Positions 1 through 64,000 of a DNA stretch of 64,000 nucleotides are shown here, one piece after another. The DNA comes from Burkholderiales bacterium (GTDB lineage Bacteria; Pseudomonadota; Gammaproteobacteria; Burkholderiales; SG8-39): assembly GCA_050741015.1 (NCBI GenBank), contig JBOIFE010000116.1:108-64107 (forward strand), in the 5' to 3' direction. The translations under genes and the position numbers were made by a program. Every line of letters starts with the position of its first letter. The first letter of the stretch is position 1. Below the pieces are notes generated by a model. That model saw only the letters and a program-made list of their open reading frames with translations, was not told the origin of the DNA and did not search any database.

Positions 1-561
1 GTCCCGGCGCAGCACCGCGCGCTCGCCTTCTCCGATCTCGAGATCCCCCTTGAGGAAGGAACAAAGGCAGGCTCAGGGGAAAAGATGTGGCAGCCGAAGC
101 TGGAAGCCCGGGTGCTCCAGGAAATGAACCTGCGAAAGACGGACCTGGTGCTGGAAGTCGGCACCGGCAGCGGCTACCTCACCGCGCTGCTCGCGAGTTG
201 CGCGGGCCATGTTCACTCGCTCGAAATCCGCCCCGTGCTGGCCGCCTTCGGCCGCGCAAACCTCGAGCGCCATGGGGCAGACAACGTCACGCTCGAGATC
301 GGCGATGGTGCGTCCGGGGATGCCAAGCGGGCGCCCTACGATGCGATCGTGCTGACGGGCTCCACGCCTTTGCTCCCGGCCGGGCTGCGCGAGCAGCTGG
401 CACCCGGCGGACGCCTCTTTGCCGTCTCCGGCGAGCCCCCGGTCATGGTCGCGCGGCTCATCACGTGCACCGCGCCCGGCGCCTGGCGCTCGGTCGAGCT
501 GTTCGATACTGTCGTCGCCCCGCTGCTCAATGCCGAGCAGCCGCCGCGCTTCCGGTTTTGA
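1..561 (+). CDS. pcm: protein-L-isoaspartate O-methyltransferase family protein (5' end outside window)
   Basis: Frame 1 is open from base 1, upstream of the listed ATG at 85. SAM motif I VLEVGTGSGYLTALLA and DAIVLTGS are present. The stop TGA 559-561 shares one base with the tolC ATG. Confidence 0.75.
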   Translation, partial: VPAQHRALAFSDLEIPLEEGTKAGSGEKMWQPKLEARVLQEMNLRKTDLVLEVGTGSGYLTALLASCAGHVHSLEIRPVLAAFGRANLERHGADNVTLEIGDGASGDAKRAPYDAIVLTGSTPLLPAGLREQLAPGGRLFAVSGEPPVMVARLITCTAPGAWRSVELFDTVVAPLLNAEQPPRFRF

Positions 562-1886
562 TGATTCGACGCACTGTTCTAGCAGTCGCGGCGTGCCTGC
601 CCGTTGCCGCCGGCGCCGAGAACCTTTCGCAGGTCTATCAGGATGCGCGTGGGTACGACGCGCAATATGCGGCAGCTCGCCAGACCATGCAGGCGGGGCT
701 CGAGCACGAAGCGCAGGGCCGCGCGCTGGTGCTGCCCTCGCTGGGCCTCACCGCCAACGCGACGGATTCACGCCTGGACTCCCAGTCGGACAGCAACCTG
801 CTGGTCCCGAGCTTCACCCGCAACCTCAATAACTACGGCTACACGCTCACCTTCACGCAGCCGATTTACCGGCGCCAGAACTGGCTGCAGTACGACGAGG
901 GCCAGCTCCAGGCGAAGCAGGCGGAGCTCACGTTCGGCCAGGCCGCGCAGGACCTGGTCCTGCGCCTCGCCCAGGCGTATTTCGACGTGCTGGCGGCACA
1001 GGACACGCTCGCGCTGGTACGCGCGTCGAAGGTCGCCATCGCCGAGCAGCTCGCACAGGCGAAGCGCAACTTCGAGGTCGGCACTGCGACCATCACCGAC
1101 ACGCACGAAGCACAGGCGCGCTACGACCTGTCCGTGTCGCAGGAGATCTCCGCGCAGAACGATCTGGAGGCCAAGTCGCGCGCGCTGCAGCTCATCACCG
1201 GCAAGGAATACACGTCGCTGAAATCGCTGCGGCCCGACGTCAAGCTGTCGCCGCCGGTGCCGAACAACATGCAGACCTGGGTCGACCTCGCGCAAAAGCA
1301 GAGCTATGCGGTGCTGATCCAGGAGGCGACCACGGAGATCGCAGACCTCGAGGCGAAGCGAAACAGCGCCGGGCACCAGCCCACGCTCGACCTCGTCGCC
1401 AGCCACAACTACATCTGGCAGAACGCATCGACGCTGTCGGCGATCGGGAGCAACGTGACCACGGATTCCGTCAGTCTGCAGCTCGCACTCCCGCTGTACC
1501 AGGGCGGCGGCATCAGTTCGCGCGAGCGCGAGGCAGCCTACAACCTGGAGAAGTCACGCCAGGACCTGGAGAACGCGCGGCGCGCATCCGTGCTGGTGGC
1601 GCAGCAGGCCTACCTGTCCGTCATCAACGGCATCGCGCAGGTGGGTGCGCTGGAGCAGGCGCTCGTGTCCTCGGATAGCGCGCTGCAATCCAACCGGTTG
1701 GGCTACGAGGTAGGCGTACGCATCAACATCGACGTGCTGAACGCCCAGCAGCAGGTGTTCTCGACCAAGCGCGACCTGGCGGTGGCGCGCTACAACACGA
1801 TCACGACGCTGCTCAAGCTGAAGGCCGCGGCCGGAGGCCTGCGCGAGCAGGACCTCGAAGAGATCAACCAGGTCCTCGAGCAGTAA
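561..1886 (+). CDS. tolC: TolC-family outer membrane efflux/type I secretion channel
   Basis: Internal ATG of the 87..1886 ORF. Signal peptide MIRRTVLAVAACLPVAAGA followed by ENLSQVYQDARGYDAQYAAAR. Two OEP-type repeats (e.g. RYDLSVSQEISAQNDLE) and about 441 aa. The upstream part of the ORF is Arg/Ala-rich junk overlapping pcm. Confidence 0.85.
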   Translation: MIRRTVLAVAACLPVAAGAENLSQVYQDARGYDAQYAAARQTMQAGLEHEAQGRALVLPSLGLTANATDSRLDSQSDSNLLVPSFTRNLNNYGYTLTFTQPIYRRQNWLQYDEGQLQAKQAELTFGQAAQDLVLRLAQAYFDVLAAQDTLALVRASKVAIAEQLAQAKRNFEVGTATITDTHEAQARYDLSVSQEISAQNDLEAKSRALQLITGKEYTSLKSLRPDVKLSPPVPNNMQTWVDLAQKQSYAVLIQEATTEIADLEAKRNSAGHQPTLDLVASHNYIWQNASTLSAIGSNVTTDSVSLQLALPLYQGGGISSREREAAYNLEKSRQDLENARRASVLVAQQAYLSVINGIAQVGALEQALVSSDSALQSNRLGYEVGVRINIDVLNAQQQVFSTKRDLAVARYNTITTLLKLKAAAGGLREQDLEEINQVLEQ

Positions 1887-3123
1887 GCAGTCGCCGGCAG
1901 ACGTCGAGGTGGCGCACCGTCGCGCCCTGGTGGCGCGCGCAGAGCCGCTTGCCCGCGACGCCCATGCTCGCGCAACGCGCCGGATCCGCAAGCAGCGCCC
2001 GCGCCGCCTCGATCGCCGCATGCGCGTCGCCGACCTGGAGCGCAGCCTGCGCGCGCACCGCCAGCCGTGTGACGTCCGCGAAATTGAACATGTGCGGCCC
2101 GACCACCGCCGGCACGCCCGCGGCACAGGCTTCGATCAGGTTCTGGCCGCCGAGCGGCTCGAAGCTGCCGCCGATCACGGCCACGTCGCATAGCGCGTAG
2201 TAGAAGGCCATTTCGCCCATCGTGTCGCCCAGGTAGAGCCGGCGGCCCTGATGCGGTGCCTCGGCCAGGCTTCGCCGCGCGCTGCTCAGTCCGAGCCTCT
2301 GCGCGATCGCGGCGACCGCGTCGAATCGCTGCGGATGGCGAGGCACGAGGACGAGGAGCGCGTCGGGGTCCACGGCGACGCACTCGGCGAGCAACCGCTC
2401 CTCCTCGCCCTCGCGCGTGCTCGCGAGCAAAAGCACCTTGCGGTGGCGGAGCGCGGCGCGAAACGCGCGGCCCTCGGCCGACTTGCCCGGATCGGGCTCG
2501 ACGTCGAACTTGAGATTACCCGCGATCGTCACGTCCCTTGCGCCGAGCCGCCGCAGTCGCCGGGCGTCGGCCGCGCCTTGCACGCATGCGGCCGAGAGCG
2601 TGCCGAACGCCCGGGCGGCGAGCCGCCCAAATCGCAGGTAGCGGCGCGCCGACCGCTGGGACAGCCGCGCGTTGGCCAGCATCAACGGCACGCCGTCGAC
2701 GCGGCAGGACTCGATCAGGTTGGGCCAGATCTCGGTCTCCATCAGCACGCCGAGACGCGGCCGGAAATGGTCGAGGAACCGGCGCACGGCGTGCGGCAGG
2801 TCGTAGGGCGCATACGCGACGAGCGCCGTCTCCCCGAACACCTGCTTGGCAGCCTCGCGCCCGGCCGCCGTCATGCAGGTCACGAGCAGCGTGTGGTCGC
2901 CGTAGGCGCGCTGGAGCGCGCGCACGAGCGGCGCGCTGGCCCGCACCTCGCCGACCGAGACCGCGTGCACCCAGAGCAGTCGCGCACCCGGCTCGAGATC
3001 GCTCGCGCCAAAGCGCTCCTCGACGTGGTCCCGATAGCCCGGCTCGCGACGCCCGCGCCACCAGAGGCGCGCGAGCGCCCAGGGCAGCGCTGCATAAAGC
3101 AGCCATGTGTAGAGCGAACGCAA
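1864..3123 (-). CDS. waaA: 3-deoxy-D-manno-octulosonic acid (Kdo) transferase
   Basis: 419 aa. N-terminal anchor MRSLYTWLLYAALPWALARLWWRGRREPGYRDHVEERFG, with LWVHAVSVGE, METEIWPNL and GGSFEPLGGQNLIEA, all typical of WaaA/KdtA. Confidence 0.9.
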   Translation of the reverse strand: MRSLYTWLLYAALPWALARLWWRGRREPGYRDHVEERFGASDLEPGARLLWVHAVSVGEVRASAPLVRALQRAYGDHTLLVTCMTAAGREAAKQVFGETALVAYAPYDLPHAVRRFLDHFRPRLGVLMETEIWPNLIESCRVDGVPLMLANARLSQRSARRYLRFGRLAARAFGTLSAACVQGAADARRLRRLGARDVTIAGNLKFDVEPDPGKSAEGRAFRAALRHRKVLLLASTREGEEERLLAECVAVDPDALLVLVPRHPQRFDAVAAIAQRLGLSSARRSLAEAPHQGRRLYLGDTMGEMAFYYALCDVAVIGGSFEPLGGQNLIEACAAGVPAVVGPHMFNFADVTRLAVRAQAALQVGDAHAAIEAARALLADPARCASMGVAGKRLCARHQGATVRHLDVCRRLLTARGPG

Positions 3124-3148
3124 GGTGCCCTATGATAAGAGATACGTC

Positions 3149-4117
3149 ATGCATGTCCTCGTCACTGGCTGCGCCGGCTTCCTCGGCATGCACTGCGCGC
3201 AAAGGCTCCTTGCGCGCGGCGACGAGGTGCTGGGCGTCGACAGTCTTTCGGCCTACTACTCGGTCGAGCTGAAGCGCCTGCGCCTCGCCCAGCTCGAGGG
3301 CCGGCCCGGCTTCCGCTTCGAGCGGGTCGACCTCGCCCGGGACGGAGCCTGCGCTGCACTGCTCGAGTCGGCGCGGCCGGAGGCGGTTTTGCACCTCGCC
3401 GCGCAGCCGGGCGTGCGCTACTCGCTCGAGAATCCCGGCTCCTACGTCGAGTCGAACCTTGTCGCCTTCGGCAACCTGCTCGAGGCCTGCCGCCGGCGCC
3501 CGCCCCGTCACCTGGTCTACGCCTCCAGCTCGAGCGTCTACGGCGCGAACCCGAAGCTGCCGTGGTCCGAGGGCGACAACGTCGACCACCCGGTCAGCCT
3601 GTACGCTGCGACAAAGAAGGCGAACGAATTGATGGCGCACGCCTACAGCCACCTGCACGGCCTGCCGGCGACGGGACTGCGCTACTTCACGGTCTACGGC
3701 CCCTGGGGGCGCCCCGACATGTCGCCGATGCTCTTCGCGCGCGCGATCCTCGACGGCCAGGCCATTCGCCTGTTCAACCACGGCGACATGCGGCGCGATT
3801 TCACCTTCGTCGACGACGCGGTGGAAGCGACGATGCGCGTGCTCGACCGACCGCCGCCGGGAACGCCGCCGTGGCGCGTCTTCAACGTCGGCAACCGCCA
3901 GCCCGTGGCGCTGCTCGACTATGTCGCCGCGCTCGAGCGCGCGCTGGGCAAGCCCGCGCTGCGGGAACTGCTGCCGATGCAGCCTGGCGATGTCCCCGCC
4001 ACCTGGGCTGACACCCGCGCCCTCGAGGCCGCGACGGGATTCGCGCCCGCGACGCCCCTCGCCGCGGGCCTCGAGCGCTTCGCCGCCTGGCTCAGGTCGA
4101 CCGACCTCCCCTCGTAG
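3149..4117 (+). CDS. NAD-dependent epimerase, UDP-glucuronate 4-epimerase-like
   Basis: MHVLVTGCAGFLG Rossmann motif, DSLSAYYSVELKRLRL and the catalytic YAATKKANE (YxxxK). The start is taken at the second ATG; 3125 is the alternative. Confidence 0.75.
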   Translation: MHVLVTGCAGFLGMHCAQRLLARGDEVLGVDSLSAYYSVELKRLRLAQLEGRPGFRFERVDLARDGACAALLESARPEAVLHLAAQPGVRYSLENPGSYVESNLVAFGNLLEACRRRPPRHLVYASSSSVYGANPKLPWSEGDNVDHPVSLYAATKKANELMAHAYSHLHGLPATGLRYFTVYGPWGRPDMSPMLFARAILDGQAIRLFNHGDMRRDFTFVDDAVEATMRVLDRPPPGTPPWRVFNVGNRQPVALLDYVAALERALGKPALRELLPMQPGDVPATWADTRALEAATGFAPATPLAAGLERFAAWLRSTDLPS

Positions 4118-5951
4118 GCGTGTACTCGGGTAGCCAGGTGCGCAACTGCTCGCGCACCGCCTCGGGGCCGGGGTCGCGCGCGGCGGCGATCCACGCGAGC
4201 ACCTCCTCGAGCTGCGCACGGTCCGCGTTTGCACCGGCGCGCGCGACCCGGAGTTTCGGATGCGGCGTCGGCAGCGTCGTCTCCGCGTCCGCGAGCAGTT
4301 CCTCGTAGAGCTTCTCCCCCGGGCGCGGGCCGGTGTACTCGATGCGGATATCGTCTTCTGAATAGCCCGAAAGCCAGATCAGTTGGCGCGCAAGGTCTGC
4401 AATGCGCACCGGGTCACCCATGTCGAGGACGTAGATCTCGCCGTTGCGGCCCATCAGCGCCGCCTGCAGGACCAGCTGCGCGGCCTCCGGGATCGACATG
4501 AAGTAGCGCGTCATGCGCTCGTCGGTGACGGTGACCGGCCCGCCGCGCGCGATCTGCTCGCGAAAACGCGGCACGACGCTGCCCGCGGACCCCAGCACGT
4601 TGCCGAAGCGCACGGTGACGAACTGCGTGCCGGTCGCGTCGGCGAGCGCCTGGCAGGCAAGCTCCGACAGCCGCTTGGAGGCGCCCATGACATTGGTTGG
4701 ATTCACGGCCTTGTCCGTGGACACGAGGACGAACTTCTGCGCCCCGGCCGCCTGCGCCGCGCGCGCGGTCACCACCGTCGAAAGCACGTTGTTCGCGACC
4801 GCCTGGAACGCGTTGCCGCCTTCGAGCAGCGGCACGTGCTTGTAGGCGGCGGCGTGAAACACCAGCTGCGGCCGGTAGCGCTCGAATACGTCGCCCACGC
4901 GCGGCGCGAACTTGGCGTCGCCGATCTGAGGCGAAACCGCAACCGCAGGGTAGCGGTCACGGAACTCCTGCTCGATCGAGTAGAGCGCGAACTCCGCGAG
5001 GTCGAGCAGCACGAGGCGCGACGGGCCGAAGCGCACGATCTGCCGGCAAAGCTCCGAGCCGATCGAGCCGCCCGCGCCGGTGACGAGCACGCAGTGGCCC
5101 TCGATCATGGCGCGCAGCCCCGCGTCGTCGAGTTGCACCGGATCGCGCCCGAGCAGGTCATCCAGCTCCACGTTGCGCAGGGCGGACACGCTCACCTTGC
5201 CCGCCACGAGGTCGGTGTAGGAGGGCACGGTCATGACGGCGAGCCCCGCCGCGCCGCACAGGTCGACGGCGCGCTTGCGCTGGCGATGCGTTGCGCCGGG
5301 CATGGCGATGATCGCGCGCTTGACCCCGAGGCGCCGGGCCTGCGCCTGCGCCGCCTCGAGCGTGCCGAGGATCTTCACGTCCTGGATCGCGCTGCCATGC
5401 TTGGACACATCGTCGTCGAGCAGTCCCACGGCGCGCCATTCGCGGCTGTGCGCGAGCTCGCGCAGCAGGCTCGCCGCGGCGGAGCCCGCGCCCAGCACGA
5501 GCACGGGTTGCGCGCGCGGCCGGCGGACCATGCCCATCAGCGCGCCCTCTTTCCAGGCCCGATACAGCAAGCGGCTGCCGGCCATGACGCCCACGAGCAG
5601 CAGGGGGCAGAGGAGAAACACCGAGCGCGGAATCACCGCAGGGAACGCGAGCAGGGTGAATAGCGTGGGCGTCGCAAGCGCCGCGATGCCCACGGCCACG
5701 AGGATGCGCTGCAGGTCCGGCAAACTCGCATACCGCCAGAGGCCGCGGTAGAGCCCCATCAGCCAGAAGGTGACGGCGTACACGGCAAGGACCCCCGGCA
5801 GCGCGACGAACGCCGTGTGCAGGAACACCGCGGGCGGAATCTCGAGGTTGAATCGCAGCCAGTACGCGCCGAGCCACGCGATGGCGACCGCGGTCACGTC
5901 GTGAAGGAACGCGAGCAGCGCCCGCGCCACGAATCCCAGCCGCGTGCTCAC
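4092..5951 (-). CDS. membrane-anchored nucleotide-sugar 4,6-dehydratase (WbpM/PglF/CapD family)
   Basis: N-terminal hydrophobic helices, LVTGAGGSIGSEL, and FVLVSTDKAVNPTNVMGASKRLSE (CapD signature). The GTG start at 5951 forms a GTGA overlap with the upstream stop. The ORF-track N-terminus (first 42 aa) is Arg-rich junk. Confidence 0.85.
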   Translation of the reverse strand: MSTRLGFVARALLAFLHDVTAVAIAWLGAYWLRFNLEIPPAVFLHTAFVALPGVLAVYAVTFWLMGLYRGLWRYASLPDLQRILVAVGIAALATPTLFTLLAFPAVIPRSVFLLCPLLLVGVMAGSRLLYRAWKEGALMGMVRRPRAQPVLVLGAGSAAASLLRELAHSREWRAVGLLDDDVSKHGSAIQDVKILGTLEAAQAQARRLGVKRAIIAMPGATHRQRKRAVDLCGAAGLAVMTVPSYTDLVAGKVSVSALRNVELDDLLGRDPVQLDDAGLRAMIEGHCVLVTGAGGSIGSELCRQIVRFGPSRLVLLDLAEFALYSIEQEFRDRYPAVAVSPQIGDAKFAPRVGDVFERYRPQLVFHAAAYKHVPLLEGGNAFQAVANNVLSTVVTARAAQAAGAQKFVLVSTDKAVNPTNVMGASKRLSELACQALADATGTQFVTVRFGNVLGSAGSVVPRFREQIARGGPVTVTDERMTRYFMSIPEAAQLVLQAALMGRNGEIYVLDMGDPVRIADLARQLIWLSGYSEDDIRIEYTGPRPGEKLYEELLADAETTLPTPHPKLRVARAGANADRAQLEEVLAWIAAARDPGPEAVREQLRTWLPEYTPTRGGRST

Positions 5952-6916
5952 GGCGCCGCCTTCCAGAGGCGATCGACCCAGAGGGCCGCGCCGCCAAGCC
6001 CCGCCGCGGCGAGCGCGAGCGCGATCCCCTGCACCGCGGCCGGTTCGCGATAGACGAGCAGGGCGAGGCCGGCGCATCCCGCCATGGCCCCGTATTCAAT
6101 CCAGGCGGTGCCGCGGTGGCCGAAGCCCATGAGAATCAGCCGCTGGTAGTAGTGCTCCCGGTGCGCCTGCCAGACCCGCTCGCGGCGCAGGAGCCGCTTG
6201 GCGAGCGTCAGCGTCGCATCGCAAATGAATGGGGCGAATACGAGCGCAGGAAACCAGAGCGGCCAGTCGCCCGCATTCCAGCCCGCGATCCCGAGCGCGC
6301 TGGCGAGGAAGCCGAGCGGCACCGATCCGACGTCGCCCAGGAACAGGCGCGCCGGGTGCCAGTTGAGGACGAGGAATCCCCCCGCCGCCGCGGCGATCGA
6401 TGCGCTCAGGAGCGCGAGCCGCACATCGCCCGCGACATACGAGGCGAGCGCGTAGGTGCCAAAGCCGATCACGGCCATGCCGCCGGCGAGCCCGTCGGAT
6501 CCGTCCATGAAGTTGTACAGGTTCGCGCTCCACGCCAACGCCAGCACGAAGAACACGAACGCCAGGGCGCCGCCCGAGGAAAGTTCGAGCGCGACCGCGA
6601 CGGCCGCCGCGGCGAGGTGCAACACCAGGCGCGCGAGCGTGGGCAGGCCGACAAGGTCGTCGGCGAAGGAAATCACGGCCAGGGCGGCCGCGGCGCCGAG
6701 TACGGCCGGCAGCCCCAGCCTCGCGAGCGCGCAGGCGGCGCCGATTCCCAGCGCGACGGCGATCCCGCCCGTGCGCGGAACGGGCGCCTCGTGCAGCGAT
6801 CTTTCGTTCGGGTGGTCGAGCGCGATCCGGCGCCCGAGCGGCGTGATCAGCAGCCGCGCGGCAAGCAGCGCGACGAGAAACGCGGCAACCGGCGCCAGCG
6901 CGGCCATGCCGGGCAT
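5948..6916 (-). CDS. polyprenyl-phosphate N-acetylhexosamine-1-phosphate transferase (WbpL/WecA/MraY family)
   Basis: Polytopic membrane protein with NLYNFMDGSDGLAGG and FLGDVGSVPLGF motifs. The ATG at 6916 lies 1 nt after the upstream stop. Confidence 0.85.
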   Translation of the reverse strand: MPGMAALAPVAAFLVALLAARLLITPLGRRIALDHPNERSLHEAPVPRTGGIAVALGIGAACALARLGLPAVLGAAAALAVISFADDLVGLPTLARLVLHLAAAAVAVALELSSGGALAFVFFVLALAWSANLYNFMDGSDGLAGGMAVIGFGTYALASYVAGDVRLALLSASIAAAAGGFLVLNWHPARLFLGDVGSVPLGFLASALGIAGWNAGDWPLWFPALVFAPFICDATLTLAKRLLRRERVWQAHREHYYQRLILMGFGHRGTAWIEYGAMAGCAGLALLVYREPAAVQGIALALAAAGLGGAALWVDRLWKAAP

Positions 6917-6917
6917 T

Positions 6918-7691
6918 CTAGCCGCCCCGCGCGCGGAACCATTCCGCGGTCTGACGCAGCCCGGCCTCGAACGTGAAAGGCGGAGCCCAGCCGAGCGCGG
7001 ATCGCAGCGCCGCATCGTCGGCCACTGCGGACTCCGCGAGGCGCGCCAGGCGCGGCGCGAGCCGCAGCAGCGCGGGCGGGAACGGGAAAAGCCTCGACCG
7101 GCGGCCGAGCGCGCGGGCAATCGCGCGGCACAGATCGGGCGTCGACACCGGCGCGCCGTCGCTCAGCTCGAAGACGCGCCCGGCGACCGGCGCGTCGAGG
7201 CATTTCAGGACCGCGTCGGCCAGATTGCCGACGTAGAGCAGGCTGCGCCGGTTGCGCACGCTCGCGAGCGGGAGCCACCAGCCGCGATCGATCGCGCGCA
7301 TCAGCGCGAGGAAATTCGCCCTGACGCGCGGCCCGTACACGAGCGGCGGGCGCAGGACCACGGGCTCGAGATTCGCAAGTCCGAGCAGCCCCTCCTCGGC
7401 GAGCCGCTTCGCGTGACCGTAGGCGTCCGCGGGCGCCTGCGCCTTGAGCGAGCTCAGATAGACGAACCGGCGCACGCCCACCCGCAGCGCGGCCTGCGCT
7501 TGCGCGAGCGTGCCCTGCAGGTTGACGCGGTGGAGCTCGCGCGCGCTCGCGCCGGTGTGCGCGATGTTGGCCAGATGCACGACGGCATCGTAATGTTCGA
7601 CGCCGGTCGCCAGTTCGTGCCCGGCCGACCGGAGCGCGGGGCACAGGTGGCTGCCGATGAAGCCCGATGCTCCGGTGACGAGGATGCGCAT
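6918..7691 (-). CDS. short NAD-dependent epimerase/reductase (WbpK/WbpV-like)
   Basis: MRILVTGASGFIGSHL and YGHAKRLAE (YxxxK), 257 aa. It sits immediately upstream of the wbpL-like and wbpM-like genes. Confidence 0.7.
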   Translation of the reverse strand: MRILVTGASGFIGSHLCPALRSAGHELATGVEHYDAVVHLANIAHTGASARELHRVNLQGTLAQAQAALRVGVRRFVYLSSLKAQAPADAYGHAKRLAEEGLLGLANLEPVVLRPPLVYGPRVRANFLALMRAIDRGWWLPLASVRNRRSLLYVGNLADAVLKCLDAPVAGRVFELSDGAPVSTPDLCRAIARALGRRSRLFPFPPALLRLAPRLARLAESAVADDAALRSALGWAPPFTFEAGLRQTAEWFRARGG

Positions 7692-7744
7692 GGGCTGCGA
7701 TTATCGCCCGTAGAATAGCGGCCCAATCCCGCTCGAGCGCTCCC

Positions 7745-9175
7745 TTGTCCTCCTCGATCGTTCCCGTGATCCTCTGCGGCGGCACCGGCAGCCGGCTCTG
7801 GCCGATGTCGCGACGGCTCCTGCCGAAGCAGTTCCTGGCGCTGGTGTCGGAGCGCACGCTGTTCCAGGAGACGGCGATGCGCACGCACGGGCTCGAGGGG
7901 TTCGGCGCGCCCCTCGTCGTCACCAACGCCGAGCAGCGCTTCCTCGCCGCCGACCAGCTGCGCGACGCGGGCATCGCGCCGCGCGCCATCCTGCTCGAGC
8001 CTGCGGCGCGAAATACGGCGCCCGCGGTCGCGGTCGCCGCGGAAGCCGCACTGCGCGACGATGCCGACGCGGTGCTCTTCGTGCAACCCTCCGACCACCT
8101 GATCGGCAATCTCGAAGCGTTCCGCGCCGCGGCGCGCGCTGCGGTGGCGTTGGCGCGGCGCGACTACCTGATCGCCTTCGGCATTGCGCCGAGCGAGCCG
8201 GCAACCGGCTACGGCTACATCGAGGCGGGCGAGCCGCTCGGCCCGGGCGCATTCCGCATCCGCCGCTTCATCGAGAAGCCGACGCTCGCCCGGGCCCGCG
8301 AGCTCCTCGCGCGGGGCGGCTTCTACTGGAACAGCGGCATGTTCGTCTTCCGGGCGCGGCGCTACCTCGATGAGCTCGAGCGGCTGCGGCCGGAGATGCG
8401 CGCGGCCGCGCGCGAGGCGGTCGCGCTCGCCAAGCCCGACCTCGATTTCCTGCGGCTGGACGCCGCGGCGTTTTCCGCTTCGCCGGCCGACTCGATCGAC
8501 TACGCGGTCATGGAGCACACCGAGGCTGGAGCGGTGGTGCGGGCCGACATGCGCTGGAGCGACGTGGGCTCGTGGTCCGCGCTCTGGGAGGCAGGCGACA
8601 AGGATGCCGCGGGGAACGTCGTGCGTGGCGACGTCGAGCTGCGAGATGCGGCCGGATGCTACGTGCACGCCGATGGCCGGCACGTCTCGGTGCTCGGCGC
8701 GCGCGATCTCGTCGTGGTCGAGACCGACGACGCGGTGCTTGTCGCGGCGAAGGACCGGTCGCAGGAGGTCAAGGAGGTCGTCGAGCACCTCGAGCGGGCG
8801 AAACGCACCGAGCACGTCTCCCATACCCGGGTGCATCGCCCCTGGGGCTACTACGAGAGCGTCGACGCCGGAGTGGGCTACCAGGTCAAGCGGCTGATGG
8901 TAAAGCCCGGGCACAAGCTTTCGCTGCAGATGCACCACCGGCGCGCCGAGCACTGGGTCGTGGTGTCGGGCGTCGCGCGAGTCACGCGCGGCGAGGAAGT
9001 GTTCGAGCTCACGCGAAACCAGTCGACCTACATCCCGGTCGGCACGCGCCACCGCCTCGAGAATCCCGGCCTCGAACCGCTGCTGATCGTCGAGGTGCAG
9101 TCCGGCGACTATGTCGGCGAGGACGACATCGTCCGATTCGAGGACAGCTACAACCGGGACAGCACCTCGCGGTAG
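7745..9175 (+). CDS. manC: mannose-1-phosphate guanylyltransferase / mannose-6-phosphate isomerase (type II PMI-GMP)
   Basis: VPVILCGGTGSRLWPMSR nucleotidyltransferase motif, with a C-terminal cupin (HHRRAEHWVVVSG, GTRHRLENPG). TTG start, 476 aa. Confidence 0.9.
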   Translation: MSSSIVPVILCGGTGSRLWPMSRRLLPKQFLALVSERTLFQETAMRTHGLEGFGAPLVVTNAEQRFLAADQLRDAGIAPRAILLEPAARNTAPAVAVAAEAALRDDADAVLFVQPSDHLIGNLEAFRAAARAAVALARRDYLIAFGIAPSEPATGYGYIEAGEPLGPGAFRIRRFIEKPTLARARELLARGGFYWNSGMFVFRARRYLDELERLRPEMRAAAREAVALAKPDLDFLRLDAAAFSASPADSIDYAVMEHTEAGAVVRADMRWSDVGSWSALWEAGDKDAAGNVVRGDVELRDAAGCYVHADGRHVSVLGARDLVVVETDDAVLVAAKDRSQEVKEVVEHLERAKRTEHVSHTRVHRPWGYYESVDAGVGYQVKRLMVKPGHKLSLQMHHRRAEHWVVVSGVARVTRGEEVFELTRNQSTYIPVGTRHRLENPGLEPLLIVEVQSGDYVGEDDIVRFEDSYNRDSTSR

Positions 9176-10275
9176 ACCGCGAGCGTCCCCCGCGCCACCG
9201 CCTCCGACGTGAACTCGGCATGGGCGCGGCGGCGGCCCGCTTCACCGAGGCGCGAGCGAAGATCCGGGTCGGACTGCAGCCGCGCGAGGGCGCGGGCAAG
9301 CGCCTGGGGATCGGCGGGCGGGACGGCGAGACCGGTATCGCCGTCGCGATTGACCCAATTGACGCCGTTGTTCAGCTGGCAGCACACGACCGGCCGGGCG
9401 CAGGCCATCGCCTCGACCTGCACGATGCCGAACGCCTCGGCCGGCTCGACCGAGGGCAGGCAGAACACGTCGCAAGCGTAGTACCAGGCGGGCAATTCCG
9501 CGTCGGGAATGCGGCCCACGAACTCCACGCGGTCGGCGACGCCGGCCTCCGCGGCGATCCGGCGCAGGTCCGCGGTTAGCGGACCCTGGCCACCGAGCGC
9601 GAGTCGCGCGCCGGGTACGTGCGCGAGCGCGCGCAGCAGGAACTCGAAGCCCTTGTAGTACACGTGGCGGCCGAGGGCGAAGACAAGAAATGCGCTGCCG
9701 AAGCGGCGCCGGATCTCATCGGCGAGCGGCGGCCGCACCGCAAACCTCGACAGGTCCATCCCGTAGGGCACGTAGTGCAAGCGCGTCGAGTCGCGCACGG
9801 CCGCCAGCTGCGTCGAGGAGCTCACATGCGCCGGCGTCGCCGCGATGATCGCGTCGGCGCCGCGCAGCGTCCGGTCGAGAATCGGGCGATACAGCCGCAG
9901 CAGCGCACGCTGGCGCACGATGTCGCTGTGCCAGCCGATCACACGCTTCACGTTGCGCGGAATCAGCGCGTAGGCGAGGTGCGCCATCGGGTCGGCGGGA
10001 AACTGCAGGTGCACGATGTCGAACGGCACTCGCCGGTGCCGGCTCAGCGCATGCCACGGCATGCCCGGACAGATTGGCGTGCCGCCGACACTGAGCCAGG
10101 GCTGCGCGTAGACCGTCTCGCCGACGAGCGTCGTGTCGGGCCGTCCGCCGCGCTCGGCCACGATGTTGACGAATTCGACCTCGCCTTGCAGCGCGCGGGA
10201 CAGCTCGAACACATAGCGCTCGAGGCCGCCGAAGTTGTCGTCGGCGTAGCGCCCGAAGGTGAGCACGCGGATCAC
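9148..10275 (-). CDS. glycosyltransferase family 4 (GT-B)
   Basis: GTG start giving VIRVLTFGRY. Motifs WHSDIVRQR and PSVEPAEAFGIVQVEAMACARPVV (EX7E). Paralogue of 30578..31702. Confidence 0.8.
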   Translation of the reverse strand: MIRVLTFGRYADDNFGGLERYVFELSRALQGEVEFVNIVAERGGRPDTTLVGETVYAQPWLSVGGTPICPGMPWHALSRHRRVPFDIVHLQFPADPMAHLAYALIPRNVKRVIGWHSDIVRQRALLRLYRPILDRTLRGADAIIAATPAHVSSSTQLAAVRDSTRLHYVPYGMDLSRFAVRPPLADEIRRRFGSAFLVFALGRHVYYKGFEFLLRALAHVPGARLALGGQGPLTADLRRIAAEAGVADRVEFVGRIPDAELPAWYYACDVFCLPSVEPAEAFGIVQVEAMACARPVVCCQLNNGVNWVNRDGDTGLAVPPADPQALARALARLQSDPDLRSRLGEAGRRRAHAEFTSEAVARGTLAVYREVLSRL

Positions 10276-10279
10276 GGGC

Positions 10280-11119
10280 TCAGGCGGTCCAGATCCTGGG
10301 CTTGCCGCGCGCGATCCGGTAGACGTCGGCGGCGACGCGATAGGCGCGATCTCCGAGGAAGCGCTCGATCCATGCGCCGAGCTGGGCCGCCGCGAGCGCC
10401 TGCCGCAGCCGTGGCGGCTTGCCGTGCAACCCATGCGCCGCCCGGGCGCGCTGCACCTCCTGCAGCGTGCGGTGGATGGCGGTGGGCTTCGAGCTCATGC
10501 CGCCGAAACGCATGTCGACCACCACCCGGTCCACGAAGACGGGAGCGTGCAGCAGCACCTCGCGCAGCACGAGCTCGTAATCGCCCGCGACCCGGTAGCT
10601 CTCGTCGAACGCGCCGCGCTCCTCGAATACGGAGCGATGGTGAAGGGTTCCCGGATGCGGGATCATGAATCCGGCGAGGCAGCCAGCGCGCGCCGACGGC
10701 CAGGGTCCGCCCCAGACCTCGACCACCTCGCCGCGCGCGGTCACGCGGTTGACGAGCCCATAGACGATGCGCGCCTGCGGCCGCGCTGGCGTCGCCACAT
10801 CGAGCAGGGCGCGCAGCGCCCCGGCGTCGTGGAAGGCGTCGTCGCAGCCGAGGAAACACACCCATTCGCCCCGGCTCATTCGCAGCCCCTTGTTCCACGC
10901 TTCGTACAGGCCGCCGTCGGGCTCCGAGACAAACCGGGTCACTCCGCCCGCGCGCTCGGCTTCCTGCAGGATCGCCACGGTGCCGTCGGTCGAGACGCTG
11001 TCCACGACGATCGCCTCCCGGCTGACGGCGTTCTGCGCGGCGATGCTGTCCAGGCAGCGCTGCAGGGTGCGCGCGCCGTTCTTCACGCCGATGATGACGC
11101 TGACGTCGGGCGCCGGCAT
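10280..11119 (-). CDS. glycosyltransferase family 2
   Basis: VSVIIGVKNGARTLQRCLDSI, VVDSVSTDGT and FLGCDDAF (DxD). Confidence 0.8.
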   Translation of the reverse strand: MPAPDVSVIIGVKNGARTLQRCLDSIAAQNAVSREAIVVDSVSTDGTVAILQEAERAGGVTRFVSEPDGGLYEAWNKGLRMSRGEWVCFLGCDDAFHDAGALRALLDVATPARPQARIVYGLVNRVTARGEVVEVWGGPWPSARAGCLAGFMIPHPGTLHHRSVFEERGAFDESYRVAGDYELVLREVLLHAPVFVDRVVVDMRFGGMSSKPTAIHRTLQEVQRARAAHGLHGKPPRLRQALAAAQLGAWIERFLGDRAYRVAADVYRIARGKPRIWTA

Positions 11120-11203
11120 CGGCCAATGATACGTGACGCTGTTGACGCTGCCGACGCGGCCGGGCGGGCCGCGGGAGCGCGCACGCTACAATCCGGCCGA
11201 CGC

Positions 11204-12184
11204 ATGCAGCGCGCCCTCATCACTGGCGTGAACGGCCAGGACGGCTCCTATCTCGCCGAGCTCCTGCTTGCCAAGGGCTACGAGGTGCATGGCGTCGTAC
11301 GCCGCGACGCGCTGGAGGATCCGGCGCATCGGCTGGCGAACATCGCCGGCGTACGCGACCGAATCCAGCTGCACGTCGGCAGCCTGGAAAACCACCTGAG
11401 CATCTACAAGATCGTCGCGGCCGCGCGACCGGACGAGTGCTATCACCTGGCCTCGTCGAGCTTCGTCAGCTACAACTTCGAGGACGAGGCCTCGATCGTC
11501 GCCAGCAACTTCACCGCGACCCACGCCCTGCTCTCCAGCCTGAAGGAGCTCGCGCCCCGCTGCCGGGTCTACTTTGCGGGGTCGAGCGAGATGTTCGGCG
11601 ACTCAAAGACCTCGCCGCAGAACGAGCAGACTCCGTTCAATCCGCGGTCGGTCTATGGCATTTCCAAGCTCGCCGCCTTCCATCTCGCGCGCAACTACCG
11701 CGAGCACCACGGCCTGTTCGTCGCAGCCGGCATCCTGTTCAACCACGAGTCGCCGCGCCGCGGCCGCCAGTTCGTGACGCGCAAGGTCAGCACCGCGGTC
11801 GCCGAGATCAAGCTCGGACGGGCGAGCCGGCTCACGCTCGGCAACCTGGAGGCGCGGCGCGACTGGGGCTACGCGCCCGACTATGTGCGCGCGATGCACG
11901 CCCTGCTGCAGCGGCCTTCGCCCGTCGACTGCGTCGTGGCGACCGGCGTCACGCACAGCGTGCGCGACCTGCTGCGCGCGGCGTTCGCCGTCGTCGACCT
12001 CGAATTCGAGCGCTACGTCGACACGCAGCCCGAGTACTTCCGGCCGAGCGAGAAAGTGCCTCTGTGCGGCGACGCGTCGCTCGCAAAGAGAGAGCTCGGC
12101 TGGGCGCCGACCCGGGGCTTCGAAGAAATCGTCCGCGAGATGGTGCTCGCGGACCTCGAGCGGATCAGACAAGGCGGCGCGTAG
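11204..12184 (+). CDS. gmd: GDP-mannose 4,6-dehydratase, short form (second copy)
   Basis: Internal ATG of the 10259..12184 ORF. Motifs MQRALITGVNGQDGSYLAELLLAKGYEVHG, GSSEMFG, YGISKLAAFHLARNYRE and [12 protein letters not shown]. 326 aa. Confidence 0.8.
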   Translation: MQRALITGVNGQDGSYLAELLLAKGYEVHGVVRRDALEDPAHRLANIAGVRDRIQLHVGSLENHLSIYKIVAAARPDECYHLASSSFVSYNFEDEASIVASNFTATHALLSSLKELAPRCRVYFAGSSEMFGDSKTSPQNEQTPFNPRSVYGISKLAAFHLARNYREHHGLFVAAGILFNHESPRRGRQFVTRKVSTAVAEIKLGRASRLTLGNLEARRDWGYAPDYVRAMHALLQRPSPVDCVVATGVTHSVRDLLRAAFAVVDLEFERYVDTQPEYFRPSEKVPLCGDASLAKRELGWAPTRGFEEIVREMVLADLERIRQGGA

Positions 12185-12192
12185 GCCGGCGA

Positions 12193-12207
12193 CCGGCAAC
12201 TTGCCGG
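12193..12207. promoter_or_regulatory. perfect 7-1-7 palindrome CCGGCAA-C-TTGCCGG between gmd(short) and the MarR gene
   Basis: Read directly from the sequence. It lies 9 nt after the gmd stop and 46 nt before the MarR ATG. It could be an operator or a small RNA hairpin. No U-tract follows. Confidence 0.3.
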
Positions 12208-12252
12208 GGCGCCCCTTCTCGGGTCTAATGCCGGTGTGTTCAATGATTGAAC

Positions 12253-12609
12253 ATGCTGACTGACGAATACCGCTACCGTATCCTGAAGCTGCTGCAGGCC
12301 GACCCGCGCGCGAACCAGCGGCGCATCGCGGACGAGCTCGGCATCAGCCTCGGGCGCGTCAACTACTGCCTGCAGGCGCTGATCGCCAAGGGCCTGGTCA
12401 AGGCGAAGAATTTTCGCAACAGCACCAACAAGCGAGCCTACCTGTACCTGCTCACGCCCAAGGGCGTCGAGGCGCGGGCCAAGCTCACGGTGCGCTTCCT
12501 GCAGGTGAAGCTCGCCGAGTACGCGGAGCTGACGAGCGAGATCGGCGAGCTGCGGCGCGAAGTCGCGGGGATCGATGGACCCGGGGAGGGGCCGCATGCC
12601 GACACCTAG
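12253..12609 (+). CDS. MarR-family, EPS-associated transcriptional regulator
   Basis: Small winged-helix protein: YRILKLLQADPRANQRRIADELGISLGRVNYCLQALIAKGLVK. It resembles the EPS-locus MarR family (TIGR04176, from memory). The ATG at 12253 is preferred over the TTG at 12247. Confidence 0.75.
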   Translation: MLTDEYRYRILKLLQADPRANQRRIADELGISLGRVNYCLQALIAKGLVKAKNFRNSTNKRAYLYLLTPKGVEARAKLTVRFLQVKLAEYAELTSEIGELRREVAGIDGPGEGPHADT

Positions 12610-13765
12610 CGACGCGCCGATCCGCCGCCGGGAAGATTTCCTCGTCTTCGGCGCGCCCGCGATCGAGGAGGCCGAGATCCAGGAGGTCGTGGCGACGCTC
12701 CGCTCAGGGTGGCTGGGCACCGGCCCGCGCGTGGCGCGGTTCGAGCGCGAGTTCGCGGACTACAAGGGCGTGCAAAGCGCGGCCGCGGTCAACTCCTGCA
12801 CGGCGGCGCTGCATCTTGCGCTGCTCGCGCTCCAGCTCGAGCCCGGCGACGAGGTCATCACCACGGCGCTCACCTTCTGCGCCAGCGTCAACGCGATCAT
12901 CCACGCGGGCGCGAAGCCCGTGCTCGCCGACGTCGACGCGGCGACGATGAACCTCGACCCCGCGGACGTTCGCCGGAAACTGACGCCGCGCACGCGAGCG
13001 CTCCTGCCCGTGCATTTCGCCGGACGGCCGTGCGACATGGGAGCGCTGCAAGCGATCGCCGAGCAGCACGGGCTGCGGGTCGTCGAGGACTGCGCGCACG
13101 CGATCGAGGCCGAGTACCACGGGCGCAAGGCCGGCACCTTCGGCGACTTCGGCTGCTTCAGCTTCTACGTGACGAAGAACGTCGCGACCGGCGAGGGCGG
13201 CATGCTGCTCGCCCGCCGCGAGGAGGACCTCGCGCGCGCGAAGGTGCTGGGACTGCACGGCATGAGCAAGGACGCCTGGAAGCGCTTCGGCGACGAAGGC
13301 TACAAGCACTACCAGGTGGTCGACGCCGGATTCAAGTACAACATGATGGATCTCCAGGCCGCGATCGGCATCCACCAACTGCAGCGCGTCGAGTCGAACT
13401 GGCGGCGGCGGCGGGACATCTGGCGCCGGTACAACGAGGCATTTCGAGGCCTGCCGCTCGGCCTGCCTGCCGAGCCTGAGCCCGGCACGCGGCATGGGCA
13501 TCATCTCTACACGCTGCTGGTCGACGAGCGCGACGCGTTTCTCGATGCGATGACCGCGCACAACATCGGCGTCGGCGTGCACTACCTCGCGATCCCGGAG
13601 CACCCGTATTACCGCGAGGCGTTCGGCTGGCGGCCGGAGGACTTCCCGAATGCGATGCGCATCGGCCGGCGGACAGTGAGCATCCCGCTGTCGCCGAGCC
13701 TGGCTGACAAGGACGTGGACGACGTCATCGCCGCGGTGACCCGCATCGTGCGGCGCGGCCGATGA
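12596..13765 (+). CDS. DegT/DnrJ/EryC1/StrS-family PLP-dependent sugar aminotransferase
   Basis: FGAPAIEEAEIQEV, SCTAALHLAL, and the PLP-lysine context FSFYVTKNVATGEGG. Start at the ATG 12596. Confidence 0.85.
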   Translation: MPTPSDAPIRRREDFLVFGAPAIEEAEIQEVVATLRSGWLGTGPRVARFEREFADYKGVQSAAAVNSCTAALHLALLALQLEPGDEVITTALTFCASVNAIIHAGAKPVLADVDAATMNLDPADVRRKLTPRTRALLPVHFAGRPCDMGALQAIAEQHGLRVVEDCAHAIEAEYHGRKAGTFGDFGCFSFYVTKNVATGEGGMLLARREEDLARAKVLGLHGMSKDAWKRFGDEGYKHYQVVDAGFKYNMMDLQAAIGIHQLQRVESNWRRRRDIWRRYNEAFRGLPLGLPAEPEPGTRHGHHLYTLLVDERDAFLDAMTAHNIGVGVHYLAIPEHPYYREAFGWRPEDFPNAMRIGRRTVSIPLSPSLADKDVDDVIAAVTRIVRRGR

Positions 13766-14997
13766 TCGGGGTCGGGCGCTTCCTCGGTCGGCAGGCCCGC
13801 AACCTCGCCAGGATCGCCCTGGGACGCCGCTTGACCTACACCTCGCTGATTTCGGCCACGCTGGATGCCGACGATGTCGACGTCGCCAAACAGTGCCTCG
13901 AGGATCCTTCGCGCTGGGACGAGGGCTCGACCGTCGCCGACTACGAGCGCGCGTTCCGGAGCTGGAACGGCTCGGGACAGGCCTTCGCGTTCATGGGCGG
14001 GCGCGTGGCGCTGTCGGCCGCGATCGACGCGTTGAAGCTCGGCGCCGGCGACGAGGTGATCGTGCCGGCCTACACCTGCGTCGTGGTCGCCAACGCGCTG
14101 CGATATGCGGGCGTGAAACCCGTGTACGCCGACATCGAGCTGCAGACCTACGGTCTCGACGCGCGCGATGTCGCAGCGCGGATCACGCCCGCCACCAAGG
14201 CGGTCCTCCTTCACCATCTCTACGGGCTCGTGTGCCGCGATTTCGAGGAGATCCTCGATCTCGCCCGGCGGAAGAAGCTCAGGGTGATCGAGGACTGCGC
14301 CCACGCCGCGGGCGCGAGCCACAAGGGCGTCAAGGTGGGAAACTTCGGTGACGTCGCGTTTTACTCGACCGAGCACTCGAAGCCGTTCAACACGATCCTG
14401 GGCGGCCTCGCGGTGACGTCGATCGATTCGATCGCCGATGGCTTGAAGCGTTACTACGATGCGGCGCCCCGACCGCCTCTCAAGTTCACGCAGCGGCTGC
14501 TCGCCAACGTCGTCCTCGACTATTACCGGTTCAAGCACGCACGGCGCTGGCTGCTCGGGGACTGGGAGGAATGGCGGCTGGGCGTGCGGCCCATCGTGTC
14601 CACCCCGGTCGGCGAGGAACGCGGCGAGCGCCCGCCCTACTACGGCCAGCGCATGCCCGCTCCGGTTGCCGCCCTCGGCCTGAACCAGCTGCGCAAGCTC
14701 GACGCGGTCAACGAGCGGCGCCGTGCACAGGCCGCGGTGTGGGACGACTGGTGCCGGCGGCGCGGGCTCGAGTCTCCCACGGTCGTCCCGAAATCGACTC
14801 CGATCTTCCTGCGCTACCCCGTCCTCGTCGATCCGGCGCTGAAGAAGGATCCGCGCCCGATCCGCGAGGAGCTCGGCGTCGAAGTGGGCGGCTGGTACCT
14901 GAGCCACCTGCACCCGGCGAAGGACGACCTCGAAGGGTTCCCGAACGCGGACCGGGCCATCGAGCGCTGCATCAATCTTCCCACGCTGACTGGCTGA
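13762..14997 (+). CDS. second DegT-family PLP-dependent enzyme (aminotransferase-like)
   Basis: ATGA overlap with the previous gene. Motifs GGRVALSAAIDAL, IEDCAHAAG, and the lysine context AFYSTEHSKPFNT. Confidence 0.75.
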   Translation: MIGVGRFLGRQARNLARIALGRRLTYTSLISATLDADDVDVAKQCLEDPSRWDEGSTVADYERAFRSWNGSGQAFAFMGGRVALSAAIDALKLGAGDEVIVPAYTCVVVANALRYAGVKPVYADIELQTYGLDARDVAARITPATKAVLLHHLYGLVCRDFEEILDLARRKKLRVIEDCAHAAGASHKGVKVGNFGDVAFYSTEHSKPFNTILGGLAVTSIDSIADGLKRYYDAAPRPPLKFTQRLLANVVLDYYRFKHARRWLLGDWEEWRLGVRPIVSTPVGEERGERPPYYGQRMPAPVAALGLNQLRKLDAVNERRRAQAAVWDDWCRRRGLESPTVVPKSTPIFLRYPVLVDPALKKDPRPIREELGVEVGGWYLSHLHPAKDDLEGFPNADRAIERCINLPTLTG

Positions 14998-15002
14998 ACC
15001 GC

Positions 15003-15686
15003 ATGCCCCGGATATTCGGATTCGTTCGAGACCTGTGCGCGGATGTCCTGCTCATGGCGGTGGCCCATCTGCCCGGCCGAACGGGCTACGCGGTGCGGCA
15101 TCGCTACTGGCGCCGCCGGCTGCGCCACCTGGGCAAGGGCACGCTGATCGACACCGGCGTGCATTTCCAGAATCCCGGCTTCATCCACATCGGCGACAAC
15201 GCCTGGATCGACAAGGGCGTCGTTCTGCTCGCGGGAACCGACGCTTCGCAACGCGAGAAGGTGCTCTTGCGCAATCCCGCCTACGCGGGCGAGCCCGGCG
15301 TCGTGCACATCGGCGACAACGTGCATGTCGGCATCGGCTGCATCGTCTCGGGGATCGACGCCGGCGTGCACATTGCGAATGATTGCTGCCTCGCCGCCCG
15401 CGTCCAGGTGTACGCCTTCACGCACCACTATCGATCGAAGGCGGATCCTTCGAAAGCAGTGCATTTCGGCACCATGGGCGCGCCGGAGCGCCAATGCCTG
15501 ATCGTGGGCCCCGTGCTGATCGGCGAGAACACCGGCGTGGCGACCAACGCGGTGATCCTGGCGGGTACCTTCATTCCGCGAAACTGCTTCGTGGGCGCCG
15601 GCAGCATCGTAAAGCCCGGCCAGTATGCGGAGAATTCGGTACTGTCCGGCGACCCCGCCAGGAGGGTCCGGGATCGGTTCGCGTGA
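15003..15686 (+). CDS. left-handed beta-helix (hexapeptide-repeat) acyltransferase
   Basis: Internal ATG of the 14571..15686 ORF. Repeated [LIV]-G-x4 turns: IHIGDNAWIDKGVVL, VHIGDNVHVGIGCIV, VLIGENTGVATNAVIL. Confidence 0.75.
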   Translation: MPRIFGFVRDLCADVLLMAVAHLPGRTGYAVRHRYWRRRLRHLGKGTLIDTGVHFQNPGFIHIGDNAWIDKGVVLLAGTDASQREKVLLRNPAYAGEPGVVHIGDNVHVGIGCIVSGIDAGVHIANDCCLAARVQVYAFTHHYRSKADPSKAVHFGTMGAPERQCLIVGPVLIGENTGVATNAVILAGTFIPRNCFVGAGSIVKPGQYAENSVLSGDPARRVRDRFA

Positions 15687-17146
15687 GCCTTCGCAGCGCC
15701 GCCTCGCAAGGCGTCAGGTTCACCACGCTGGCGGTGGCGTGCGGCACGCTCGTGCAGGTCGGTGGCCTGGTCGTCCTCGGGCGCCTGCTGCAGCCGTCGG
15801 ATTTCGGCCTCGTCGCGATGATGGTCGTGGTGTTCGGATTCGCCGACATGCTCGCCCAGATGGGCGTGGGCGACGGGATCGTCCAGCACCCGCAGCCCGT
15901 CGATTCCAACCAGCTCTCCACGCTGTTCTGGACCAATTGCCTGCTGGGCGTCGGCGCCTACGGGGTCGTGCAACTCTCGATCCCGCTGCTCGTCGCGATC
16001 TACGGCGAGCCCGAGCTCGGCGCGCTGGTGCCGGTCGCCTCGCTGTCGCTGGTCGTCACGCCGCTCGGGATCCACGTCGCGGCGCTGCTGCGCAGGGCAC
16101 TGAGGTTCAAGCTCCTCGCCGCGCTCGAGCTGGGCAAGGCGCTCGCCGCCACGGGCACCGCCATCGCCGGCGCGCTGCTCGGATGGGGCGTCTGGGCGCT
16201 CGTCGCGGGACAGCTGGCGGCCGCCGCGTTCGGCACCGCGGCGCTGCTGATCATCGGGGCCGCAAAGGGCTGGCTGCCACGCCTGCGCTACGACGCGGCG
16301 AGCGTGAGGGAAATCCTGCGGTTCGGCGCCTTTTACTTCGGCTCGAACGTCGTCAACTACTTCAATTCGAGAATCGACCAGCTCCTGATCGGCAGCCTGC
16401 TGGGCGCGCGCGCGCTGGGCTACTACAGCATGGCCTTCAACCTCGTCTCGCAGCCGACGTCCAAGGTCAACCAGGTCGTGACGCAGGTCGCGTTCCCGAT
16501 CATGGCGCAGATACGAGACGACGCCGGGCAATTGAACCGATGGTACCTGAAGCTGCTGAACATCCTCGCGACCGTAAACGCGCCGATGCTGCTCGGGTTG
16601 GCGGCCGTCGCGCCGCTACTGGTTCCCCTTGTGCTCGGAGACGGCTGGGCGCCCTCCCTACCGCTCGTGCAGATCCTAGCGATCCTGTTCGTGCTGCGCT
16701 CCGCCGGCAATGCGGGCGGCACGCTGATGTACGCGCTCGGGCGATCGGAGATCAACTTCCGCTGGAACTGCACGATTTCGCTCCTGGTCCCCGCAGCGGT
16801 GTTCCTCGGCGCCAAGGCGGGCGGCCTGGCCGGCGTCGCAGCCGCCCTCGCGCTCGCCCAGGTGCTGCTGTTCTTCCTCTGGTTCCCGGTCGTGAGGCGG
16901 GTGCTGCCGCTGCGGCTCGGCACGTATGCGGCGGCCTTTCTGCGGCCTACGGCTCTCGCGGCTCTCATGGCGCTCGCGGTGTGGCTCGTCGCCGACATCC
17001 CGCTCGAAGGTTCGGTTCCAGCGCGCATCGCCGTGCTCGCCTGCATCGGCGCGGCGGCGTACTTGATCGCGTATCGCGTGCTGTATCGCGCAGAGTTCGA
17101 CGAGTACCTGTCCCTCCTTCGCGGAGGCGCGGCGCCGCAGCCATGA
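15683..17146 (+). CDS. wzx: MOP/PST-family polysaccharide flippase (Wzx-like)
   Basis: GTGA overlap start. About 487 aa and very hydrophobic, with at least 12 predicted helices. PST-type stretches such as YYSMAFNLVSQP and FPIMAQI. Confidence 0.8.
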   Translation: MSLRSAASQGVRFTTLAVACGTLVQVGGLVVLGRLLQPSDFGLVAMMVVVFGFADMLAQMGVGDGIVQHPQPVDSNQLSTLFWTNCLLGVGAYGVVQLSIPLLVAIYGEPELGALVPVASLSLVVTPLGIHVAALLRRALRFKLLAALELGKALAATGTAIAGALLGWGVWALVAGQLAAAAFGTAALLIIGAAKGWLPRLRYDAASVREILRFGAFYFGSNVVNYFNSRIDQLLIGSLLGARALGYYSMAFNLVSQPTSKVNQVVTQVAFPIMAQIRDDAGQLNRWYLKLLNILATVNAPMLLGLAAVAPLLVPLVLGDGWAPSLPLVQILAILFVLRSAGNAGGTLMYALGRSEINFRWNCTISLLVPAAVFLGAKAGGLAGVAAALALAQVLLFFLWFPVVRRVLPLRLGTYAAAFLRPTALAALMALAVWLVADIPLEGSVPARIAVLACIGAAAYLIAYRVLYRAEFDEYLSLLRGGAAPQP

Positions 17147-18309
17147 TCCAGGTCGTGCACAGCAACCCGGTCTGGCTTCCCGCCACCCAGACGTGGATCC
17201 ACACGCAGGTCAGCGAGCTCCCGCCGGCGCGCGTGGAGTGCCACGTGGTGTGCGAGCGGACCGAGAACCTCGGGCAATTTCCAATGAAACACCTCCACGA
17301 CTTCTCGACCGCGCCCTCGTGGGTGCGCACCTGGGATCGCGGCCTGCGTCGGCTCGGCCTGCGGAACCACCTGGGCTACCTCGCGAGGACGGCGCGCGCG
17401 GTCAAGGCAGACATCGTGCATTCGCACTTCGGCGACGTCGCCTGGGCGAACCTCGGCGCGACGAGAGCCGCGGGTTGCCGCCATGTCGCCACCTTCTATG
17501 GCTACGACATGAGCCGCTTGGCGCAGATGGAAGCGTGGCGGGCGCGATTCCGCCAGCTGTTCGGCAAGGTGGACCGGGTCTTCTGCGAGGGCCCGCACAT
17601 GGCGCGGCGGATTGTCGACCTGGGTTGCCCGGAATCGAAGATGCGCGTGCACCACCTGGGCATTTCGCTCGAGCAACTGCCCTTCCGGCCGCGGTCCTGG
17701 GCGCCGGGCGGTGCCCTGAAGGTGCTGATCGCCGCCACGTTTACCGAAAAGAAAGGGATTCCCTACGCGCTCGAGGCGCTGGGACGCTTGCGCCAGCACG
17801 TCGGCGTCGAGGTCACGGTGATCGGCGACGCGCGCGACGAAAGCTCCGAGAACCTGAATCAGAAGCAGAAGATCCTCGCGACGATCGCCGCCCAGGGAAT
17901 GAGCGCGAAGGTGAGGCTACTCGGCTTCCAACCGTACTCACGCCTGATCGAGGAAGCGTACCGCCACCATGTCTTCCTCTCGCCAAGCGTCACGGCGGAA
18001 GATGGCGACACCGAAGGCGGCGCGCCGGTTTCGATCCTGGAAATGGCGGCTTCGGGCATGCTCATCGTAAGCACGCGGCATTGCGACATTCCGGACATCG
18101 TGCAGGAGGGCCGCACCGGCCTGCTGGCCGAGGAGCGTGATGTCGAGGGGCTGCTGGAGCGGCTGCTCTACGCCGTGCGCGAGCCCGAGCGCTGGCCCGA
18201 CATGCTCGCGAACGCGCGCCGGCATGTCGAAGCGGAGTTCGACTCGAAGATCCAGGGCGCGCGCCTCGCCGCCCACTACGAGGCGCTGCTCGAGGGTCGG
18301 CCGTCATGA
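17143..18309 (+). CDS. glycosyltransferase family 4 (GT-B)
   Basis: ATGA overlap start giving MIQVVHSNPVW. Motif GDTEGGAPVSILEMAASGMLIVST (EX7E). Confidence 0.8.
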   Translation: MIQVVHSNPVWLPATQTWIHTQVSELPPARVECHVVCERTENLGQFPMKHLHDFSTAPSWVRTWDRGLRRLGLRNHLGYLARTARAVKADIVHSHFGDVAWANLGATRAAGCRHVATFYGYDMSRLAQMEAWRARFRQLFGKVDRVFCEGPHMARRIVDLGCPESKMRVHHLGISLEQLPFRPRSWAPGGALKVLIAATFTEKKGIPYALEALGRLRQHVGVEVTVIGDARDESSENLNQKQKILATIAAQGMSAKVRLLGFQPYSRLIEEAYRHHVFLSPSVTAEDGDTEGGAPVSILEMAASGMLIVSTRHCDIPDIVQEGRTGLLAEERDVEGLLERLLYAVREPERWPDMLANARRHVEAEFDSKIQGARLAAHYEALLEGRPS

Positions 18310-19259
18310 CCGCCTGCCCGCCGGTTCTGCTGGTAGCGTTCAATCGCCCCGACACGACGGCGCGCGTGTTCGCGGCGATCCGCCAGGCGCGGCCGGCGCG
18401 GCTTTACGTCGCCGCAGACGGGCCGCGGCCCTCGCGTCCTTCGGATTCGGCGCTGTGTGCCGAGGTCCGGCGCATCGCCGCGGAGGTCGATTGGCCCGTC
18501 GAACTGCGCACTCTGTACCGCGACGAGAACCAGGGCTGCAAGCGCAGCGTGAGCGGCGCGCTGGACTGGTTTTTCTCGCAGGAGCCGCAGGGCATCGTCC
18601 TCGAAGACGACTGCCTGCCGAGCGCAAGCTTCTTCAGGTTCAGCGCCGAGTTGCTCGAGCGGTACCGCGACGATCCGCGCGTGTTCTCGATCCAGGGCAA
18701 TTTCTTCGGCAGCGCGCGCGCACCGGCCGCCTCGTACCAGTTCTCGAAGCTGTTCTACATGTGGGGCTGGGCGAGCTGGGCCGACCGTTGGAAGTCGGTC
18801 GACATCGACAACCTGGACGTCGCCGCGATCCGCCGCGCGCTCGCGGACGATCGCTGGCTGGGCGCGGGCTCGTGGCGGCGCGACTACTGGCTTGACGTCG
18901 TGCAGCGGCAGGCCGCGGGCGAGATCGACTCCTGGGGCTACCCGGTGATGTTCCACTGCTTTCGCCGCCGGCTCTTCAACGCGACGCCCGCGAAAAACCT
19001 CGTGCTCAACATTGGCACGGGCCCCTCGGCGACGCGGACCGCGAGCCTCGAGCACGGCCCGCATCACCGCGCGGCCGAGGACATGCCCTTCCCTCTCGTC
19101 GAAGGCCGCAAGTACGAGGGCGCCGACGAGATGCTCGACTTCGAGCACCGTTGGCGGATCCAGCTTACGCCGTGGCGGCTGTTCCGCCAGGTGATGCACC
19201 ATCGCCACCCGCGGCTCTATCGCGCGCTACGATCGGCGTCCGGGGTCGTCCGATCGTGA
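18306..19259 (+). CDS. putative nucleotide-diphospho-sugar transferase of uncertain family (GT-A-like)
   Basis: ATGA overlap start. Motifs VLLVAFNRPDTTARVF and IVLEDDCLPS (acidic DxD-like). No closer assignment is possible by eye. Confidence 0.5.
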   Translation: MTACPPVLLVAFNRPDTTARVFAAIRQARPARLYVAADGPRPSRPSDSALCAEVRRIAAEVDWPVELRTLYRDENQGCKRSVSGALDWFFSQEPQGIVLEDDCLPSASFFRFSAELLERYRDDPRVFSIQGNFFGSARAPAASYQFSKLFYMWGWASWADRWKSVDIDNLDVAAIRRALADDRWLGAGSWRRDYWLDVVQRQAAGEIDSWGYPVMFHCFRRRLFNATPAKNLVLNIGTGPSATRTASLEHGPHHRAAEDMPFPLVEGRKYEGADEMLDFEHRWRIQLTPWRLFRQVMHHRHPRLYRALRSASGVVRS

Positions 19260-20176
19260 CCTCGACGAGGGCGCCGGCTTGCCCCTCCTGCGGCGCCGCG
19301 CCCGCGCGCCTTGTAGGCTCGATTCCTTCCGCTCGAATGTTCGCGGGCCACCCGGTCGAGGGTGTCCTGCCCGATGGTGCGTTGTATGCCTGTACGGCGT
19401 GCGGACTGGCGTTCCGGTTTCCGATCCTCGCCGCTCACGACTATGACGTGCTGTACGGCGACGCGTCGTCGGATTGCTGGGCGGACGACCCCGGCAGGAC
19501 GGACTGGGCGCTCGTCGAGGAGTACCTGTCGCAACATGCGCCCGAGGGCGCCCGCGTGCTCGACTTCGGCTGCCACACGGGCGGGCTGTTGCAGCGTCTC
19601 GGCGCGCGCTACTTGAAGACAGGCGTCGAAGTGAACCCCGGCGCAGCACGGCTCGCCCGCGAGCGCACCGGGACAGAAATCGTCGCGCGCCTCGACGCAC
19701 TCGCGTCCGACAAGCGCTTCGACATCGTCACTGCCGTCGACGTCGTCGAGCACTTCCCCGATCCAGGCGAAGTGATGGCATCGCTGCTCGACGTGCTCGC
19801 GCGGGGTGGCACGCTCGTCGTTACCACGGGCGACGCCGGCCATTGGCTTGCGAAGGTCACTGGTGCGCGCTGGTGGTACTGCTACTTCCCGGAGCACCTC
19901 GCTTTTATCTCCGAGCCATGGGCGCGCGGCTGGCTTGCCCGATCGGGAGTCCGCGCTCAGCTCGTCCTCGCGAGACGCTTTCGACACGCGCGGCTCTCGC
20001 CGGTGCGTACCGTCCTCCAGGCGAGCCTGGTCCCGCTGTACCTCGCGGCGCCGAGATTTTATTTGCGCTTGGGCGCCGCGGCGCGAAAGGCGCTCCGCCG
20101 CGGCGACACCGCGTATCCTCCGGGCGGCGGCTTGACGAAAGACCACTTGCTCCTCGTGCTGAAGCGCCCGTCGTGA
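19256..20176 (+). CDS. class I SAM-dependent methyltransferase with N-terminal zinc ribbon
   Basis: GTGA overlap start. CPSCG...CTACG Cys4 motif, SAM motif I VLDFGCHTGGLL, and DVVEHFPDP. Confidence 0.7.
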   Translation: MTSTRAPACPSCGAAPARLVGSIPSARMFAGHPVEGVLPDGALYACTACGLAFRFPILAAHDYDVLYGDASSDCWADDPGRTDWALVEEYLSQHAPEGARVLDFGCHTGGLLQRLGARYLKTGVEVNPGAARLARERTGTEIVARLDALASDKRFDIVTAVDVVEHFPDPGEVMASLLDVLARGGTLVVTTGDAGHWLAKVTGARWWYCYFPEHLAFISEPWARGWLARSGVRAQLVLARRFRHARLSPVRTVLQASLVPLYLAAPRFYLRLGAAARKALRRGDTAYPPGGGLTKDHLLLVLKRPS

Positions 20177-20904
20177 AGGCCTTCACCCATCGACTGCTGC
20201 AGCGATTCGGGTACGACATCCATCGCTTTCGCGCGAGTGCTTCGCTCGAAGCGCAGCTCGCGGCGATGCTGCGCTCGGGCGGATTCGACCTGGTGCTCGA
20301 TGTCGGCGCCAATGCCGGCCAGTACGGGCGCCGGCTTCGCGATCACGGCTATTCTGGCAGGATCGTTTCCTTCGAGCCGCTGCGCGAGGCCTGGACGCCC
20401 CTCAAGGCCGCATCCTCCGGCGACAAACTTTGGGAGGTCGCCGACCCCATCGCCCTGGGCGAGCGCGACGGCGAGATCGACATCCACGTCTCGGAGAATT
20501 CGTACAGCAGCTCGGCGCTCGGGGTGCTCGACGCGCACCTGCGAGCGGCGCCGGACTCGCGCTACGTCGGCCGCGAGCTCGTGCCAATGCGGCGGCTCGA
20601 TGCCGTGGCCGGGCGGTATCTGCGGCCCGCGTCGGTCGCCTTGCTCAAGGTCGACACGCAGGGCTTTGAAGATCGCGTGCTCGCGGGGGCGGCCGGAATC
20701 CTCCCGCGGATTGCCGGGCTCCAGCTCGAGCTGTCTCTCGTGCCGCTGTACGAGGGGCAGAAGCTGATCGCCGAGATGCTCGAGCAGGTCCGCGGCCTCG
20801 GTTTCGAGCTGTGGGGCGCGTGGCCCGTACTTGTCGAGCCCGACACGGGCCGGTTGCTTCAGGTCGACGCGGTCTTCTTCCGTCCCGCCACGAAATCCTC
20901 GTAG
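20173..20904 (+). CDS. FkbM-family methyltransferase
   Basis: GTGA overlap start. Motifs [12 protein letters not shown] and [14 protein letters not shown], typical of Methyltransf_21. Confidence 0.8.
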
Positions 20905-21833
20905 GCGAGCCGCGCGCCCTCGCGCAGCGGGATCCGCGAGCGCCACCCAAGCGCTTCCAGCCTGCCGACATCGAGCAGCTTCCTCGGGGTGCCGTCGGGC
21001 TTGGAGGCGTCGAACTCGAGCCCGCCGCGATAGCCGACGACCTCGCAGACGAGCTCGGCAAGCTCCCGGATCGTCAGGTCTTTTCCGGCGCCAATGTTGA
21101 CGAGCGGCAGCGCGCCCGCCGCGACCAGCGGGGCATAACGCCCCTCCGGCAGGCCGAGCAGGTACGCGCACGCGTCCGCCATGTCGTCGCTGTAGAGAAA
21201 CTCCCGCCTCGGATTGCCCGTTCCCCATACCGCGAGCGCCCCGTCGCCGCGCTGCTTCGCCTCGTGCGCCTTGCGGATCAGCGCCGGCAGCACATGCGAG
21301 GTCTGCAGGTCGTAGTTGTCACCGGGACCGTAGAGATTCGTCGGCATCACCGCGAGATACTGCGTACCGTACTGCCGGTTGTAGCTCCAGCACATCTCGA
21401 TCCCCGCGATCTTCGCCACGGCATAGGCACGGTTCGTCGCCTCGAGCGGCCCCGTCAGCAGGTACTCTTCCTTCATCGGCTGCGGGCACTCGCGCGGATA
21501 GATGCAGGACGAGCCGAGGAAGAGCAGGCGCTTCACACCCGCGCGCCAAGCCTCGTGGATGACGTTAGTCTGGATCGCAAGGTTCTCGTGGATGAATTCC
21601 GCGGGCAGCGTGTCGTTGGCCAGGATGCCGCCGACCTTGGCTGCCGCGAGGATCACGTGCCGCGGTCGCTCGGCCTCGAAGAAATGCCTCACCGCTGTTG
21701 CGTCGGCAAGCTCGAGCTCGGCGTGCGTGCGCAGCGCAAGGTTCTCGTAACCGGCCGCGCGCAGCCGCCGCACGATCGCCGACCCGGCAAGCCCGCGATG
21801 GCCCGCGACGTAGATCTTCTCGGACCGATCCAC
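20859..21833 (-). CDS. fcl: GDP-L-fucose synthase (GDP-4-keto-6-deoxymannose 3,5-epimerase/4-reductase)
   Basis: [31 protein letters not shown] and [11 protein letters not shown]. 324 aa. Confidence 0.9.
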
Positions 21834-21834
21834 G

Positions 21835-22923
21835 CTACTCGTGCTGCCGGAGGACCGTGTGGCCGTACTTCTTCACCAGCGCGTCGCGCTCGGCCTCGCG
21901 CAGGTCCGCACGCGCCATTTCCTCGACCAGCTCATCGAAGGAGGTCTTCGCGGTCCAGCCGAGCTTCGCCTTCGCCTTCGATGGATCGCCGAGCAGCGTA
22001 TCCACCTCCGCCGGGCGGAAGTAGCGCCGGTCGACGGCGACGACCGTGCGGCCCTTCTCGTCGAGCGCATGCTCGTCCGCGCCCGCGCCACGCCAGGCAA
22101 GTTTCATGTCGAGCTTCTTCGCTGCGAGATTGACGAAGTCGCGCACGCTGTGCTGCTTGCCGGTCGCGATGACGAAATCCTCGGGCGCGCTCTGCTGCAG
22201 GATGAGCCACTGCGCCTCGACGTAGTCGCGCGCGTGGCCCCAGTCGCGGCGCGCGTCGAGGTTGCCTAGGTAGAGACAGTCCTGCAGCCCGAGCTTGATG
22301 CGCGCGAGCGCGCGCGAGATCTTGCGCGAGACGAAGGTCTCGCCGCGGATCGGCGACTCGTGGTTGAACAAGATCCCGTTGCACGCAAACATGCCGTAGG
22401 ACTCGCGGTAATTCACCGTAATCCAGTAGGCGTAGAGCTTGGCCGCGCCGTAAGGCGAGCGCGGATAGAAGGGCGTGGTCTCCTTCTGCGGCGTCTCCAG
22501 CACCTTGCCGTAGAGCTCGGAGGTCGAGGCCTGGTAGAAGCGCGCCTTCTTTTCCATGCCGAGGATGCGGATCGCTTCCAGCAACCGCAGCGTGCCGATG
22601 CCGTCGGAGTCGGCCGTGTATTCGGGCTCCTCGAAGCTCACCGCGACGTGGCTTTGCGCGGCGAGGTTGTAGATCTCGTCGGGCTGCGACTGCTGGATGA
22701 TCCGCGTCAAGCTCGACGAGTCGGTCATGTCGCCGTAGTGCAGGATCAAGCGGCGGTCTTGCTCGTGGGGATCCTGGTAGAGATGATCGATCCGTTGCGT
22801 GTTGAAGCTCGAGGCGCGGCGCTTGATGCCATGCACTTCGTAGCCCTTGCCGAGCAGCAATTCGGCGAGGTAGGCACCGTCCTGTCCGGTGATGCCGGTG
22901 ATCAGTGCGACTTTGCGGGTCAT
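21835..22923 (-). CDS. gmd: GDP-mannose 4,6-dehydratase, long form
   Basis: Internal ATG of the 21835..23949 ORF. Motifs [60 protein letters not shown] and [12 protein letters not shown]. Confidence 0.92.
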
Positions 22924-23759
22924 GCCAACGCGGATGTTACCTCGGTGAGCTGCACTTCCCAGGATTCGAGCGCGAGCCCTGTGTCGTTGCGCAGCTTCGA
23001 GCAGTCGAGCCTCGAACTCCGAGGCCGGCGCGCTGGCGTCGGATAGTCCTCGGTGCGGATCGCCACCACCGGCGTCGCGAGGCCCGCGCCTTTCAGGATC
23101 GCGCGCGCGAATCCGCACCAGGACGTCTCGCCTCCCGCGGTCATGTGATAGAGCCCGTGCGCGCCTTTCGCCAGCAGTTGCGGCGTCGCTCGCGCGATGG
23201 CAAGGCTCGAGGTCGGCGCCCCGACTTGGTCGTCCACGACGCGAAGCTCGGGCCGATCCTTGGCGAGGCGCCGCATCGTGAGGAAGAAATTCTTCCCGCG
23301 CGGCCCGTACACCCAGCTTGTGCGCAGGATCAGGTGCCGGCAGCCGCTTGCCTGGATCGCCTGCTCGCCCGCGAGCTTGGATTCGCCGTAGACGCTGATC
23401 GGCCGAGGCGGATCGCTTTCGATGTACGGCGACGCCTTGTCTCCGGCGAAGACGTAGTCCGTCGAGTAATGAACGAGCATTGCGCCGATGCGATTGGCTT
23501 CCTCGGCGAGCACGCGGGGCGCAGTTGCATTGACGGCGAAAGCGAGGTCCCGCTCGGACTCGGCCTTGTCGACCGCAGTGTAGGCGGCCGCGTTCACGAT
23601 GATGTCGGGCTGCAACGCACGCACGGCGGCGGCAAGCGGCGGCGCGTCCGCGAGGTCGAGCCCATAGCGGTCGAACACCCGTACCTCGCCCATCGGTGCG
23701 AGGGTCTGCCTGAGCTCCCAGCCGACCTGGCCGGTGGCGCCGGTCAGCAGGAGCCTCAA
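22920..23759 (-). CDS. rmlD: dTDP-4-dehydrorhamnose reductase
   Basis: TTG start (TTGA overlap with the rmlC stop). Motifs [14 protein letters not shown] and the catalytic [10 protein letters not shown]. The stop overlaps the gmd ATG (ATGA). Confidence 0.85.
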
Positions 23760-24301
23760 GCGTAGGTCTCGGCGGAGGCGAGCGGCACGCCGCGACGATC
23801 CTTCTCCGCCAGCACCGGCGCGCCCGCCAGGGGCCAGCGGATGCCGAGCGCGGGGTCGCTCCAGAGCAGCGTGCGCTCCTGCTCCGGCGCGTAGTAGTCG
23901 GTGGACTTGTAGAGCACGTCGGCCGAGTCCGACACGACGACGAAGCCATGCGCGAAGCCGGCCGGAATCCACGCGATGCGCCTTGACTCCGCGGATAGCG
24001 TGAATCCCGTCCACTTGCCGAAGGCCGGCGAGCTGCGGCGCAGGTCCACTGCCACGTCCCAGATCTCGCCCGCGAGCACCCGGACGAGCTTTCCCTGCGC
24101 CTGGCGGACCTGGTAGTGCAGGCCGCGCAGCACGTTCTTCGCCGAGCGCGAGACGTTGTCCTGCACGAAGTCGGTATCGATGCCGGTCGCCTTGTGAAAA
24201 GCGCGCCGGTTGTAGGCCTCGTAGAAGAAGCCGCGGTCGTCGCCGAACACCCTGGGCTCGAGCAACAGCACGCCCGGCAGCTCGGTGGGGACCACCTGCA
24301 T
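23756..24301 (-). CDS. rmlC: dTDP-4-dehydrorhamnose 3,5-epimerase
   Basis: [17 protein letters not shown] and PAGFAHGF. 181 aa. ATGA overlap with the rmlA stop. Confidence 0.9.
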
Positions 24302-25176
24302 CAGAACACCTTGTCGGCCAGCACGCGCAGCAGGTACTCGCCGTAGCCACTCCTGGCGAGCGGCCGCGCGAGCGCGCGCAACTGGCGCGCGCTCACCCAA
24401 CCCTGGCGGTAGGCGATCTCCTCCGGGCAGGCGACCTTCAGCCCCTGGCGTTTCTCGATCGTCTCGATGAAGTGGCCGGCCTCGAGCAGCGACTCGTGCG
24501 TGCCCGTGTCGAGCCAGGCGTAGCCGCGGCCCATCGGCACCACGTCGAGCTCGCCCCACTCCAGGTAGCGGCGATTGACGTCGGTGATCTCGAGCTCGCC
24601 GCGGGGCGACGGCCGCAGGCCTTCGGCGATCTTCACCACCCGAGGGTCGTAGAAATACAGGCCCACGACCGCGTAGCGCGACTTGGGCTTCTTCGGTTTT
24701 TCTTCCAGGCTCACCGCGCGGCCCTTCGCGTCGAACTCGACCACGCCGTAGCGCTGCGGGTCCGTGACCGGGTAGGCGAACACGGTCGCGCCGCGTTTCC
24801 TCTTCGCCGCGCGCGCCAGGAGCGCCGAAAGGTCGTGTCCGTGGAACAGGTTGTCGCCCAGGACAAGCGCGACCCGATCGCGCCCGATGAATGGCTTGCC
24901 GATGAGAAACGCCTGCGCCAGGCCCCCGGGCCGCGGCTGCACGGCGTACGAGAGCTTGAGGCCCCAGCGTCGTCCATTGCCCAGAAGCTCACGGAAGCGC
25001 GGCGTGTCCTCGGGCGTGGAAATCACCAGGATGTCGCGGATTCCCGCGAGCATCAGCGTGCTGAGCGGGTAGTACACCATCGGCTTGTCGTAGACCGGCA
25101 GCAGCTGCTTGGACACGACCTGCGTCACCGGGTACAAGCGCGTGCCGGACCCGCCAGCGAGGATGATGCCCTTCAC
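24301..25176 (-). CDS. rmlA: glucose-1-phosphate thymidylyltransferase
   Basis: GTG start (GTGA overlap). Motifs [23 protein letters not shown] and [10 protein letters not shown]. Confidence 0.92.
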
Positions 25177-26183
25177 GCCGCGGCCTTCCGAGCGCGCCGC
25201 TCGAGATACCAGCGCACCGTTTGCTTCAGCCCCGAGGCGAAGGTTTCCGCGGGGCGCCAGCCAAGCTCGCGCTCGATCTTTCGTGCGTCGATCGCGTAGC
25301 GCCGGTCGTGGCCTGGGCGGTCCTTGACGAAGGAGATGAGGTCCGAGTAGCTGCCACCCGTGCGCGGCTGCGCGTCGTCGAGCAGCGCGCACAGCGAGCG
25401 GACGAGGTCGATGTTCCTCATTGGCGCCGCGCCGCCGATGTTGTAGACCTCGCCGGGCCGGCCGCGCGCGAGCACCTGGCGGATCGCCTCGCAGTGGTCG
25501 AGCACGTAGAGCCAGTCGCGCACGTTCTGGCCGTCGCCATAGACCGGCAGCGGCTTGCCGGCGAGCGCCTGGTGGATCATGAGCGGGATGAGCTTTTCCG
25601 GGAACTGGCGCGGCCCGTAGTTGTTCGAGCAGTTCGTGGTGAGCGTCGGCAGGCCGTAGGTGTGCCAGTACGCGCGCACGAGGTGGTCGGATGCGGCCTT
25701 GGACGCGCTGTAGGGGCTGTTCGGCGCATAGGGCGTCGTCTCGCTGAACGCGGGATCGTCGGGCCCGAGCGAGCCGTAGACCTCGTCGGTCGAGACGTGA
25801 AGGAACCGGAACGCCTCGCGCTCGCCCGCGGGCAAGCTCGCCCAGTACGCGCGCGCCTCCTCGAGCAGGTTGAACGTGCCCACGACGTTCGTCTGCACGA
25901 ACGGCGCCGGCCCCTCGATCGAGCGGTCGACGTGGCTTTCGGCCGCGAAGTGCAGCACGGCACGCGGCCTGTGACGCTGCAGCAGCCCGCGCACGAGCGC
26001 GCGGTCGCAGACGTCGCCCTTGGTAAAGGCGTGCCGCATGTCACCGCGCAGCTCGTCCAGGTTGGCGAGGTTGCCGGCATAGGTCAATTTGTCGAGCGTG
26101 ACTACAGCCTCGCCGGTCGCGGCGACCGTCGTTAGCACGAAGTTGGAGCCGATGAAACCTGCGCCGCCGGTGACGAGCAGCAT
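25173..26183 (-). CDS. rmlB: dTDP-glucose 4,6-dehydratase
   Basis: [24 protein letters not shown] and [12 protein letters not shown]. 336 aa. Confidence 0.92.
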
Positions 26184-26190
26184 GGGCCGA

Positions 26191-27963
26191 TTATGCCGTC
26201 GCGGAGAGCGGCCGCGCCGCGAACTGCACCCGGTGCAGGCGTGCGTAGACGCCCCCGCGCGCGAGGAGCTCCGCATGCTTGCCCGACTCCACCACCCGGC
26301 CCTGCTCGAGCACCGCGATGCGGTCGGCGCGCTCGATCGTGGACAGGCGGTGGGCGATGACGATGGTGGTGCGCCCGCGCATCAGCGCCTCGAGCGCCGC
26401 CTGCACGTGGCGCTCGGATTCCGAGTCGAGCGCGGAGGTCGCCTCGTCGAGGATCAGCACCGGCGCGTTCTTGAGCAGCGCGCGCGCGATCGCCAGGCGC
26501 TGGCGCTGGCCGCCCGAGAGGCGCATGCCGTTCTCGCCGATCAGCGTATCCAGGCCCTCGGGCGTCTCGAGGATGAAGCTCAGGGCGTGCGCGGCTTGCG
26601 CGACCGCCTCGACTTCCTGCTTGCTCGCCCCACCCAGGCGGCCGTAGGCGATGTTGGCGTAGATCGTGTCGTTGAACAGCATGATGTCCTGCGACACGAG
26701 CGCGAGGTTGCCGCGCAGGCTCTCAAGCGTCAACGACTGCAGGTCGTGCCCATCCAGCGTGATGCGGCCCGCATCGGGCGAATAGAAGCGAGGCAGCAGG
26801 TTCACGAGCGTGCTCTTGCCGCCGCCCGAGGCGCCCACCAGCGCGAGCGTCTGGCCCGGCTGCACGCGCAGGCTCACATCGCGTAGCGCCGGCTCGTTGC
26901 GCGTGGGATAGGTGAAGGTGACGCTTTCATAGGCGATCTCGCCCTTCGCGCGATCGAGTGTCACCGTGCCGTGGTCCTCCTCCACCGGCGAGTCGATCAT
27001 GCCGAAGACGCTTTCGGAGGCGGCCAGCCCGCGCTGCAGCACCGCGTTGACGTCGGTCAGGTGCTTGATCGGGGCGAAGAGCATGACCATGGCAGTAAAG
27101 AACGAGGCGAATTCGCCCGCGGAGACGCGCGTGCCGATCGTGTCCTGCAGCGCTACGTAGACGATCACGGCCACCGCCGAGGCCGCCAGCAGGTGCGTGG
27201 CGGGCGTAATGAGCGCCTCGGGCACCTTCTGGCGCATGTTGAATCCGCGCAGCGTGCCGATCGCGCGGGCAAAACGTTTTCCTTCGTAGTCCTGGCCGCC
27301 AAACACCTTGACCACGCGATGGCACTCGATCGTCTCCTCCAGCACGTGCACCACGTCGCCCAGGGCCCGCTGGGATGCGCGCGCCATGCTGCGCAACCGC
27401 CGCGAGAGCATGCGCACCATGCCGCCGACGAGCGGCGCGATGACGAACGCGATGAGCGTGAGGCGCCAGTTGAGATACAGAAGCCAGCCGAGCAGGCCGA
27501 TGATCACAATCGAGTCGCGCACCAGTACCGTCGCCGCCGTCGTGGCGGCCGCGCTCACGTTGGCGACGTCATAGGCGACGCGGGAAAGCAGCGCGCCCGC
27601 GGTCTGGTCGTCGTAGGCCCGGGTGGGAAACCTCACCAGCCGCGCGAACATACCGGCGCGCAGGTCGAGCACCACCTTCTCGGCGACCCAGGTCATGCTG
27701 TACTGGCCGACGAAAGTGAAGGCTCCGCGCACCACGAAGATGCCGATGATGCCCAGCGCGATCAGCGTCGGCGACAGCAGCGACTTGCCGCCGCCGAAAT
27801 TGCCGTCCAGCAGCGGCTTGAGCAGCATTGGAAAGAGCGGCTCGGTCCCCGCCGCCACCATGTTGCCGAGGATCGCCACCACGAACGCTTGCGCGTACGG
27901 CCGGACGTAGGACAGAAGGCGGCGGTACAGGTCGCGGCCGGCGTGGGCATACCCTTGAGACAT
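26191..27963 (-). CDS. msbA: lipid A export ATP-binding/permease protein
   Basis: 590 aa half-transporter. The N-terminal 6-TM domain begins LLSYVRPY. Walker [10 protein letters not shown], signature LSGGQRQR, Walker [13 protein letters not shown]. Confidence 0.9.
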
Positions 27964-27986
27964 AGGGGGATTGTACTGGCCGAAAC

Positions 27987-29189
27987 CTAACCGGTCCGGA
28001 GTCGCGGGGCCGTCTGAAGCCCGGCGAACAGAAGACCACTCAGCCAGACATAGAACAGCGACTCCGCGTGGTCGTGCAGGAACGAATTAAACAGGCACCC
28101 CAGCACCATGAGGATCACGAGCCCGCGCGCGAGATCGATGTCGGTGCGGGTGGCGAGCCGCCCGGCGAGGCGCCACTGGGCCGCAAATAGCGCCAGCAGC
28201 GCTGCAACCCCGACCGCGCCGAGCTCGACAGCACTGTAGAGGTACTGGTTCTCGGGATTGGTGCTTGCCGGCCGGCCGCTGCCCCGGATCTCAGACGCAT
28301 AGGCCGCAGGGAATCCGCCGGTTCCCGTCCCCACTACGGGATGGCGGCGCCAGATTCGCACGCTGTTGCTCCAGGCCTCGAGCCGCAGATTGGAGGCGTC
28401 TGCGGGCTTGCCAGCTTCCCATCTTTCCACCTCATGGATCGTCATCAGGGTTCGGATATGAATCACGCTGGCCGGCAAGAGGGCGGCGGCGCCGGCGACC
28501 CCGATCCCGGCGACCGCGGCCACCACGAGCCCGCGCCAGCGCAGGGTCGAATACAGGAAGTAGAGCAGCAGCCCGGCGAGCACCACCTGCCCCGTCCGGC
28601 TCTGGACCATGAACAGCACATTGAACGACGCCACGAGCGCGAGTGCCGCGAAAAGCCATCGCCGATGCGGTCCCCGCGCTTCACGCGCCTGCAACGCGAA
28701 GACGAACGCGGCATAGGCCATGAAGACACTGTGAGTGATCTTTTTCTTGAACACGACGGCATCGACGGGCAGGCCCTTGAAGACGTCGCCCTGCGGAATG
28801 AGGCCCCACCACACCGGGAACGAGAGCGCGAGCGTGACGAGCATCGCCGCGGCGAACGCCGCGAGGGCCCGGCGCCTCCAATGATCATCGGGCTGAAGCG
28901 ACACCAGCAACGGTATGAAGAGGAGCGTCGCCGCCTTGGTGACGGCGTCTCGAATGTCCTCGCCGCTTCCCAGGCTGTAGACGGATCCGGCAACCTGCAG
29001 CAGGAACAGCCCGACCGGAAAAGCGATGAAGGCGTTTCGCCGGAGGAGCGCAAGCTTCTCCCGCCAACTCCCGCTCGCGGCCCAGGCGACGAGCAAGGCG
29101 ACCAGCAGTACCGAATCCAGCGCGGTAGAAAGCGGCAGCGACAGGCCGATCGCGACTGCGATCCAGAGCGCCACGCCCTGCGCCCTCAC
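27987..29189 (-). CDS. O-antigen ligase/polymerase-family (Wzy_C-type) polytopic membrane protein
   Basis: About 400 aa with at least 10 hydrophobic segments and a large loop (TLMTIHEVERWEAGKPADASNLRLEAWS...HPVVGTGTGGF), typical of the WaaL/Wzy_C family. The GTG start at 29189 is inferred, and the true start is uncertain. Confidence 0.65.
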   Translation of the reverse strand: MRAQGVALWIAVAIGLSLPLSTALDSVLLVALLVAWAASGSWREKLALLRRNAFIAFPVGLFLLQVAGSVYSLGSGEDIRDAVTKAATLLFIPLLVSLQPDDHWRRRALAAFAAAMLVTLALSFPVWWGLIPQGDVFKGLPVDAVVFKKKITHSVFMAYAAFVFALQAREARGPHRRWLFAALALVASFNVLFMVQSRTGQVVLAGLLLYFLYSTLRWRGLVVAAVAGIGVAGAAALLPASVIHIRTLMTIHEVERWEAGKPADASNLRLEAWSNSVRIWRRHPVVGTGTGGFPAAYASEIRGSGRPASTNPENQYLYSAVELGAVGVAALLALFAAQWRLAGRLATRTDIDLARGLVILMVLGCLFNSFLHDHAESLFYVWLSGLLFAGLQTAPRLRTG

Positions 29190-30568
29190 TACCGGCCTTT
29201 CCCCAGCAGCACCACCCGCAGCGTCTTGAACACGATCCCGATATCGAGCAGCACCGAGTAGTTCTTGATGTAGTAGAGGTCGTATTGCAGCTTCTCGCGC
29301 GCGTCCTCGACCGAGGCGCCGTAGGGGTACATGACCTGCGCCCACCCCGTGATGCCGGGCCGCACCAGGTGGCGCAGGTTGTAGAGCGGGATCTCTTTCT
29401 CGAGCGTGGCGTTGAAGACCGGGCGCTCGGGGCGGGGGCCGATGAAGCTCATCTCGCCCTTCAGCACGTTGACGAGCTGCGGCAGCTCGTCAATGCGGAG
29501 CTGCCGCAGGATCCGTCCCAGGCGCGTCACGCGCGGGTCGGCGCTCTTCGCCCACTGCGGCCCGTCGCGCTCGGCGTCGTGCGCCATCGAGCGGAACTTG
29601 AGGACCTCGAATTCCCGGCCGCCGAGGCCCGTGCGCGCCTGCCGGAAGATGGCCGGGCCGCGGCTCTCCAGCCGGACCAGCACCGCCACGACCGCCATGA
29701 CCGGCAGCGCCGGCACGAGCAGCGCAAACGCGAGCGCGATGTCCGTCAGGCGCTTGATGCGCAGGCCGAGCGGGTTGTGCAGCAGGTCGAAGCCGTGGGC
29801 GAAGACGAGCCAGCCCTGCCGGGTGTGCAGCACCGGCACCTTGAACCACATCTGCTCGTAGAAATCGGTCACGCCGTAGACGCGAACGCCCGAGAAACGC
29901 AGCTGCATGAGCTGCTGCACGAGCGGCTCGGGCGCGGAGTCGGTGAGCGCGACGACGACGCCCGACCAGGGGCCGGCCGCTGCGAGCTTCTCGACTTCGG
30001 CCTCGGCGGCGATGACGAGCTCGCCCTGCGTGTTGGAGCGCTCGAAGTCCTCGCGCAGGCCCAGCGCCTGCTCGCCGGTGCCGATCACGAGCCACCGAAT
30101 GCGCTCGCCCTGCTCGCGCACCCAGCCGCCCAAGTAGAGGCGCCAGCCGGCGCTCCAGAACGCCTGCGCGAGGAACGCGACCGGAAAGATCCCGCGGCCG
30201 AAGGTCGGGTCGACGCTCCAGAAGCCCCCCGCGTAGGCGGCGGCGCCCGTCAGCAGCCCCGCAATCGCCACGGCCAGGACCGCGCGGGCAGGCGGACGCA
30301 TGCCCGAAACCTGGCGGCCCGGCACGAACGTATCGAGCACGTAGAGGCTGAGCACGAGGAAGAAGAGCGGAATGAGCATGCCGGGCGTGAACCACGGGTG
30401 CTCGTCGAGGCGCAGCCAGAAGGCGAGGTCGAAGAACAGGACCAGGCCCATGATGTCCAGCAGCAGCAACGCGACCGCGACGCGCCGCGGCAAGTTGATC
30501 GCCGAAGCGCCCGGCGCCGCGGCGCCGCGGCTCGCGGAGGACTCTCGCTCTTGCCGCGTGGCTGCCAT
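29189..30568 (-). CDS. polyprenyl glycosylphosphotransferase (WbaP/bacterial sugar transferase family)
   Basis: N-terminal TM helices plus the C-terminal catalytic domain KRLTDIALA...FEVLKFRSM...LRIDELPQLVNVLKGEMSFIGPRPERP. Confidence 0.88.
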   Translation of the reverse strand: MAATRQERESSASRGAAAPGASAINLPRRVAVALLLLDIMGLVLFFDLAFWLRLDEHPWFTPGMLIPLFFLVLSLYVLDTFVPGRQVSGMRPPARAVLAVAIAGLLTGAAAYAGGFWSVDPTFGRGIFPVAFLAQAFWSAGWRLYLGGWVREQGERIRWLVIGTGEQALGLREDFERSNTQGELVIAAEAEVEKLAAAGPWSGVVVALTDSAPEPLVQQLMQLRFSGVRVYGVTDFYEQMWFKVPVLHTRQGWLVFAHGFDLLHNPLGLRIKRLTDIALAFALLVPALPVMAVVAVLVRLESRGPAIFRQARTGLGGREFEVLKFRSMAHDAERDGPQWAKSADPRVTRLGRILRQLRIDELPQLVNVLKGEMSFIGPRPERPVFNATLEKEIPLYNLRHLVRPGITGWAQVMYPYGASVEDAREKLQYDLYYIKNYSVLLDIGIVFKTLRVVLLGKGR

Positions 30569-30577
30569 CGCAAACGA

Positions 30578-31702
30578 TTATAGGCGCAGCGACAGATAGG
30601 CCGCGCGCACCTGCTCAGCCATGCGCTGCGCGGTGAATGTTTCCTCGTATCGGCGGCGCGCCTGCGCGCCCATCTTGCGAGCGAGTTCGAGATCCTGCAG
30701 CAACCGGTTCAGCGCGCTTGAGAGCGCTTCCGGCTGCCGGGCCTCGACCGTGAAGCCGCTCACGCCGTCCTCGTTCACCCAGTCGATGCCGGAGCCGGCG
30801 ATGCGCGTCGATACCACCGGCCGGCCCGCGCGCATCGCCTCGATCTGCACGATGCCGAACGCTTCCGACTTCTGCACCGAAGGCAGGCAGAACACGTCGC
30901 AGGCGCGCATGTGGAGCTCGACCTCGCGGTCGGTCAGGCGGCCCAGCAATGAAACTCGGTCATTGACACCGCGATCGTGGATGAGGCGCTCGAGCTCGCC
31001 ACGCAGCGGGCCTTCTCCTCCGATCAGCACTCGCGCCTCCGGAGCGAGCGAGGCTGCGGCGCGCACCAGGTACTCGAACCCCTTGTACGGCACGAGCCGC
31101 CCGAGCGTGAACACGAGCGGGCGCGCGCCGTACTTCGCGCGCGCCGCGGCGATCTCGTCCACGCTGATGGCTTCCTTTGACTCGGCAATACCTATGGGCA
31201 CGGCGCGAGCCTTGCCGCGGAACCCTTCGAGCGCAGCCGATTCGTCGAGCAACTTGGGCGAGGTCGCGATGATCGCGTCCGCGCGCTCGAGCAGCCGGCG
31301 CTCGAGCCATTGGTACGCGCGATAGAGAAGCCGCTGGCGCACGATGTCGCTGTGCCAGTGCAAGACGACGGCACCGTCGAAACTCGAAAGCAACAGGTTC
31401 AGGCTGCTCTGGGGCCACGGGGCGTGCACGTGGATGACGTCGTAGCGCGAGGCAATCGCGCGCCAGGTACGGTAGTCGCCCCAGGACAGCGCGGCAGCAG
31501 ACACAGCGAGCGTGGGTCGCTCCTCGTACACGGTGCCACGCGAGGAAAGCGGATACTGCCGGCGTTCGGGTCCCTGGCACAGGACGTCGACTTCGAGGTC
31601 AGGGTAGCGGGCGAGCTCCGGCACGAGCTCCTCGACCACGCGCTCGATGCCGCCGAGGGTCGTGCGGTAACCCTTGACGTGCTGGAGGATCTTCATCGCC
31701 AT
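30578..31702 (-). CDS. glycosyltransferase family 4 (GT-B)
   Basis: Start at MAMKILQHV, adjacent to the upstream stop. Motifs WHSDIVRQR and PSVQKSEAFGIVQIEAMRAGRPVV. Confidence 0.8.
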   Translation of the reverse strand: MAMKILQHVKGYRTTLGGIERVVEELVPELARYPDLEVDVLCQGPERRQYPLSSRGTVYEERPTLAVSAAALSWGDYRTWRAIASRYDVIHVHAPWPQSSLNLLLSSFDGAVVLHWHSDIVRQRLLYRAYQWLERRLLERADAIIATSPKLLDESAALEGFRGKARAVPIGIAESKEAISVDEIAAARAKYGARPLVFTLGRLVPYKGFEYLVRAAASLAPEARVLIGGEGPLRGELERLIHDRGVNDRVSLLGRLTDREVELHMRACDVFCLPSVQKSEAFGIVQIEAMRAGRPVVSTRIAGSGIDWVNEDGVSGFTVEARQPEALSSALNRLLQDLELARKMGAQARRRYEETFTAQRMAEQVRAAYLSLRL

Positions 31703-31704
31703 CG

Positions 31705-32787
<1,083 letters not shown>

Positions 32788-32850
32788 TGAGGGGACTTCG
32801 CCCGCCGCTTAGAATCCATCGGTGCACGCGCCCAACGCCGACCTCCCCGC

Positions 32851-33798
32851 ATGAAGCTCGGCGTCGTCGTCCTGAATTGGAACGGGAAGGACGTCACGCC
32901 GCGATGTCTGGAGTCCCTCTACCGCGGCACGTGTCCGCCCGATCTTGTCGTCGTCGTCGACAACGCGTCCATCGACGGCTCTGCAGAACTCGTGCGCGAG
33001 CGGTTTCCCCAGGCCGAACTGATACGTAACGATTCTAACCTCGGCTTCGCCGAGGGCTGCAACGTGGGCATCCGCATCCTGCTCCAGCGCGGGTTCGAGC
33101 TCGTCCTGCTGCTCAACAACGACGCGGTCGTGGAATCCGGCTGCCTGGATGAATTGAAACGCGCCGCGCGGGACCAGCTCGCCGCCGCCTATGGCGCGAC
33201 CATCTACGAATTGGGCGAGCCCGCGCGGATCTGGTATGCGGGCGGCACGATAAGCCGACTTACATTGGATGCACGGCACGAGCTGACGCCTCCCGATGCC
33301 GGTGCATCTCCGCGGGCGACGGATTTCATCACTGGCTGCTGCCTCATGATTCGGGCCGAGGCGCTGCGGCGTATCGGGCTGCTCGAGGCGAGCTTCTTCG
33401 CGTACTACGAGGACGTGGACTGGTGTCTTCGCGCCGCGACTGCCGGAGAGCAGCTTCTCTACGTTCCCGGAGCAAAAGTGCAACACGAGGTGTCCTATTC
33501 TTTCCGCAGAAACGAATCTGGCGATGCAAGCGGGTCGCGCTTGCCGTGGGCGCAGAGCCCGCCGCTCGTCCTCTACCTCGGGTACCGCAACCGTCTTCTA
33601 CTGGCCAGACGGCATGCCGGCGGTGCGCTACTGACTTGCTTTGTGATCTGCCGCCGCCTCGCGCGCGCAGCGATCCATTCGTCAGGGCTGCTCCTCGCCG
33701 GTCGGGGAGCGCAGGCGCGAGCCGTGCTCTGCGGCTCCTACGACGGAATCATTCGGCCGGAGTGGCCTGCCGACGTAGAACGCTACATGCGCACGTAG
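32851..33798 (+). CDS. glycosyltransferase family 2 (WbbL/rhamnosyltransferase-like)
   Basis: VVVLNWNGKDVT, VVVDNASIDGS, NLGFAEGCN and LLLNNDAVV. Confidence 0.8.
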   Translation: MKLGVVVLNWNGKDVTPRCLESLYRGTCPPDLVVVVDNASIDGSAELVRERFPQAELIRNDSNLGFAEGCNVGIRILLQRGFELVLLLNNDAVVESGCLDELKRAARDQLAAAYGATIYELGEPARIWYAGGTISRLTLDARHELTPPDAGASPRATDFITGCCLMIRAEALRRIGLLEASFFAYYEDVDWCLRAATAGEQLLYVPGAKVQHEVSYSFRRNESGDASGSRLPWAQSPPLVLYLGYRNRLLLARRHAGGALLTCFVICRRLARAAIHSSGLLLAGRGAQARAVLCGSYDGIIRPEWPADVERYMRT

Positions 33799-33812
33799 GC
33801 AATCGCTACGTC

Positions 33813-34799
33813 CTAGCCGGACATGCGCGTCGCCGCGCACCTTCGCATGCCCCACCAGGCGGCGAGCAGCCATCGGGGCGCGAGCTGCACCAGCAGGAGC
33901 TGAATCGCCCTTGCCTTGCGGCGGGCGCTGGCAAATGCGGTGGCATAGCGGCGCATACCGGTTCTCAAGCGACCCGCAGCGATTTCGGCGGCCCCCAGCT
34001 CGCACTGGTCGTAGCTTGCGCACTCTCGGTTCTTGGCGCGCAGGTCCTCCGTTTGGGCGAGACGCTCGATGCGTTTCCTGACCGCCAGGCGCGTTTCCGC
34101 CATGGTGATGGTACTTCGCGTAAGGCTTTGGCTGTGCTCGCGGATCAGGGTCCTCGTACCGGGCAAGTCCTCGCCGAAAAATCGCTTTCTGGAGAACGCC
34201 CAGCGTAGCCAGAATTCCCAATCCTCGTGTGACCGTAGCGCCTCGTCGAAGTACCCGGTTTCGACCAGCACGGCACGACGGAACAGCGCCGCAGAAACTG
34301 GAAACTGATTCCCCTCGACCATGGCTGCGAGCATGGCTTCGTCGGATGCGCGCCACATTTTCATCCACTCGACGGCACTTGAGTTTCGACCAGGCGCGAG
34401 CACCCTGGCACCCGCATGCAATTGAAAGTAGCGCATGCCCCCGTAGACCAGCGCACAGTCCCGATGCCGGTCGAGAAGCGCCACCTGTTGCTCGAGCTTT
34501 CGTTCTTCTAGCAAATCATCGGCGTCCAACAGCTGGATATAGTCGCCCCGCGCACCGCGCATCCCGGCGTTCCTCGCGGCGCTGAGGCCCCGATTCTCCT
34601 GGCGCACGCAGGCGTATCTTTCGTCCTTGCCGGCGTAGGCGTGGGCGACCGCGCTCGTGTCATCCGTCGACCCGTCGTCAATCACGATACATTCCCAGTT
34701 CTGGAACGTTTGCGCGCGTACTGAATCCAGGCACTCGGCAAGAAAGTGGCCGTAGTTGAAGCACGGAACGACGACGCTGACCCTCGGGGCCGGAATCAT
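33813..34799 (-). CDS. glycosyltransferase family 2
   Basis: ATGA overlap start. Motifs VSVVVPCFNYGHFL, IVIDDGSTDDT and LLDADD. Confidence 0.8.
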   Translation of the reverse strand: MIPAPRVSVVVPCFNYGHFLAECLDSVRAQTFQNWECIVIDDGSTDDTSAVAHAYAGKDERYACVRQENRGLSAARNAGMRGARGDYIQLLDADDLLEERKLEQQVALLDRHRDCALVYGGMRYFQLHAGARVLAPGRNSSAVEWMKMWRASDEAMLAAMVEGNQFPVSAALFRRAVLVETGYFDEALRSHEDWEFWLRWAFSRKRFFGEDLPGTRTLIREHSQSLTRSTITMAETRLAVRKRIERLAQTEDLRAKNRECASYDQCELGAAEIAAGRLRTGMRRYATAFASARRKARAIQLLLVQLAPRWLLAAWWGMRRCAATRMSG

Positions 34800-35809
34800 C
34801 GGGTGCCCAAAGCCGCGCCCGCCCGGACGATCAGCATGCCGAGCCGGTTCTTGAGCGGCAACGAGCGCGTCAACGGAGATGTGTAGAACGCGCTCAGGAT
34901 TCCGCTCTGGGCCGATCGCGCTGAACAATAGCGCCACCACAGGATGGCGATCGCGCGCCGAAACGCCGACGGAGGAAAGCCCGCGGACGTCGCCTCGTTC
35001 CTGCGGATGAGGTTGCCCAGCCAGGCTTCGACGTAACCGACCTCCGGCGCCTCCGCCTTGCGATTGCGGACGATCGCCGCGTGGGCCTCGCACTCAGACT
35101 CCGTCGCGTCCGGATGGATTCTGCGCAGCTGACGCAGGACAATCTTCTTCACGCTCTCTGCCTGAACCCTCTCATGCCGGGCGCTAACTTGACCACCGTG
35201 CTGTCGATATAGCAGCAGGACTTCCGGCACGTTCGCAAGCTTCGTAACCTGGGCGACTCGCGTCCACAGCTCGAAATCCTCGGCATGCGGGAACTCGGCG
35301 TCGTAGCGTAGCCCGTGATTCGCGAAGAACGTCCGGCGGAACATCACCGAGGGATGCGCGAGCGGAGACTCGTAGAAGAGCTTTGCTGCGAGATCTTCCG
35401 GGCGGACCAGCGACCGCACCACCCCGGCTGCCGCGCCATCGAGCATTCGGAACCACGTGCCGCACAGTCCGATTCGCGGCGAGCCCACAAGTAGTTCTCG
35501 TTGCCTCTCCAGGCGCCTCGGCAACGCGGTGTCATCCGCGTCCATGCGCGCGACATACTCGCCCCTTGCCTCCTCCAGCCCCCTGTTGAGCGAGGCGATC
35601 AAGCCGAGATTTCGATCATTTCGCAGTACCCGCAATCGCGGATCCGGGCAGGCGCGAAGCATCTCGGGGCTCGCATCGGTCGACCCGTCATCGACAACGA
35701 GGAGCTCGAAGTCCTCGAAGCTCTGGGCGCGGATGCTCGCTATTGCCTCACCGAGATGTTCTGCGCCGTTGTAGACGGGCATCAGGACGCTAACCGCGGG
35801 AGCCTTCAT
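34796..35809 (-). CDS. glycosyltransferase family 2
   Basis: VSVLMPVYNGAEHL, LVVDDGSTDAS, ARMDADD and EDFELWTR. Paralogue of 38772..39782. Confidence 0.8.
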   Translation of the reverse strand: MKAPAVSVLMPVYNGAEHLGEAIASIRAQSFEDFELLVVDDGSTDASPEMLRACPDPRLRVLRNDRNLGLIASLNRGLEEARGEYVARMDADDTALPRRLERQRELLVGSPRIGLCGTWFRMLDGAAAGVVRSLVRPEDLAAKLFYESPLAHPSVMFRRTFFANHGLRYDAEFPHAEDFELWTRVAQVTKLANVPEVLLLYRQHGGQVSARHERVQAESVKKIVLRQLRRIHPDATESECEAHAAIVRNRKAEAPEVGYVEAWLGNLIRRNEATSAGFPPSAFRRAIAILWWRYCSARSAQSGILSAFYTSPLTRSLPLKNRLGMLIVRAGAALGTR

Positions 35810-35830
35810 GGCCTGATTGCCGCCGGTACG

Positions 35831-36547
35831 TCAGGACGCTCGAGGGTAGAGAAGCGTCATCCCCGGCAGCCCGAGGCCCGAGTCGATCCTCCTGTAGTGG
35901 CCGGGGTTCACCCGCAGGACTTCTTCGATCGCCCGATGCGGGCCCACGTTGTAGCCCGATTCCTTCGGCTGGAAGAACGTGTCGTGCAGCAGGACGCTTG
36001 CGCCCGGAATTTCGGCGGTGACGGCGGAGAGTTCCCTGTGGACCGAGTCGTAGGCGTGGTCGCCGTCGATGAAGAAGACCGGTGCCAGGGCCCGTCCGCT
36101 CGACCTCCAGACAGACAGTGAAACCTCAATGCCATCACCCTGGTGCAGGTGGATCCCAGCCAGCCCGCGCACCAGCCTCCCACGGATGTCCCCGGGATGC
36201 TCGACGTGCTGCGCCTCGTCGGGCAGATCCACGGAATGGATCTGCAGCGGAACGGCATAGTGCTTCGCGCACTCATAGAAAACGCGCGCCGACTTGCCGA
36301 CATGCGTCCCCCATTCGAATATCTGCGTTGGCTTGAGCCGGCATACTGTCGCGCACATGAGCATCAGCTCGTGCAGCGGAAACGGCTCCACGCCCACGAC
36401 TGGGATCAGCCTGGCGAGTACGAAGCGCGACAGCGACCAGTTGTCGACTTCGAACTCCGAGCATCCGGAGTTCTTCGCCGGATTGGTCGTGCTAAGCCGC
36501 GGCTTCCGGCCGGCGAGCCGCAACAGGGCGCTTATCTGCTCCCGCAT
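35831..36547 (-). CDS. class I SAM-dependent methyltransferase (CmcI/Methyltransf_24-like)
   Basis: IFEWGTHVGKSARVF and VFFIDGDHAYDSV. Starting at MREQIS would overlap the upstream GT by 56 nt, so the start is uncertain. Confidence 0.55.
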   Translation of the reverse strand: MREQISALLRLAGRKPRLSTTNPAKNSGCSEFEVDNWSLSRFVLARLIPVVGVEPFPLHELMLMCATVCRLKPTQIFEWGTHVGKSARVFYECAKHYAVPLQIHSVDLPDEAQHVEHPGDIRGRLVRGLAGIHLHQGDGIEVSLSVWRSSGRALAPVFFIDGDHAYDSVHRELSAVTAEIPGASVLLHDTFFQPKESGYNVGPHRAIEEVLRVNPGHYRRIDSGLGLPGMTLLYPRAS

Positions 36548-37814
36548 CCCGAGATTTCTCCGCAATGACGCGCTCGAAGAGCGCTTCGTAATGGTCAGCG
36601 ATTTTCGCCCAAGTGTACCGTTCGAGCCAGCTTGCACGTCCCGCTTTGCCCATGCAGTTCAACCTCTCGGGATCCGAGACAAGCGCCTCGATTTGCGCGG
36701 CAAGCTCGCGGGGCTCGACTCGCGTGTACCCGCGGGCGTCGCGCGGCGCAGGGCAGATCTCTCCTGCTCCCGTCCAGCGCGCGATTTCCTCTGAATTACC
36801 CACGGGCACAGACAGGAACGGCAGTCCTGCGGCCGCAGACTCAAAGAGCACGAGGGGTGAGTACTCGATGTTGGAAGCGAAGACGAAAAGGTCGCTGTTG
36901 AGGTAGGCCTGCACGAGCTCGGAGCGTGAGAGATCGACGAGCAGTGCGCACTTGGCCGATTCCGAGCGGTTGATGCGCGCGACGATGTCCTCCAAGCGCG
37001 GGGCGATCGAGGCGCCGAGGGCCTTGAGAAGGCCCCCAAGGCCGGCGCGTAGAAGGATGGGCTTTAGAAGCCCGACCAGCCTAGCGCGCATTCCGGCGCT
37101 GACCGTTGGATTGTTGCCATTGAGAATCAGCACCGCTTGCCGACCATTCCGCAAGCGCGCAACGTCAAAGGCCTCCGCGAGTTCGCGATGCCCCTTCAGT
37201 CCGGTCAGGCTGCCCACGGTCAGGACAACAAAGGCGTTCGCCGAAATCCCGTGCCTGCGCCTGAAGTCGGGATCACGCGCGATCATGAACTCGCGTTCGC
37301 TCGCACCGTTCGGGACAATGCTAAGGGCTGACAGCCCGTGCTCGCGCGCAAGGTTGATGTCGCGATAGGCAGACGCGTAGAAGATCAGGTGGTCGAACTT
37401 GCGCATCAGATCCGGCATGCGCCGGTAGTAGTCCGAGTATGCGGGCTCATAGAGTCCCGAAAATCCGCACGGGACAAAGATTTTCGGTTTCTTTATCTGA
37501 TCGAGGACGGGGATTAGCGCATCAAACGTCCATTGCTGGGCGGCCTTCACCATGAACACGTCATAGTCGCCCTGGAGCACGAGCCGGCGGTAAGCGTCCG
37601 TTTCGCCACTAATTCCGCGGGCGAGATTTCCCGAGACCGCAAATTCGATGATGTCTACGCCGTCAATTCTTTGGCTAGAACGCTCCGGGAGGCGGGAGGT
37701 CGCCACCGTGACCTGGTGGCTGCGCTCGGCCAACCGCCCCGCGACCTGTCGCACAACTTCCTGCACACCACCCACCGAAGGGGCGTAGAGCTCGCATGCG
37801 AAGAGAACACGCAT
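36492..37814 (-). CDS. glycosyltransferase family 4 (GT-B)
   Basis: MRVLFACELYAPSVGGVQEV and NIEYSPLVLFESAAAGLPFLS (EX7E-like). Confidence 0.75.
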   Translation of the reverse strand: MRVLFACELYAPSVGGVQEVVRQVAGRLAERSHQVTVATSRLPERSSQRIDGVDIIEFAVSGNLARGISGETDAYRRLVLQGDYDVFMVKAAQQWTFDALIPVLDQIKKPKIFVPCGFSGLYEPAYSDYYRRMPDLMRKFDHLIFYASAYRDINLAREHGLSALSIVPNGASEREFMIARDPDFRRRHGISANAFVVLTVGSLTGLKGHRELAEAFDVARLRNGRQAVLILNGNNPTVSAGMRARLVGLLKPILLRAGLGGLLKALGASIAPRLEDIVARINRSESAKCALLVDLSRSELVQAYLNSDLFVFASNIEYSPLVLFESAAAGLPFLSVPVGNSEEIARWTGAGEICPAPRDARGYTRVEPRELAAQIEALVSDPERLNCMGKAGRASWLERYTWAKIADHYEALFERVIAEKSRDAGADKRPVAARRPEAAA

Positions 37815-37817
37815 GGC

Positions 37818-38750
37818 CTATGTCTTGTAGCTCTCCAGCGCTGCTCGCCAGGCACGTTCCAGTCCCGCCTCAAATCCGATTTGCGGTCTCCACCCGGATA
37901 CGCCGCTCAATTTCCCGCTGTCCAGCACGTTTGCCGACACATCGAAGCGGCGCGCCTCCAACCGCTCGGAACGGACCTCGAGGCTGGCGCGCGAGGCGAG
38001 CGGCTCCAGACATCGCAGCACATCCATGTTGCTCCTGCCTACGCCGGTACCAATGTTGTACGCGCTTCCGGAATCGCCCTTCTCGAGCACGGCAATAATC
38101 CCCTTCGCGACATCGGACACGTGCACGTAGTCCCGGATAGTGCCCTCCGTGCCGAACACGCGAACCATCTCGCCGCGAATGATCGAATGCATGGCCGTCG
38201 CGATGAAGCCTTGGCCGGCGAACGGGCGCTGACCTTCTCCAAACGCGTTGCCCGGTCGCGCGATGGCCACGGGCAGGTCGGCGACGTGATGGAACATTCC
38301 TGCGTACTTTTCGATGGTGAGCTTCGTGATGCCGTAGGGCGAGACTGGCATCGTCGGATGGTCCTCGCCAATCGGTAGCGAATGTGCATTGCCGTAAACG
38401 GCTCCGCCTGTGGAGACAAGCACCACTTTGTGCGCCCCCGCCGCCACTGCTTCCTGAAGTAACTGGACGCTCGGCGGGAGGTTCGCAAGGATGTCGTAGA
38501 TCGGATCCGCGAAGCTGGTCTGCGGAACCGTCGCATAGGCAAGATCGACAATCTCATCGACCCCTCGCAGCAGGGTCTTCAGGACGGCCCGATCGCCATA
38601 ATCGCCGCAGACGTAGGTGACCTCTCTGGGCAACGCTACGTCCGGCCGGACCCGGCGACCCAGGATAACGACATCACGCCCCGAATCAGTCAAGTACTGG
38701 GCCAAGCGCGTACCGATGAATCCAGCTCCTCCGATTAAGCAAGTCCGCAT
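37818..38750 (-). CDS. NAD-dependent sugar epimerase/dehydratase (GalE-like SDR)
   Basis: CLIGGAGFIGTRL and the catalytic YGITKLTIE. Confidence 0.75.
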   Translation of the reverse strand: MRTCLIGGAGFIGTRLAQYLTDSGRDVVILGRRVRPDVALPREVTYVCGDYGDRAVLKTLLRGVDEIVDLAYATVPQTSFADPIYDILANLPPSVQLLQEAVAAGAHKVVLVSTGGAVYGNAHSLPIGEDHPTMPVSPYGITKLTIEKYAGMFHHVADLPVAIARPGNAFGEGQRPFAGQGFIATAMHSIIRGEMVRVFGTEGTIRDYVHVSDVAKGIIAVLEKGDSGSAYNIGTGVGRSNMDVLRCLEPLASRASLEVRSERLEARRFDVSANVLDSGKLSGVSGWRPQIGFEAGLERAWRAALESYKT

Positions 38751-38771
38751 GCGATTAGGTTCTTCCCGGAT

Positions 38772-39782
38772 CTAGGACCCTAGCATGAGCCGTCGCGCGC
38801 GCCGGACAATCCTGAAGAGATTGCGGCGCCAACCGTGCCCGTAGATCAACTCCCAATAGCGCGTCCTGAGTCCGGCGACATGCTTTGCAGCTTCCTTTGC
38901 AAAGAACTCGCCGCGGTCACCGGTGACACGCTCAGCGGCGCGCGCGAAAATCGCGCTCATTTCTCCGAAATCCGGCTTGCCGCCAATGCGCTCCGCGGCT
39001 GAATGCTCTAGCGCTGCGATGTTGATGATCTGCGGATTGGACGAGTCGGTGCCTGAGGCCCAAGCGATGTTTTCCGCGCAGATTTTCACGAGGCGACTCA
39101 CGAAGGGCGCTTTCCCGACGCGCGACATGCTGCCCGGGACCTCCCTGTAGATATGCAGGATTTCCGGGATGTTGGCGAGCTGATATCTGCGCGCCACGCG
39201 CGACCACAGCTCGAAATCCTCCGGGGGCTGTCGCTCGACGTCTGTGCTGTAGCCGCCGACGACGCGAAGCGCATCCTTTCGCAGCATTACCGAGCTGTGA
39301 ACAAACGGGTTGTTGAGAAGCAGTCGATACTGCAGAGCTTCGTTGTCTGTAGGATGCCGATGTGACCGACCACTGGGCGTTCGATCGACCCACACATCTG
39401 CCCAGGTCCCCACAAGAGCGCACTGCGGGTTGGCATCGAGGAACGCTGCCTGCCGCCCGAGCCGCGCGGGCTTCGACACGTCATCTTGGTCCTGGCGCGC
39501 GATGTACTTCCCCTTGGCAAGCTCGATGCCGCGATTAAGCGTCGCCGATAAGCCGCGGTTTTCCTGGCTGTAGAACCGCATTCGTGGATCGCTGTATTGC
39601 TGCGCAATCTGCGGCGTACTGTCAGTTGAGCCGTCGTCGATAACGATCAGTTCGAAGTCGCGATAGCCCTGAGCAAGGATGCTGTCGATCGCCTCTCCGA
39701 CATACTCGACGCAATTGAATACCGGGAGAACGACGCTAATGGACGGTTGCACGATCGCATGAGCCCTTAGACTCTGACCCAT
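38772..39782 (-). CDS. glycosyltransferase family 2
   Basis: ISVVLPVFNCVEYV, IVIDDGSTDST, ARQDQDD and EDFELWSR. The start at MGQS overlaps the upstream stop by 16 nt. Confidence 0.8.
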   Translation of the reverse strand: MGQSLRAHAIVQPSISVVLPVFNCVEYVGEAIDSILAQGYRDFELIVIDDGSTDSTPQIAQQYSDPRMRFYSQENRGLSATLNRGIELAKGKYIARQDQDDVSKPARLGRQAAFLDANPQCALVGTWADVWVDRTPSGRSHRHPTDNEALQYRLLLNNPFVHSSVMLRKDALRVVGGYSTDVERQPPEDFELWSRVARRYQLANIPEILHIYREVPGSMSRVGKAPFVSRLVKICAENIAWASGTDSSNPQIINIAALEHSAAERIGGKPDFGEMSAIFARAAERVTGDRGEFFAKEAAKHVAGLRTRYWELIYGHGWRRNLFRIVRRARRLMLGS

Positions 39783-40648
39783 TCGTCCGGGATCAGATCG
39801 ATGGTGCTGTGCGACGCATCTTGAAACCATTTCTGCGGGGCAACTACGACCTTTGTCCGGTTGCTACATAGCCAGGCGCCCCACCAGCTAAACGTGCTAT
39901 TTGCGATGATGTGATGCCGGCATAATGATAGGAGCCGCAAGTCTTCCTCGCCTCTCGTCACGGCATTGTGACGAAGAACGGTAGTCGGAAAGGGAAAACG
40001 CAAATTGGTCTCCGCCCATTCCGGGTCATCGGAGAAGATAAAGATGTGGGGATTCCCAACCCGTTGCCGAACCACGGCTATTGCTCGTTCGTAATACTCC
40101 GGTCCGCACGTGCCATGGTAGCGGCTCGTATGTGCATCGGCGACGTAGTCCCCTCGTCGGACATGCAATGAAACCGAAGTGCAATCCTCTATCATCTCGG
40201 CGAGCTCCAGATTCTTGCCGGCCAAGGGACAGCGGACCTTGAACTCCCCTCGCACTACCTCTTCGATTTCGTTGAAGTATTTTGGACTCTGCCAGTATCC
40301 ATCAAGGTAGATGCCGTCGCCCAATAAGAGAATCTGTGGGTCAAAGTGAAAATGCCTCTCCCGCACGAGCTTCGGCCCGGTCCAGCCAATAGCAGATGCA
40401 CCCTTGCGCAATAGCGTAGCCGTACTGCCCTGACCCAGCAGAAGACTCGCCAAACTGGAATGCCGCCGAAAGCTGACCTCCTTTGGCAGGCGGAAGCGGT
40501 CTAGCCGGAAGCCACCATGTAGTCGATAAGTGCGGAATCCACTGAGATCCAGCTGTAGTGGAACACGAAGTATCGCCGATAGGCGCCTTCCCGCGGCGTA
40601 CTGGAACATCTGATTTCCAAGGCCGCCAAGTACCCGAACAGTAATCAC
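39767..40648 (-). CDS. alpha-1,2-fucosyltransferase (GT11 family)
   Basis: The three GT11 hallmarks are all present: LGGLGNQMFQYAAG, SLHVRRGDY and NSTFSWWGAWL. Confidence 0.85.
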   Translation of the reverse strand: MITVRVLGGLGNQMFQYAAGRRLSAILRVPLQLDLSGFRTYRLHGGFRLDRFRLPKEVSFRRHSSLASLLLGQGSTATLLRKGASAIGWTGPKLVRERHFHFDPQILLLGDGIYLDGYWQSPKYFNEIEEVVRGEFKVRCPLAGKNLELAEMIEDCTSVSLHVRRGDYVADAHTSRYHGTCGPEYYERAIAVVRQRVGNPHIFIFSDDPEWAETNLRFPFPTTVLRHNAVTRGEEDLRLLSLCRHHIIANSTFSWWGAWLCSNRTKVVVAPQKWFQDASHSTIDLIPDEWVRV

Positions 40649-40681
40649 CCGGCGTCTGCTTCGGCAATCCAGCGCATCACG

Positions 40682-41410
40682 CTACGGTTGCCGAGCAACT
40701 CGCCAGTTCTCCCAAATGAATGGGTATTGGTAAGTAAGCGTGTGCGTTAACTGCAGCGCGGCGTGGATCTTCTTCATCCGATTTACCGCGTCCGGTACAA
40801 AATCATGGAACTGTACCTGGATATTATCGATCCTCTTTACGGTGCCTCGAACAATCAGATGCTCCAATAGCTCATACTCCGCGCCCTCAATATTTATCTT
40901 CATTAGATCGACACGTCCAGGAAAGTGTTTATCCAAGAAATCCGCGCCCGCGACTATGTCGATGGATTGAGCTTCACCATTTCGCTCACCTACGAAAGTT
41001 GAAGCGTCACCTGCGATTGTAATTTTCTCATTCCGGTCGCTTCCACCCAGACCAAACGGAAAAACGTGTATCCGATCGTTCGCACGGAATCGTCGCTTGA
41101 TGCTCTCACAGTATGCGTTGACCGGCTCAAAGATATGCACATCACACAAGTGCATTCCGAAAATATCGCTCGCCCACTGCCCTTCAAATCCGCCCACGTC
41201 CAAAACAACGGACTCTCGTCGCAGGTCATAGTCGAGCCTTAGCGTTTTATCACCTCTCACCGCAACCCATTCGCGGTGTGCTTCAACAATCATTTGCTTA
41301 ATGGGGTTAGGTTGCTCCACCGGCTGTGAGCGCCTGATAGAGCTGAGGCCGGGCAGACTTCCGATCCGCCGTCGTATTCGACCAAATAGCGCGCTTGGGT
41401 CAATAGGCAT
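40682..41410 (-). CDS. FkbM-family methyltransferase
   Basis: VLDVGGFEGQW and LMKINIEGAEYELL. Confidence 0.75.
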   Translation of the reverse strand: MPIDPSALFGRIRRRIGSLPGLSSIRRSQPVEQPNPIKQMIVEAHREWVAVRGDKTLRLDYDLRRESVVLDVGGFEGQWASDIFGMHLCDVHIFEPVNAYCESIKRRFRANDRIHVFPFGLGGSDRNEKITIAGDASTFVGERNGEAQSIDIVAGADFLDKHFPGRVDLMKINIEGAEYELLEHLIVRGTVKRIDNIQVQFHDFVPDAVNRMKKIHAALQLTHTLTYQYPFIWENWRVARQP

Positions 41411-41490
41411 GGTGGAGCTGTCGAATGACTACAAGGGGGTCGCTTCTTTCCTCGAGGACGACATCTTTTGGAATCCACCACCTGCGGCGA

Positions 41491-42360
41491 CTAGGTGTTC
41501 TTCCGAAACAACTGCACCGGCATTAGGCGACCTTCGCTGTCGACCCGATCTTGTCGTACTTTGTCCGCGGATCGCGTTCGCCACCATAGATCAACACTGT
41601 CTCTCAACTTGGGGCCACGGAAAGCGGGCACATACACAGGTTGCGCGGTCAAGTAGCAGTTACCGCGGTAGTCGCTTACCAAGTAGGTGAGATGAGCATT
41701 GGGAAACGATGCCTCTAGGTCAAATTCGGGCACCTCGAGTTTGTGAAAGTCGTCCGAGTGAACGAATATGCAGTTCGAGTCCGTCATGCATGCAAGCTTG
41801 TATCCCCTTTCAGCCGCAGCTCGCGTGATCGCCAATCCCGATGAGCCCAAATTACCGCCAGGTGACTGAAATAAGTCCAAGTGAGGCGGTATAGTCGGGT
41901 TGTACTCGACGACCAATACCCTTGGACGGATATTCTTCAGTGAACAGAGGATGTGATAGTCGTCGCCATCAATGTCGATACAAAGCAGATCTAGGTCTCT
42001 TTCCTCGTACCTAGCGCGTTTCACGAGGGAGTCGAGAGAGTCGTTTCCGCTTGGCGCCACAAATGCATTTAATACGGTGACCAAAGAGTTCGTGAGGACC
42101 CTTTGCCGTAACTGGGCACAGCGAGCTGTGTCCCCTTCTATGAGCAGCGCGCTCCACCCTTGGTCGTGCCAAAGTCGATAGGTATTGCTGAGATGCTTTC
42201 CATCCCAGGCTCCAAACTCGATACAGGTCTTTGTGCGCGGGACGATCCGGCGGAAAATTTCCTCGATAATTCCATCCTCGCCAAATTGCGACGTAATGTT
42301 CCTCGCATAGTTCGCGAGGGGTGGGGCACTGCTTCGAGGTTCTATATTCACGGTCATCAT
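41491..42360 (-). CDS. FkbM-like methyltransferase
   Basis: SQFGEDGIIEEIF, CIEFGAWDGKHLSNT, WSALLIEGD, LLCIDIDGDDYHIL and VLVVEYN. Confidence 0.6.
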   Translation of the reverse strand: MMTVNIEPRSSAPPLANYARNITSQFGEDGIIEEIFRRIVPRTKTCIEFGAWDGKHLSNTYRLWHDQGWSALLIEGDTARCAQLRQRVLTNSLVTVLNAFVAPSGNDSLDSLVKRARYEERDLDLLCIDIDGDDYHILCSLKNIRPRVLVVEYNPTIPPHLDLFQSPGGNLGSSGLAITRAAAERGYKLACMTDSNCIFVHSDDFHKLEVPEFDLEASFPNAHLTYLVSDYRGNCYLTAQPVYVPAFRGPKLRDSVDLWWRTRSADKVRQDRVDSEGRLMPVQLFRKNT

Positions 42361-42413
42361 TCAATTTGCTCTTAACTAGGAAATGCTTCAATCAACACTC
42401 AGGAGCCAGCGCG

Positions 42414-43718
42414 TCAACCTACCTCTCGGAAGCCCCGAGACTCGTCCACCCAAGGCAGTACAGGCGCCAACATCGTGGGCCTCTTGTTGATCCAGTACGG
42501 TGAATCGCTGCTTCCGCCTTGCACTTCCATGTAAATTGTCGGGACACGCTGACGCGGCTCGAATAGCCATTCCGAATAGTGCAATCCACCAATCAGTTCC
42601 AGCTGATAGACACCTTCATTCAACAATCGTGGCGGAATTCTGGATCGCACCATATGCGATCCGGGTTCCAGTTTCACCGTTGTGCCATCTCCAGCATCTG
42701 TGTTGTATGACCAGTAAAGGCATGCCCCCTCCTGCGTATATAGCGCATAGCCTATCGTAAGGTTTTCGTTGAATTGCTCCACCTTTCCTTCAATTGTCAC
42801 GTATGCATCTTCGTCGGCTCTCATCGGCATTTGAAGTGGCCTCCCGTTCTCAGATGCAACATAGAAGCGCTTCGGCGAAAAGTATGGATTTTCATACTCC
42901 CCACCGCCATTTTCCCAAATCGAGCTCGCGTGACTAGCATTCATACCTACGTAGCTTCGAATTACCGAATCGACGTCATCCGAGTACAACGCAAGTCTCC
43001 CCTCGGAGATGAGCATCGCGCTCGTGCACAATTGACGGACCGCGCTCATGTTGTGGCTGACAAACAGCACAGTCCGCCCGCTTTGAGCCACTTCCGCCAT
43101 TCGCCCTAAGCACTTCCTCTGGAAAGAAACATCCCCAACCGCCAGCACCTCGTCCACCACAAGAATCTCCGGCTCCAGGTGTGCCGAGACCGCGAATGCT
43201 AGACGGACATACATGCCGCTCGAGTAGCGCTTGACCGGTGTATCTAGGAACCTCTCGATCTCCGCAAAAGACACTATGTCGTCAAACTTGCGTTGGATCT
43301 CGCTTCCACTCATGCCCAGTATCGCGCCATTCAAGAAGATGTTTTCGCGGCCTGTGAGCTCTGGATGAAACCCCGTTCCGACCTCAAGCAGGCTTGAAAC
43401 CCTTCCGCACATAGTTACGCGGCCCGCAGTGGGCGCGGTGATCCGAGAGAGAATCTTAAGAAGCGTGGACTTCCCCGCCCCATTCTTTCCAATGATTCCT
43501 ACGCGCGCTCCCTCTCTCACCTCGAAATTGATATCTTGTAGGGCCCAGAAGGACTCACTGTGTACATTGGATTCGTTCCGACGAAATGGGTTGATCAATC
43601 GCCGGCCAAACCCTCTGGCGGCCGCGCTCAGAGCATCGCGGAGCGTGTTATAGCGATCCGCGTGCTCATGTCGGATCACATAAGACTTTCCTAGCCCTTC
43701 AGCTTTTATCGCTAACAC
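42414..43718 (-). CDS. wzt: O-antigen/teichoic-type ABC exporter ATP-binding protein with C-terminal glycan-binding extension
   Basis: GTG start. Walker A GKNGAGKST, Wzt/TagH-type signature YSSGM, Walker B ILVVDEVLAVGD. About 180 extra C-terminal residues, predicted beta-rich, as in Wzt_C carbohydrate-binding domains. Confidence 0.85.
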   Translation of the reverse strand: MLAIKAEGLGKSYVIRHEHADRYNTLRDALSAAARGFGRRLINPFRRNESNVHSESFWALQDINFEVREGARVGIIGKNGAGKSTLLKILSRITAPTAGRVTMCGRVSSLLEVGTGFHPELTGRENIFLNGAILGMSGSEIQRKFDDIVSFAEIERFLDTPVKRYSSGMYVRLAFAVSAHLEPEILVVDEVLAVGDVSFQRKCLGRMAEVAQSGRTVLFVSHNMSAVRQLCTSAMLISEGRLALYSDDVDSVIRSYVGMNASHASSIWENGGGEYENPYFSPKRFYVASENGRPLQMPMRADEDAYVTIEGKVEQFNENLTIGYALYTQEGACLYWSYNTDAGDGTTVKLEPGSHMVRSRIPPRLLNEGVYQLELIGGLHYSEWLFEPRQRVPTIYMEVQGGSSDSPYWINKRPTMLAPVLPWVDESRGFREVG

Positions 43719-43727
43719 CGTGTCCTA

Positions 43728-44555
43728 CTAAATTACGTCGGCAAAGGTACGTTCGACGCGCCGAAAATATGCCATACCACTAATCAGTAGTAACGCGACC
43801 AGCACCATCGATAGAACGAAGCCTGGCCAGTAGAGTTGTGTACGCCCCGCTAAGAGAGACCAGCGGAAGCCGTCGATTACCCCGACCATGGGATTCAACG
43901 AGTAAACAAGTCGCCATCTTTCGGGGACTACCGAACTGCTGAAGCCTACGGGGGAGATAAACAGGCCCAACTGCAATATGAACGGAATGAGGTACCTGAA
44001 ATCGCGATACTTGACGTTTAACGCCGCCATCCACAATCCCGTGCCAAGGGCCGCGCTGGCGCCCGCAATGACGAACAACGGTAGTGCGAGCGCGCGCCAG
44101 TCTGGGAGCAGTTGATACCAGACCATCAATCCCATGAGGATTAGCAACGAAACGAGGAAGTCGGCAAACGCAACGACCACTGTGCTTGCAGGTATCAGCA
44201 GACGAGGAAAATACGTCTTTGAGATTAGGCTTGCGTTCCCGATCAAACTATTCGCGACCTCCGAGAATGCGCTTGAGAAAAATTGCCAAGGTAGCATGGC
44301 AGCGGACACGAGAATTGGATACGGGACGCCGTCTGAGGGAAGGCCGGCCAGACGACCAAAGACAACGGTAAAGACTACGATGGTCAGAAGCGGCTTTATG
44401 AGCGCCCACAACACCCCGATCGCGGTCTGCTTGTAGCGAACCAATATGTCGCGCCACGCAAGGAAATAGAACAACTGCCGGTACCGCCAAAGGTCGCGCC
44501 AATAGTGGCGTTCGGCTCGGCCAGCCTCGATGACTAATGTCGGCTTGGTTTCCAT
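43728..44555 (-). CDS. wzm: ABC-2-type polysaccharide exporter permease
   Basis: 275 aa with six hydrophobic segments. N-terminus YWRDLWRYRQLFYFLAWRDILVRYKQTAIGVLWA, typical of Wzm/TagG. Confidence 0.85.
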   Translation of the reverse strand: METKPTLVIEAGRAERHYWRDLWRYRQLFYFLAWRDILVRYKQTAIGVLWALIKPLLTIVVFTVVFGRLAGLPSDGVPYPILVSAAMLPWQFFSSAFSEVANSLIGNASLISKTYFPRLLIPASTVVVAFADFLVSLLILMGLMVWYQLLPDWRALALPLFVIAGASAALGTGLWMAALNVKYRDFRYLIPFILQLGLFISPVGFSSSVVPERWRLVYSLNPMVGVIDGFRWSLLAGRTQLYWPGFVLSMVLVALLLISGMAYFRRVERTFADVI

Positions 44556-44565
44556 GAACGAACAG

Positions 44566-45591
44566 CTACCTCAAAACGCGCGCGTGTACCTTCGACAATT
44601 TCCGCGAGTTCGCTTCCCACCGATAAGCAGTTGAGCAGCTGTCCGCCAGATCAGCATGCGCCGGCCGCCATCCGAGTACATTCCTGATCTTCGCCGATTC
44701 TGAGACCAACTCCACCGAATCCCCCGCCCTCCTCGTCCCCTCCTCGATCCGCAGCCTTATCCCGGCCGCCTTTTCCACCTCCAGCAACACCTCCCGCACG
44801 CTGTACCCACGCCCATACCCGACGTTGAATGTATTCGACGCACCACCATTTTCCAGATAGCGCAGCGCATCCATGTGCGCGCGCGCAAGGTCCTCGACAT
44901 GGATGTAGTCGCGAATGCACGTGCCGTCGGGCGTCGGGTAGTCGGTGCCGAAAATCGTGACCTTCTCCCGCGCGCCGCACGCGGCCTCGCAGGCGATCTT
45001 GATGAGGTGCGTCGCGTTTTCGGTCGCCTGGCCGAGCGTACCGTCGAGGCTCGCGCCCGCCACGTTGAAGTAGCGCAGGATCACGTGCCGCAAGGCGCCC
45101 GCCGCTCCGCTCGCGGCGACGTCTTCGAGCATCCACTCGGTGATGAGCTTCGACTTGCCGTACGGGTTGATCGGGCGCGTCGGCGCAGTCTCGGCGACCG
45201 GAACTTTCTCCGGCGTGCCATACACCGCAGCGGTCGACGAAAAGATGAACCGGGAGATGTTCTTGCACACGCAGACCTCGATCAGGTTGCGCGAGACACC
45301 GGTGTTGTTGCCGTAGTACTTGAGCGGATCGACTACCGACTCCGAGACGACGATGCTGCCTGCGAAGTGGATCACCGCTTCGACTCTGTGCTCGTCAATC
45401 AGCGCGCCGACGAGCGCAGTGTCGCCCGCGTTGCCGACTACCAGCGTCGCCTCGGGCGCCACCGCCCAGCGGTGTCCCGTGGAAAGATCGTCCAGCACGA
45501 CGACGCGGTGGCGCGCGGCAATCAACTGCCGCACCGTATGCGAGCCGATGTAGCCCGCGCCGCCCGTGACCAGGACCGTTCCGCTCGTCAT
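44566..45591 (-). CDS. galE: UDP-glucose 4-epimerase
   Basis: Internal ATG giving MTSGTVLVTGGAGYIGSH. Motifs FSSTAAVYG, YGKSKLITE and RDYIHVEDLA. Confidence 0.85.
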   Translation of the reverse strand: MTSGTVLVTGGAGYIGSHTVRQLIAARHRVVVLDDLSTGHRWAVAPEATLVVGNAGDTALVGALIDEHRVEAVIHFAGSIVVSESVVDPLKYYGNNTGVSRNLIEVCVCKNISRFIFSSTAAVYGTPEKVPVAETAPTRPINPYGKSKLITEWMLEDVAASGAAGALRHVILRYFNVAGASLDGTLGQATENATHLIKIACEAACGAREKVTIFGTDYPTPDGTCIRDYIHVEDLARAHMDALRYLENGGASNTFNVGYGRGYSVREVLLEVEKAAGIRLRIEEGTRRAGDSVELVSESAKIRNVLGWRPAHADLADSCSTAYRWEANSRKLSKVHARVLR

Positions 45592-45625
45592 GAGTCCGTG
45601 ATTGTATGGGAAACTTGCGACGCCG

Positions 45626-46486
45626 ATGGCGACGTTCTCGATCCTCATCCCAAGCTGGAACAACCTGCCTTACCTGCGCCTGTGCGTAGAGAGCCTGCGC
45701 CGGCATTCCGCGCGCGAACACCAGGTTGTCGTGCATGCAAATCCCGGTACGGACGGCACTCGCGAATGGTTGCTCGAAGAACGCATCGACCACACCGCGA
45801 GCGACGTAAACATCGGCATTTGCCACGCGCTCAACATTGCCGCGACCAAAGCGCGCTGCGAGTACCTTATCTACGTAAATGACGACATGGTCTTTGCGCC
45901 AGGATGGGACGTGGCGCTGGATCGTGCAATCGAGCGCGTTGCGCGCAACGAAATGTTTACGCTATCCGCGACCATGATCGAGCCGGTCGCCACCGGCAAT
46001 TCCTGCGTGGTAATCGCGAACTACGGGCGCGACCCGGCGAGCTTCGAGCTCGAGCGCTTTGCGAGCGATGCGCCTAAACTCGCGCGGGCGGATTGGCTCG
46101 GCGCAACCTGGTCGCCAACTCTGGTCGCTCGTTCGCTCTGGCACCAAGTCGGCGGATACAGCATCGAATTCTCGCCCGGCATGAGCAGCGAGAATGACTT
46201 TTCGATGAAGCTATGGAGCGCCGGATGCCGCGTATTTCTCGGCGTCGGCGACAGTCTCGTGTATCACTTCGCGGAAGTCTCGACGCGGCGCATGCGCAAG
46301 AACGACGGCCGGCAACAGTTCCTGCTCAAATGGGGCACTACGCAGTCGGCCTTCAGCAAGTACTATTTGCGTCGCGGCGATGTCGTGCCCTCAGGGGAAC
46401 AAGGGGTTCGCCTCCCGGAGCCTGAGCCCTCGTGGGGATTGCGGTGGCAGGGCGTCAAGGCCCAATTGAAGCGCCGCCTCGGTTGA
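45626..46486 (+). CDS. glycosyltransferase family 2-like
   Basis: FSILIPSWNNLPYLRLCVESL and YVNDDMVF. ATG at 45626 preferred over TTG at 45602. Confidence 0.7.
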   Translation: MATFSILIPSWNNLPYLRLCVESLRRHSAREHQVVVHANPGTDGTREWLLEERIDHTASDVNIGICHALNIAATKARCEYLIYVNDDMVFAPGWDVALDRAIERVARNEMFTLSATMIEPVATGNSCVVIANYGRDPASFELERFASDAPKLARADWLGATWSPTLVARSLWHQVGGYSIEFSPGMSSENDFSMKLWSAGCRVFLGVGDSLVYHFAEVSTRRMRKNDGRQQFLLKWGTTQSAFSKYYLRRGDVVPSGEQGVRLPEPEPSWGLRWQGVKAQLKRRLG

Positions 46487-46499
46487 ACGACTTGCGCGC

Positions 46500-46527
46500 C
46501 GCGACGACCTCCCGGAGGTTGCTCGCG
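46500..46527. terminator. imperfect hairpin between convergent genes (possible bidirectional terminator)
   Basis: CGCGACGACCTCC-C-GGAGGTTGCTCGCG. The stem is imperfect and there is no U-tract. It lies in the 47-nt gap between convergent stops. Confidence 0.25.
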
Positions 46528-46533
46528 ACGGCT

Positions 46534-47400
46534 TCACTCGCCACTGGCGTACTTGGCACGCAAGTAGGCCCCGAGGGCTTCGTTCCAACTACGCATCGTT
46601 ACGCCCAGGGCCCGCGCCTTGGTGTTCCCTAGAATCGAATAGAGCGGCCGGCGCATGCCGCCTGTCCTGCCGCCGCGGTCCACCGGCACGACCTCTGTCT
46701 GCGTGCCGCACAGACGCACGATCTCGCAGGTGAACTCGTACCAGGAACATTCGCCCTCGTTCACCAGGTGGTAGATACCCGGCGGCGCGAATTTCCCCAG
46801 CAGCGCATAGACGGCGCGGCTGAGGTCCTCGGTTGACGTCGGCGACACGACCTGCTCACTCGCCATCTCAATGCGCTTGCCGGCGCGCGCCTCGGTCACA
46901 CGGGCATCGACGAAGTTACCGCCCTTGGATCGCGCCCCGGAGCGCCCGTAGAGGCCGCACGTGCGTATCACCACGGCGTGCGCCGGCGCCGAGGCGAGCG
47001 CCGCGTACTCGCCGGCCAGCCGGCTCAAGCCGTAGACCTGCAAGGGGAACGGCCGGTCGTCCTCGCGCCAGGGCTCGCAGCGCGCGCCGCCGAAGACATA
47101 GTCGCTGCTAAAGGTCACCAGGCGCGCGTCCTGCCCGGCACAGGCCACGGCCAGATCCCGCACCGCCGTACAGTTAACCAGAAACGCCTGGCTCGGCTCG
47201 TCCTCGCATCGGAGCAGGTTGTGGAAAGCGGCGCAGTTGATCACTACATCGGGGCGCGAGGCCGCGACAAGTCGCGCGCCTTCCCCCGCCCGCGCGAGAT
47301 CGAGCTCCGCGCGCGACGGCGCGACGATCTCGTGACCGGGGTTGCTGCGCAGCAGGTCGCCGCCGAGTTGCCCGGTGGCGCCGATCAGCAGGATCTTCAT
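46534..47400 (-). CDS. RmlD-like NDP-4-ketohexose reductase (catalytic motif reads YxxxR)
   Basis: ATGA overlap start. Motif MKILLIGATGQLGGDL. The position equivalent to VYGxSKLAGE reads VYGLSRLAGE, with the Arg encoded by CGG (checked on the DNA). Confidence 0.75.
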   Translation of the reverse strand: MKILLIGATGQLGGDLLRSNPGHEIVAPSRAELDLARAGEGARLVAASRPDVVINCAAFHNLLRCEDEPSQAFLVNCTAVRDLAVACAGQDARLVTFSSDYVFGGARCEPWREDDRPFPLQVYGLSRLAGEYAALASAPAHAVVIRTCGLYGRSGARSKGGNFVDARVTEARAGKRIEMASEQVVSPTSTEDLSRAVYALLGKFAPPGIYHLVNEGECSWYEFTCEIVRLCGTQTEVVPVDRGGRTGGMRRPLYSILGNTKARALGVTMRSWNEALGAYLRAKYASGE

Positions 47401-47924
47401 GGCAGCAGGGCGTAGGAGCGGTCCCGCTCGGACAGCGTGGGCCCAGGCAGGGGCCAGCAGATGGCGAGCTTCGGATCGTCCCAACGCAGCCCGCGCGCGA
47501 GCTCCGGTTGGTAGGGCACCGACATCTGGTAGAGGACCTCGGCGTCGTCGGCGAGCGTCTGGAAACCGTGCGCGAAGCCTTCCGGCACGTACAGCGCGAG
47601 CCGGTTTGCCGCGTTTAGCTCCGCGGCGTGCCAGCGCAGGCGCGTGGCGGATTCCTCGCGCAGATCCACGATCACGTCCCAGATGGCGCCGCGCGTGCAA
47701 CGCACGACCTTGGCCTCCTCGTGTGGTGCCGCTTGGTAGTGCAGGCCACGCAAGGTCCCGCGGTTGTGGTTCCAGGAGACGTTGCATTGCGCCACAGCCG
47801 GGTTGAGACCGTGGCGCCTGAACTCCTCGGCGCAGAACGAGCGCGCGAAGAAGCCACGCTCGTCCTCCAGCCGCTCGAGCTCGATGGCAAAGGCGCCGGC
47901 AAGCGGCAGCGGCACGAATTTCAA
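47397..47924 (-). CDS. RmlC-like NDP-4-ketohexose 3,5-epimerase (cupin)
   Basis: TTG start (TTGA overlap). Motifs DERGFFARSF, LRGLHYQ and PEGFAHGF. Confidence 0.8.
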   Translation of the reverse strand: MKFVPLPLAGAFAIELERLEDERGFFARSFCAEEFRRHGLNPAVAQCNVSWNHNRGTLRGLHYQAAPHEEAKVVRCTRGAIWDVIVDLREESATRLRWHAAELNAANRLALYVPEGFAHGFQTLADDAEVLYQMSVPYQPELARGLRWDDPKLAICWPLPGPTLSERDRSYALLP

Positions 47925-49156
47925 TCGAGAACCCTCGTCTCGGGAATCGGCACCACGAATCGGCCGCCCCACGCATGAATCGCGCCCATCTGCGCTACGA
48001 CCTCGTCCTGCAGGTTCCACGGCAGTATCAGCACGTAGTCGGGCTTGTCCCGCAGGATGCGCTCGGGCGCGTGGATCGGAATGTGCACGCCGGGAAGGAA
48101 ACGCCCCTGCTTGTGCGGGCTGCGGTCCACCGTGTACGCAAGCAGATCCGCCCGGACACCACAATAGTTGAGAAGTGTGTTGCCTTTAGCGGGGGCGCCG
48201 TACCCGACGACACGCTTGCCGACTTCTTTTGCGCCAATGAGAAACTTGAGCAGGCTACGCTTTGCCGAGCGCACCTGGTCGGCGAATGCGCGGTACGTGT
48301 CGGCGCGCTCCAGGCCGGCCGCTCTCTCGCGGTTACGCAACTCCACAACCTTGTTCGACACCGGAAGCGCGGCGTTCGCCGCATGCCGCGCATAGATGCG
48401 CAGCGACCCTCCATGCGTCGGTATCTCGTCCACGTCGAACAGGGTCAGGCCGTGCGCCGCGAATACGTGCTCGGCAACGAGGAAAGAGAGATACGAGAAG
48501 TGTTCATGGTAGATGGTGTCGAACTGGCTCTCCTGCATCAGCCTGAGCAGGTGCGGAAACTCCATGGTCGCCACGCCGCCGGGCTTGAGCAGCACGGTCA
48601 TGCCGCGCACGAAGTCGTTCAGGTCCGGCACGTGCGCGAGCACGTTGTTGCCGAGGATCAGGTCCGCCTTGCGCCCGGCGGAGGCGAGGTCGGTCGCGGT
48701 CTTGGTTCCGAAGAACTTCACCAGCGTCGGCACGCCCTTCTTCTCGGCTACTGCCGCGACATTCGCCGCGGGCTCGATGCCGAGAACGGGAATGCCCTGC
48801 TCTACGAAGTACTGCAACAAGTATCCGTCGTTGCTCGCGATCTCGACCACGAAGCTGGCGGACGCCAGGCCCAGTCGCTTCTTCATCGCGTGCGCGTACG
48901 CCCTCGCGTGCGCCAGCCACGTATCCGAATAAGAGGAGAAGTAGGCGTAGTCGCTAAAGATCTGCTCCGGCGTCTCGAACTCTTCAAGCTGCACGAGAAA
49001 ACACTTTTCACAGACCCAGGCATGCAGCGGATAGAAGCGCTCCATGCGATTCAGGTCTTCTACTTTGAGGTAGGAATTCGATGGCGGCGACATGCCCAGG
49101 TCGGCGAATGAGAGCGTGAGAGGGGCCGCGCAGAAGCGGCAGATTCCCCGCTTCAT
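47921..49156 (-). CDS. NDP-hexose C-methyltransferase (TylC3/TcaB9-like)
   Basis: ATGA overlap start. N-terminal zinc ribbon CRFC..(x)..CEKC, SAM fold VVEIASNDGYLLQYF, and C-terminal C-methyltransferase domain VVGYGAPAKGNTLLNYCGV...PDYVLILPWNL. Confidence 0.75.
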   Translation of the reverse strand: MKRGICRFCAAPLTLSFADLGMSPPSNSYLKVEDLNRMERFYPLHAWVCEKCFLVQLEEFETPEQIFSDYAYFSSYSDTWLAHARAYAHAMKKRLGLASASFVVEIASNDGYLLQYFVEQGIPVLGIEPAANVAAVAEKKGVPTLVKFFGTKTATDLASAGRKADLILGNNVLAHVPDLNDFVRGMTVLLKPGGVATMEFPHLLRLMQESQFDTIYHEHFSYLSFLVAEHVFAAHGLTLFDVDEIPTHGGSLRIYARHAANAALPVSNKVVELRNRERAAGLERADTYRAFADQVRSAKRSLLKFLIGAKEVGKRVVGYGAPAKGNTLLNYCGVRADLLAYTVDRSPHKQGRFLPGVHIPIHAPERILRDKPDYVLILPWNLQDEVVAQMGAIHAWGGRFVVPIPETRVLD

Positions 49157-50217
49157 GCAGGCGACAAAGACATGTAGCGCTCGATTTGCCCAAGCGTCAG
49201 TTGCCGCGCGTCGCCGCCTTGTGCCTGCTTCTTGTACCAATCCACCGTCCACTCGAGCGCGGCCTGCAGGCGCAATCGCGGGCGCCAGCCCAGGCGCGCG
49301 CGAGCCTTCGTGCTGTCGAGCCTGAGGAAGTGAGCCTCGTGCGGGTGTGAGCCCTTGTCCACGGTCCAGCCTGCTGGCGGACCCCACAGGCGAGCCACTG
49401 TGGATACGATCGTCTCCACCGGGACAGCGTCCTCATTGTCCGAGCCAAAATTCCATCCTTCCGAGAAATCCCGAGGCGCGGCGCACAGGCGCTCAGCCAG
49501 CTGCAGATATCCCGACACCGGCTCGAGCACGTGCTGCCATGGGCGGACCGCTTTCGGATTGCGCACGAGTACAGATTTGCCTGCAGCGGTCGCGCGCACC
49601 ATATCCGGAACGATTCGGTCCGCCGCCCAGTCGCCCCCGCCAATCACATTGCCGGCCCTTGCCGACGCGAGCGCCGGTGCATCCTCGCCGCTGAAAAACG
49701 ACGCGCGGTAGGCGGTGGTCACCAGCTCGGCGCAGCCCTTGCTGCTGCTGTAAGGGTCCCGGCCGCCCATCGGATCGTCCTCGCTGTAGGACTGGCCGGT
49801 TTCCAGGTTCTGGTAGCACTTGTCGCTGGTGACGTTGACGATCGCGCGCACACTGCCTGCGCGGCGGGCCGCTTCCAGTACGTGCACAGTGCCCAGCACG
49901 TTCGTGGCGTAGGTACCAACCGGGTCCTCATAGGACGGGCGCACCAGCGACTGTGCCGCAAGATGGAAGACGACTTCGGGCTGGAATGCAGTGATCGTTT
50001 TCGACAGCGTCGCGAGATCACGGATGTCGGCGGTGGTGCTGGCGACGCCAGATGCGGGTCCGGCCAATTGCCACAGCGAAGGCATGCTCGCCGGCGCCAG
50101 CGCGTAGCCGGCGACTCGTGCCCCGAGCGAGCCGAGCCACAGCGCGAGCCACGCCCCCTTGAATCCGGTGTGACCGGTGACGAAGACTTTCTTGCCCGCC
50201 CAGAACCCGCCGCCCAT
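49153..50217 (-). CDS. rfbG: CDP-glucose 4,6-dehydratase
   Basis: KKVFVTGHTGFKGAWL, VNVTSDKCY, PYSSSKGCAELV and RPWQHVLEP. Confidence 0.85.
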   Translation of the reverse strand: MGGGFWAGKKVFVTGHTGFKGAWLALWLGSLGARVAGYALAPASMPSLWQLAGPASGVASTTADIRDLATLSKTITAFQPEVVFHLAAQSLVRPSYEDPVGTYATNVLGTVHVLEAARRAGSVRAIVNVTSDKCYQNLETGQSYSEDDPMGGRDPYSSSKGCAELVTTAYRASFFSGEDAPALASARAGNVIGGGDWAADRIVPDMVRATAAGKSVLVRNPKAVRPWQHVLEPVSGYLQLAERLCAAPRDFSEGWNFGSDNEDAVPVETIVSTVARLWGPPAGWTVDKGSHPHEAHFLRLDSTKARARLGWRPRLRLQAALEWTVDWYKKQAQGGDARQLTLGQIERYMSLSPA

Positions 50218-50984
50218 TACCACTTCTTCCACGGCGGATTGCCGCCCGCCCAGAGCTCCTCGAGATAATTCTTGTCGCGCAGAGTGTCCATCGGCTGCCA
50301 GAAGCCGCGATGAGAGTAAGCGGCCAGCTGGCGCTCGCGCGCTAGCCGCTCGAGTGGGTCGCGCTCCCACACAGTGGCGTCGCCCGCGATGAGCTCGACA
50401 ACCGAGGGCGAGCACACGAAAAAACCCCCGTTAATCCAGCCGCCGTCGCCCTTGGGCTTTTCCTGGAAGCTGGTCACGCGCGCGCCGTCCATGACCAGCG
50501 AGCCGAAGCGCCCGGGCGGCTGCACCGCGGTAAGCGTCGCCTTCACCTTCTGCGCCCGGTGGAAGGCGATCAGCGCTTTCAAGTCGACGTCGGCGACGCC
50601 GTCGCCGTAGGTGAAGCAGAAGTCCTCTTTGCCCAGGTGCGGCGCCACCCGCCTGAGGCGCCCCCCGGTCTGTGTGGCCTCGCCCGTGTCCACCAGCGTC
50701 ACCTTCCAGGGCTCGGCGCTCTTCTGGTGCACCTGCATCGAGTTGTCGCGCATGTCGAACGTGACGTCCGACATGTGCAGGAAGTAGTTGGCGAAGTACT
50801 CCTTGATGACGTAGCCCTTATATCCAAGGCACACGATGAACTCGTCCACGCCCTGCGCGGAATAGATCTTCATGATGTGCCAGATGATCGGCTTGCCGCC
50901 AATCTCGATCATCGGCTTGGGCTTCACGGCGGACTCCTCGCTAATCCGCGTACCCATGCCGCCGGCGAGAATTACCGCTTTCAC
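50217..50984 (-). CDS. rfbF: glucose-1-phosphate cytidylyltransferase
   Basis: GTG start giving [18 protein letters not shown]. Motifs [17 protein letters not shown] and [12 protein letters not shown]. Confidence 0.85.
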
Positions 50985-50991
50985 GCTCTCA

Positions 50992-52065
50992 TTATCGCCC
51001 TGATTCCAACAGCTCGAGCGCCGCTTCGATGACCCGCGCGGCGTCCATGCGATCGAGGCAATCCGCGCGGCTCTGCCGGTGCCGCTCGCAGCCCTCCTGC
51101 TGGCACGGGACGCATGCGAGCGAAGGCTCCTGCAGCAGCACGACGCGATCGCGCCGCTGGAGCGGCTGCACTTTCTCGTACGGCTCAGCGAGTCCCTCGC
51201 GCGGGATGGGCCCCCACAGCCGCGGATCGGTCGGGCCGAAGAGCGCAACCGTCGGTGTGCCGCACGCGGCGGCGAGGTGCGTGGTCGCGGTATCCGGACC
51301 CACGTAGACCGCCGCCCGCCGGAGGAGGTCCGCGGTCTGGGCGAACCGCAAGCGCCCGGTCGTGTCGGTGACGGAGGGGCGCACTCCCGCGAGCACCTCG
51401 CGCGCGTACGCAAGTTCGTCCGCTCCCGGGCCGCCCGTGATCACGACGCGCATCCCCTGGCCGTGCAGCCACGCGATCAGCGCGTGCCAGCCCGGCGTGT
51501 TCCAGCGCTTGTAGCGAAAGCGCGGCGCGAGGTGCAGCACCGCGAAGCGCTCGGTGGCCGCATCGAACTCGACGAGCTCGCGCCAGGCCGCGGCCGGCGT
51601 GTGCGCGGTCGGCGCGACCATCGCCGGCCGCCACTCAATCTCGAGCGCCTCCGCGAGCGCGCGGTAGGCGACCGGCCGCGGCTGCTCGGCCGGCGAAATC
51701 ACCGACCGCTCGAGCAGCAGCGATTTCCACCAGCGCTTGCCCGGCTCCGGCGGCAGGAGCCCCACGCGCCGTCGCGCCGCCAGCCAGCCGCAGAGGTGCG
51801 GGCGGTCCGCCGTCTCCGCGATCACCGCGAGGTCATATCGTTGCCCCAGCGCGCGCCAGAGCGGGAGGATCTCGCCGCGCTCGGTCGCGATCGCGCGGCG
51901 CACGTCCGGATTGCCTTCGAGCGCGCCCTCTCCACCAGCGAAGACGAGCGCGTCGATCGCGGCGACCGGGTAAGCGGCGCGCAGCGACCGGATGAGCGGC
52001 GTGGCGAGCAGCAGGTCGCCGAGGTAGCGCAGCGAGACGACGAGGATCGAGCGCGGGTCGTTCAT
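50992..52065 (-). CDS. GT9-family LPS heptosyltransferase
   Basis: [22 protein letters not shown] and [26 protein letters not shown]. Confidence 0.8.
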
Positions 52066-52098
52066 CGGCTTACCCGATGCAGCCGAAGCGCTCCCGGG

Positions 52099-52323
52099 CT
52101 ATTCGTGCTCGAAAAGCCGGCGCGGCAGCCCGGTCTGCCGAATTATCGATTGAAGTGTCCCGATACGGATCTCGTCGTGCATCGGCACGGGCACCGTGAC
52201 GGTCGACGTCTCCGTTCGCTTCTGCATGACAGCGTGGCTTCCCCGCTGCCTCACCTGCTGGAACCCGTACTGCGACAGCAGCCGGCATAGCTCCTTGCCG
52301 GAAAAGACGCGTAGCCTACCCAA
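52099..52323 (-). CDS. hicA: HicA-family mRNA-interferase toxin
   Basis: 74 aa. SGKELCRLLSQYGFQQVRQRGSHAVMQK is the HicA/YcfA dsRBD-like signature with a catalytic His. TTG start overlapping the hicB stop by 8 nt. Confidence 0.8.
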   Translation of the reverse strand: MGRLRVFSGKELCRLLSQYGFQQVRQRGSHAVMQKRTETSTVTVPVPMHDEIRIGTLQSIIRQTGLPRRLFEHE

Positions 52324-52543
52324 CGGCGATCTCGACGCGAGTCACGAATATCTCTTCGTGCAGGCGCGTCGTTATTTCCGCCGTATCCGCGGTCTCGAAG
52401 AACAACTCCAGCGCTTCCTTCAGATTGGCGCGCGCCTGCTCGATGCTGGTGCCCTGGCTGGCAATGTCCAGTTCCGGGCAGAGCGCGACGTAACCGTCAC
52501 CCTCTCGTTCGATGATCGCGGTAAGTTCCCGGTTCTGCGCCAT
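52316..52543 (-). CDS. hicB: HicB-family (UPF0150) antitoxin, short form
   Basis: The ATG at 52543 is preceded by GGGAGGAG. LTAIIEREGDGYVALCPELDIASQGTSIEQARANLKEALELF is the HicB N-domain pattern. 75 aa with no appended DNA-binding domain. Confidence 0.75.
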   Translation of the reverse strand: MAQNRELTAIIEREGDGYVALCPELDIASQGTSIEQARANLKEALELFFETADTAEITTRLHEEIFVTRVEIAVG

Positions 52544-52607
52544 GTGCTCCTCCCGGCAATTGCGCCATTGTCGCATGAGCGCGCCGCGCGCGGCGATTTC
52601 CGGTCAA

Positions 52608-54680
52608 TCAGTCAAGCCTGAATTCCGCTGAAACGTAGAACGTCCGCCCCGGCAGGGGATACACCGAGTAGCGGTCGGGGGTGAACGCGCTGCGCACCGC
52701 GTAAGTGTAGTATTTCTCGTCGAACAGGTTGTTCGCCGCCGCCGCGAGCCGGCCCCAGCCGAAGTCGTGCGCGAGCTTGAGGTCCGCCACGGCGAACGCC
52801 GGAATCTGCGTGCCGAGCGTGTTGGGCTCGTCGTTGTCCATGTACTGCGCGCTCATCGCGGTGACCGTCCCCGTCAGCTGTGTGCGCGCATCGATGTCCC
52901 AGGTCGCGCCAAGGTCAATCTTGTGCTCGGGCACGAGCGGCACGTGGCGGCCGGCGATGTCGAGGTTGGTGCCGATGGCGAAGCCGCTGCCCGGCAGCAC
53001 GCCGTCGAGAAAGCGTGCGTCGGTCCAGGTATAAGCGCCGAAGATGCGAAGCTGCCCAGCGACGCGCGACTCACCCTCGAGCTCCATGCCCTGGCGACGT
53101 GACGGCGGGAGGTTCGTGTTGCCTACGCCGGTGGTGAACGGGTCGAGATGGATTTCATCCTGCACGTCGATCTGGAACAGGGTCAGGCGCGTCCGTGCCC
53201 GAGCGCCACGCCATTCGCCCCCTATCTCGTTCGTGCGCGCGGTCTGCGGCCGCAGGATCTGGAACTGGGCGTTGAAGAATGCGTCGTTCTCGTAGATCTC
53301 GTCGACGCCCACGAACCGGTACGAACGCCCGGCGCGCGCGAACGCGTTCCATTCGGCCGAAAACACCTGCTTGAGCCCGAGCTCCCAGGCGTGCTGCTGC
53401 TGGCGCTGGGACGCGGCCGGCGCTTCGGTGCCGAAGGCGCCGCCCGGCGCCGTCGGGTCGAGCTTGTCGGTCGCGTCGTAGTCGACGCTTTCCTCGCGCC
53501 AGCCCAGCGTGGCGAGCGTGCTCGATGTCAACTGGATTGCGTCCTGCGCATACCAGCCCAGGCTTTCGCGGTCGATCCCCACGCGGTTCACCGGCTGCCC
53601 GATGTCCTGCGGCACGCCGGTGCGCTTCGAGTCGTAGCGCCACTGCACCCAGTCCACGCCGAGCGTCAGCCGGTGCGAGGTGCCGCCCAGTCCGAACGGG
53701 ATGCGAAGCCGCGGCGTGAGCGCGGTGTAGTCGAGCTCGTCGTCGCGATACGAGGGAAACCCCATCTGGTCGAAGTACGCCGTCTGGTGCTTGCCGCGCC
53801 AGTCGGCGCCCACGTTGAGCTCGGTATCGCCGATCCGGGTGACCAATGTCGCGCCGGCGCGGTCGCCGTCGCGCGTGGACCAATCGAGCGGCGTCTGCGC
53901 GCCCCGCGGGTCGGCCGCGTACTCGTCCAGGCCGATCGAGGGCTGGATCGTGCGCGCGCCCGGCAGGCGCAGGTCCTGCCGGTCGGTCCCGAAGCGCATG
54001 TCGAGATAGCTTTCGCCGGGGCCCCAGCGCAGGTTCAGGCTCGAGTTGCGCTGCAGGTTCCGGTTGTTGTCGCGATAGCCCTGGGAGTCGTAGCCGTAGA
54101 GCGTCGCGTTCACGCCGAGCGACTCGCCCGCGGCGCTCGCGTACAGCTGCCCTTCATTGGTGCGGTAGGTGCCGACGCGCGCCTGCGCCTCGAATGCCTT
54201 GCCCTGCTTGAGCGGCGAGCGCGTGATGATGTTGATTACGCCCGCGGTCGCGCCGTCGCCATAGAGCACGGCGCCCGTGCCGCGCAGGATCTCGATGCGC
54301 TCGATCGAGGAGAGTGGAATCGCCGCCCATTGCACGCCCGACAGGTCGATGTCGGTGACGCGGCGCCCGTCGACCAGGATCAGCGTGTTCTGCGTGCCCG
54401 TCACGCCGAAGCCGCGCAGGTCGATCGAGGTCGTGGCCGCGTTGTTGCCGTAGAAGTCCTTCATCGTGAGCCCCGCCTGCCCGGAGAGGAGCTCGGGCAG
54501 CGTTCGCGCCGGGCTGCGCGCGATGTCATCGGCGTTCAGCACGGTCACGCTGGCGGGAAGGCGCTGCGCCTCTTCCGGGAACCGCGTGGCCTCGATAAGA
54601 ACCGCGCCGTCCGACTGGGCGAGCACGTGTGTGGCGTATGTGGCGAGCGCGGCGAGCGCCGCAACGGTTGCGATGCGCAT
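52608..54680 (-). CDS. btuB: TonB-dependent outer-membrane receptor, cobalamin-type (btuB-like)
   Basis: Internal ATG giving signal peptide MRIATVAALAALATYATHVLAQ. Plug motifs VTVLNADDI and IERIEILRGTGAVLYG. Preceded by a cobalamin riboswitch. Confidence 0.85.
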   Translation of the reverse strand: MRIATVAALAALATYATHVLAQSDGAVLIEATRFPEEAQRLPASVTVLNADDIARSPARTLPELLSGQAGLTMKDFYGNNAATTSIDLRGFGVTGTQNTLILVDGRRVTDIDLSGVQWAAIPLSSIERIEILRGTGAVLYGDGATAGVINIITRSPLKQGKAFEAQARVGTYRTNEGQLYASAAGESLGVNATLYGYDSQGYRDNNRNLQRNSSLNLRWGPGESYLDMRFGTDRQDLRLPGARTIQPSIGLDEYAADPRGAQTPLDWSTRDGDRAGATLVTRIGDTELNVGADWRGKHQTAYFDQMGFPSYRDDELDYTALTPRLRIPFGLGGTSHRLTLGVDWVQWRYDSKRTGVPQDIGQPVNRVGIDRESLGWYAQDAIQLTSSTLATLGWREESVDYDATDKLDPTAPGGAFGTEAPAASQRQQQHAWELGLKQVFSAEWNAFARAGRSYRFVGVDEIYENDAFFNAQFQILRPQTARTNEIGGEWRGARARTRLTLFQIDVQDEIHLDPFTTGVGNTNLPPSRRQGMELEGESRVAGQLRIFGAYTWTDARFLDGVLPGSGFAIGTNLDIAGRHVPLVPEHKIDLGATWDIDARTQLTGTVTAMSAQYMDNDEPNTLGTQIPAFAVADLKLAHDFGWGRLAAAANNLFDEKYYTYAVRSAFTPDRYSVYPLPGRTFYVSAEFRLD

Positions 54681-54721
54681 GTGTGAACCCTCCCCGGCGT
54701 CATCCCCGACGCCCCAAAGCG

Positions 54722-54935
54722 GTTGAGAAAGACGCCAAGGCCGGTCTCCGGACTCGCGAGCGGGCGCGCGTGCATCTTCGCGCCTGGGCGTGCCGCCTTC
54801 CCGTGAGGATCGCCTCACAGTGGCCGGGGGGCACGCCCTCTCGCCTACCGTTGCGGGGGCAGTACAGGCATTGCGGCGGGGCCGCGCACCTGTTTCCCGT
54901 TTCATCCGCTGGGGTTGGAACCCGCGCGGACACCT
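54722..54935 (-). promoter_or_regulatory. cobalamin (B12) riboswitch in the btuB leader
   Basis: On the minus strand the leader reads GGTTCC...GAAACGGGAAACAGGTGCG...GCCCCCGCAAC...CCACTG...GGGAAGGC. A B12 box AGTCCGGAGACCGGCC follows (plus-strand coordinates 54739-54754). Next is a GGCGTC/GACGCC hairpin next to the GGAGGG Shine-Dalgarno sequence. Confidence 0.8.
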
Positions 54936-54955
54936 TGCCGTCGACTACGAGGACG

Positions 54956-54961
54956 ATTATA
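54956..54961 (-). promoter_or_regulatory. candidate -10 box (TATAAT) of the btuB/riboswitch promoter
   Basis: The minus strand reads TTGTGC-17 nt-TATAAT about 20 nt upstream of the riboswitch start. The -35 region overlaps the btuF start codon on the other strand. Confidence 0.35.
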
Positions 54962-54970
54962 CAAACCGGC

Positions 54971-55858
54971 ATGTCGCGCACAACCACAATCCTCGCCGCC
55001 ATCCTTTTCGCTGCTGCGGGCGCGGTGCAGGCCGAGGTCCGCGCGCTCGACGACTACGGCGACGCGGTCGTGCTCGCCGCACCTGCGCGGCGCGTGGTGA
55101 GCCTCGCGCCTCACCTCACCGAGCTGATGTACGACGCGGGCGCGGGCGATCGCATGGTCGGAGCGCTCGCCTACAGCGACTACCCTGCCGCGGCGCGGCG
55201 GCTGCCACGAGTGGGTAGCGAGGGGGCGATCGACCTGGAGGCGCTGGTTGCGCTCAAACCCGACCTCGTGCTCGCCTGGCCGGATTCGGGCAGCGCGGCG
55301 TCGGTGCGACGCATCGCAGCGCTTGGGATCCCGGTCTATCGCTCCGAGCCGCGCGAGCTCGAGGACATTGCGCGCACGCTGGAGCGGCTCGGTCGCCTTG
55401 CCGGCACCGAAGCGCAGGCCGACCGTGCCGCGCGGGCCTTCCGCGAGCGGGCAGCGCGCATCGCCCGTGACTACGGCACGCGCCCGACTGTGCGCGTCTT
55501 CTACGAGATCTGGAACCGTCCACTGATGACGGTCAACGGCAATCACGTCATCAGCAAGGTCATTCGCCTTTGCGGTGGCGTGAACGTCATGGCCGACCTG
55601 CCCGCGCTCGCGCCCGAGATCGACCGCGAGCTCGTGCTGCGGGCCGACCCCGAAGTGATCCTGGCCAGCGGCGCCGGCGGCCGGCGCCCGGCCTGGCTGG
55701 ACGACTGGCGCGCCTATCCGGGGCTCTCCGCCGTGCGTGCTGACAATCTCTTTACGATTCGCGCCGACCTGCTGCAGCGCCAGACGCCGAGAATCCTGGA
55801 TGGGGCCGAGATCCTGTGCCGGATGCTGCAGGCGGCCCGGGCCAAAAGGGGGGCCTGA
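54971..55858 (+). CDS. btuF: periplasmic cobalamin-binding protein (BtuF-like)
   Basis: Internal ATG giving signal peptide MSRTTTILAAILFAAAGAVQA. Motifs RVVSLAPHLTELMYDAGAG, KPDLVLAW and IWNRPLMTVNGNH. Confidence 0.8.
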   Translation: MSRTTTILAAILFAAAGAVQAEVRALDDYGDAVVLAAPARRVVSLAPHLTELMYDAGAGDRMVGALAYSDYPAAARRLPRVGSEGAIDLEALVALKPDLVLAWPDSGSAASVRRIAALGIPVYRSEPRELEDIARTLERLGRLAGTEAQADRAARAFRERAARIARDYGTRPTVRVFYEIWNRPLMTVNGNHVISKVIRLCGGVNVMADLPALAPEIDRELVLRADPEVILASGAGGRRPAWLDDWRAYPGLSAVRADNLFTIRADLLQRQTPRILDGAEILCRMLQAARAKRGA

Positions 55859-55915
55859 AGCCTTCTCAGGAAACACATTCAGAACCGCCCCTTATTTCTT
55901 GACGCAGTAGCGGTT

Positions 55916-56125
55916 TTGAAAGATAGTTGCCGCGTGCAGGAGGAGCTCACCTCGCTCGAGGCCAAGGTCGCGCAGTTCGTCGGACTGTGCGAGCGGCTGC
56001 GCGCGGAGAACATCTCGCTGCGCCAGGAGCTGGCCACCGCGCGCAACGACGCCAAGCGCCTCAACGAGAAGATCGACGGCGCACGCAACCGGGTCGAGCA
56101 ACTGCTCGCCCGCCTGCCCGAGTGA
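55916..56125 (+). CDS. small coiled-coil protein found upstream of zapA (ZapB-like/TIGR02449-like)
   Basis: 63-69 aa, heptad-rich: LEAKVAQFVGLCERLRAENISLRQELATARNDAKRLNEKI. GTGA junction with zapA. Alternative GTG start at 55934. Confidence 0.6.
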   Translation: MKDSCRVQEELTSLEAKVAQFVGLCERLRAENISLRQELATARNDAKRLNEKIDGARNRVEQLLARLPE

Positions 56126-56454
56126 GCGCCAACGGCAAGCGCGCCACCGACGACGTCCAGGCGCTCGACGTCACGCTTCTGGGACGCTCCTACCGCGTTT
56201 CCTGCGCCGAGGACGAGCGCGAAGCGCTGATGCAGGCGGTCTCCTACCTCGAAGGCAAGATGAACGAGATCAAGAAGGCGGGCAAGGTCGCCGGCGCGGA
56301 GCGCATCGCCGTGATGGCGGCGCTCAACGTCGCGCACGAGTTGCTCAGCATGCGGCTCGGCCAGGGTTTTGACTTGGGGGAGGCCAAGCGTAGAATCGCT
56401 TCGATGGAGGCGAGGCTGGAAGCGGTGCTCGCCAAGCAGGAGAAGTTGTTCTAG
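56122..56454 (+). CDS. zapA: cell division protein ZapA
   Basis: GTG start. Motifs LDVTLLGRSYRVSCAEDEREALMQAVSYLEGKMNEIK and RIAVMAALNVAHELL. Confidence 0.85.
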   Translation: MSANGKRATDDVQALDVTLLGRSYRVSCAEDEREALMQAVSYLEGKMNEIKKAGKVAGAERIAVMAALNVAHELLSMRLGQGFDLGEAKRRIASMEARLEAVLAKQEKLF

Positions 56455-56467
56455 TCGTTTGTTGCTC

Positions 56468-56658
56468 AATGTTCCCTGCTGTGTTCGACCGGGCTCTAAT
56501 TTTCCGAACCGATAGCTTCCTTAGGTTGCAGACCTAGCGTCACTGTTGCGATCGTCCCTCCTTCGGGTGCCGGACGAACCTGAGGTGACCGGCAAGCGAC
56601 CGCCCTGAACAAGCACAGGGTTCGGGAGCAGAGCCCACCGGCATGCGCGGGGAACACC
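56468..56658 (+). ncRNA. ssrS: 6S RNA
   Basis: Lies immediately downstream of zapA, as in E. coli. The 5' arm TGTTCCCTGCTGTGTTCGACCGGGC...CCGATAGCTTCC and the 3' arm CCCTGAACAAGCACAGGGTTCGGGAGCAGAGCCCACCGGCATGCGCGGGGAACA can pair into a long closing stem. They also resemble the E. coli 6S blocks GUUCGCAAGCGGGC..GCCGAUAUUUC and CCUUGAAC..GGGUUC..CAGCC..GGCAUC. Confidence 0.7.
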
Positions 56659-56662
56659 ACCC

Positions 56663-57121
56663 ATGAAGTACTGGCTCATGAAGTCCGAGCCCGACGAGTG
56701 CTCGATCGACGACGCGCTCGCCGCGCCGCGCCGGATCACGCCCTGGACCGGCGTGCGCAACTACCAGGCGCGCAATTTCATGCGCGACGGCATGGGCGTC
56801 GGCGACGGCGTGTTGTTCTACCACTCGAGCTGCCCCGAGCCCGGGATCGCCGGCCTTGCCGAGGTCGCCAGCGCCGCCTATACGGACCCGACGCAGTTCC
56901 AGCGGCGCAGCCCCTACTTCGACCCGGCCGCGAAGCGCGACGCCCCGCGCTGGATGATGGTGGACGTGCGTGCGACGAAGAAGACGCGGCTCGCGACGCT
57001 CGCCGATCTGCGATCGCACAAGGCCCTCGCGAAGATGTGGCTGCTGCGGCCCGGCTCGCGCCTCTCGATCACGCCGGTGAGCGACGCGGAGTGGCGCTAC
57101 ATCACCGGCAAGCTCCTTTGA
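56663..57121 (+). CDS. EVE (PUA-like) domain protein
   Basis: [31 protein letters not shown] and GDGVLFYHS. 152 aa. Confidence 0.8.
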
Positions 57122-58191
57122 TGAACGACGTGCTGCTGCGGGCGCTGGCCCGCGAGCCCACCGAGTACACCCCGGTCTGGCTCATGCGCCAGGCCGGCCG
57201 CTACCTGCCGGAGTACCGTGCGACGCGCGAGCGCGCCGGTAGCTTCCTCGCCCTCGCGCGCTCGCCCGCGCTCGCGACCGAAGTCACGCTCCAGCCGCTC
57301 GAACGGTTTCCGCTCGATGCCGCGATTCTGTTCTCCGACATCCTCACCGTGCCCGACGCGATGGGCCTCGGATTGCACTTCGCCGAAGGCGAGGGTCCGC
57401 GCTTCGAGCGACCCCTGCGAGATGAGGCCGCAATCCGGGCGCTCGCCGCTCCCGACCCGGCCGGGCCCCTCGGCTACGTGATCGACGCGGTGCGCGAGAT
57501 CCGCAAATCGCTCGCGGGTCGCGTTCCGCTCATCGGCTTTGCCGGCAGCCCCTTCACGCTCGCCTGCTACATGGTGGAAGGCCGGGGCAGCGACGATTGG
57601 CGCATGTTGAAGACGATGCTCTACGCGCGTCCGGACCTGCTGCACTGCATCCTCCAGGTCAATGCAAGGGCGGTGACGGACTATCTCAACGCGCAGATCG
57701 AGGCGGGCGCGCAAGCAGTGATGCTGTTCGACACCTGGGGCGGCCAGCTGAGTCACGAGGGGTACGAGGAATTCTCGCTCGCCTACACTCGACGCGTGCT
57801 CGCGGGCCTGACCAAGGTGAGCGCCGGCCGCCGCGTGCCGTCGATCCTGTTCACCAAGGGCGGTGGGGCGTGGCTGGAAGCGATGGCGGCGAGCGGCTGC
57901 GATGCAGTGGGGTTGGATTGGACCGTCGACGCGGCCAAAGCGCGCGCGCGCGTTGGAGCGCGTGTCGCGCTGCAAGGCAACCTCGATCCCGCCGTACTCT
58001 TTTCGCCGCCCGACCGCGTGCGGGAAGAGGTGCGGCGCGTGCTCGATGCGTTCGGGCCTGCGCCCGGCCACGTATTCAACCTCGGGCACGGAATTTCGCA
58101 ACACGCCCCGACCGACAGCGTCGCCGCGCTCGTGGACGAAGTGCGCACTTACAGCCTCAAAATGCGCGGCACCGCGCAAAAAACCGCTTGA
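57121..58191 (+). CDS. hemE: uroporphyrinogen decarboxylase
   Basis: Internal ATG, sharing one base with the EVE gene stop. Motifs [32 protein letters not shown] and VFNLGHGI. Confidence 0.92.
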
Positions 58192-58192
58192 C

Positions 58193-58201
58193 TTATTCAC
58201 A
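58193..58201 (+). promoter_or_regulatory. DnaA-box-like 9-mer TTATTCACA (8/9 to TTATCCACA)
   Basis: Read directly from the sequence, 2 nt after the hemE stop. Confidence 0.35.
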
Positions 58202-58356
58202 CGTTGGCATTTTGCAGAGCGCCTCGACGCCGTGCAGGCGGCATTCCGCCTTCTTCCTCCTAAATTATTGAGCGGACACGGTTTTCTGCTACTTTGCGGG
58301 CGGCGGATTCGAGCCTTTCGAGGGAGTCCCGCCAGAGTGACGCCTGCGTGACCAGT

Positions 58357-58377
58357 TTATTCACACTCTTATCCACA
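58357..58377 (+). promoter_or_regulatory. tandem DnaA boxes TTATTCACA-ctc-TTATCCACA (second is a perfect consensus)
   Basis: Read directly from the sequence. Both boxes have the same orientation and sit about 105 nt upstream of the priA GTG. Confidence 0.45.
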
Positions 58378-58480
58378 CCCTGTGCTGGATTCGAGAAATG
58401 CCGTTTTGCGGCAAGGGCTACGGACACAATCGAGATGCGCCGTGTCAACTCGAAAAACTAACCCGTTGCCGACACTAGAC

Positions 58481-60466
58481 GTGTTGCGCGTTGCACTCGA
58501 CGTCCCGCTCGCAACGCTGTTCGACTATCTGCCGTCGCCGGAGATCGACGCGAGGCCCGGCGACCGGGTCGTCGTGCCGTTTGGCACGCGTTCGCGCGTC
58601 GGCGTGGTCGTCGAGACCGGCGCGGGCAGCACCGTCGCCGCCGAAAAGCTCAAACCCGTCACGAGCGTGCTCGAAGATGCGCCGCGGCTGCCGCCGGCGT
58701 GGCTGGAATTCATGCGATTTCTCGCCGTGTACTACCAGCGACCGCTCGGCGAGACGGTGATCGGCGCGCTGCCGCCGCGCCTGCGCTCGCTCAAGCCATT
58801 GCCCAAGGCGGTACGCGAGGGTGGCGAGGCGACGCCCGCGAGCGCGCGGTTCGTCGCGATCCACGCGCTAAGCGAGGCACAAACCGCCGCCGACGCCCGC
58901 ATCGCGGGGGCGCTCGGCCGGTACGCGGCCCTCCTCCTGCATGGCATTACCGGCAGCGGCAAGACCGAGGTGTACCTGCGCGCGATCTCGCGCGTGCTGG
59001 CGCGCGGCGGCCAGGCGCTGGTGCTGGTGCCCGAGATCAGCCTGACGCCGCAGCTCGAAGCGCGCTTTCGGCGCGCTTTCCCGGAGGCGAAGATCGCTCT
59101 CCTGCACAGCGCGCTGCAGGACGTGCCGCGAACCGCGGCGTGGCTCGCGGCCGCGCGCGGCGAAGCGGGCGTGGTGCTTGGCACGCGGCTCGCGGTGCTC
59201 GCGCCGATGCCGCGCCTGGAGCTCGTGGTCGTGGACGAAGAGCACGACACGTCCTTCAAGCAGCAGGAGGGCCTGCGCTACTCGGGCCGCGACGCGGCGG
59301 TCGTACGCGCCAAGCTCGTCGGCTGCCCGGTGATCCTCGGCTCGGCCACGCCGTCGCTGGAGACCTGGCACAACGCCCTCGGCGGCCGCTACGAGCGTCT
59401 CGCGCTTCCAGAGCGGGCCGTTCCCGGGGCGCGGCTGCCCGAGCTCCGAACCGTCGACCTGCGCCGCGAGAACGCCGAACATGGCTTCGCGCCGAGCGTG
59501 CTGGCCGCGATCGGCGCGCGGCTCGAGCGGGGCGAGCAGAGCCTCGTGTTCATCAATCGCCGCGGCTACGCCCCGGTGCTTGCCTGCCACGCCTGCGACT
59601 GGAGCGCAGGCTGCGGGCGCTGCACCGCGCGCCTGGTGCTGCATCGCGCCGACCGGCGGCTGCGTTGCCACCATTGCGGCGACGAATCGCCCATCCCGCG
59701 CGCCTGCCCGGTTTGCGGGAACCTGGACCTGAAGGCGATGGGGCGCGGCACGCAGCGCGTGGAGGAGACGCTCGCCGCGCGCTTTCCCGAGGCGCGCGTG
59801 GTCCGCATCGACCGCGACAGCGCGCGGCGCCGCGGCCAGCTCACGGCAACGCTGGCCGGCATCGCGCGCGGCGAGGCCGACATCCTGGTCGGCACGCAGC
59901 TGCTCGCCAAGGGGCACGACTTTCCGCTGCTCACTTTTGTCGCCGTGCTCGACGCCGACGGCGGGCTACTGTCCACCGACTACCGGGCCGGCGAGCGCCT
60001 GTACTCGACCCTCGCGCAAGTCGCGGGACGAGCGGGCCGCGCCGACCGCGCGGGCGAGGTGCTGGTGCAGACGCGCTATCCGGGGCACCCGCTGTTCGCC
60101 GCGCTGGCAAGCCACGACTACGCCGCGTTTGCCGCGGCGCAGCTCGCCGAGCGCGAGGGCGCCGGGTTTCCGCCGTTCGTGCACGAGGCGGCGCTGCGCG
60201 CCGAGGCCGACCGGCTCGCGAAAGCGATGGCGTTCCTCGAGTCGGCGGGGCGCCTGGTGCCCGCGCCCGAGGACGTGCGCATCTACGACCCGGTGCCGCA
60301 CGTCATCACGCGGCGCGCCGACCTCGAGCGCGCCCAGCTGCTTGTGCAGTCGCCCTCGCGACCGTCGCTGCAGGCGTTCTTGCGCTCGTGGAGCGAACGG
60401 CTCTTCGCCGAGGCGCCGCACGGGGTACGCTGGCATCTCGACGTGGACCCGATCGGGTTCGACTGA
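58481..60466 (+). CDS. priA: primosomal replication-restart helicase PriA
   Basis: The GTG at 58481 gives (M)[17 protein letters not shown], which resembles the E. coli N-terminus as I recall it. Walker [19 protein letters not shown], and the zinc cluster [24 protein letters not shown]. The ORF-track start at 58382 is probably too early. Confidence 0.88.
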
Positions 60467-60504
60467 GAAAATCTCCTTACCCTTACAATCCGCGACCTCT
60501 TTCG

Positions 60505-62151
60505 ATGGAACGCGACGCGAAATCCGAGCTCGAGCGAATCCTCACCGACGAGGTGAGGAAGCTGCCGTACGCGCCCGCCGGCTTCAGCGTCGTGCTGGAG
60601 CGGCCGCGCCGTCCCGATCACGGAGACTTCTCGAGCACCGCCGCGCTGCAGCTCGCCAAGGCCGCGGGCAAGCCCTCGCGTACCGTGGCCGAGGACATCC
60701 TGCGCGTGGCGCGAAACCGGCTCGCCGCCTCGGGCCTCGCCGAGGCGCCGGAGATCGTCGGCCCGGGATTCTTCAACCTCCGGCTTAAGAAGGGCGCGCA
60801 GCAGACGGTCGTTGCCGAGATCCTGCGGCGGGGAGGGAACTACGGCCGCGCGACGCAGCCGAACGCGGAGCGCGTCATGGTCGAATTCGTCTCCGCCAAT
60901 CCGACGGGCCCCCTGCACGTCGGCCACGGACGGCAGGCAGCGCTCGGGGATGCGCTCGCGGCGCTGCTCGAGGCGCAGGGGAACGCCGTCACGCGCGAGT
61001 TCTACTACAACGACGCGGGCGCGCAGATCGAAAACCTCGCGCGCTCGGTGCAAGCGCGCGCCGGCGGCATGACGCCGGAGGACCCCGGGTGGCCGCCCGA
61101 CGGCTATCGCGGCGAGTACATCGAGGAGATCGCGCGCGACTTCGTCGCGGGCGGCGGCGACGCCGCGAACCTCGAGGCCGCGCGCAAGTTCGCGGTCGCG
61201 GCGCTGCGGCGCGAGCAGGACGCAGACCTGCAGGCCTTCGGCGTGAAGTTCGACGTCTATTACCTCGAGTCGAGCCTGTACACCGACGGTCGCGTCGATG
61301 CGGTGGTGCAGGCGCTCGTCGCGGGCGGGCACGCCTACGAGCGCGACGGCGCGCTTTGGCTGCGCACAACCGACTATGGCGATGACAAGGACCGAGTCGT
61401 GCGCAAGTCCGACGGCACGTATACCTATTTCGTCCCCGACGTCGCCTACCACGTGACGAAGTGGGAGCGGGGGTTTCGCAAGGCGATCGACGTCCAGGGC
61501 ACCGACCACCACAGTACGGTGACACGCGTTCGGGCGGGGCTGCAGGCCCTCGGCCTCGGAATCCCGGCCGGATATCCCGACTACGTGCTGCACAGCCTGG
61601 TCAAGGTGATGCGCGGCGGCGAAGAGGTGAAGATTTCCAAGCGCGCCGGCAGCTACGTCACGGTGCGCGACCTGATCGACTGGGTCGGGCGCGACGCGGT
61701 GCGCTTCTTCCTCGTGTCGCGGCGCGCGGACTCCGAGTTCGTGTTCGACGTCGACCTCGCGCGCTCGCAGAGCGAGGAGAACCCGGTCTACTACGTCCAG
61801 TACGCGCACGCCCGGGTGTGCAGCATGCTGCGGCAGTGGGGCGGGGAAGCGTCGTCGCTGGGCGACGCGCCGCTCGAGGCGCTCAAGGGCGAGCGCGAAG
61901 CCGCGCTGATGCGCCGCCTCGGCGAGTATCCCGAGCTCATCGCGACCGCGGCACGCGAGCTTGCGCCGCATTCGGTTGCGTTTTACCTGCGCGAACTCGC
62001 GGCAGAGTTTCACAGCTACTATAATGCCGAGCGCATCCTGGTCGAGGACGCGGCGACGCGCGCGGCGCGGCTCGCGCTGTGCGCCGCGGTCCGCCAGGTG
62101 CTCGCGAGCGGGCTCGCGCTGCTCGGCGTGGGCGCCCCGGAAAGGATGTGA
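60505..62151 (+). CDS. argS: arginine--tRNA ligase
   Basis: Internal ATG of the 1150-aa ORF. HIGH-type [18 protein letters not shown]-like VKISKRAGS, and [12 protein letters not shown]. Confidence 0.92.
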
Positions 62152-62771
62152 TGGCGGCAATCGCACACGCGCAATCCCGCAAGGGCTCGGGCGGCGGATT
62201 CCTCGCAGGCCTCTTCGTCGGGCTGCTCGCGGGCCTTGCGCTCGCGCTCGGCATCGCGATGTACCTGAACAAGACGCCGATCCCGTTCATGAGCCGCGCC
62301 AAGTCCGGCGACGAGCCCAAGCCGCCGCCGTTCGCGGGGCTGCCGCAGGGCGGCCAGGCGCAAAAGCCGACCGTGCCGGCGAAGACCGCAGTCAAACCGC
62401 GCTTCGACTTCTACAAGATCCTCGCGGGCGGCGAGGAGCCGCTCAGCGACCGCGAGCTGCGCGAGAAGCTGCGCGCCGCGCAGGCGCCGGCCGCCGGCGC
62501 GCCGGCGTCCAAGGACGTGTTCTTCATCCAGGCCGGGGCGTTCCAGAACCCCGCCGAGGCCGACAACCAGAAGGCGCGGCTCGCGATCCTCGGGTTCGAG
62601 TCCAACGTCGAGACCGCGAGCCTGCCGGACAAGGGCAGTTTCTACCGCGTGCGCCTGGGTCCCTACACCAAGATCGAGGACCTGAACCGCGTTCGCCAGT
62701 CGCTGGCGCAGAACGGAATCGACGCGACGCTGGTCAAACTCAAGGATTCCGCCAACCGCAAGGTCAATTGA
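62151..62771 (+). CDS. SPOR-domain septal peptidoglycan-binding protein (FtsN-like)
   Basis: The ATG shares one base with the argS stop. One TM segment FLAGLFVGLLAGLALALGIAMY, a Pro-rich linker, and the C-terminal SPOR domain FFIQAGAFQNPAEADNQKARLAILGF...YRVRLGPY. Confidence 0.8.
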   Translation: MAAIAHAQSRKGSGGGFLAGLFVGLLAGLALALGIAMYLNKTPIPFMSRAKSGDEPKPPPFAGLPQGGQAQKPTVPAKTAVKPRFDFYKILAGGEEPLSDRELREKLRAAQAPAAGAPASKDVFFIQAGAFQNPAEADNQKARLAILGFESNVETASLPDKGSFYRVRLGPYTKIEDLNRVRQSLAQNGIDATLVKLKDSANRKVN

Positions 62772-62772
62772 G

Positions 62773-63411
62773 ATGGATCAACGCCGCCGCACCCTGACCG
62801 CCCTGCTCGCGCTCGCGCCGCTCGCCGCCCGGGCGCAACCCCAAGCGCCGCTCGCCGGCGAGGACTACACGGAGGTCCGCCCCGCGCAGCCCGTGGAGGT
62901 CCCGGGCAAGATCGAGGTCGTCGAGTTCTTCTGGTATGGCTGCCCGCACTGCTATTCGCTCGAGCCCTTGCTGGAGAAGTGGATCGCGCGGCTGCCCGCC
63001 GACGTCAATTTCCGCCGCGTGCCCGCGGTGCTGAACGAAGGCTGGGCCAAGGAAGCGGCGGATTTCTACAGTTTCGAGGCGCTCGGCGTGCTTGCGCGGC
63101 TGCATCGGCCCTTCTTCGACGCCATCCACCGCGACCACGTCGATACGCGCGATCCCAAGGTCCTCGACGAATGGTTGTCAAAGCACGACGTCGACGCCAA
63201 GCGCTTCGAAGAGGCGTACAAGTCCTTCGGCGTGCAGACCAAGGTGCGCCGTGCGATGCAGGTCACGGCAAGCTACCGCATCGACGGCACGCCGGCGCTC
63301 GCGGTCGCCGGCCTGTACACGGTGAGCGCGCAGCAGGGCCGCACGCAAGACCGGCTGCTCGGCATCGTGGACTACCTGGTCGAGGTCGTGCGCAAGGGCG
63401 GCAAGTTCTAG
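62773..63411 (+). CDS. dsbA: periplasmic thiol:disulfide oxidoreductase DsbA
   Basis: Signal peptide, FFWYGCPHCYSLEP (CPHC active site), and GTPALAV (cis-Pro loop). Confidence 0.85.
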   Translation: MDQRRRTLTALLALAPLAARAQPQAPLAGEDYTEVRPAQPVEVPGKIEVVEFFWYGCPHCYSLEPLLEKWIARLPADVNFRRVPAVLNEGWAKEAADFYSFEALGVLARLHRPFFDAIHRDHVDTRDPKVLDEWLSKHDVDAKRFEEAYKSFGVQTKVRRAMQVTASYRIDGTPALAVAGLYTVSAQQGRTQDRLLGIVDYLVEVVRKGGKF

Positions 63412-63420
63412 GGCGCACGC

Positions 63421-63999
63421 TTGCGCCGGATCCTTGCTGGGTTCGCGGGCTTCGCGATCCTCGCGCTCGTCGCCGCGAACGCGGCCTGGGCGCAGACCGC
63501 GCCCGTCGAGGGGCGCGCCTTCCGGACGTTCGATCCGGCGCAGGCGAGCCCGCGTGATCGGATCGAGGTCATCGAGTTCTTCTACTACGGCTGTCCCGTG
63601 TGCTACGAGACCGAGCCGCAGCTCGCGCGCTGGCTGCAGGGCGCGGGGCCCGACGTGCGCCTGCGCCGCGTGCCAGCCGCCAACCCCGTCGCCTGGGAGT
63701 CTTTCGCCCGCACCTACTACACGCTCGAGGCGATGGGCGAGCTCGAGCGCCTGCACTGGGCGGTCTACGACAATCACCATTTCGATGACCGCCGCCTCGA
63801 CGTGGAGGCGAACGTCGAGGCCTGGGCCGGCGCCAACGGTGTCGATGCGGCGCGCTTTCGCAGCATCTGGCATTCGCTCGAGACGCGGCAGAAGGTCGAG
63901 TTCGCCCGCCACATGCTTGGCACCTACGATGTGCACGGCGTACCGACCTTCGTCGTCGACGGCCGCTATGCGACCTCGCCGAAGATGGCGGGGGGCGTG
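63421..63999 (+). CDS. second DsbA-like thiol:disulfide oxidoreductase (3' end outside window; absent from ORF track)
   Basis: My own frame-1 translation from TTG 63421: (M)RRILAGFAGFAILALVAANAAWA/QTAPVEG...IEVIEFFYYGCPVCYETEPQLARW...HGVPTFVVDGRYATSPKMAGGV. The frame stays open to the window end. Signal peptide plus CPVC motif. Confidence 0.75.
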   Translation, partial: MRRILAGFAGFAILALVAANAAWAQTAPVEGRAFRTFDPAQASPRDRIEVIEFFYYGCPVCYETEPQLARWLQGAGPDVRLRRVPAANPVAWESFARTYYTLEAMGELERLHWAVYDNHHFDDRRLDVEANVEAWAGANGVDAARFRSIWHSLETRQKVEFARHMLGTYDVHGVPTFVVDGRYATSPKMAGGV

Positions 64000-64000
64000 A

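Follow-up and report, generated by a model that had tools for sequence, protein, structure and literature searches.

A translationally coupled five-gene cassette of a Burkholderiales bacterium as a candidate operon for a CDP-activated, C-methyl-branched 6-deoxy-L-hexose

The cassette and its surroundings

Five genes lie on the minus strand at 50984..46534 of the window, by which we mean the whole stretch of 64,000 nucleotides that was analysed, and they are linked by start/stop overlaps of 1 or 4 bases (Table 1). The TAA stop codon of RfbF (50219-50217) and the ATG of RfbG (50217-50215) have one base in common in the sequence TAATG, and the RfbG/CMT, CMT/RmlC-like and RmlC-like/RmlD-like junctions are ATGA at 49156-49153, TTGA at 47924-47921, and ATGA at 47400-47397, respectively. 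A sequence-only reading of this DNA had described these five open reading frames and four junctions, and all of them are present where it placed them. Its observation is thus confirmed and its interpretation is partly supported.

Table 1. Genes of the cassette and other features of the window
Feature	Position	Strand	Remarks
RfbF/DdhA-type glucose-1-phosphate cytidylyltransferase (RfbF)	50217..50984	(-)	255 aa, GTG start
RfbG/DdhB-type CDP-glucose 4,6-dehydratase (RfbG)	49153..50217	(-)	354 aa
NDP-hexose C-methyltransferase (CMT), TylC3/TcaB9/KijD1/MtmC family	47921..49156	(-)	411 aa
RmlC-like NDP-4-keto-6-deoxyhexose epimerase	47397..47924	(-)	175 aa, TTG start; second copy
RmlD-like NDP-4-ketohexose reductase	46534..47400	(-)	288 aa; second copy
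GT9-family glycosyltransferase	50992..52065	(-)	PF01075, 101 bits
GT2-family glycosyltransferase	45602..46486	(+)	PF00535; convergent with cassette
Wzm, O-polysaccharide ABC exporter	43728-44555	(-)	PF01061/PF00005 for the Wzm/Wzt pair
Wzt, O-polysaccharide ABC exporter	42414-43718	(-)	434 aa; Pfam as for Wzm
FkbM-type methyltransferase	40682-41410		
Methyltransf_24 methyltransferase	35831-36637		
Canonical rmlB-rmlA-rmlC-rmlD	22920..26276	(-)	Pfam matches, tblastn paralogues, ORF map
Canonical RmlC	about 23795-24301		
Canonical RmlD	about 22947-23741		
DegT-type gene	12575-13765		
DegT-type gene	13762-14997		

In this soil bacterium the cassette is part of an LPS (O-antigen) locus that also encodes glycosyltransferases, a WaaL-like ligase, and Wzm/Wzt, and the O-polysaccharide exported by Wzm/Wzt is the probable destination of the sugar. 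The GT9 gene lies directly upstream of RfbF in the same direction, with its stop codon 7 nt before the GTG of RfbF, and the transcription unit may begin with it; a GT9 gene beside the cassette is not conserved in the other loci compared. The GT2 gene adjoins the cassette only in L001 among the related loci. In L001, a Logan contig, all five cassette proteins share 99-100% identity with those of the window, so that this contig presumably comes from the same organism. The GT2 glycosyltransferase may be one candidate user of the CDP-sugar. Since no glycosyltransferase is conserved beside the cassette across the loci compared, the acceptor glycan is a guess.

Family assignment of the five enzymes

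Family-profile matches and solved relatives uphold the five enzyme identities that had been proposed. RfbF matches the equivalog TIGR02623 with 466 bits (cutoff 300) over residues 1-255 of 255 and also matches PF00483, and RfbG, which carries the SDK and YSSSK motifs, matches the equivalog TIGR02622 with 475 bits (cutoff 278). The claim that DdhC (E1) is absent holds in the 64-kb window, where the only DegT-type genes lie 33 kb off in a different polysaccharide cluster and the better of the two scores 181 bits against an RfbH/DdhC model whose cutoff is 423. As to DdhD (E3), no ferredoxin-reductase-type match was found among the open reading frames scanned, from about 20.8 to 58.2 kb. As there is no E1-type gene in the window, 3-deoxygenation is not expected.

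CMT has the full three-domain architecture. It matches the zinc domain PF08421 (85 bits) and the C-terminal domain PF08484 (222 bits), both of which the sequence-only reading had predicted, together with class I SAM domains, and the motifs CRFC, CEKC, and GYGAPAKG are found at residues 6, 49, and 318. The zinc cysteines are C6, C9, C49, and C52, and residues Y70, H175, Y216, E218, and H219 align with Y76, H181, Y222, E224, and H225 of TcaB9. Its best solved relatives, MtmC (4rv9, 4e-84), KijD1 (5t64), and TcaB9 (3ndi), with 38, 37, and 34% identity, are exclusively sugar 3-C-methyltransferases. We infer from this that methylation in the cassette is at C3, while family membership alone fits C3 or C5.

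The RmlC-like protein matches PF00908 (208 bits) and TIGR01221 (166 bits, cutoff 156) and keeps the catalytic His, Lys, Tyr, and Asp as H62, K72, Y132, and D168 within conserved motifs. The RmlD-like protein matches PF04321 (241 bits) and TIGR01214 (241 bits, cutoff 224). By tblastn they are 42 and 38% identical, respectively, to the canonical RmlC and RmlD of the window and, because the window has a canonical rmlBACD besides, the cassette copies form a dedicated second set. After methylation C3 is quaternary and has no proton and, therefore, the epimerase matters only at C5; by analogy with TylK/EvaD, methylation at C3 would make the RmlC-like protein a C5 epimerase in function.

The pathway to dTDP-L-noviose uses the same five enzyme families as the cassette (NovV, NovT, NovW, NovU, and NovS), NovU being a member of the TylC3 family, and in it methylation at C5 follows 3-epimerization on a dTDP carrier for an aminocoumarin antibiotic. 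If the RmlC-like protein were likewise a 3-epimerase and CMT acted at C5, reduction would give a CDP-5-C-methyl (5,5-dimethyl) 6-deoxyhexose. The solved structures related to the RmlC-like protein do include NovW (2c0z, 5e-31), but genuine RmlCs are nearer (5e-41 to 1e-36). Moreover, the solved CMT relatives, whose catalytic residues are kept, are all 3-C-methyltransferases, and evalose, virenose, and vinelose, the branched 6-deoxyhexoses on record for Gram-negative glycans or nucleotide pools, are 3-C-methyl sugars. We regard methylation at C5 as very unlikely.

The RmlD-like protein has an atypical motif, Y123-x-x-x-R127, in place of the YxxxK of SDR enzymes, and in alignments with the solved RmlDs 1vl0 and 3sc6, R127 stands where these have their catalytic Lys. 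This lack of the canonical SDR lysine counts against the proposed reductase step. It raises the question whether the RmlD-like protein is a 4-ketoreductase at all, or whether another SDR or CMT itself carries out the reduction. MtmC, the closest solved relative of CMT, has been described as a bifunctional methyltransferase and 4-ketoreductase, and the corresponding enzyme of S. argillaceus is reported to have 4-ketoreductase activity (PMC3539893). On the other hand, 118 of the 120 closest homologues also have Arg at this position and conservation of the protein is 70-82%, which speaks for a functional enzyme and against one in decay. In addition, its score is above the RmlD equivalog cutoff and its place after RmlC is the position of the reductase in other loci. 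That the RmlD-like protein is not the reductase is therefore highly improbable.

Distribution of the cassette

The full five-gene cassette, with its order kept and its ends abutting, is found in L002-L006 (of which the L004 and L006 loci are cut by contig ends), L031, L032/33, and L034, with CMT 72-86% identical; for RfbF, the identity is 88-91% in L002-L005 and L031, which are close relatives. All five genes, likewise ordered and abutting, are also found in L020 but are less similar there. The recurrence of identical genes, order, and abutting ends in the full-cassette relatives, which bears out the conservation that the sequence-only reading had suggested looking for, shows that the arrangement is not due to chance. 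The RfbF-RfbG-CMT-RmlC core is found in at least six phyla (Proteobacteria, Planctomycetota, Acidobacteriota, Actinomycetota, Thermodesulfobacteriota, and a Pontiella MAG), with a last enzyme that varies. In most related loci RmlC is followed by a reductase: L020 and the full-cassette relatives have an RmlD-like protein in this position, and L007, L010, L011, L013, L015, and L022 have an Epimerase-family SDR. In L025 a 4-aminotransferase takes the place of the reductase; both kinds of enzyme are compatible with a 4-keto intermediate. The wzm-wzt genes are directly upstream of the cassette in L031, and a S. meliloti plasmid (L029) has RfbF, RfbG, CMT, and RmlC homologues with 64, 47, 55, and 47% identity. 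More than 8000 database proteins are CMT homologues at E<=1e-20, and CMT matches occur in 168 plasmid records. The cassette is neither rare nor newly recognized: many bacteria have it, and it can already be seen in the annotation of genomes, including those of Synechocystis and S. meliloti. No assays of cassette enzymes, either these or those of homologous cassettes, were found in the searchable literature.

These loci also bear on the nucleotide carrier. Every characterised member of the CMT, RmlC, and RmlD families uses dTDP-sugars, and rmlA and rmlB are present in the window. Thus, the last three enzymes could take dTDP-4-keto-6-deoxyglucose from RmlA/RmlB to give dTDP-3-C-methyl-L-rhamnose, with RfbF and RfbG serving another CDP-sugar. 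An rmlBAC without a canonical rmlD seen alongside in L031, and the presence of CMT and RmlC in L014, L018, and L008 with RfbF not in the flank, are in keeping with this. However, the 4-keto product of RfbG needs downstream enzymes and no others are present, all five genes are translationally coupled, and the F-G-CMT-RmlC core keeps together from phylum to phylum, in most cases with no rmlA/rmlB in the vicinity: of 32 non-redundant related loci, 25 have an RfbF-type gene within the flank and two have a canonical RmlA. Mixed carriers are therefore very unlikely, and the proposal that RfbF and RfbG feed CMT is supported. We infer CDP specificity of CMT, the epimerase, and the reductase from gene neighbourhood only.

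Proposed pathway and product

We propose that the cassette is likely to be an operon for a CDP-activated, C-methyl-branched 6-deoxy-L-hexose. RfbF would convert CTP and glucose-1-phosphate to CDP-D-glucose, and RfbG would convert this to CDP-4-keto-6-deoxy-D-glucose. CMT would then deprotonate C3, adjacent to the 4-keto group, and methylate it from SAM; this would fix C3 with its hydroxyl inverted, as in TylC3-type methylation (PMC3539893). The RmlC-like enzyme would epimerize C5, the sole centre still open, and the RmlD-like enzyme would reduce the 4-keto group. The sequence-only reading had methylation followed by 3,5-epimerization, which is impossible at C3 because no proton is left there and CMT has set the configuration; the methylated, epimerized, and reduced L-hexose that it predicted is nevertheless stereochemically coherent with C3 inversion and C5 epimerization (PMC3539893). 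Inversion at C3 and epimerization at C5 of a D-gluco precursor lead to the L-manno/L-talo series, that is, the evalose/vinelose skeleton. The predicted product is accordingly either CDP-6-deoxy-3-C-methyl-L-mannose (L-evalose) or CDP-6-deoxy-3-C-methyl-L-talose, depending on a C4 configuration that, like the recipient glycan, can only be suggested. As a precedent, the O-polysaccharide of Burkholderia andropogonis contains 3-C-methylrhamnose (PMC7203242). Transfer of the sugar into the ABC-transporter-dependent O-polysaccharide would fall to a glycosyltransferase of the surrounding locus.

To our knowledge, CDP-vinelose (6-deoxy-3-C-methyl-2-O-methyl-L-talose) is the only CDP-linked C-methyl sugar that has been described. 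It would be the product here if the reductase gave the talo configuration, which cannot be predicted over manno, and a methyltransferase of the locus added the 2-O-methyl group at the nucleotide-sugar level. The predicted skeleton agrees with it except for C4 and the O-methyl group (stereochemical reasoning and PMC3539893), and a Methyltransf_23 gene is conserved after the cassette in the relatives L031 and L032. However, the cassette in the window has no adjoining methyltransferase, and nothing in the window corresponds to the L031/L032 trio. The spare methyltransferases that had been invoked are present, namely the FkbM-type and Methyltransf_24 genes, but these are 5-10 kb off among polymer-level genes and, with no O-methyltransferase attached to the cassette, a 2-O-methyl step is pure conjecture. 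A. vinelandii possesses an rfbFGC cluster (Hausman 1998, as cited in PMC3769361; PMC3570484), but it is located in a flagellar and not in an LPS gene cluster (PMC3570484). CDP-vinelose is thus an unlikely product.

Comparison with known systems

The dTDP-L-rhamnose pathway (RmlABCD) has the same four-step logic and the RmlC and RmlD folds in common with the cassette, whose RmlC and RmlD clear the equivalog cutoffs of that pathway narrowly; the cassette differs in its additional methylation step, cytidylyl carrier, and YxxxR reductase. In the CDP-ascarylose pathway, too, a 5-epimerase (AscE) and a 4-reductase (AscF) come last and turn a CDP-4-keto sugar into an L-sugar. The first two enzymes of this CDP-3,6-dideoxyhexose route (DdhA, DdhB, DdhC, DdhD, AscE, and AscF) are equivalogs of those of the cassette, which has a C-methyltransferase where that route has E1 (DdhC).

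Among homologous cassettes, Synechocystis PCC 6803 has rfbF-rfbG, an rfbC-like gene, and a "putative C-3 methyltransferase" (slr0983-0985 and slr1610) beside wzm/wzt (PMC3769361), with the gene order F-G-C-MT unlike that of our cassette. Knockout of slr1610 altered the exopolysaccharide, a branched sugar not being among the things looked for (PMC3769361). The S. meliloti pSymB genes SMb21416-18 are annotated as ddhA, ddhB, and "NDP-hexose 3-C-methyltransferase" (PMC4053727). Unlike in the window, no RmlD-like gene is reported for the cassettes of Synechocystis, S. meliloti, and A. vinelandii. In Coxiella burnetii, the TylC3-like CBU_0691 has been proposed in silico for virenose, a 6-deoxy-3-C-methylhexose of an O-antigen (PMC3539893). 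There the carrier was proposed to be dTDP or GDP, whereas here CDP is predicted and, virenose being D-gulo, 5-epimerization is not needed, unlike in our cassette.

The dTDP-L-mycarose pathway is found in actinomycete antibiotic clusters and not in a proteobacterial LPS O-antigen locus, its carrier is dTDP whereas that of the cassette is predicted to be CDP, and the cassette has no 2-deoxygenation genes; the cassette CMT shares no more than 34-38% identity with the solved dTDP enzymes. Nevertheless, the mycarose C-methyltransferases and CMT have domain architecture and catalytic residues in common, and the last three steps of that pathway match the cassette in order and in enzyme family: C3 methylation (TylC3/EryBIII), C5 epimerization by an RmlC-like enzyme (TylK/EryBVII), and 4-keto reduction (TylC2/EryBIV) to an L-sugar.

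The five genes of the cassette

Re-reading of the gene junctions confirmed that the cassette consists of five minus-strand genes joined by start/stop overlaps, as the sequence-only reading had described. Profile searches with TIGR and Pfam models upheld all five of the enzyme assignments made there, namely, RfbF, RfbG, a TylC3-family C-methyltransferase (CMT), an RmlC-like epimerase, and an RmlD-like reductase. RfbF scored 466 bits against the equivalog TIGR02623 (cutoff 300), aligned over positions 1-255 of 255, and the best model not specific for CTP gave 87 bits. From this equivalog membership we infer that CTP would be the substrate of RfbF. RfbG matched the equivalog TIGR02622 over its full length with 475 bits (cutoff 278); its SDR YxxxK motif is YSSSK, and SDK is also found in its sequence. 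A scan of 45.5-52.8 kb for promoters and terminators found none, and such a scan is uninformative at 68% GC.

The C-methyltransferase

CMT has three domains, an N-terminal zinc domain (PF08421, 85 bits), a class I SAM domain, and a C-terminal domain (PF08484, 222 bits), and both Pfam families that had been expected were matched. All four zinc cysteines (C6, C9, C49, and C52) are there, and the motifs named earlier were found again, CRFC at residue 6, CEKC at 49, and GYGAPAKG at 318. The nearest solved structures are MtmC (4rv9, 4e-84, 38% identity), KijD1 (5t64, 37%), and TcaB9 (3ndi, 34%), all of which are sugar 3-C-methyltransferases that act on dTDP-4-keto sugars. Residues Y70, H175, Y216, E218, and H219 of CMT align with Y76, H181, Y222, E224, and H225 of TcaB9, which we take to be the active-site residues of the published mutagenesis; the chain numbering of 3ndi in the PDB is the literature numbering plus 2. 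By this domain architecture and active-site conservation, CMT is a true NDP-hexose C-methyltransferase in family terms, and an O- or N-methyltransferase is ruled out. Noviose-type chemistry, with CMT methylating C5, would draw on the same five families, which the noviose pathway uses, and we give it very little weight; all the solved relatives of CMT are 3-C enzymes, the C5 enzyme NovU lying outside this comparison.

The RmlC-like and RmlD-like enzymes

The RmlC-like protein scored 166 bits against TIGR01221 (cutoff 156) and keeps the catalytic residues His62, Lys72, Tyr132, and Asp168. It is 42% identical to the canonical RmlC of the window, and the RmlD-like protein is 38% identical to the canonical RmlD. 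Because a separate canonical rmlBACD set exists in the window, the cassette pair was ruled out as housekeeping rhamnose genes, and likewise the RmlC-like protein as the rhamnose-pathway enzyme of this genome. Both are dedicated paralogues and not the rhamnose enzymes.

The RmlD-like protein scored 241 bits against the equivalog TIGR01214 (cutoff 224), and its motif is Y123-G-L-S-R127 in place of the catalytic Tyr-x-x-x-Lys of SDRs. We call it RmlD-like rather than RmlD because YxxxR replaces YxxxK. R127 aligns with the catalytic Lys of the solved RmlDs 1vl0 and 3sc6. The Arg is present in 8 of 8 extracted cassette orthologues (the window and the homologous loci L002, L003, L005, L006, L031, L032, and L034) and in 118 of the 120 closest database homologues (70-100% identity), and Lys is kept at this position in the more distant locus L020 and in the canonical RmlD of the window. 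R127 is a fixed feature of this clade of reductases and not a lesion. We consider it quite unlikely that an enzyme other than the RmlD-like protein is the reductase of the pathway, since the Arg clade is so strongly conserved.

Genomic setting

The cassette is inside a long LPS region, the features of which are in the table below together with those of the related loci. GC content falls to about 53% over a segment that spans the FkbM-type gene, a 289-aa ORF, Wzt, Wzm, and part of the GT11 gene, compared with about 68-70% in the rest of the window, and because of this fall horizontal acquisition of the export/termination module is suggested. No tRNA genes were found anywhere in the window, and hence none flanking the low-GC segment.

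E1 (DdhC/RfbH) of the CDP-3,6-dideoxyhexose route is absent from the window, which bears out, for E1, the earlier statement that E1 and E3 genes are absent. At 12.6-15.0 kb there are two DegT-type genes, which were ruled out as E1 because the better one, 33 kb from the cassette, scored 181 bits against the RfbH model, far under its cutoff of 423. Both belong to another polysaccharide cluster of the window, of Wzx type, which also has GT4 and GT2 genes. Two ORFs just upstream of a TonB-dependent receptor gene have no Pfam match at E<=1e-5.

Features of the window and of related loci (window positions unless a locus is named)
Feature	Position	Strand	Remark
Five-gene cassette	46534-50984	minus	RfbF, RfbG, CMT, RmlC-like, RmlD-like
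RfbF/RfbG junction	50219-50215	minus	TAATG
RfbG/CMT junction	49156-49153	minus	ATGA
CMT/RmlC-like junction	47924-47921	minus	TTGA
RmlC-like/RmlD-like junction	47400-47397	minus	ATGA
CMT gene	47921-49156	minus	411 aa
RmlD-like gene	46534-47400	minus	YxxxR
GT9 gene			directly upstream of RfbF
LPS region	about 20.8-52 kb		MsbA-like exporter, WaaL-like ligase, initiating sugar transferase; GT4, GT2, and GT11 glycosyltransferases, GalE; Wzm/Wzt (Wzt 434 aa); FkbM-type and Methyltransf_24 methyltransferases
Low-GC segment	about 40000-44000
289-aa ORF	41491-42360
rmlB-rmlA-rmlC-rmlD, then gmd and GDP-fucose-synthase-like gene	about 26276-22920		canonical set
Canonical RmlC	about 23795-24301
Wzx-type cluster	about 9100-17200
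MOP flippase	15383-17146		Wzx-type cluster
Tandem DegT-type genes	12575-13765, 13762-14997		match of the second confined to the N-terminal half of the models
Second gmd-like gene	C-terminal part of ORF 10259-12184		Wzx-type cluster
TonB-dependent receptor gene	52608-54905
ORFs upstream of receptor gene	54902-55876, 55879-56469	minus
L025 gene set	6158-12510
L031 trio	12601-15818		after the cassette
L032 trio	12641-15680		after the cassette
L030 cassette pair	406362-416353		NZ_CP058351.1

Distribution and variants of the cassette

More than 8000 database proteins match CMT at E<=1e-20, the best 120 being 74-100% identical, and CMT also matched 168 plasmid records, of which 58 are from Sinorhizobium. 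We examined 32 non-redundant related loci, 25 from species genomes, 4 from plasmid records, and 3 from metagenome contigs. The species-genome loci were drawn by exact peptide patterns on genome contigs, which finds close relatives (25 were returned), and the closest are soil MAGs of Betaproteobacteria/Burkholderiales. None of the 25 is an Azotobacter, which for a scan by exact patterns does not count as absence from that genus. The five-gene cassette proved to be conserved: the full set abuts in L002-L006, L031, L032/33, and L034, with the cassettes of L004 and L006 cut by contig ends, and in the less similar L020. These relatives occupy ABC-type as well as Wzx-type polysaccharide loci. The core of RfbF, RfbG, CMT, and RmlC was found in Proteobacteria, Planctomycetota, Acidobacteriota, Actinomycetota, Thermodesulfobacteriota, and one Pontiella MAG.

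An RfbF-type gene is inside the fetched flank in 25 of the 32 loci, and canonical RmlA is nearby in 2 of 32; three of the seven RfbF-negative loci (L006, L011, and L015) end at a contig edge just upstream. This neighbourhood points to CDP as the carrier for CMT, although the characterized members of its family all take dTDP-linked substrates. A mixed-carrier scheme, in which the last three cassette enzymes act on dTDP-sugars, would leave the product of RfbG without a fate and is contradicted by the conserved neighbourhood, and we regard it as highly improbable.

The gene after RmlC varies. It is an Epimerase-family SDR in L007, L010, L011, L013, L015, and L022, a GT2 in L008 and one Peteryoungia cassette, and an acyltransferase in L017. 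In L025, the genes after RfbF-RfbG-CMT-RmlC encode a DegT aminotransferase, an N-formyltransferase, and a CmcI-type methyltransferase, and this variant predicts CDP-4-formamido-4,6-dideoxy-3-C-methylhexose, with a kansosamine-like skeleton, as the product. Such variation is the pattern that a shared 4-keto intermediate with different finishing would give.

Three further arrangements were observed. In L031 and L032 the cassette is followed by a trio without counterpart in the window, namely, a protein without Pfam match (357 and 312 aa, 37% identity between the two loci), a Methyltransf_23 protein (46%), and a GT2 (47%), the latter two being candidates for an O-methyltransferase and a dedicated glycosyltransferase. 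The plasmid of Peteryoungia desertarenae (L030) has two adjacent cassette copies, transcribed divergently, in the orders F-G-MT-C-GT2 and F-G-C-MT-DegT, with methyltransferases 58% and 50% identical to that of the window. More distant CMT homologues (58-62%) in L027 (Agrobacterium pusense pAt1) and in L014 and L018 (Tardiphaga) are in another conserved context, with an RmlC-like gene in all three. In L027 and L014, the two loci in which neighbours were checked, genes for a DUF4910 aminopeptidase-like protein and for a class III aminotransferase also occur; a PIG-L deacetylase and a divergent cytidylyltransferase are found in L027 in addition.

Proposed pathway

The gene identities, the conservation of active sites, the translational coupling, and the conserved neighbourhood are the observed part of the mechanism. 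RfbF and RfbG would supply CDP-4-keto-6-deoxy-D-glucose, and CMT would then deprotonate and methylate C3. Because this reaction would go through an enolate, the configuration at C3 would be fixed by CMT; TylC3 reportedly methylates with inversion of the hydroxyl at C3 (PMC3539893). Methylated C3 would be quaternary and have no proton, and therefore the RmlC-like enzyme could matter only at C5. The sequence-only reading, which had methylation followed by 3,5-epimerization, is only partly supported: its genes, overlaps, and families stood and it is overall the most reasonable reading, but epimerization at C3 has to be given up. From the D-gluco start, inversion at C3 and epimerization at C5 would lead to the L-manno/L-talo series, and 4-reduction would give 6-deoxy-3-C-methyl-L-mannose (L-evalose) or 6-deoxy-3-C-methyl-L-talose (the vinelose skeleton). 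As a general reading, the cassette probably makes CDP-6-deoxy-3-C-methyl-L-mannose or -L-talose. The predicted skeleton also fits CDP-vinelose specifically, but no O-methyltransferase adjoins the cassette in the window, and this particular product is unlikely.

We tentatively propose that the cassette family is the genetic basis of CDP-linked 3-C-methyl-6-deoxy-L-hexoses (vinelose/L-evalose skeleton) and is among the commonest biochemically uncharacterized nucleotide-sugar pathways of soil and water bacteria. CDP-3-C-methyl-4-keto-6-deoxyhexose would be its hub, finished according to lineage by the RmlD-like reductase of the Arg-for-Lys clade, by an Epimerase-family reductase, or by a 4-aminotransferase and a formyltransferase. 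Branched (C-methyl) sugars are usually seen as rarities of antibiotic producers and a few pathogens, for example, Coxiella. If the cassette works as predicted, CDP-carried methyl-branched 6-deoxy-L-hexoses would occur widely in O-antigens and exopolysaccharides of the environment, perhaps also in flagellar glycans, and the cassette would supply CDP-specific versions of glycodiversification enzymes. Current annotation hides the pathway: CMT homologues (P0004, P0010, P0014, P0017, and many more) are named '2-polyprenyl-3-methyl-5-hydroxy-6-metoxy-1,4-benzoquinol methylase' in IMG, homologues in plasmid RefSeq records are named 'class I SAM-dependent methyltransferase', and the names given to the epimerase and reductase are those of dTDP-rhamnose enzymes, as in the reductase homologue P0140 ('dTDP-4-dehydrorhamnose reductase').

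Relation to known systems

Knowledge of vinelose as a nucleotide sugar goes back to the 1960s. The word itself was found in no paper of the searchable literature, a search that most subscription journals lie outside. In the same literature, which covers few subscription journals, we found no assayed enzyme or identified product of such a CDP cassette and no biochemically characterized CDP-linked C-methyltransferase.

The individual parts of the cassette will not surprise a specialist, and annotators have met the cassette before, in Synechocystis and S. meliloti. Synechocystis PCC 6803 has slr0983 (rfbF), slr0984 (rfbG), slr0985 (rfbC), and slr1610 ('putative C-3 methyltransferase') adjoining wzm/wzt, and knockout of slr1610 caused flocculation and altered the exopolysaccharide, of which standard sugars alone were measured (PMC3769361). 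The authors of that study interpreted slr1610 as a chain terminator (PMC3769361); for CMT, such a chain-terminating role is ruled out by its domains and active-site conservation. On pSymB of S. meliloti are SMb21416 (ddhA), SMb21417 (ddhB), and SMb21418 (NDP-hexose 3-C-methyltransferase) (PMC4053727). The locus described here adds a further instance of a widespread cassette, annotated but biochemically uncharacterized, and the value is in the general pathway and not in the locus. In A. vinelandii, an rfbFGC cluster is credited to Hausman et al. 1998, as cited in PMC3769361, and RfbC, RfbG, and RfbF are inside flagellar cluster II of strain DJ (PMC3570484). Because these genes sit in a flagellar gene cluster, one idea is that A. 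vinelandii may use its CDP-sugar, possibly vinelose, to glycosylate flagellin and not for LPS. In Burkholderia andropogonis, the O-polysaccharide contains 3-C-methylrhamnose (PMC7203242), and the same sugar is attributed to Azorhizobium caulinodans by Zdorovenko 2012, as cited in PMC7203242. The cassette offers candidate genes, directly testable in tractable organisms, for orphan CDP-vinelose and for the evalose of the O-antigens of B. andropogonis and Azorhizobium.
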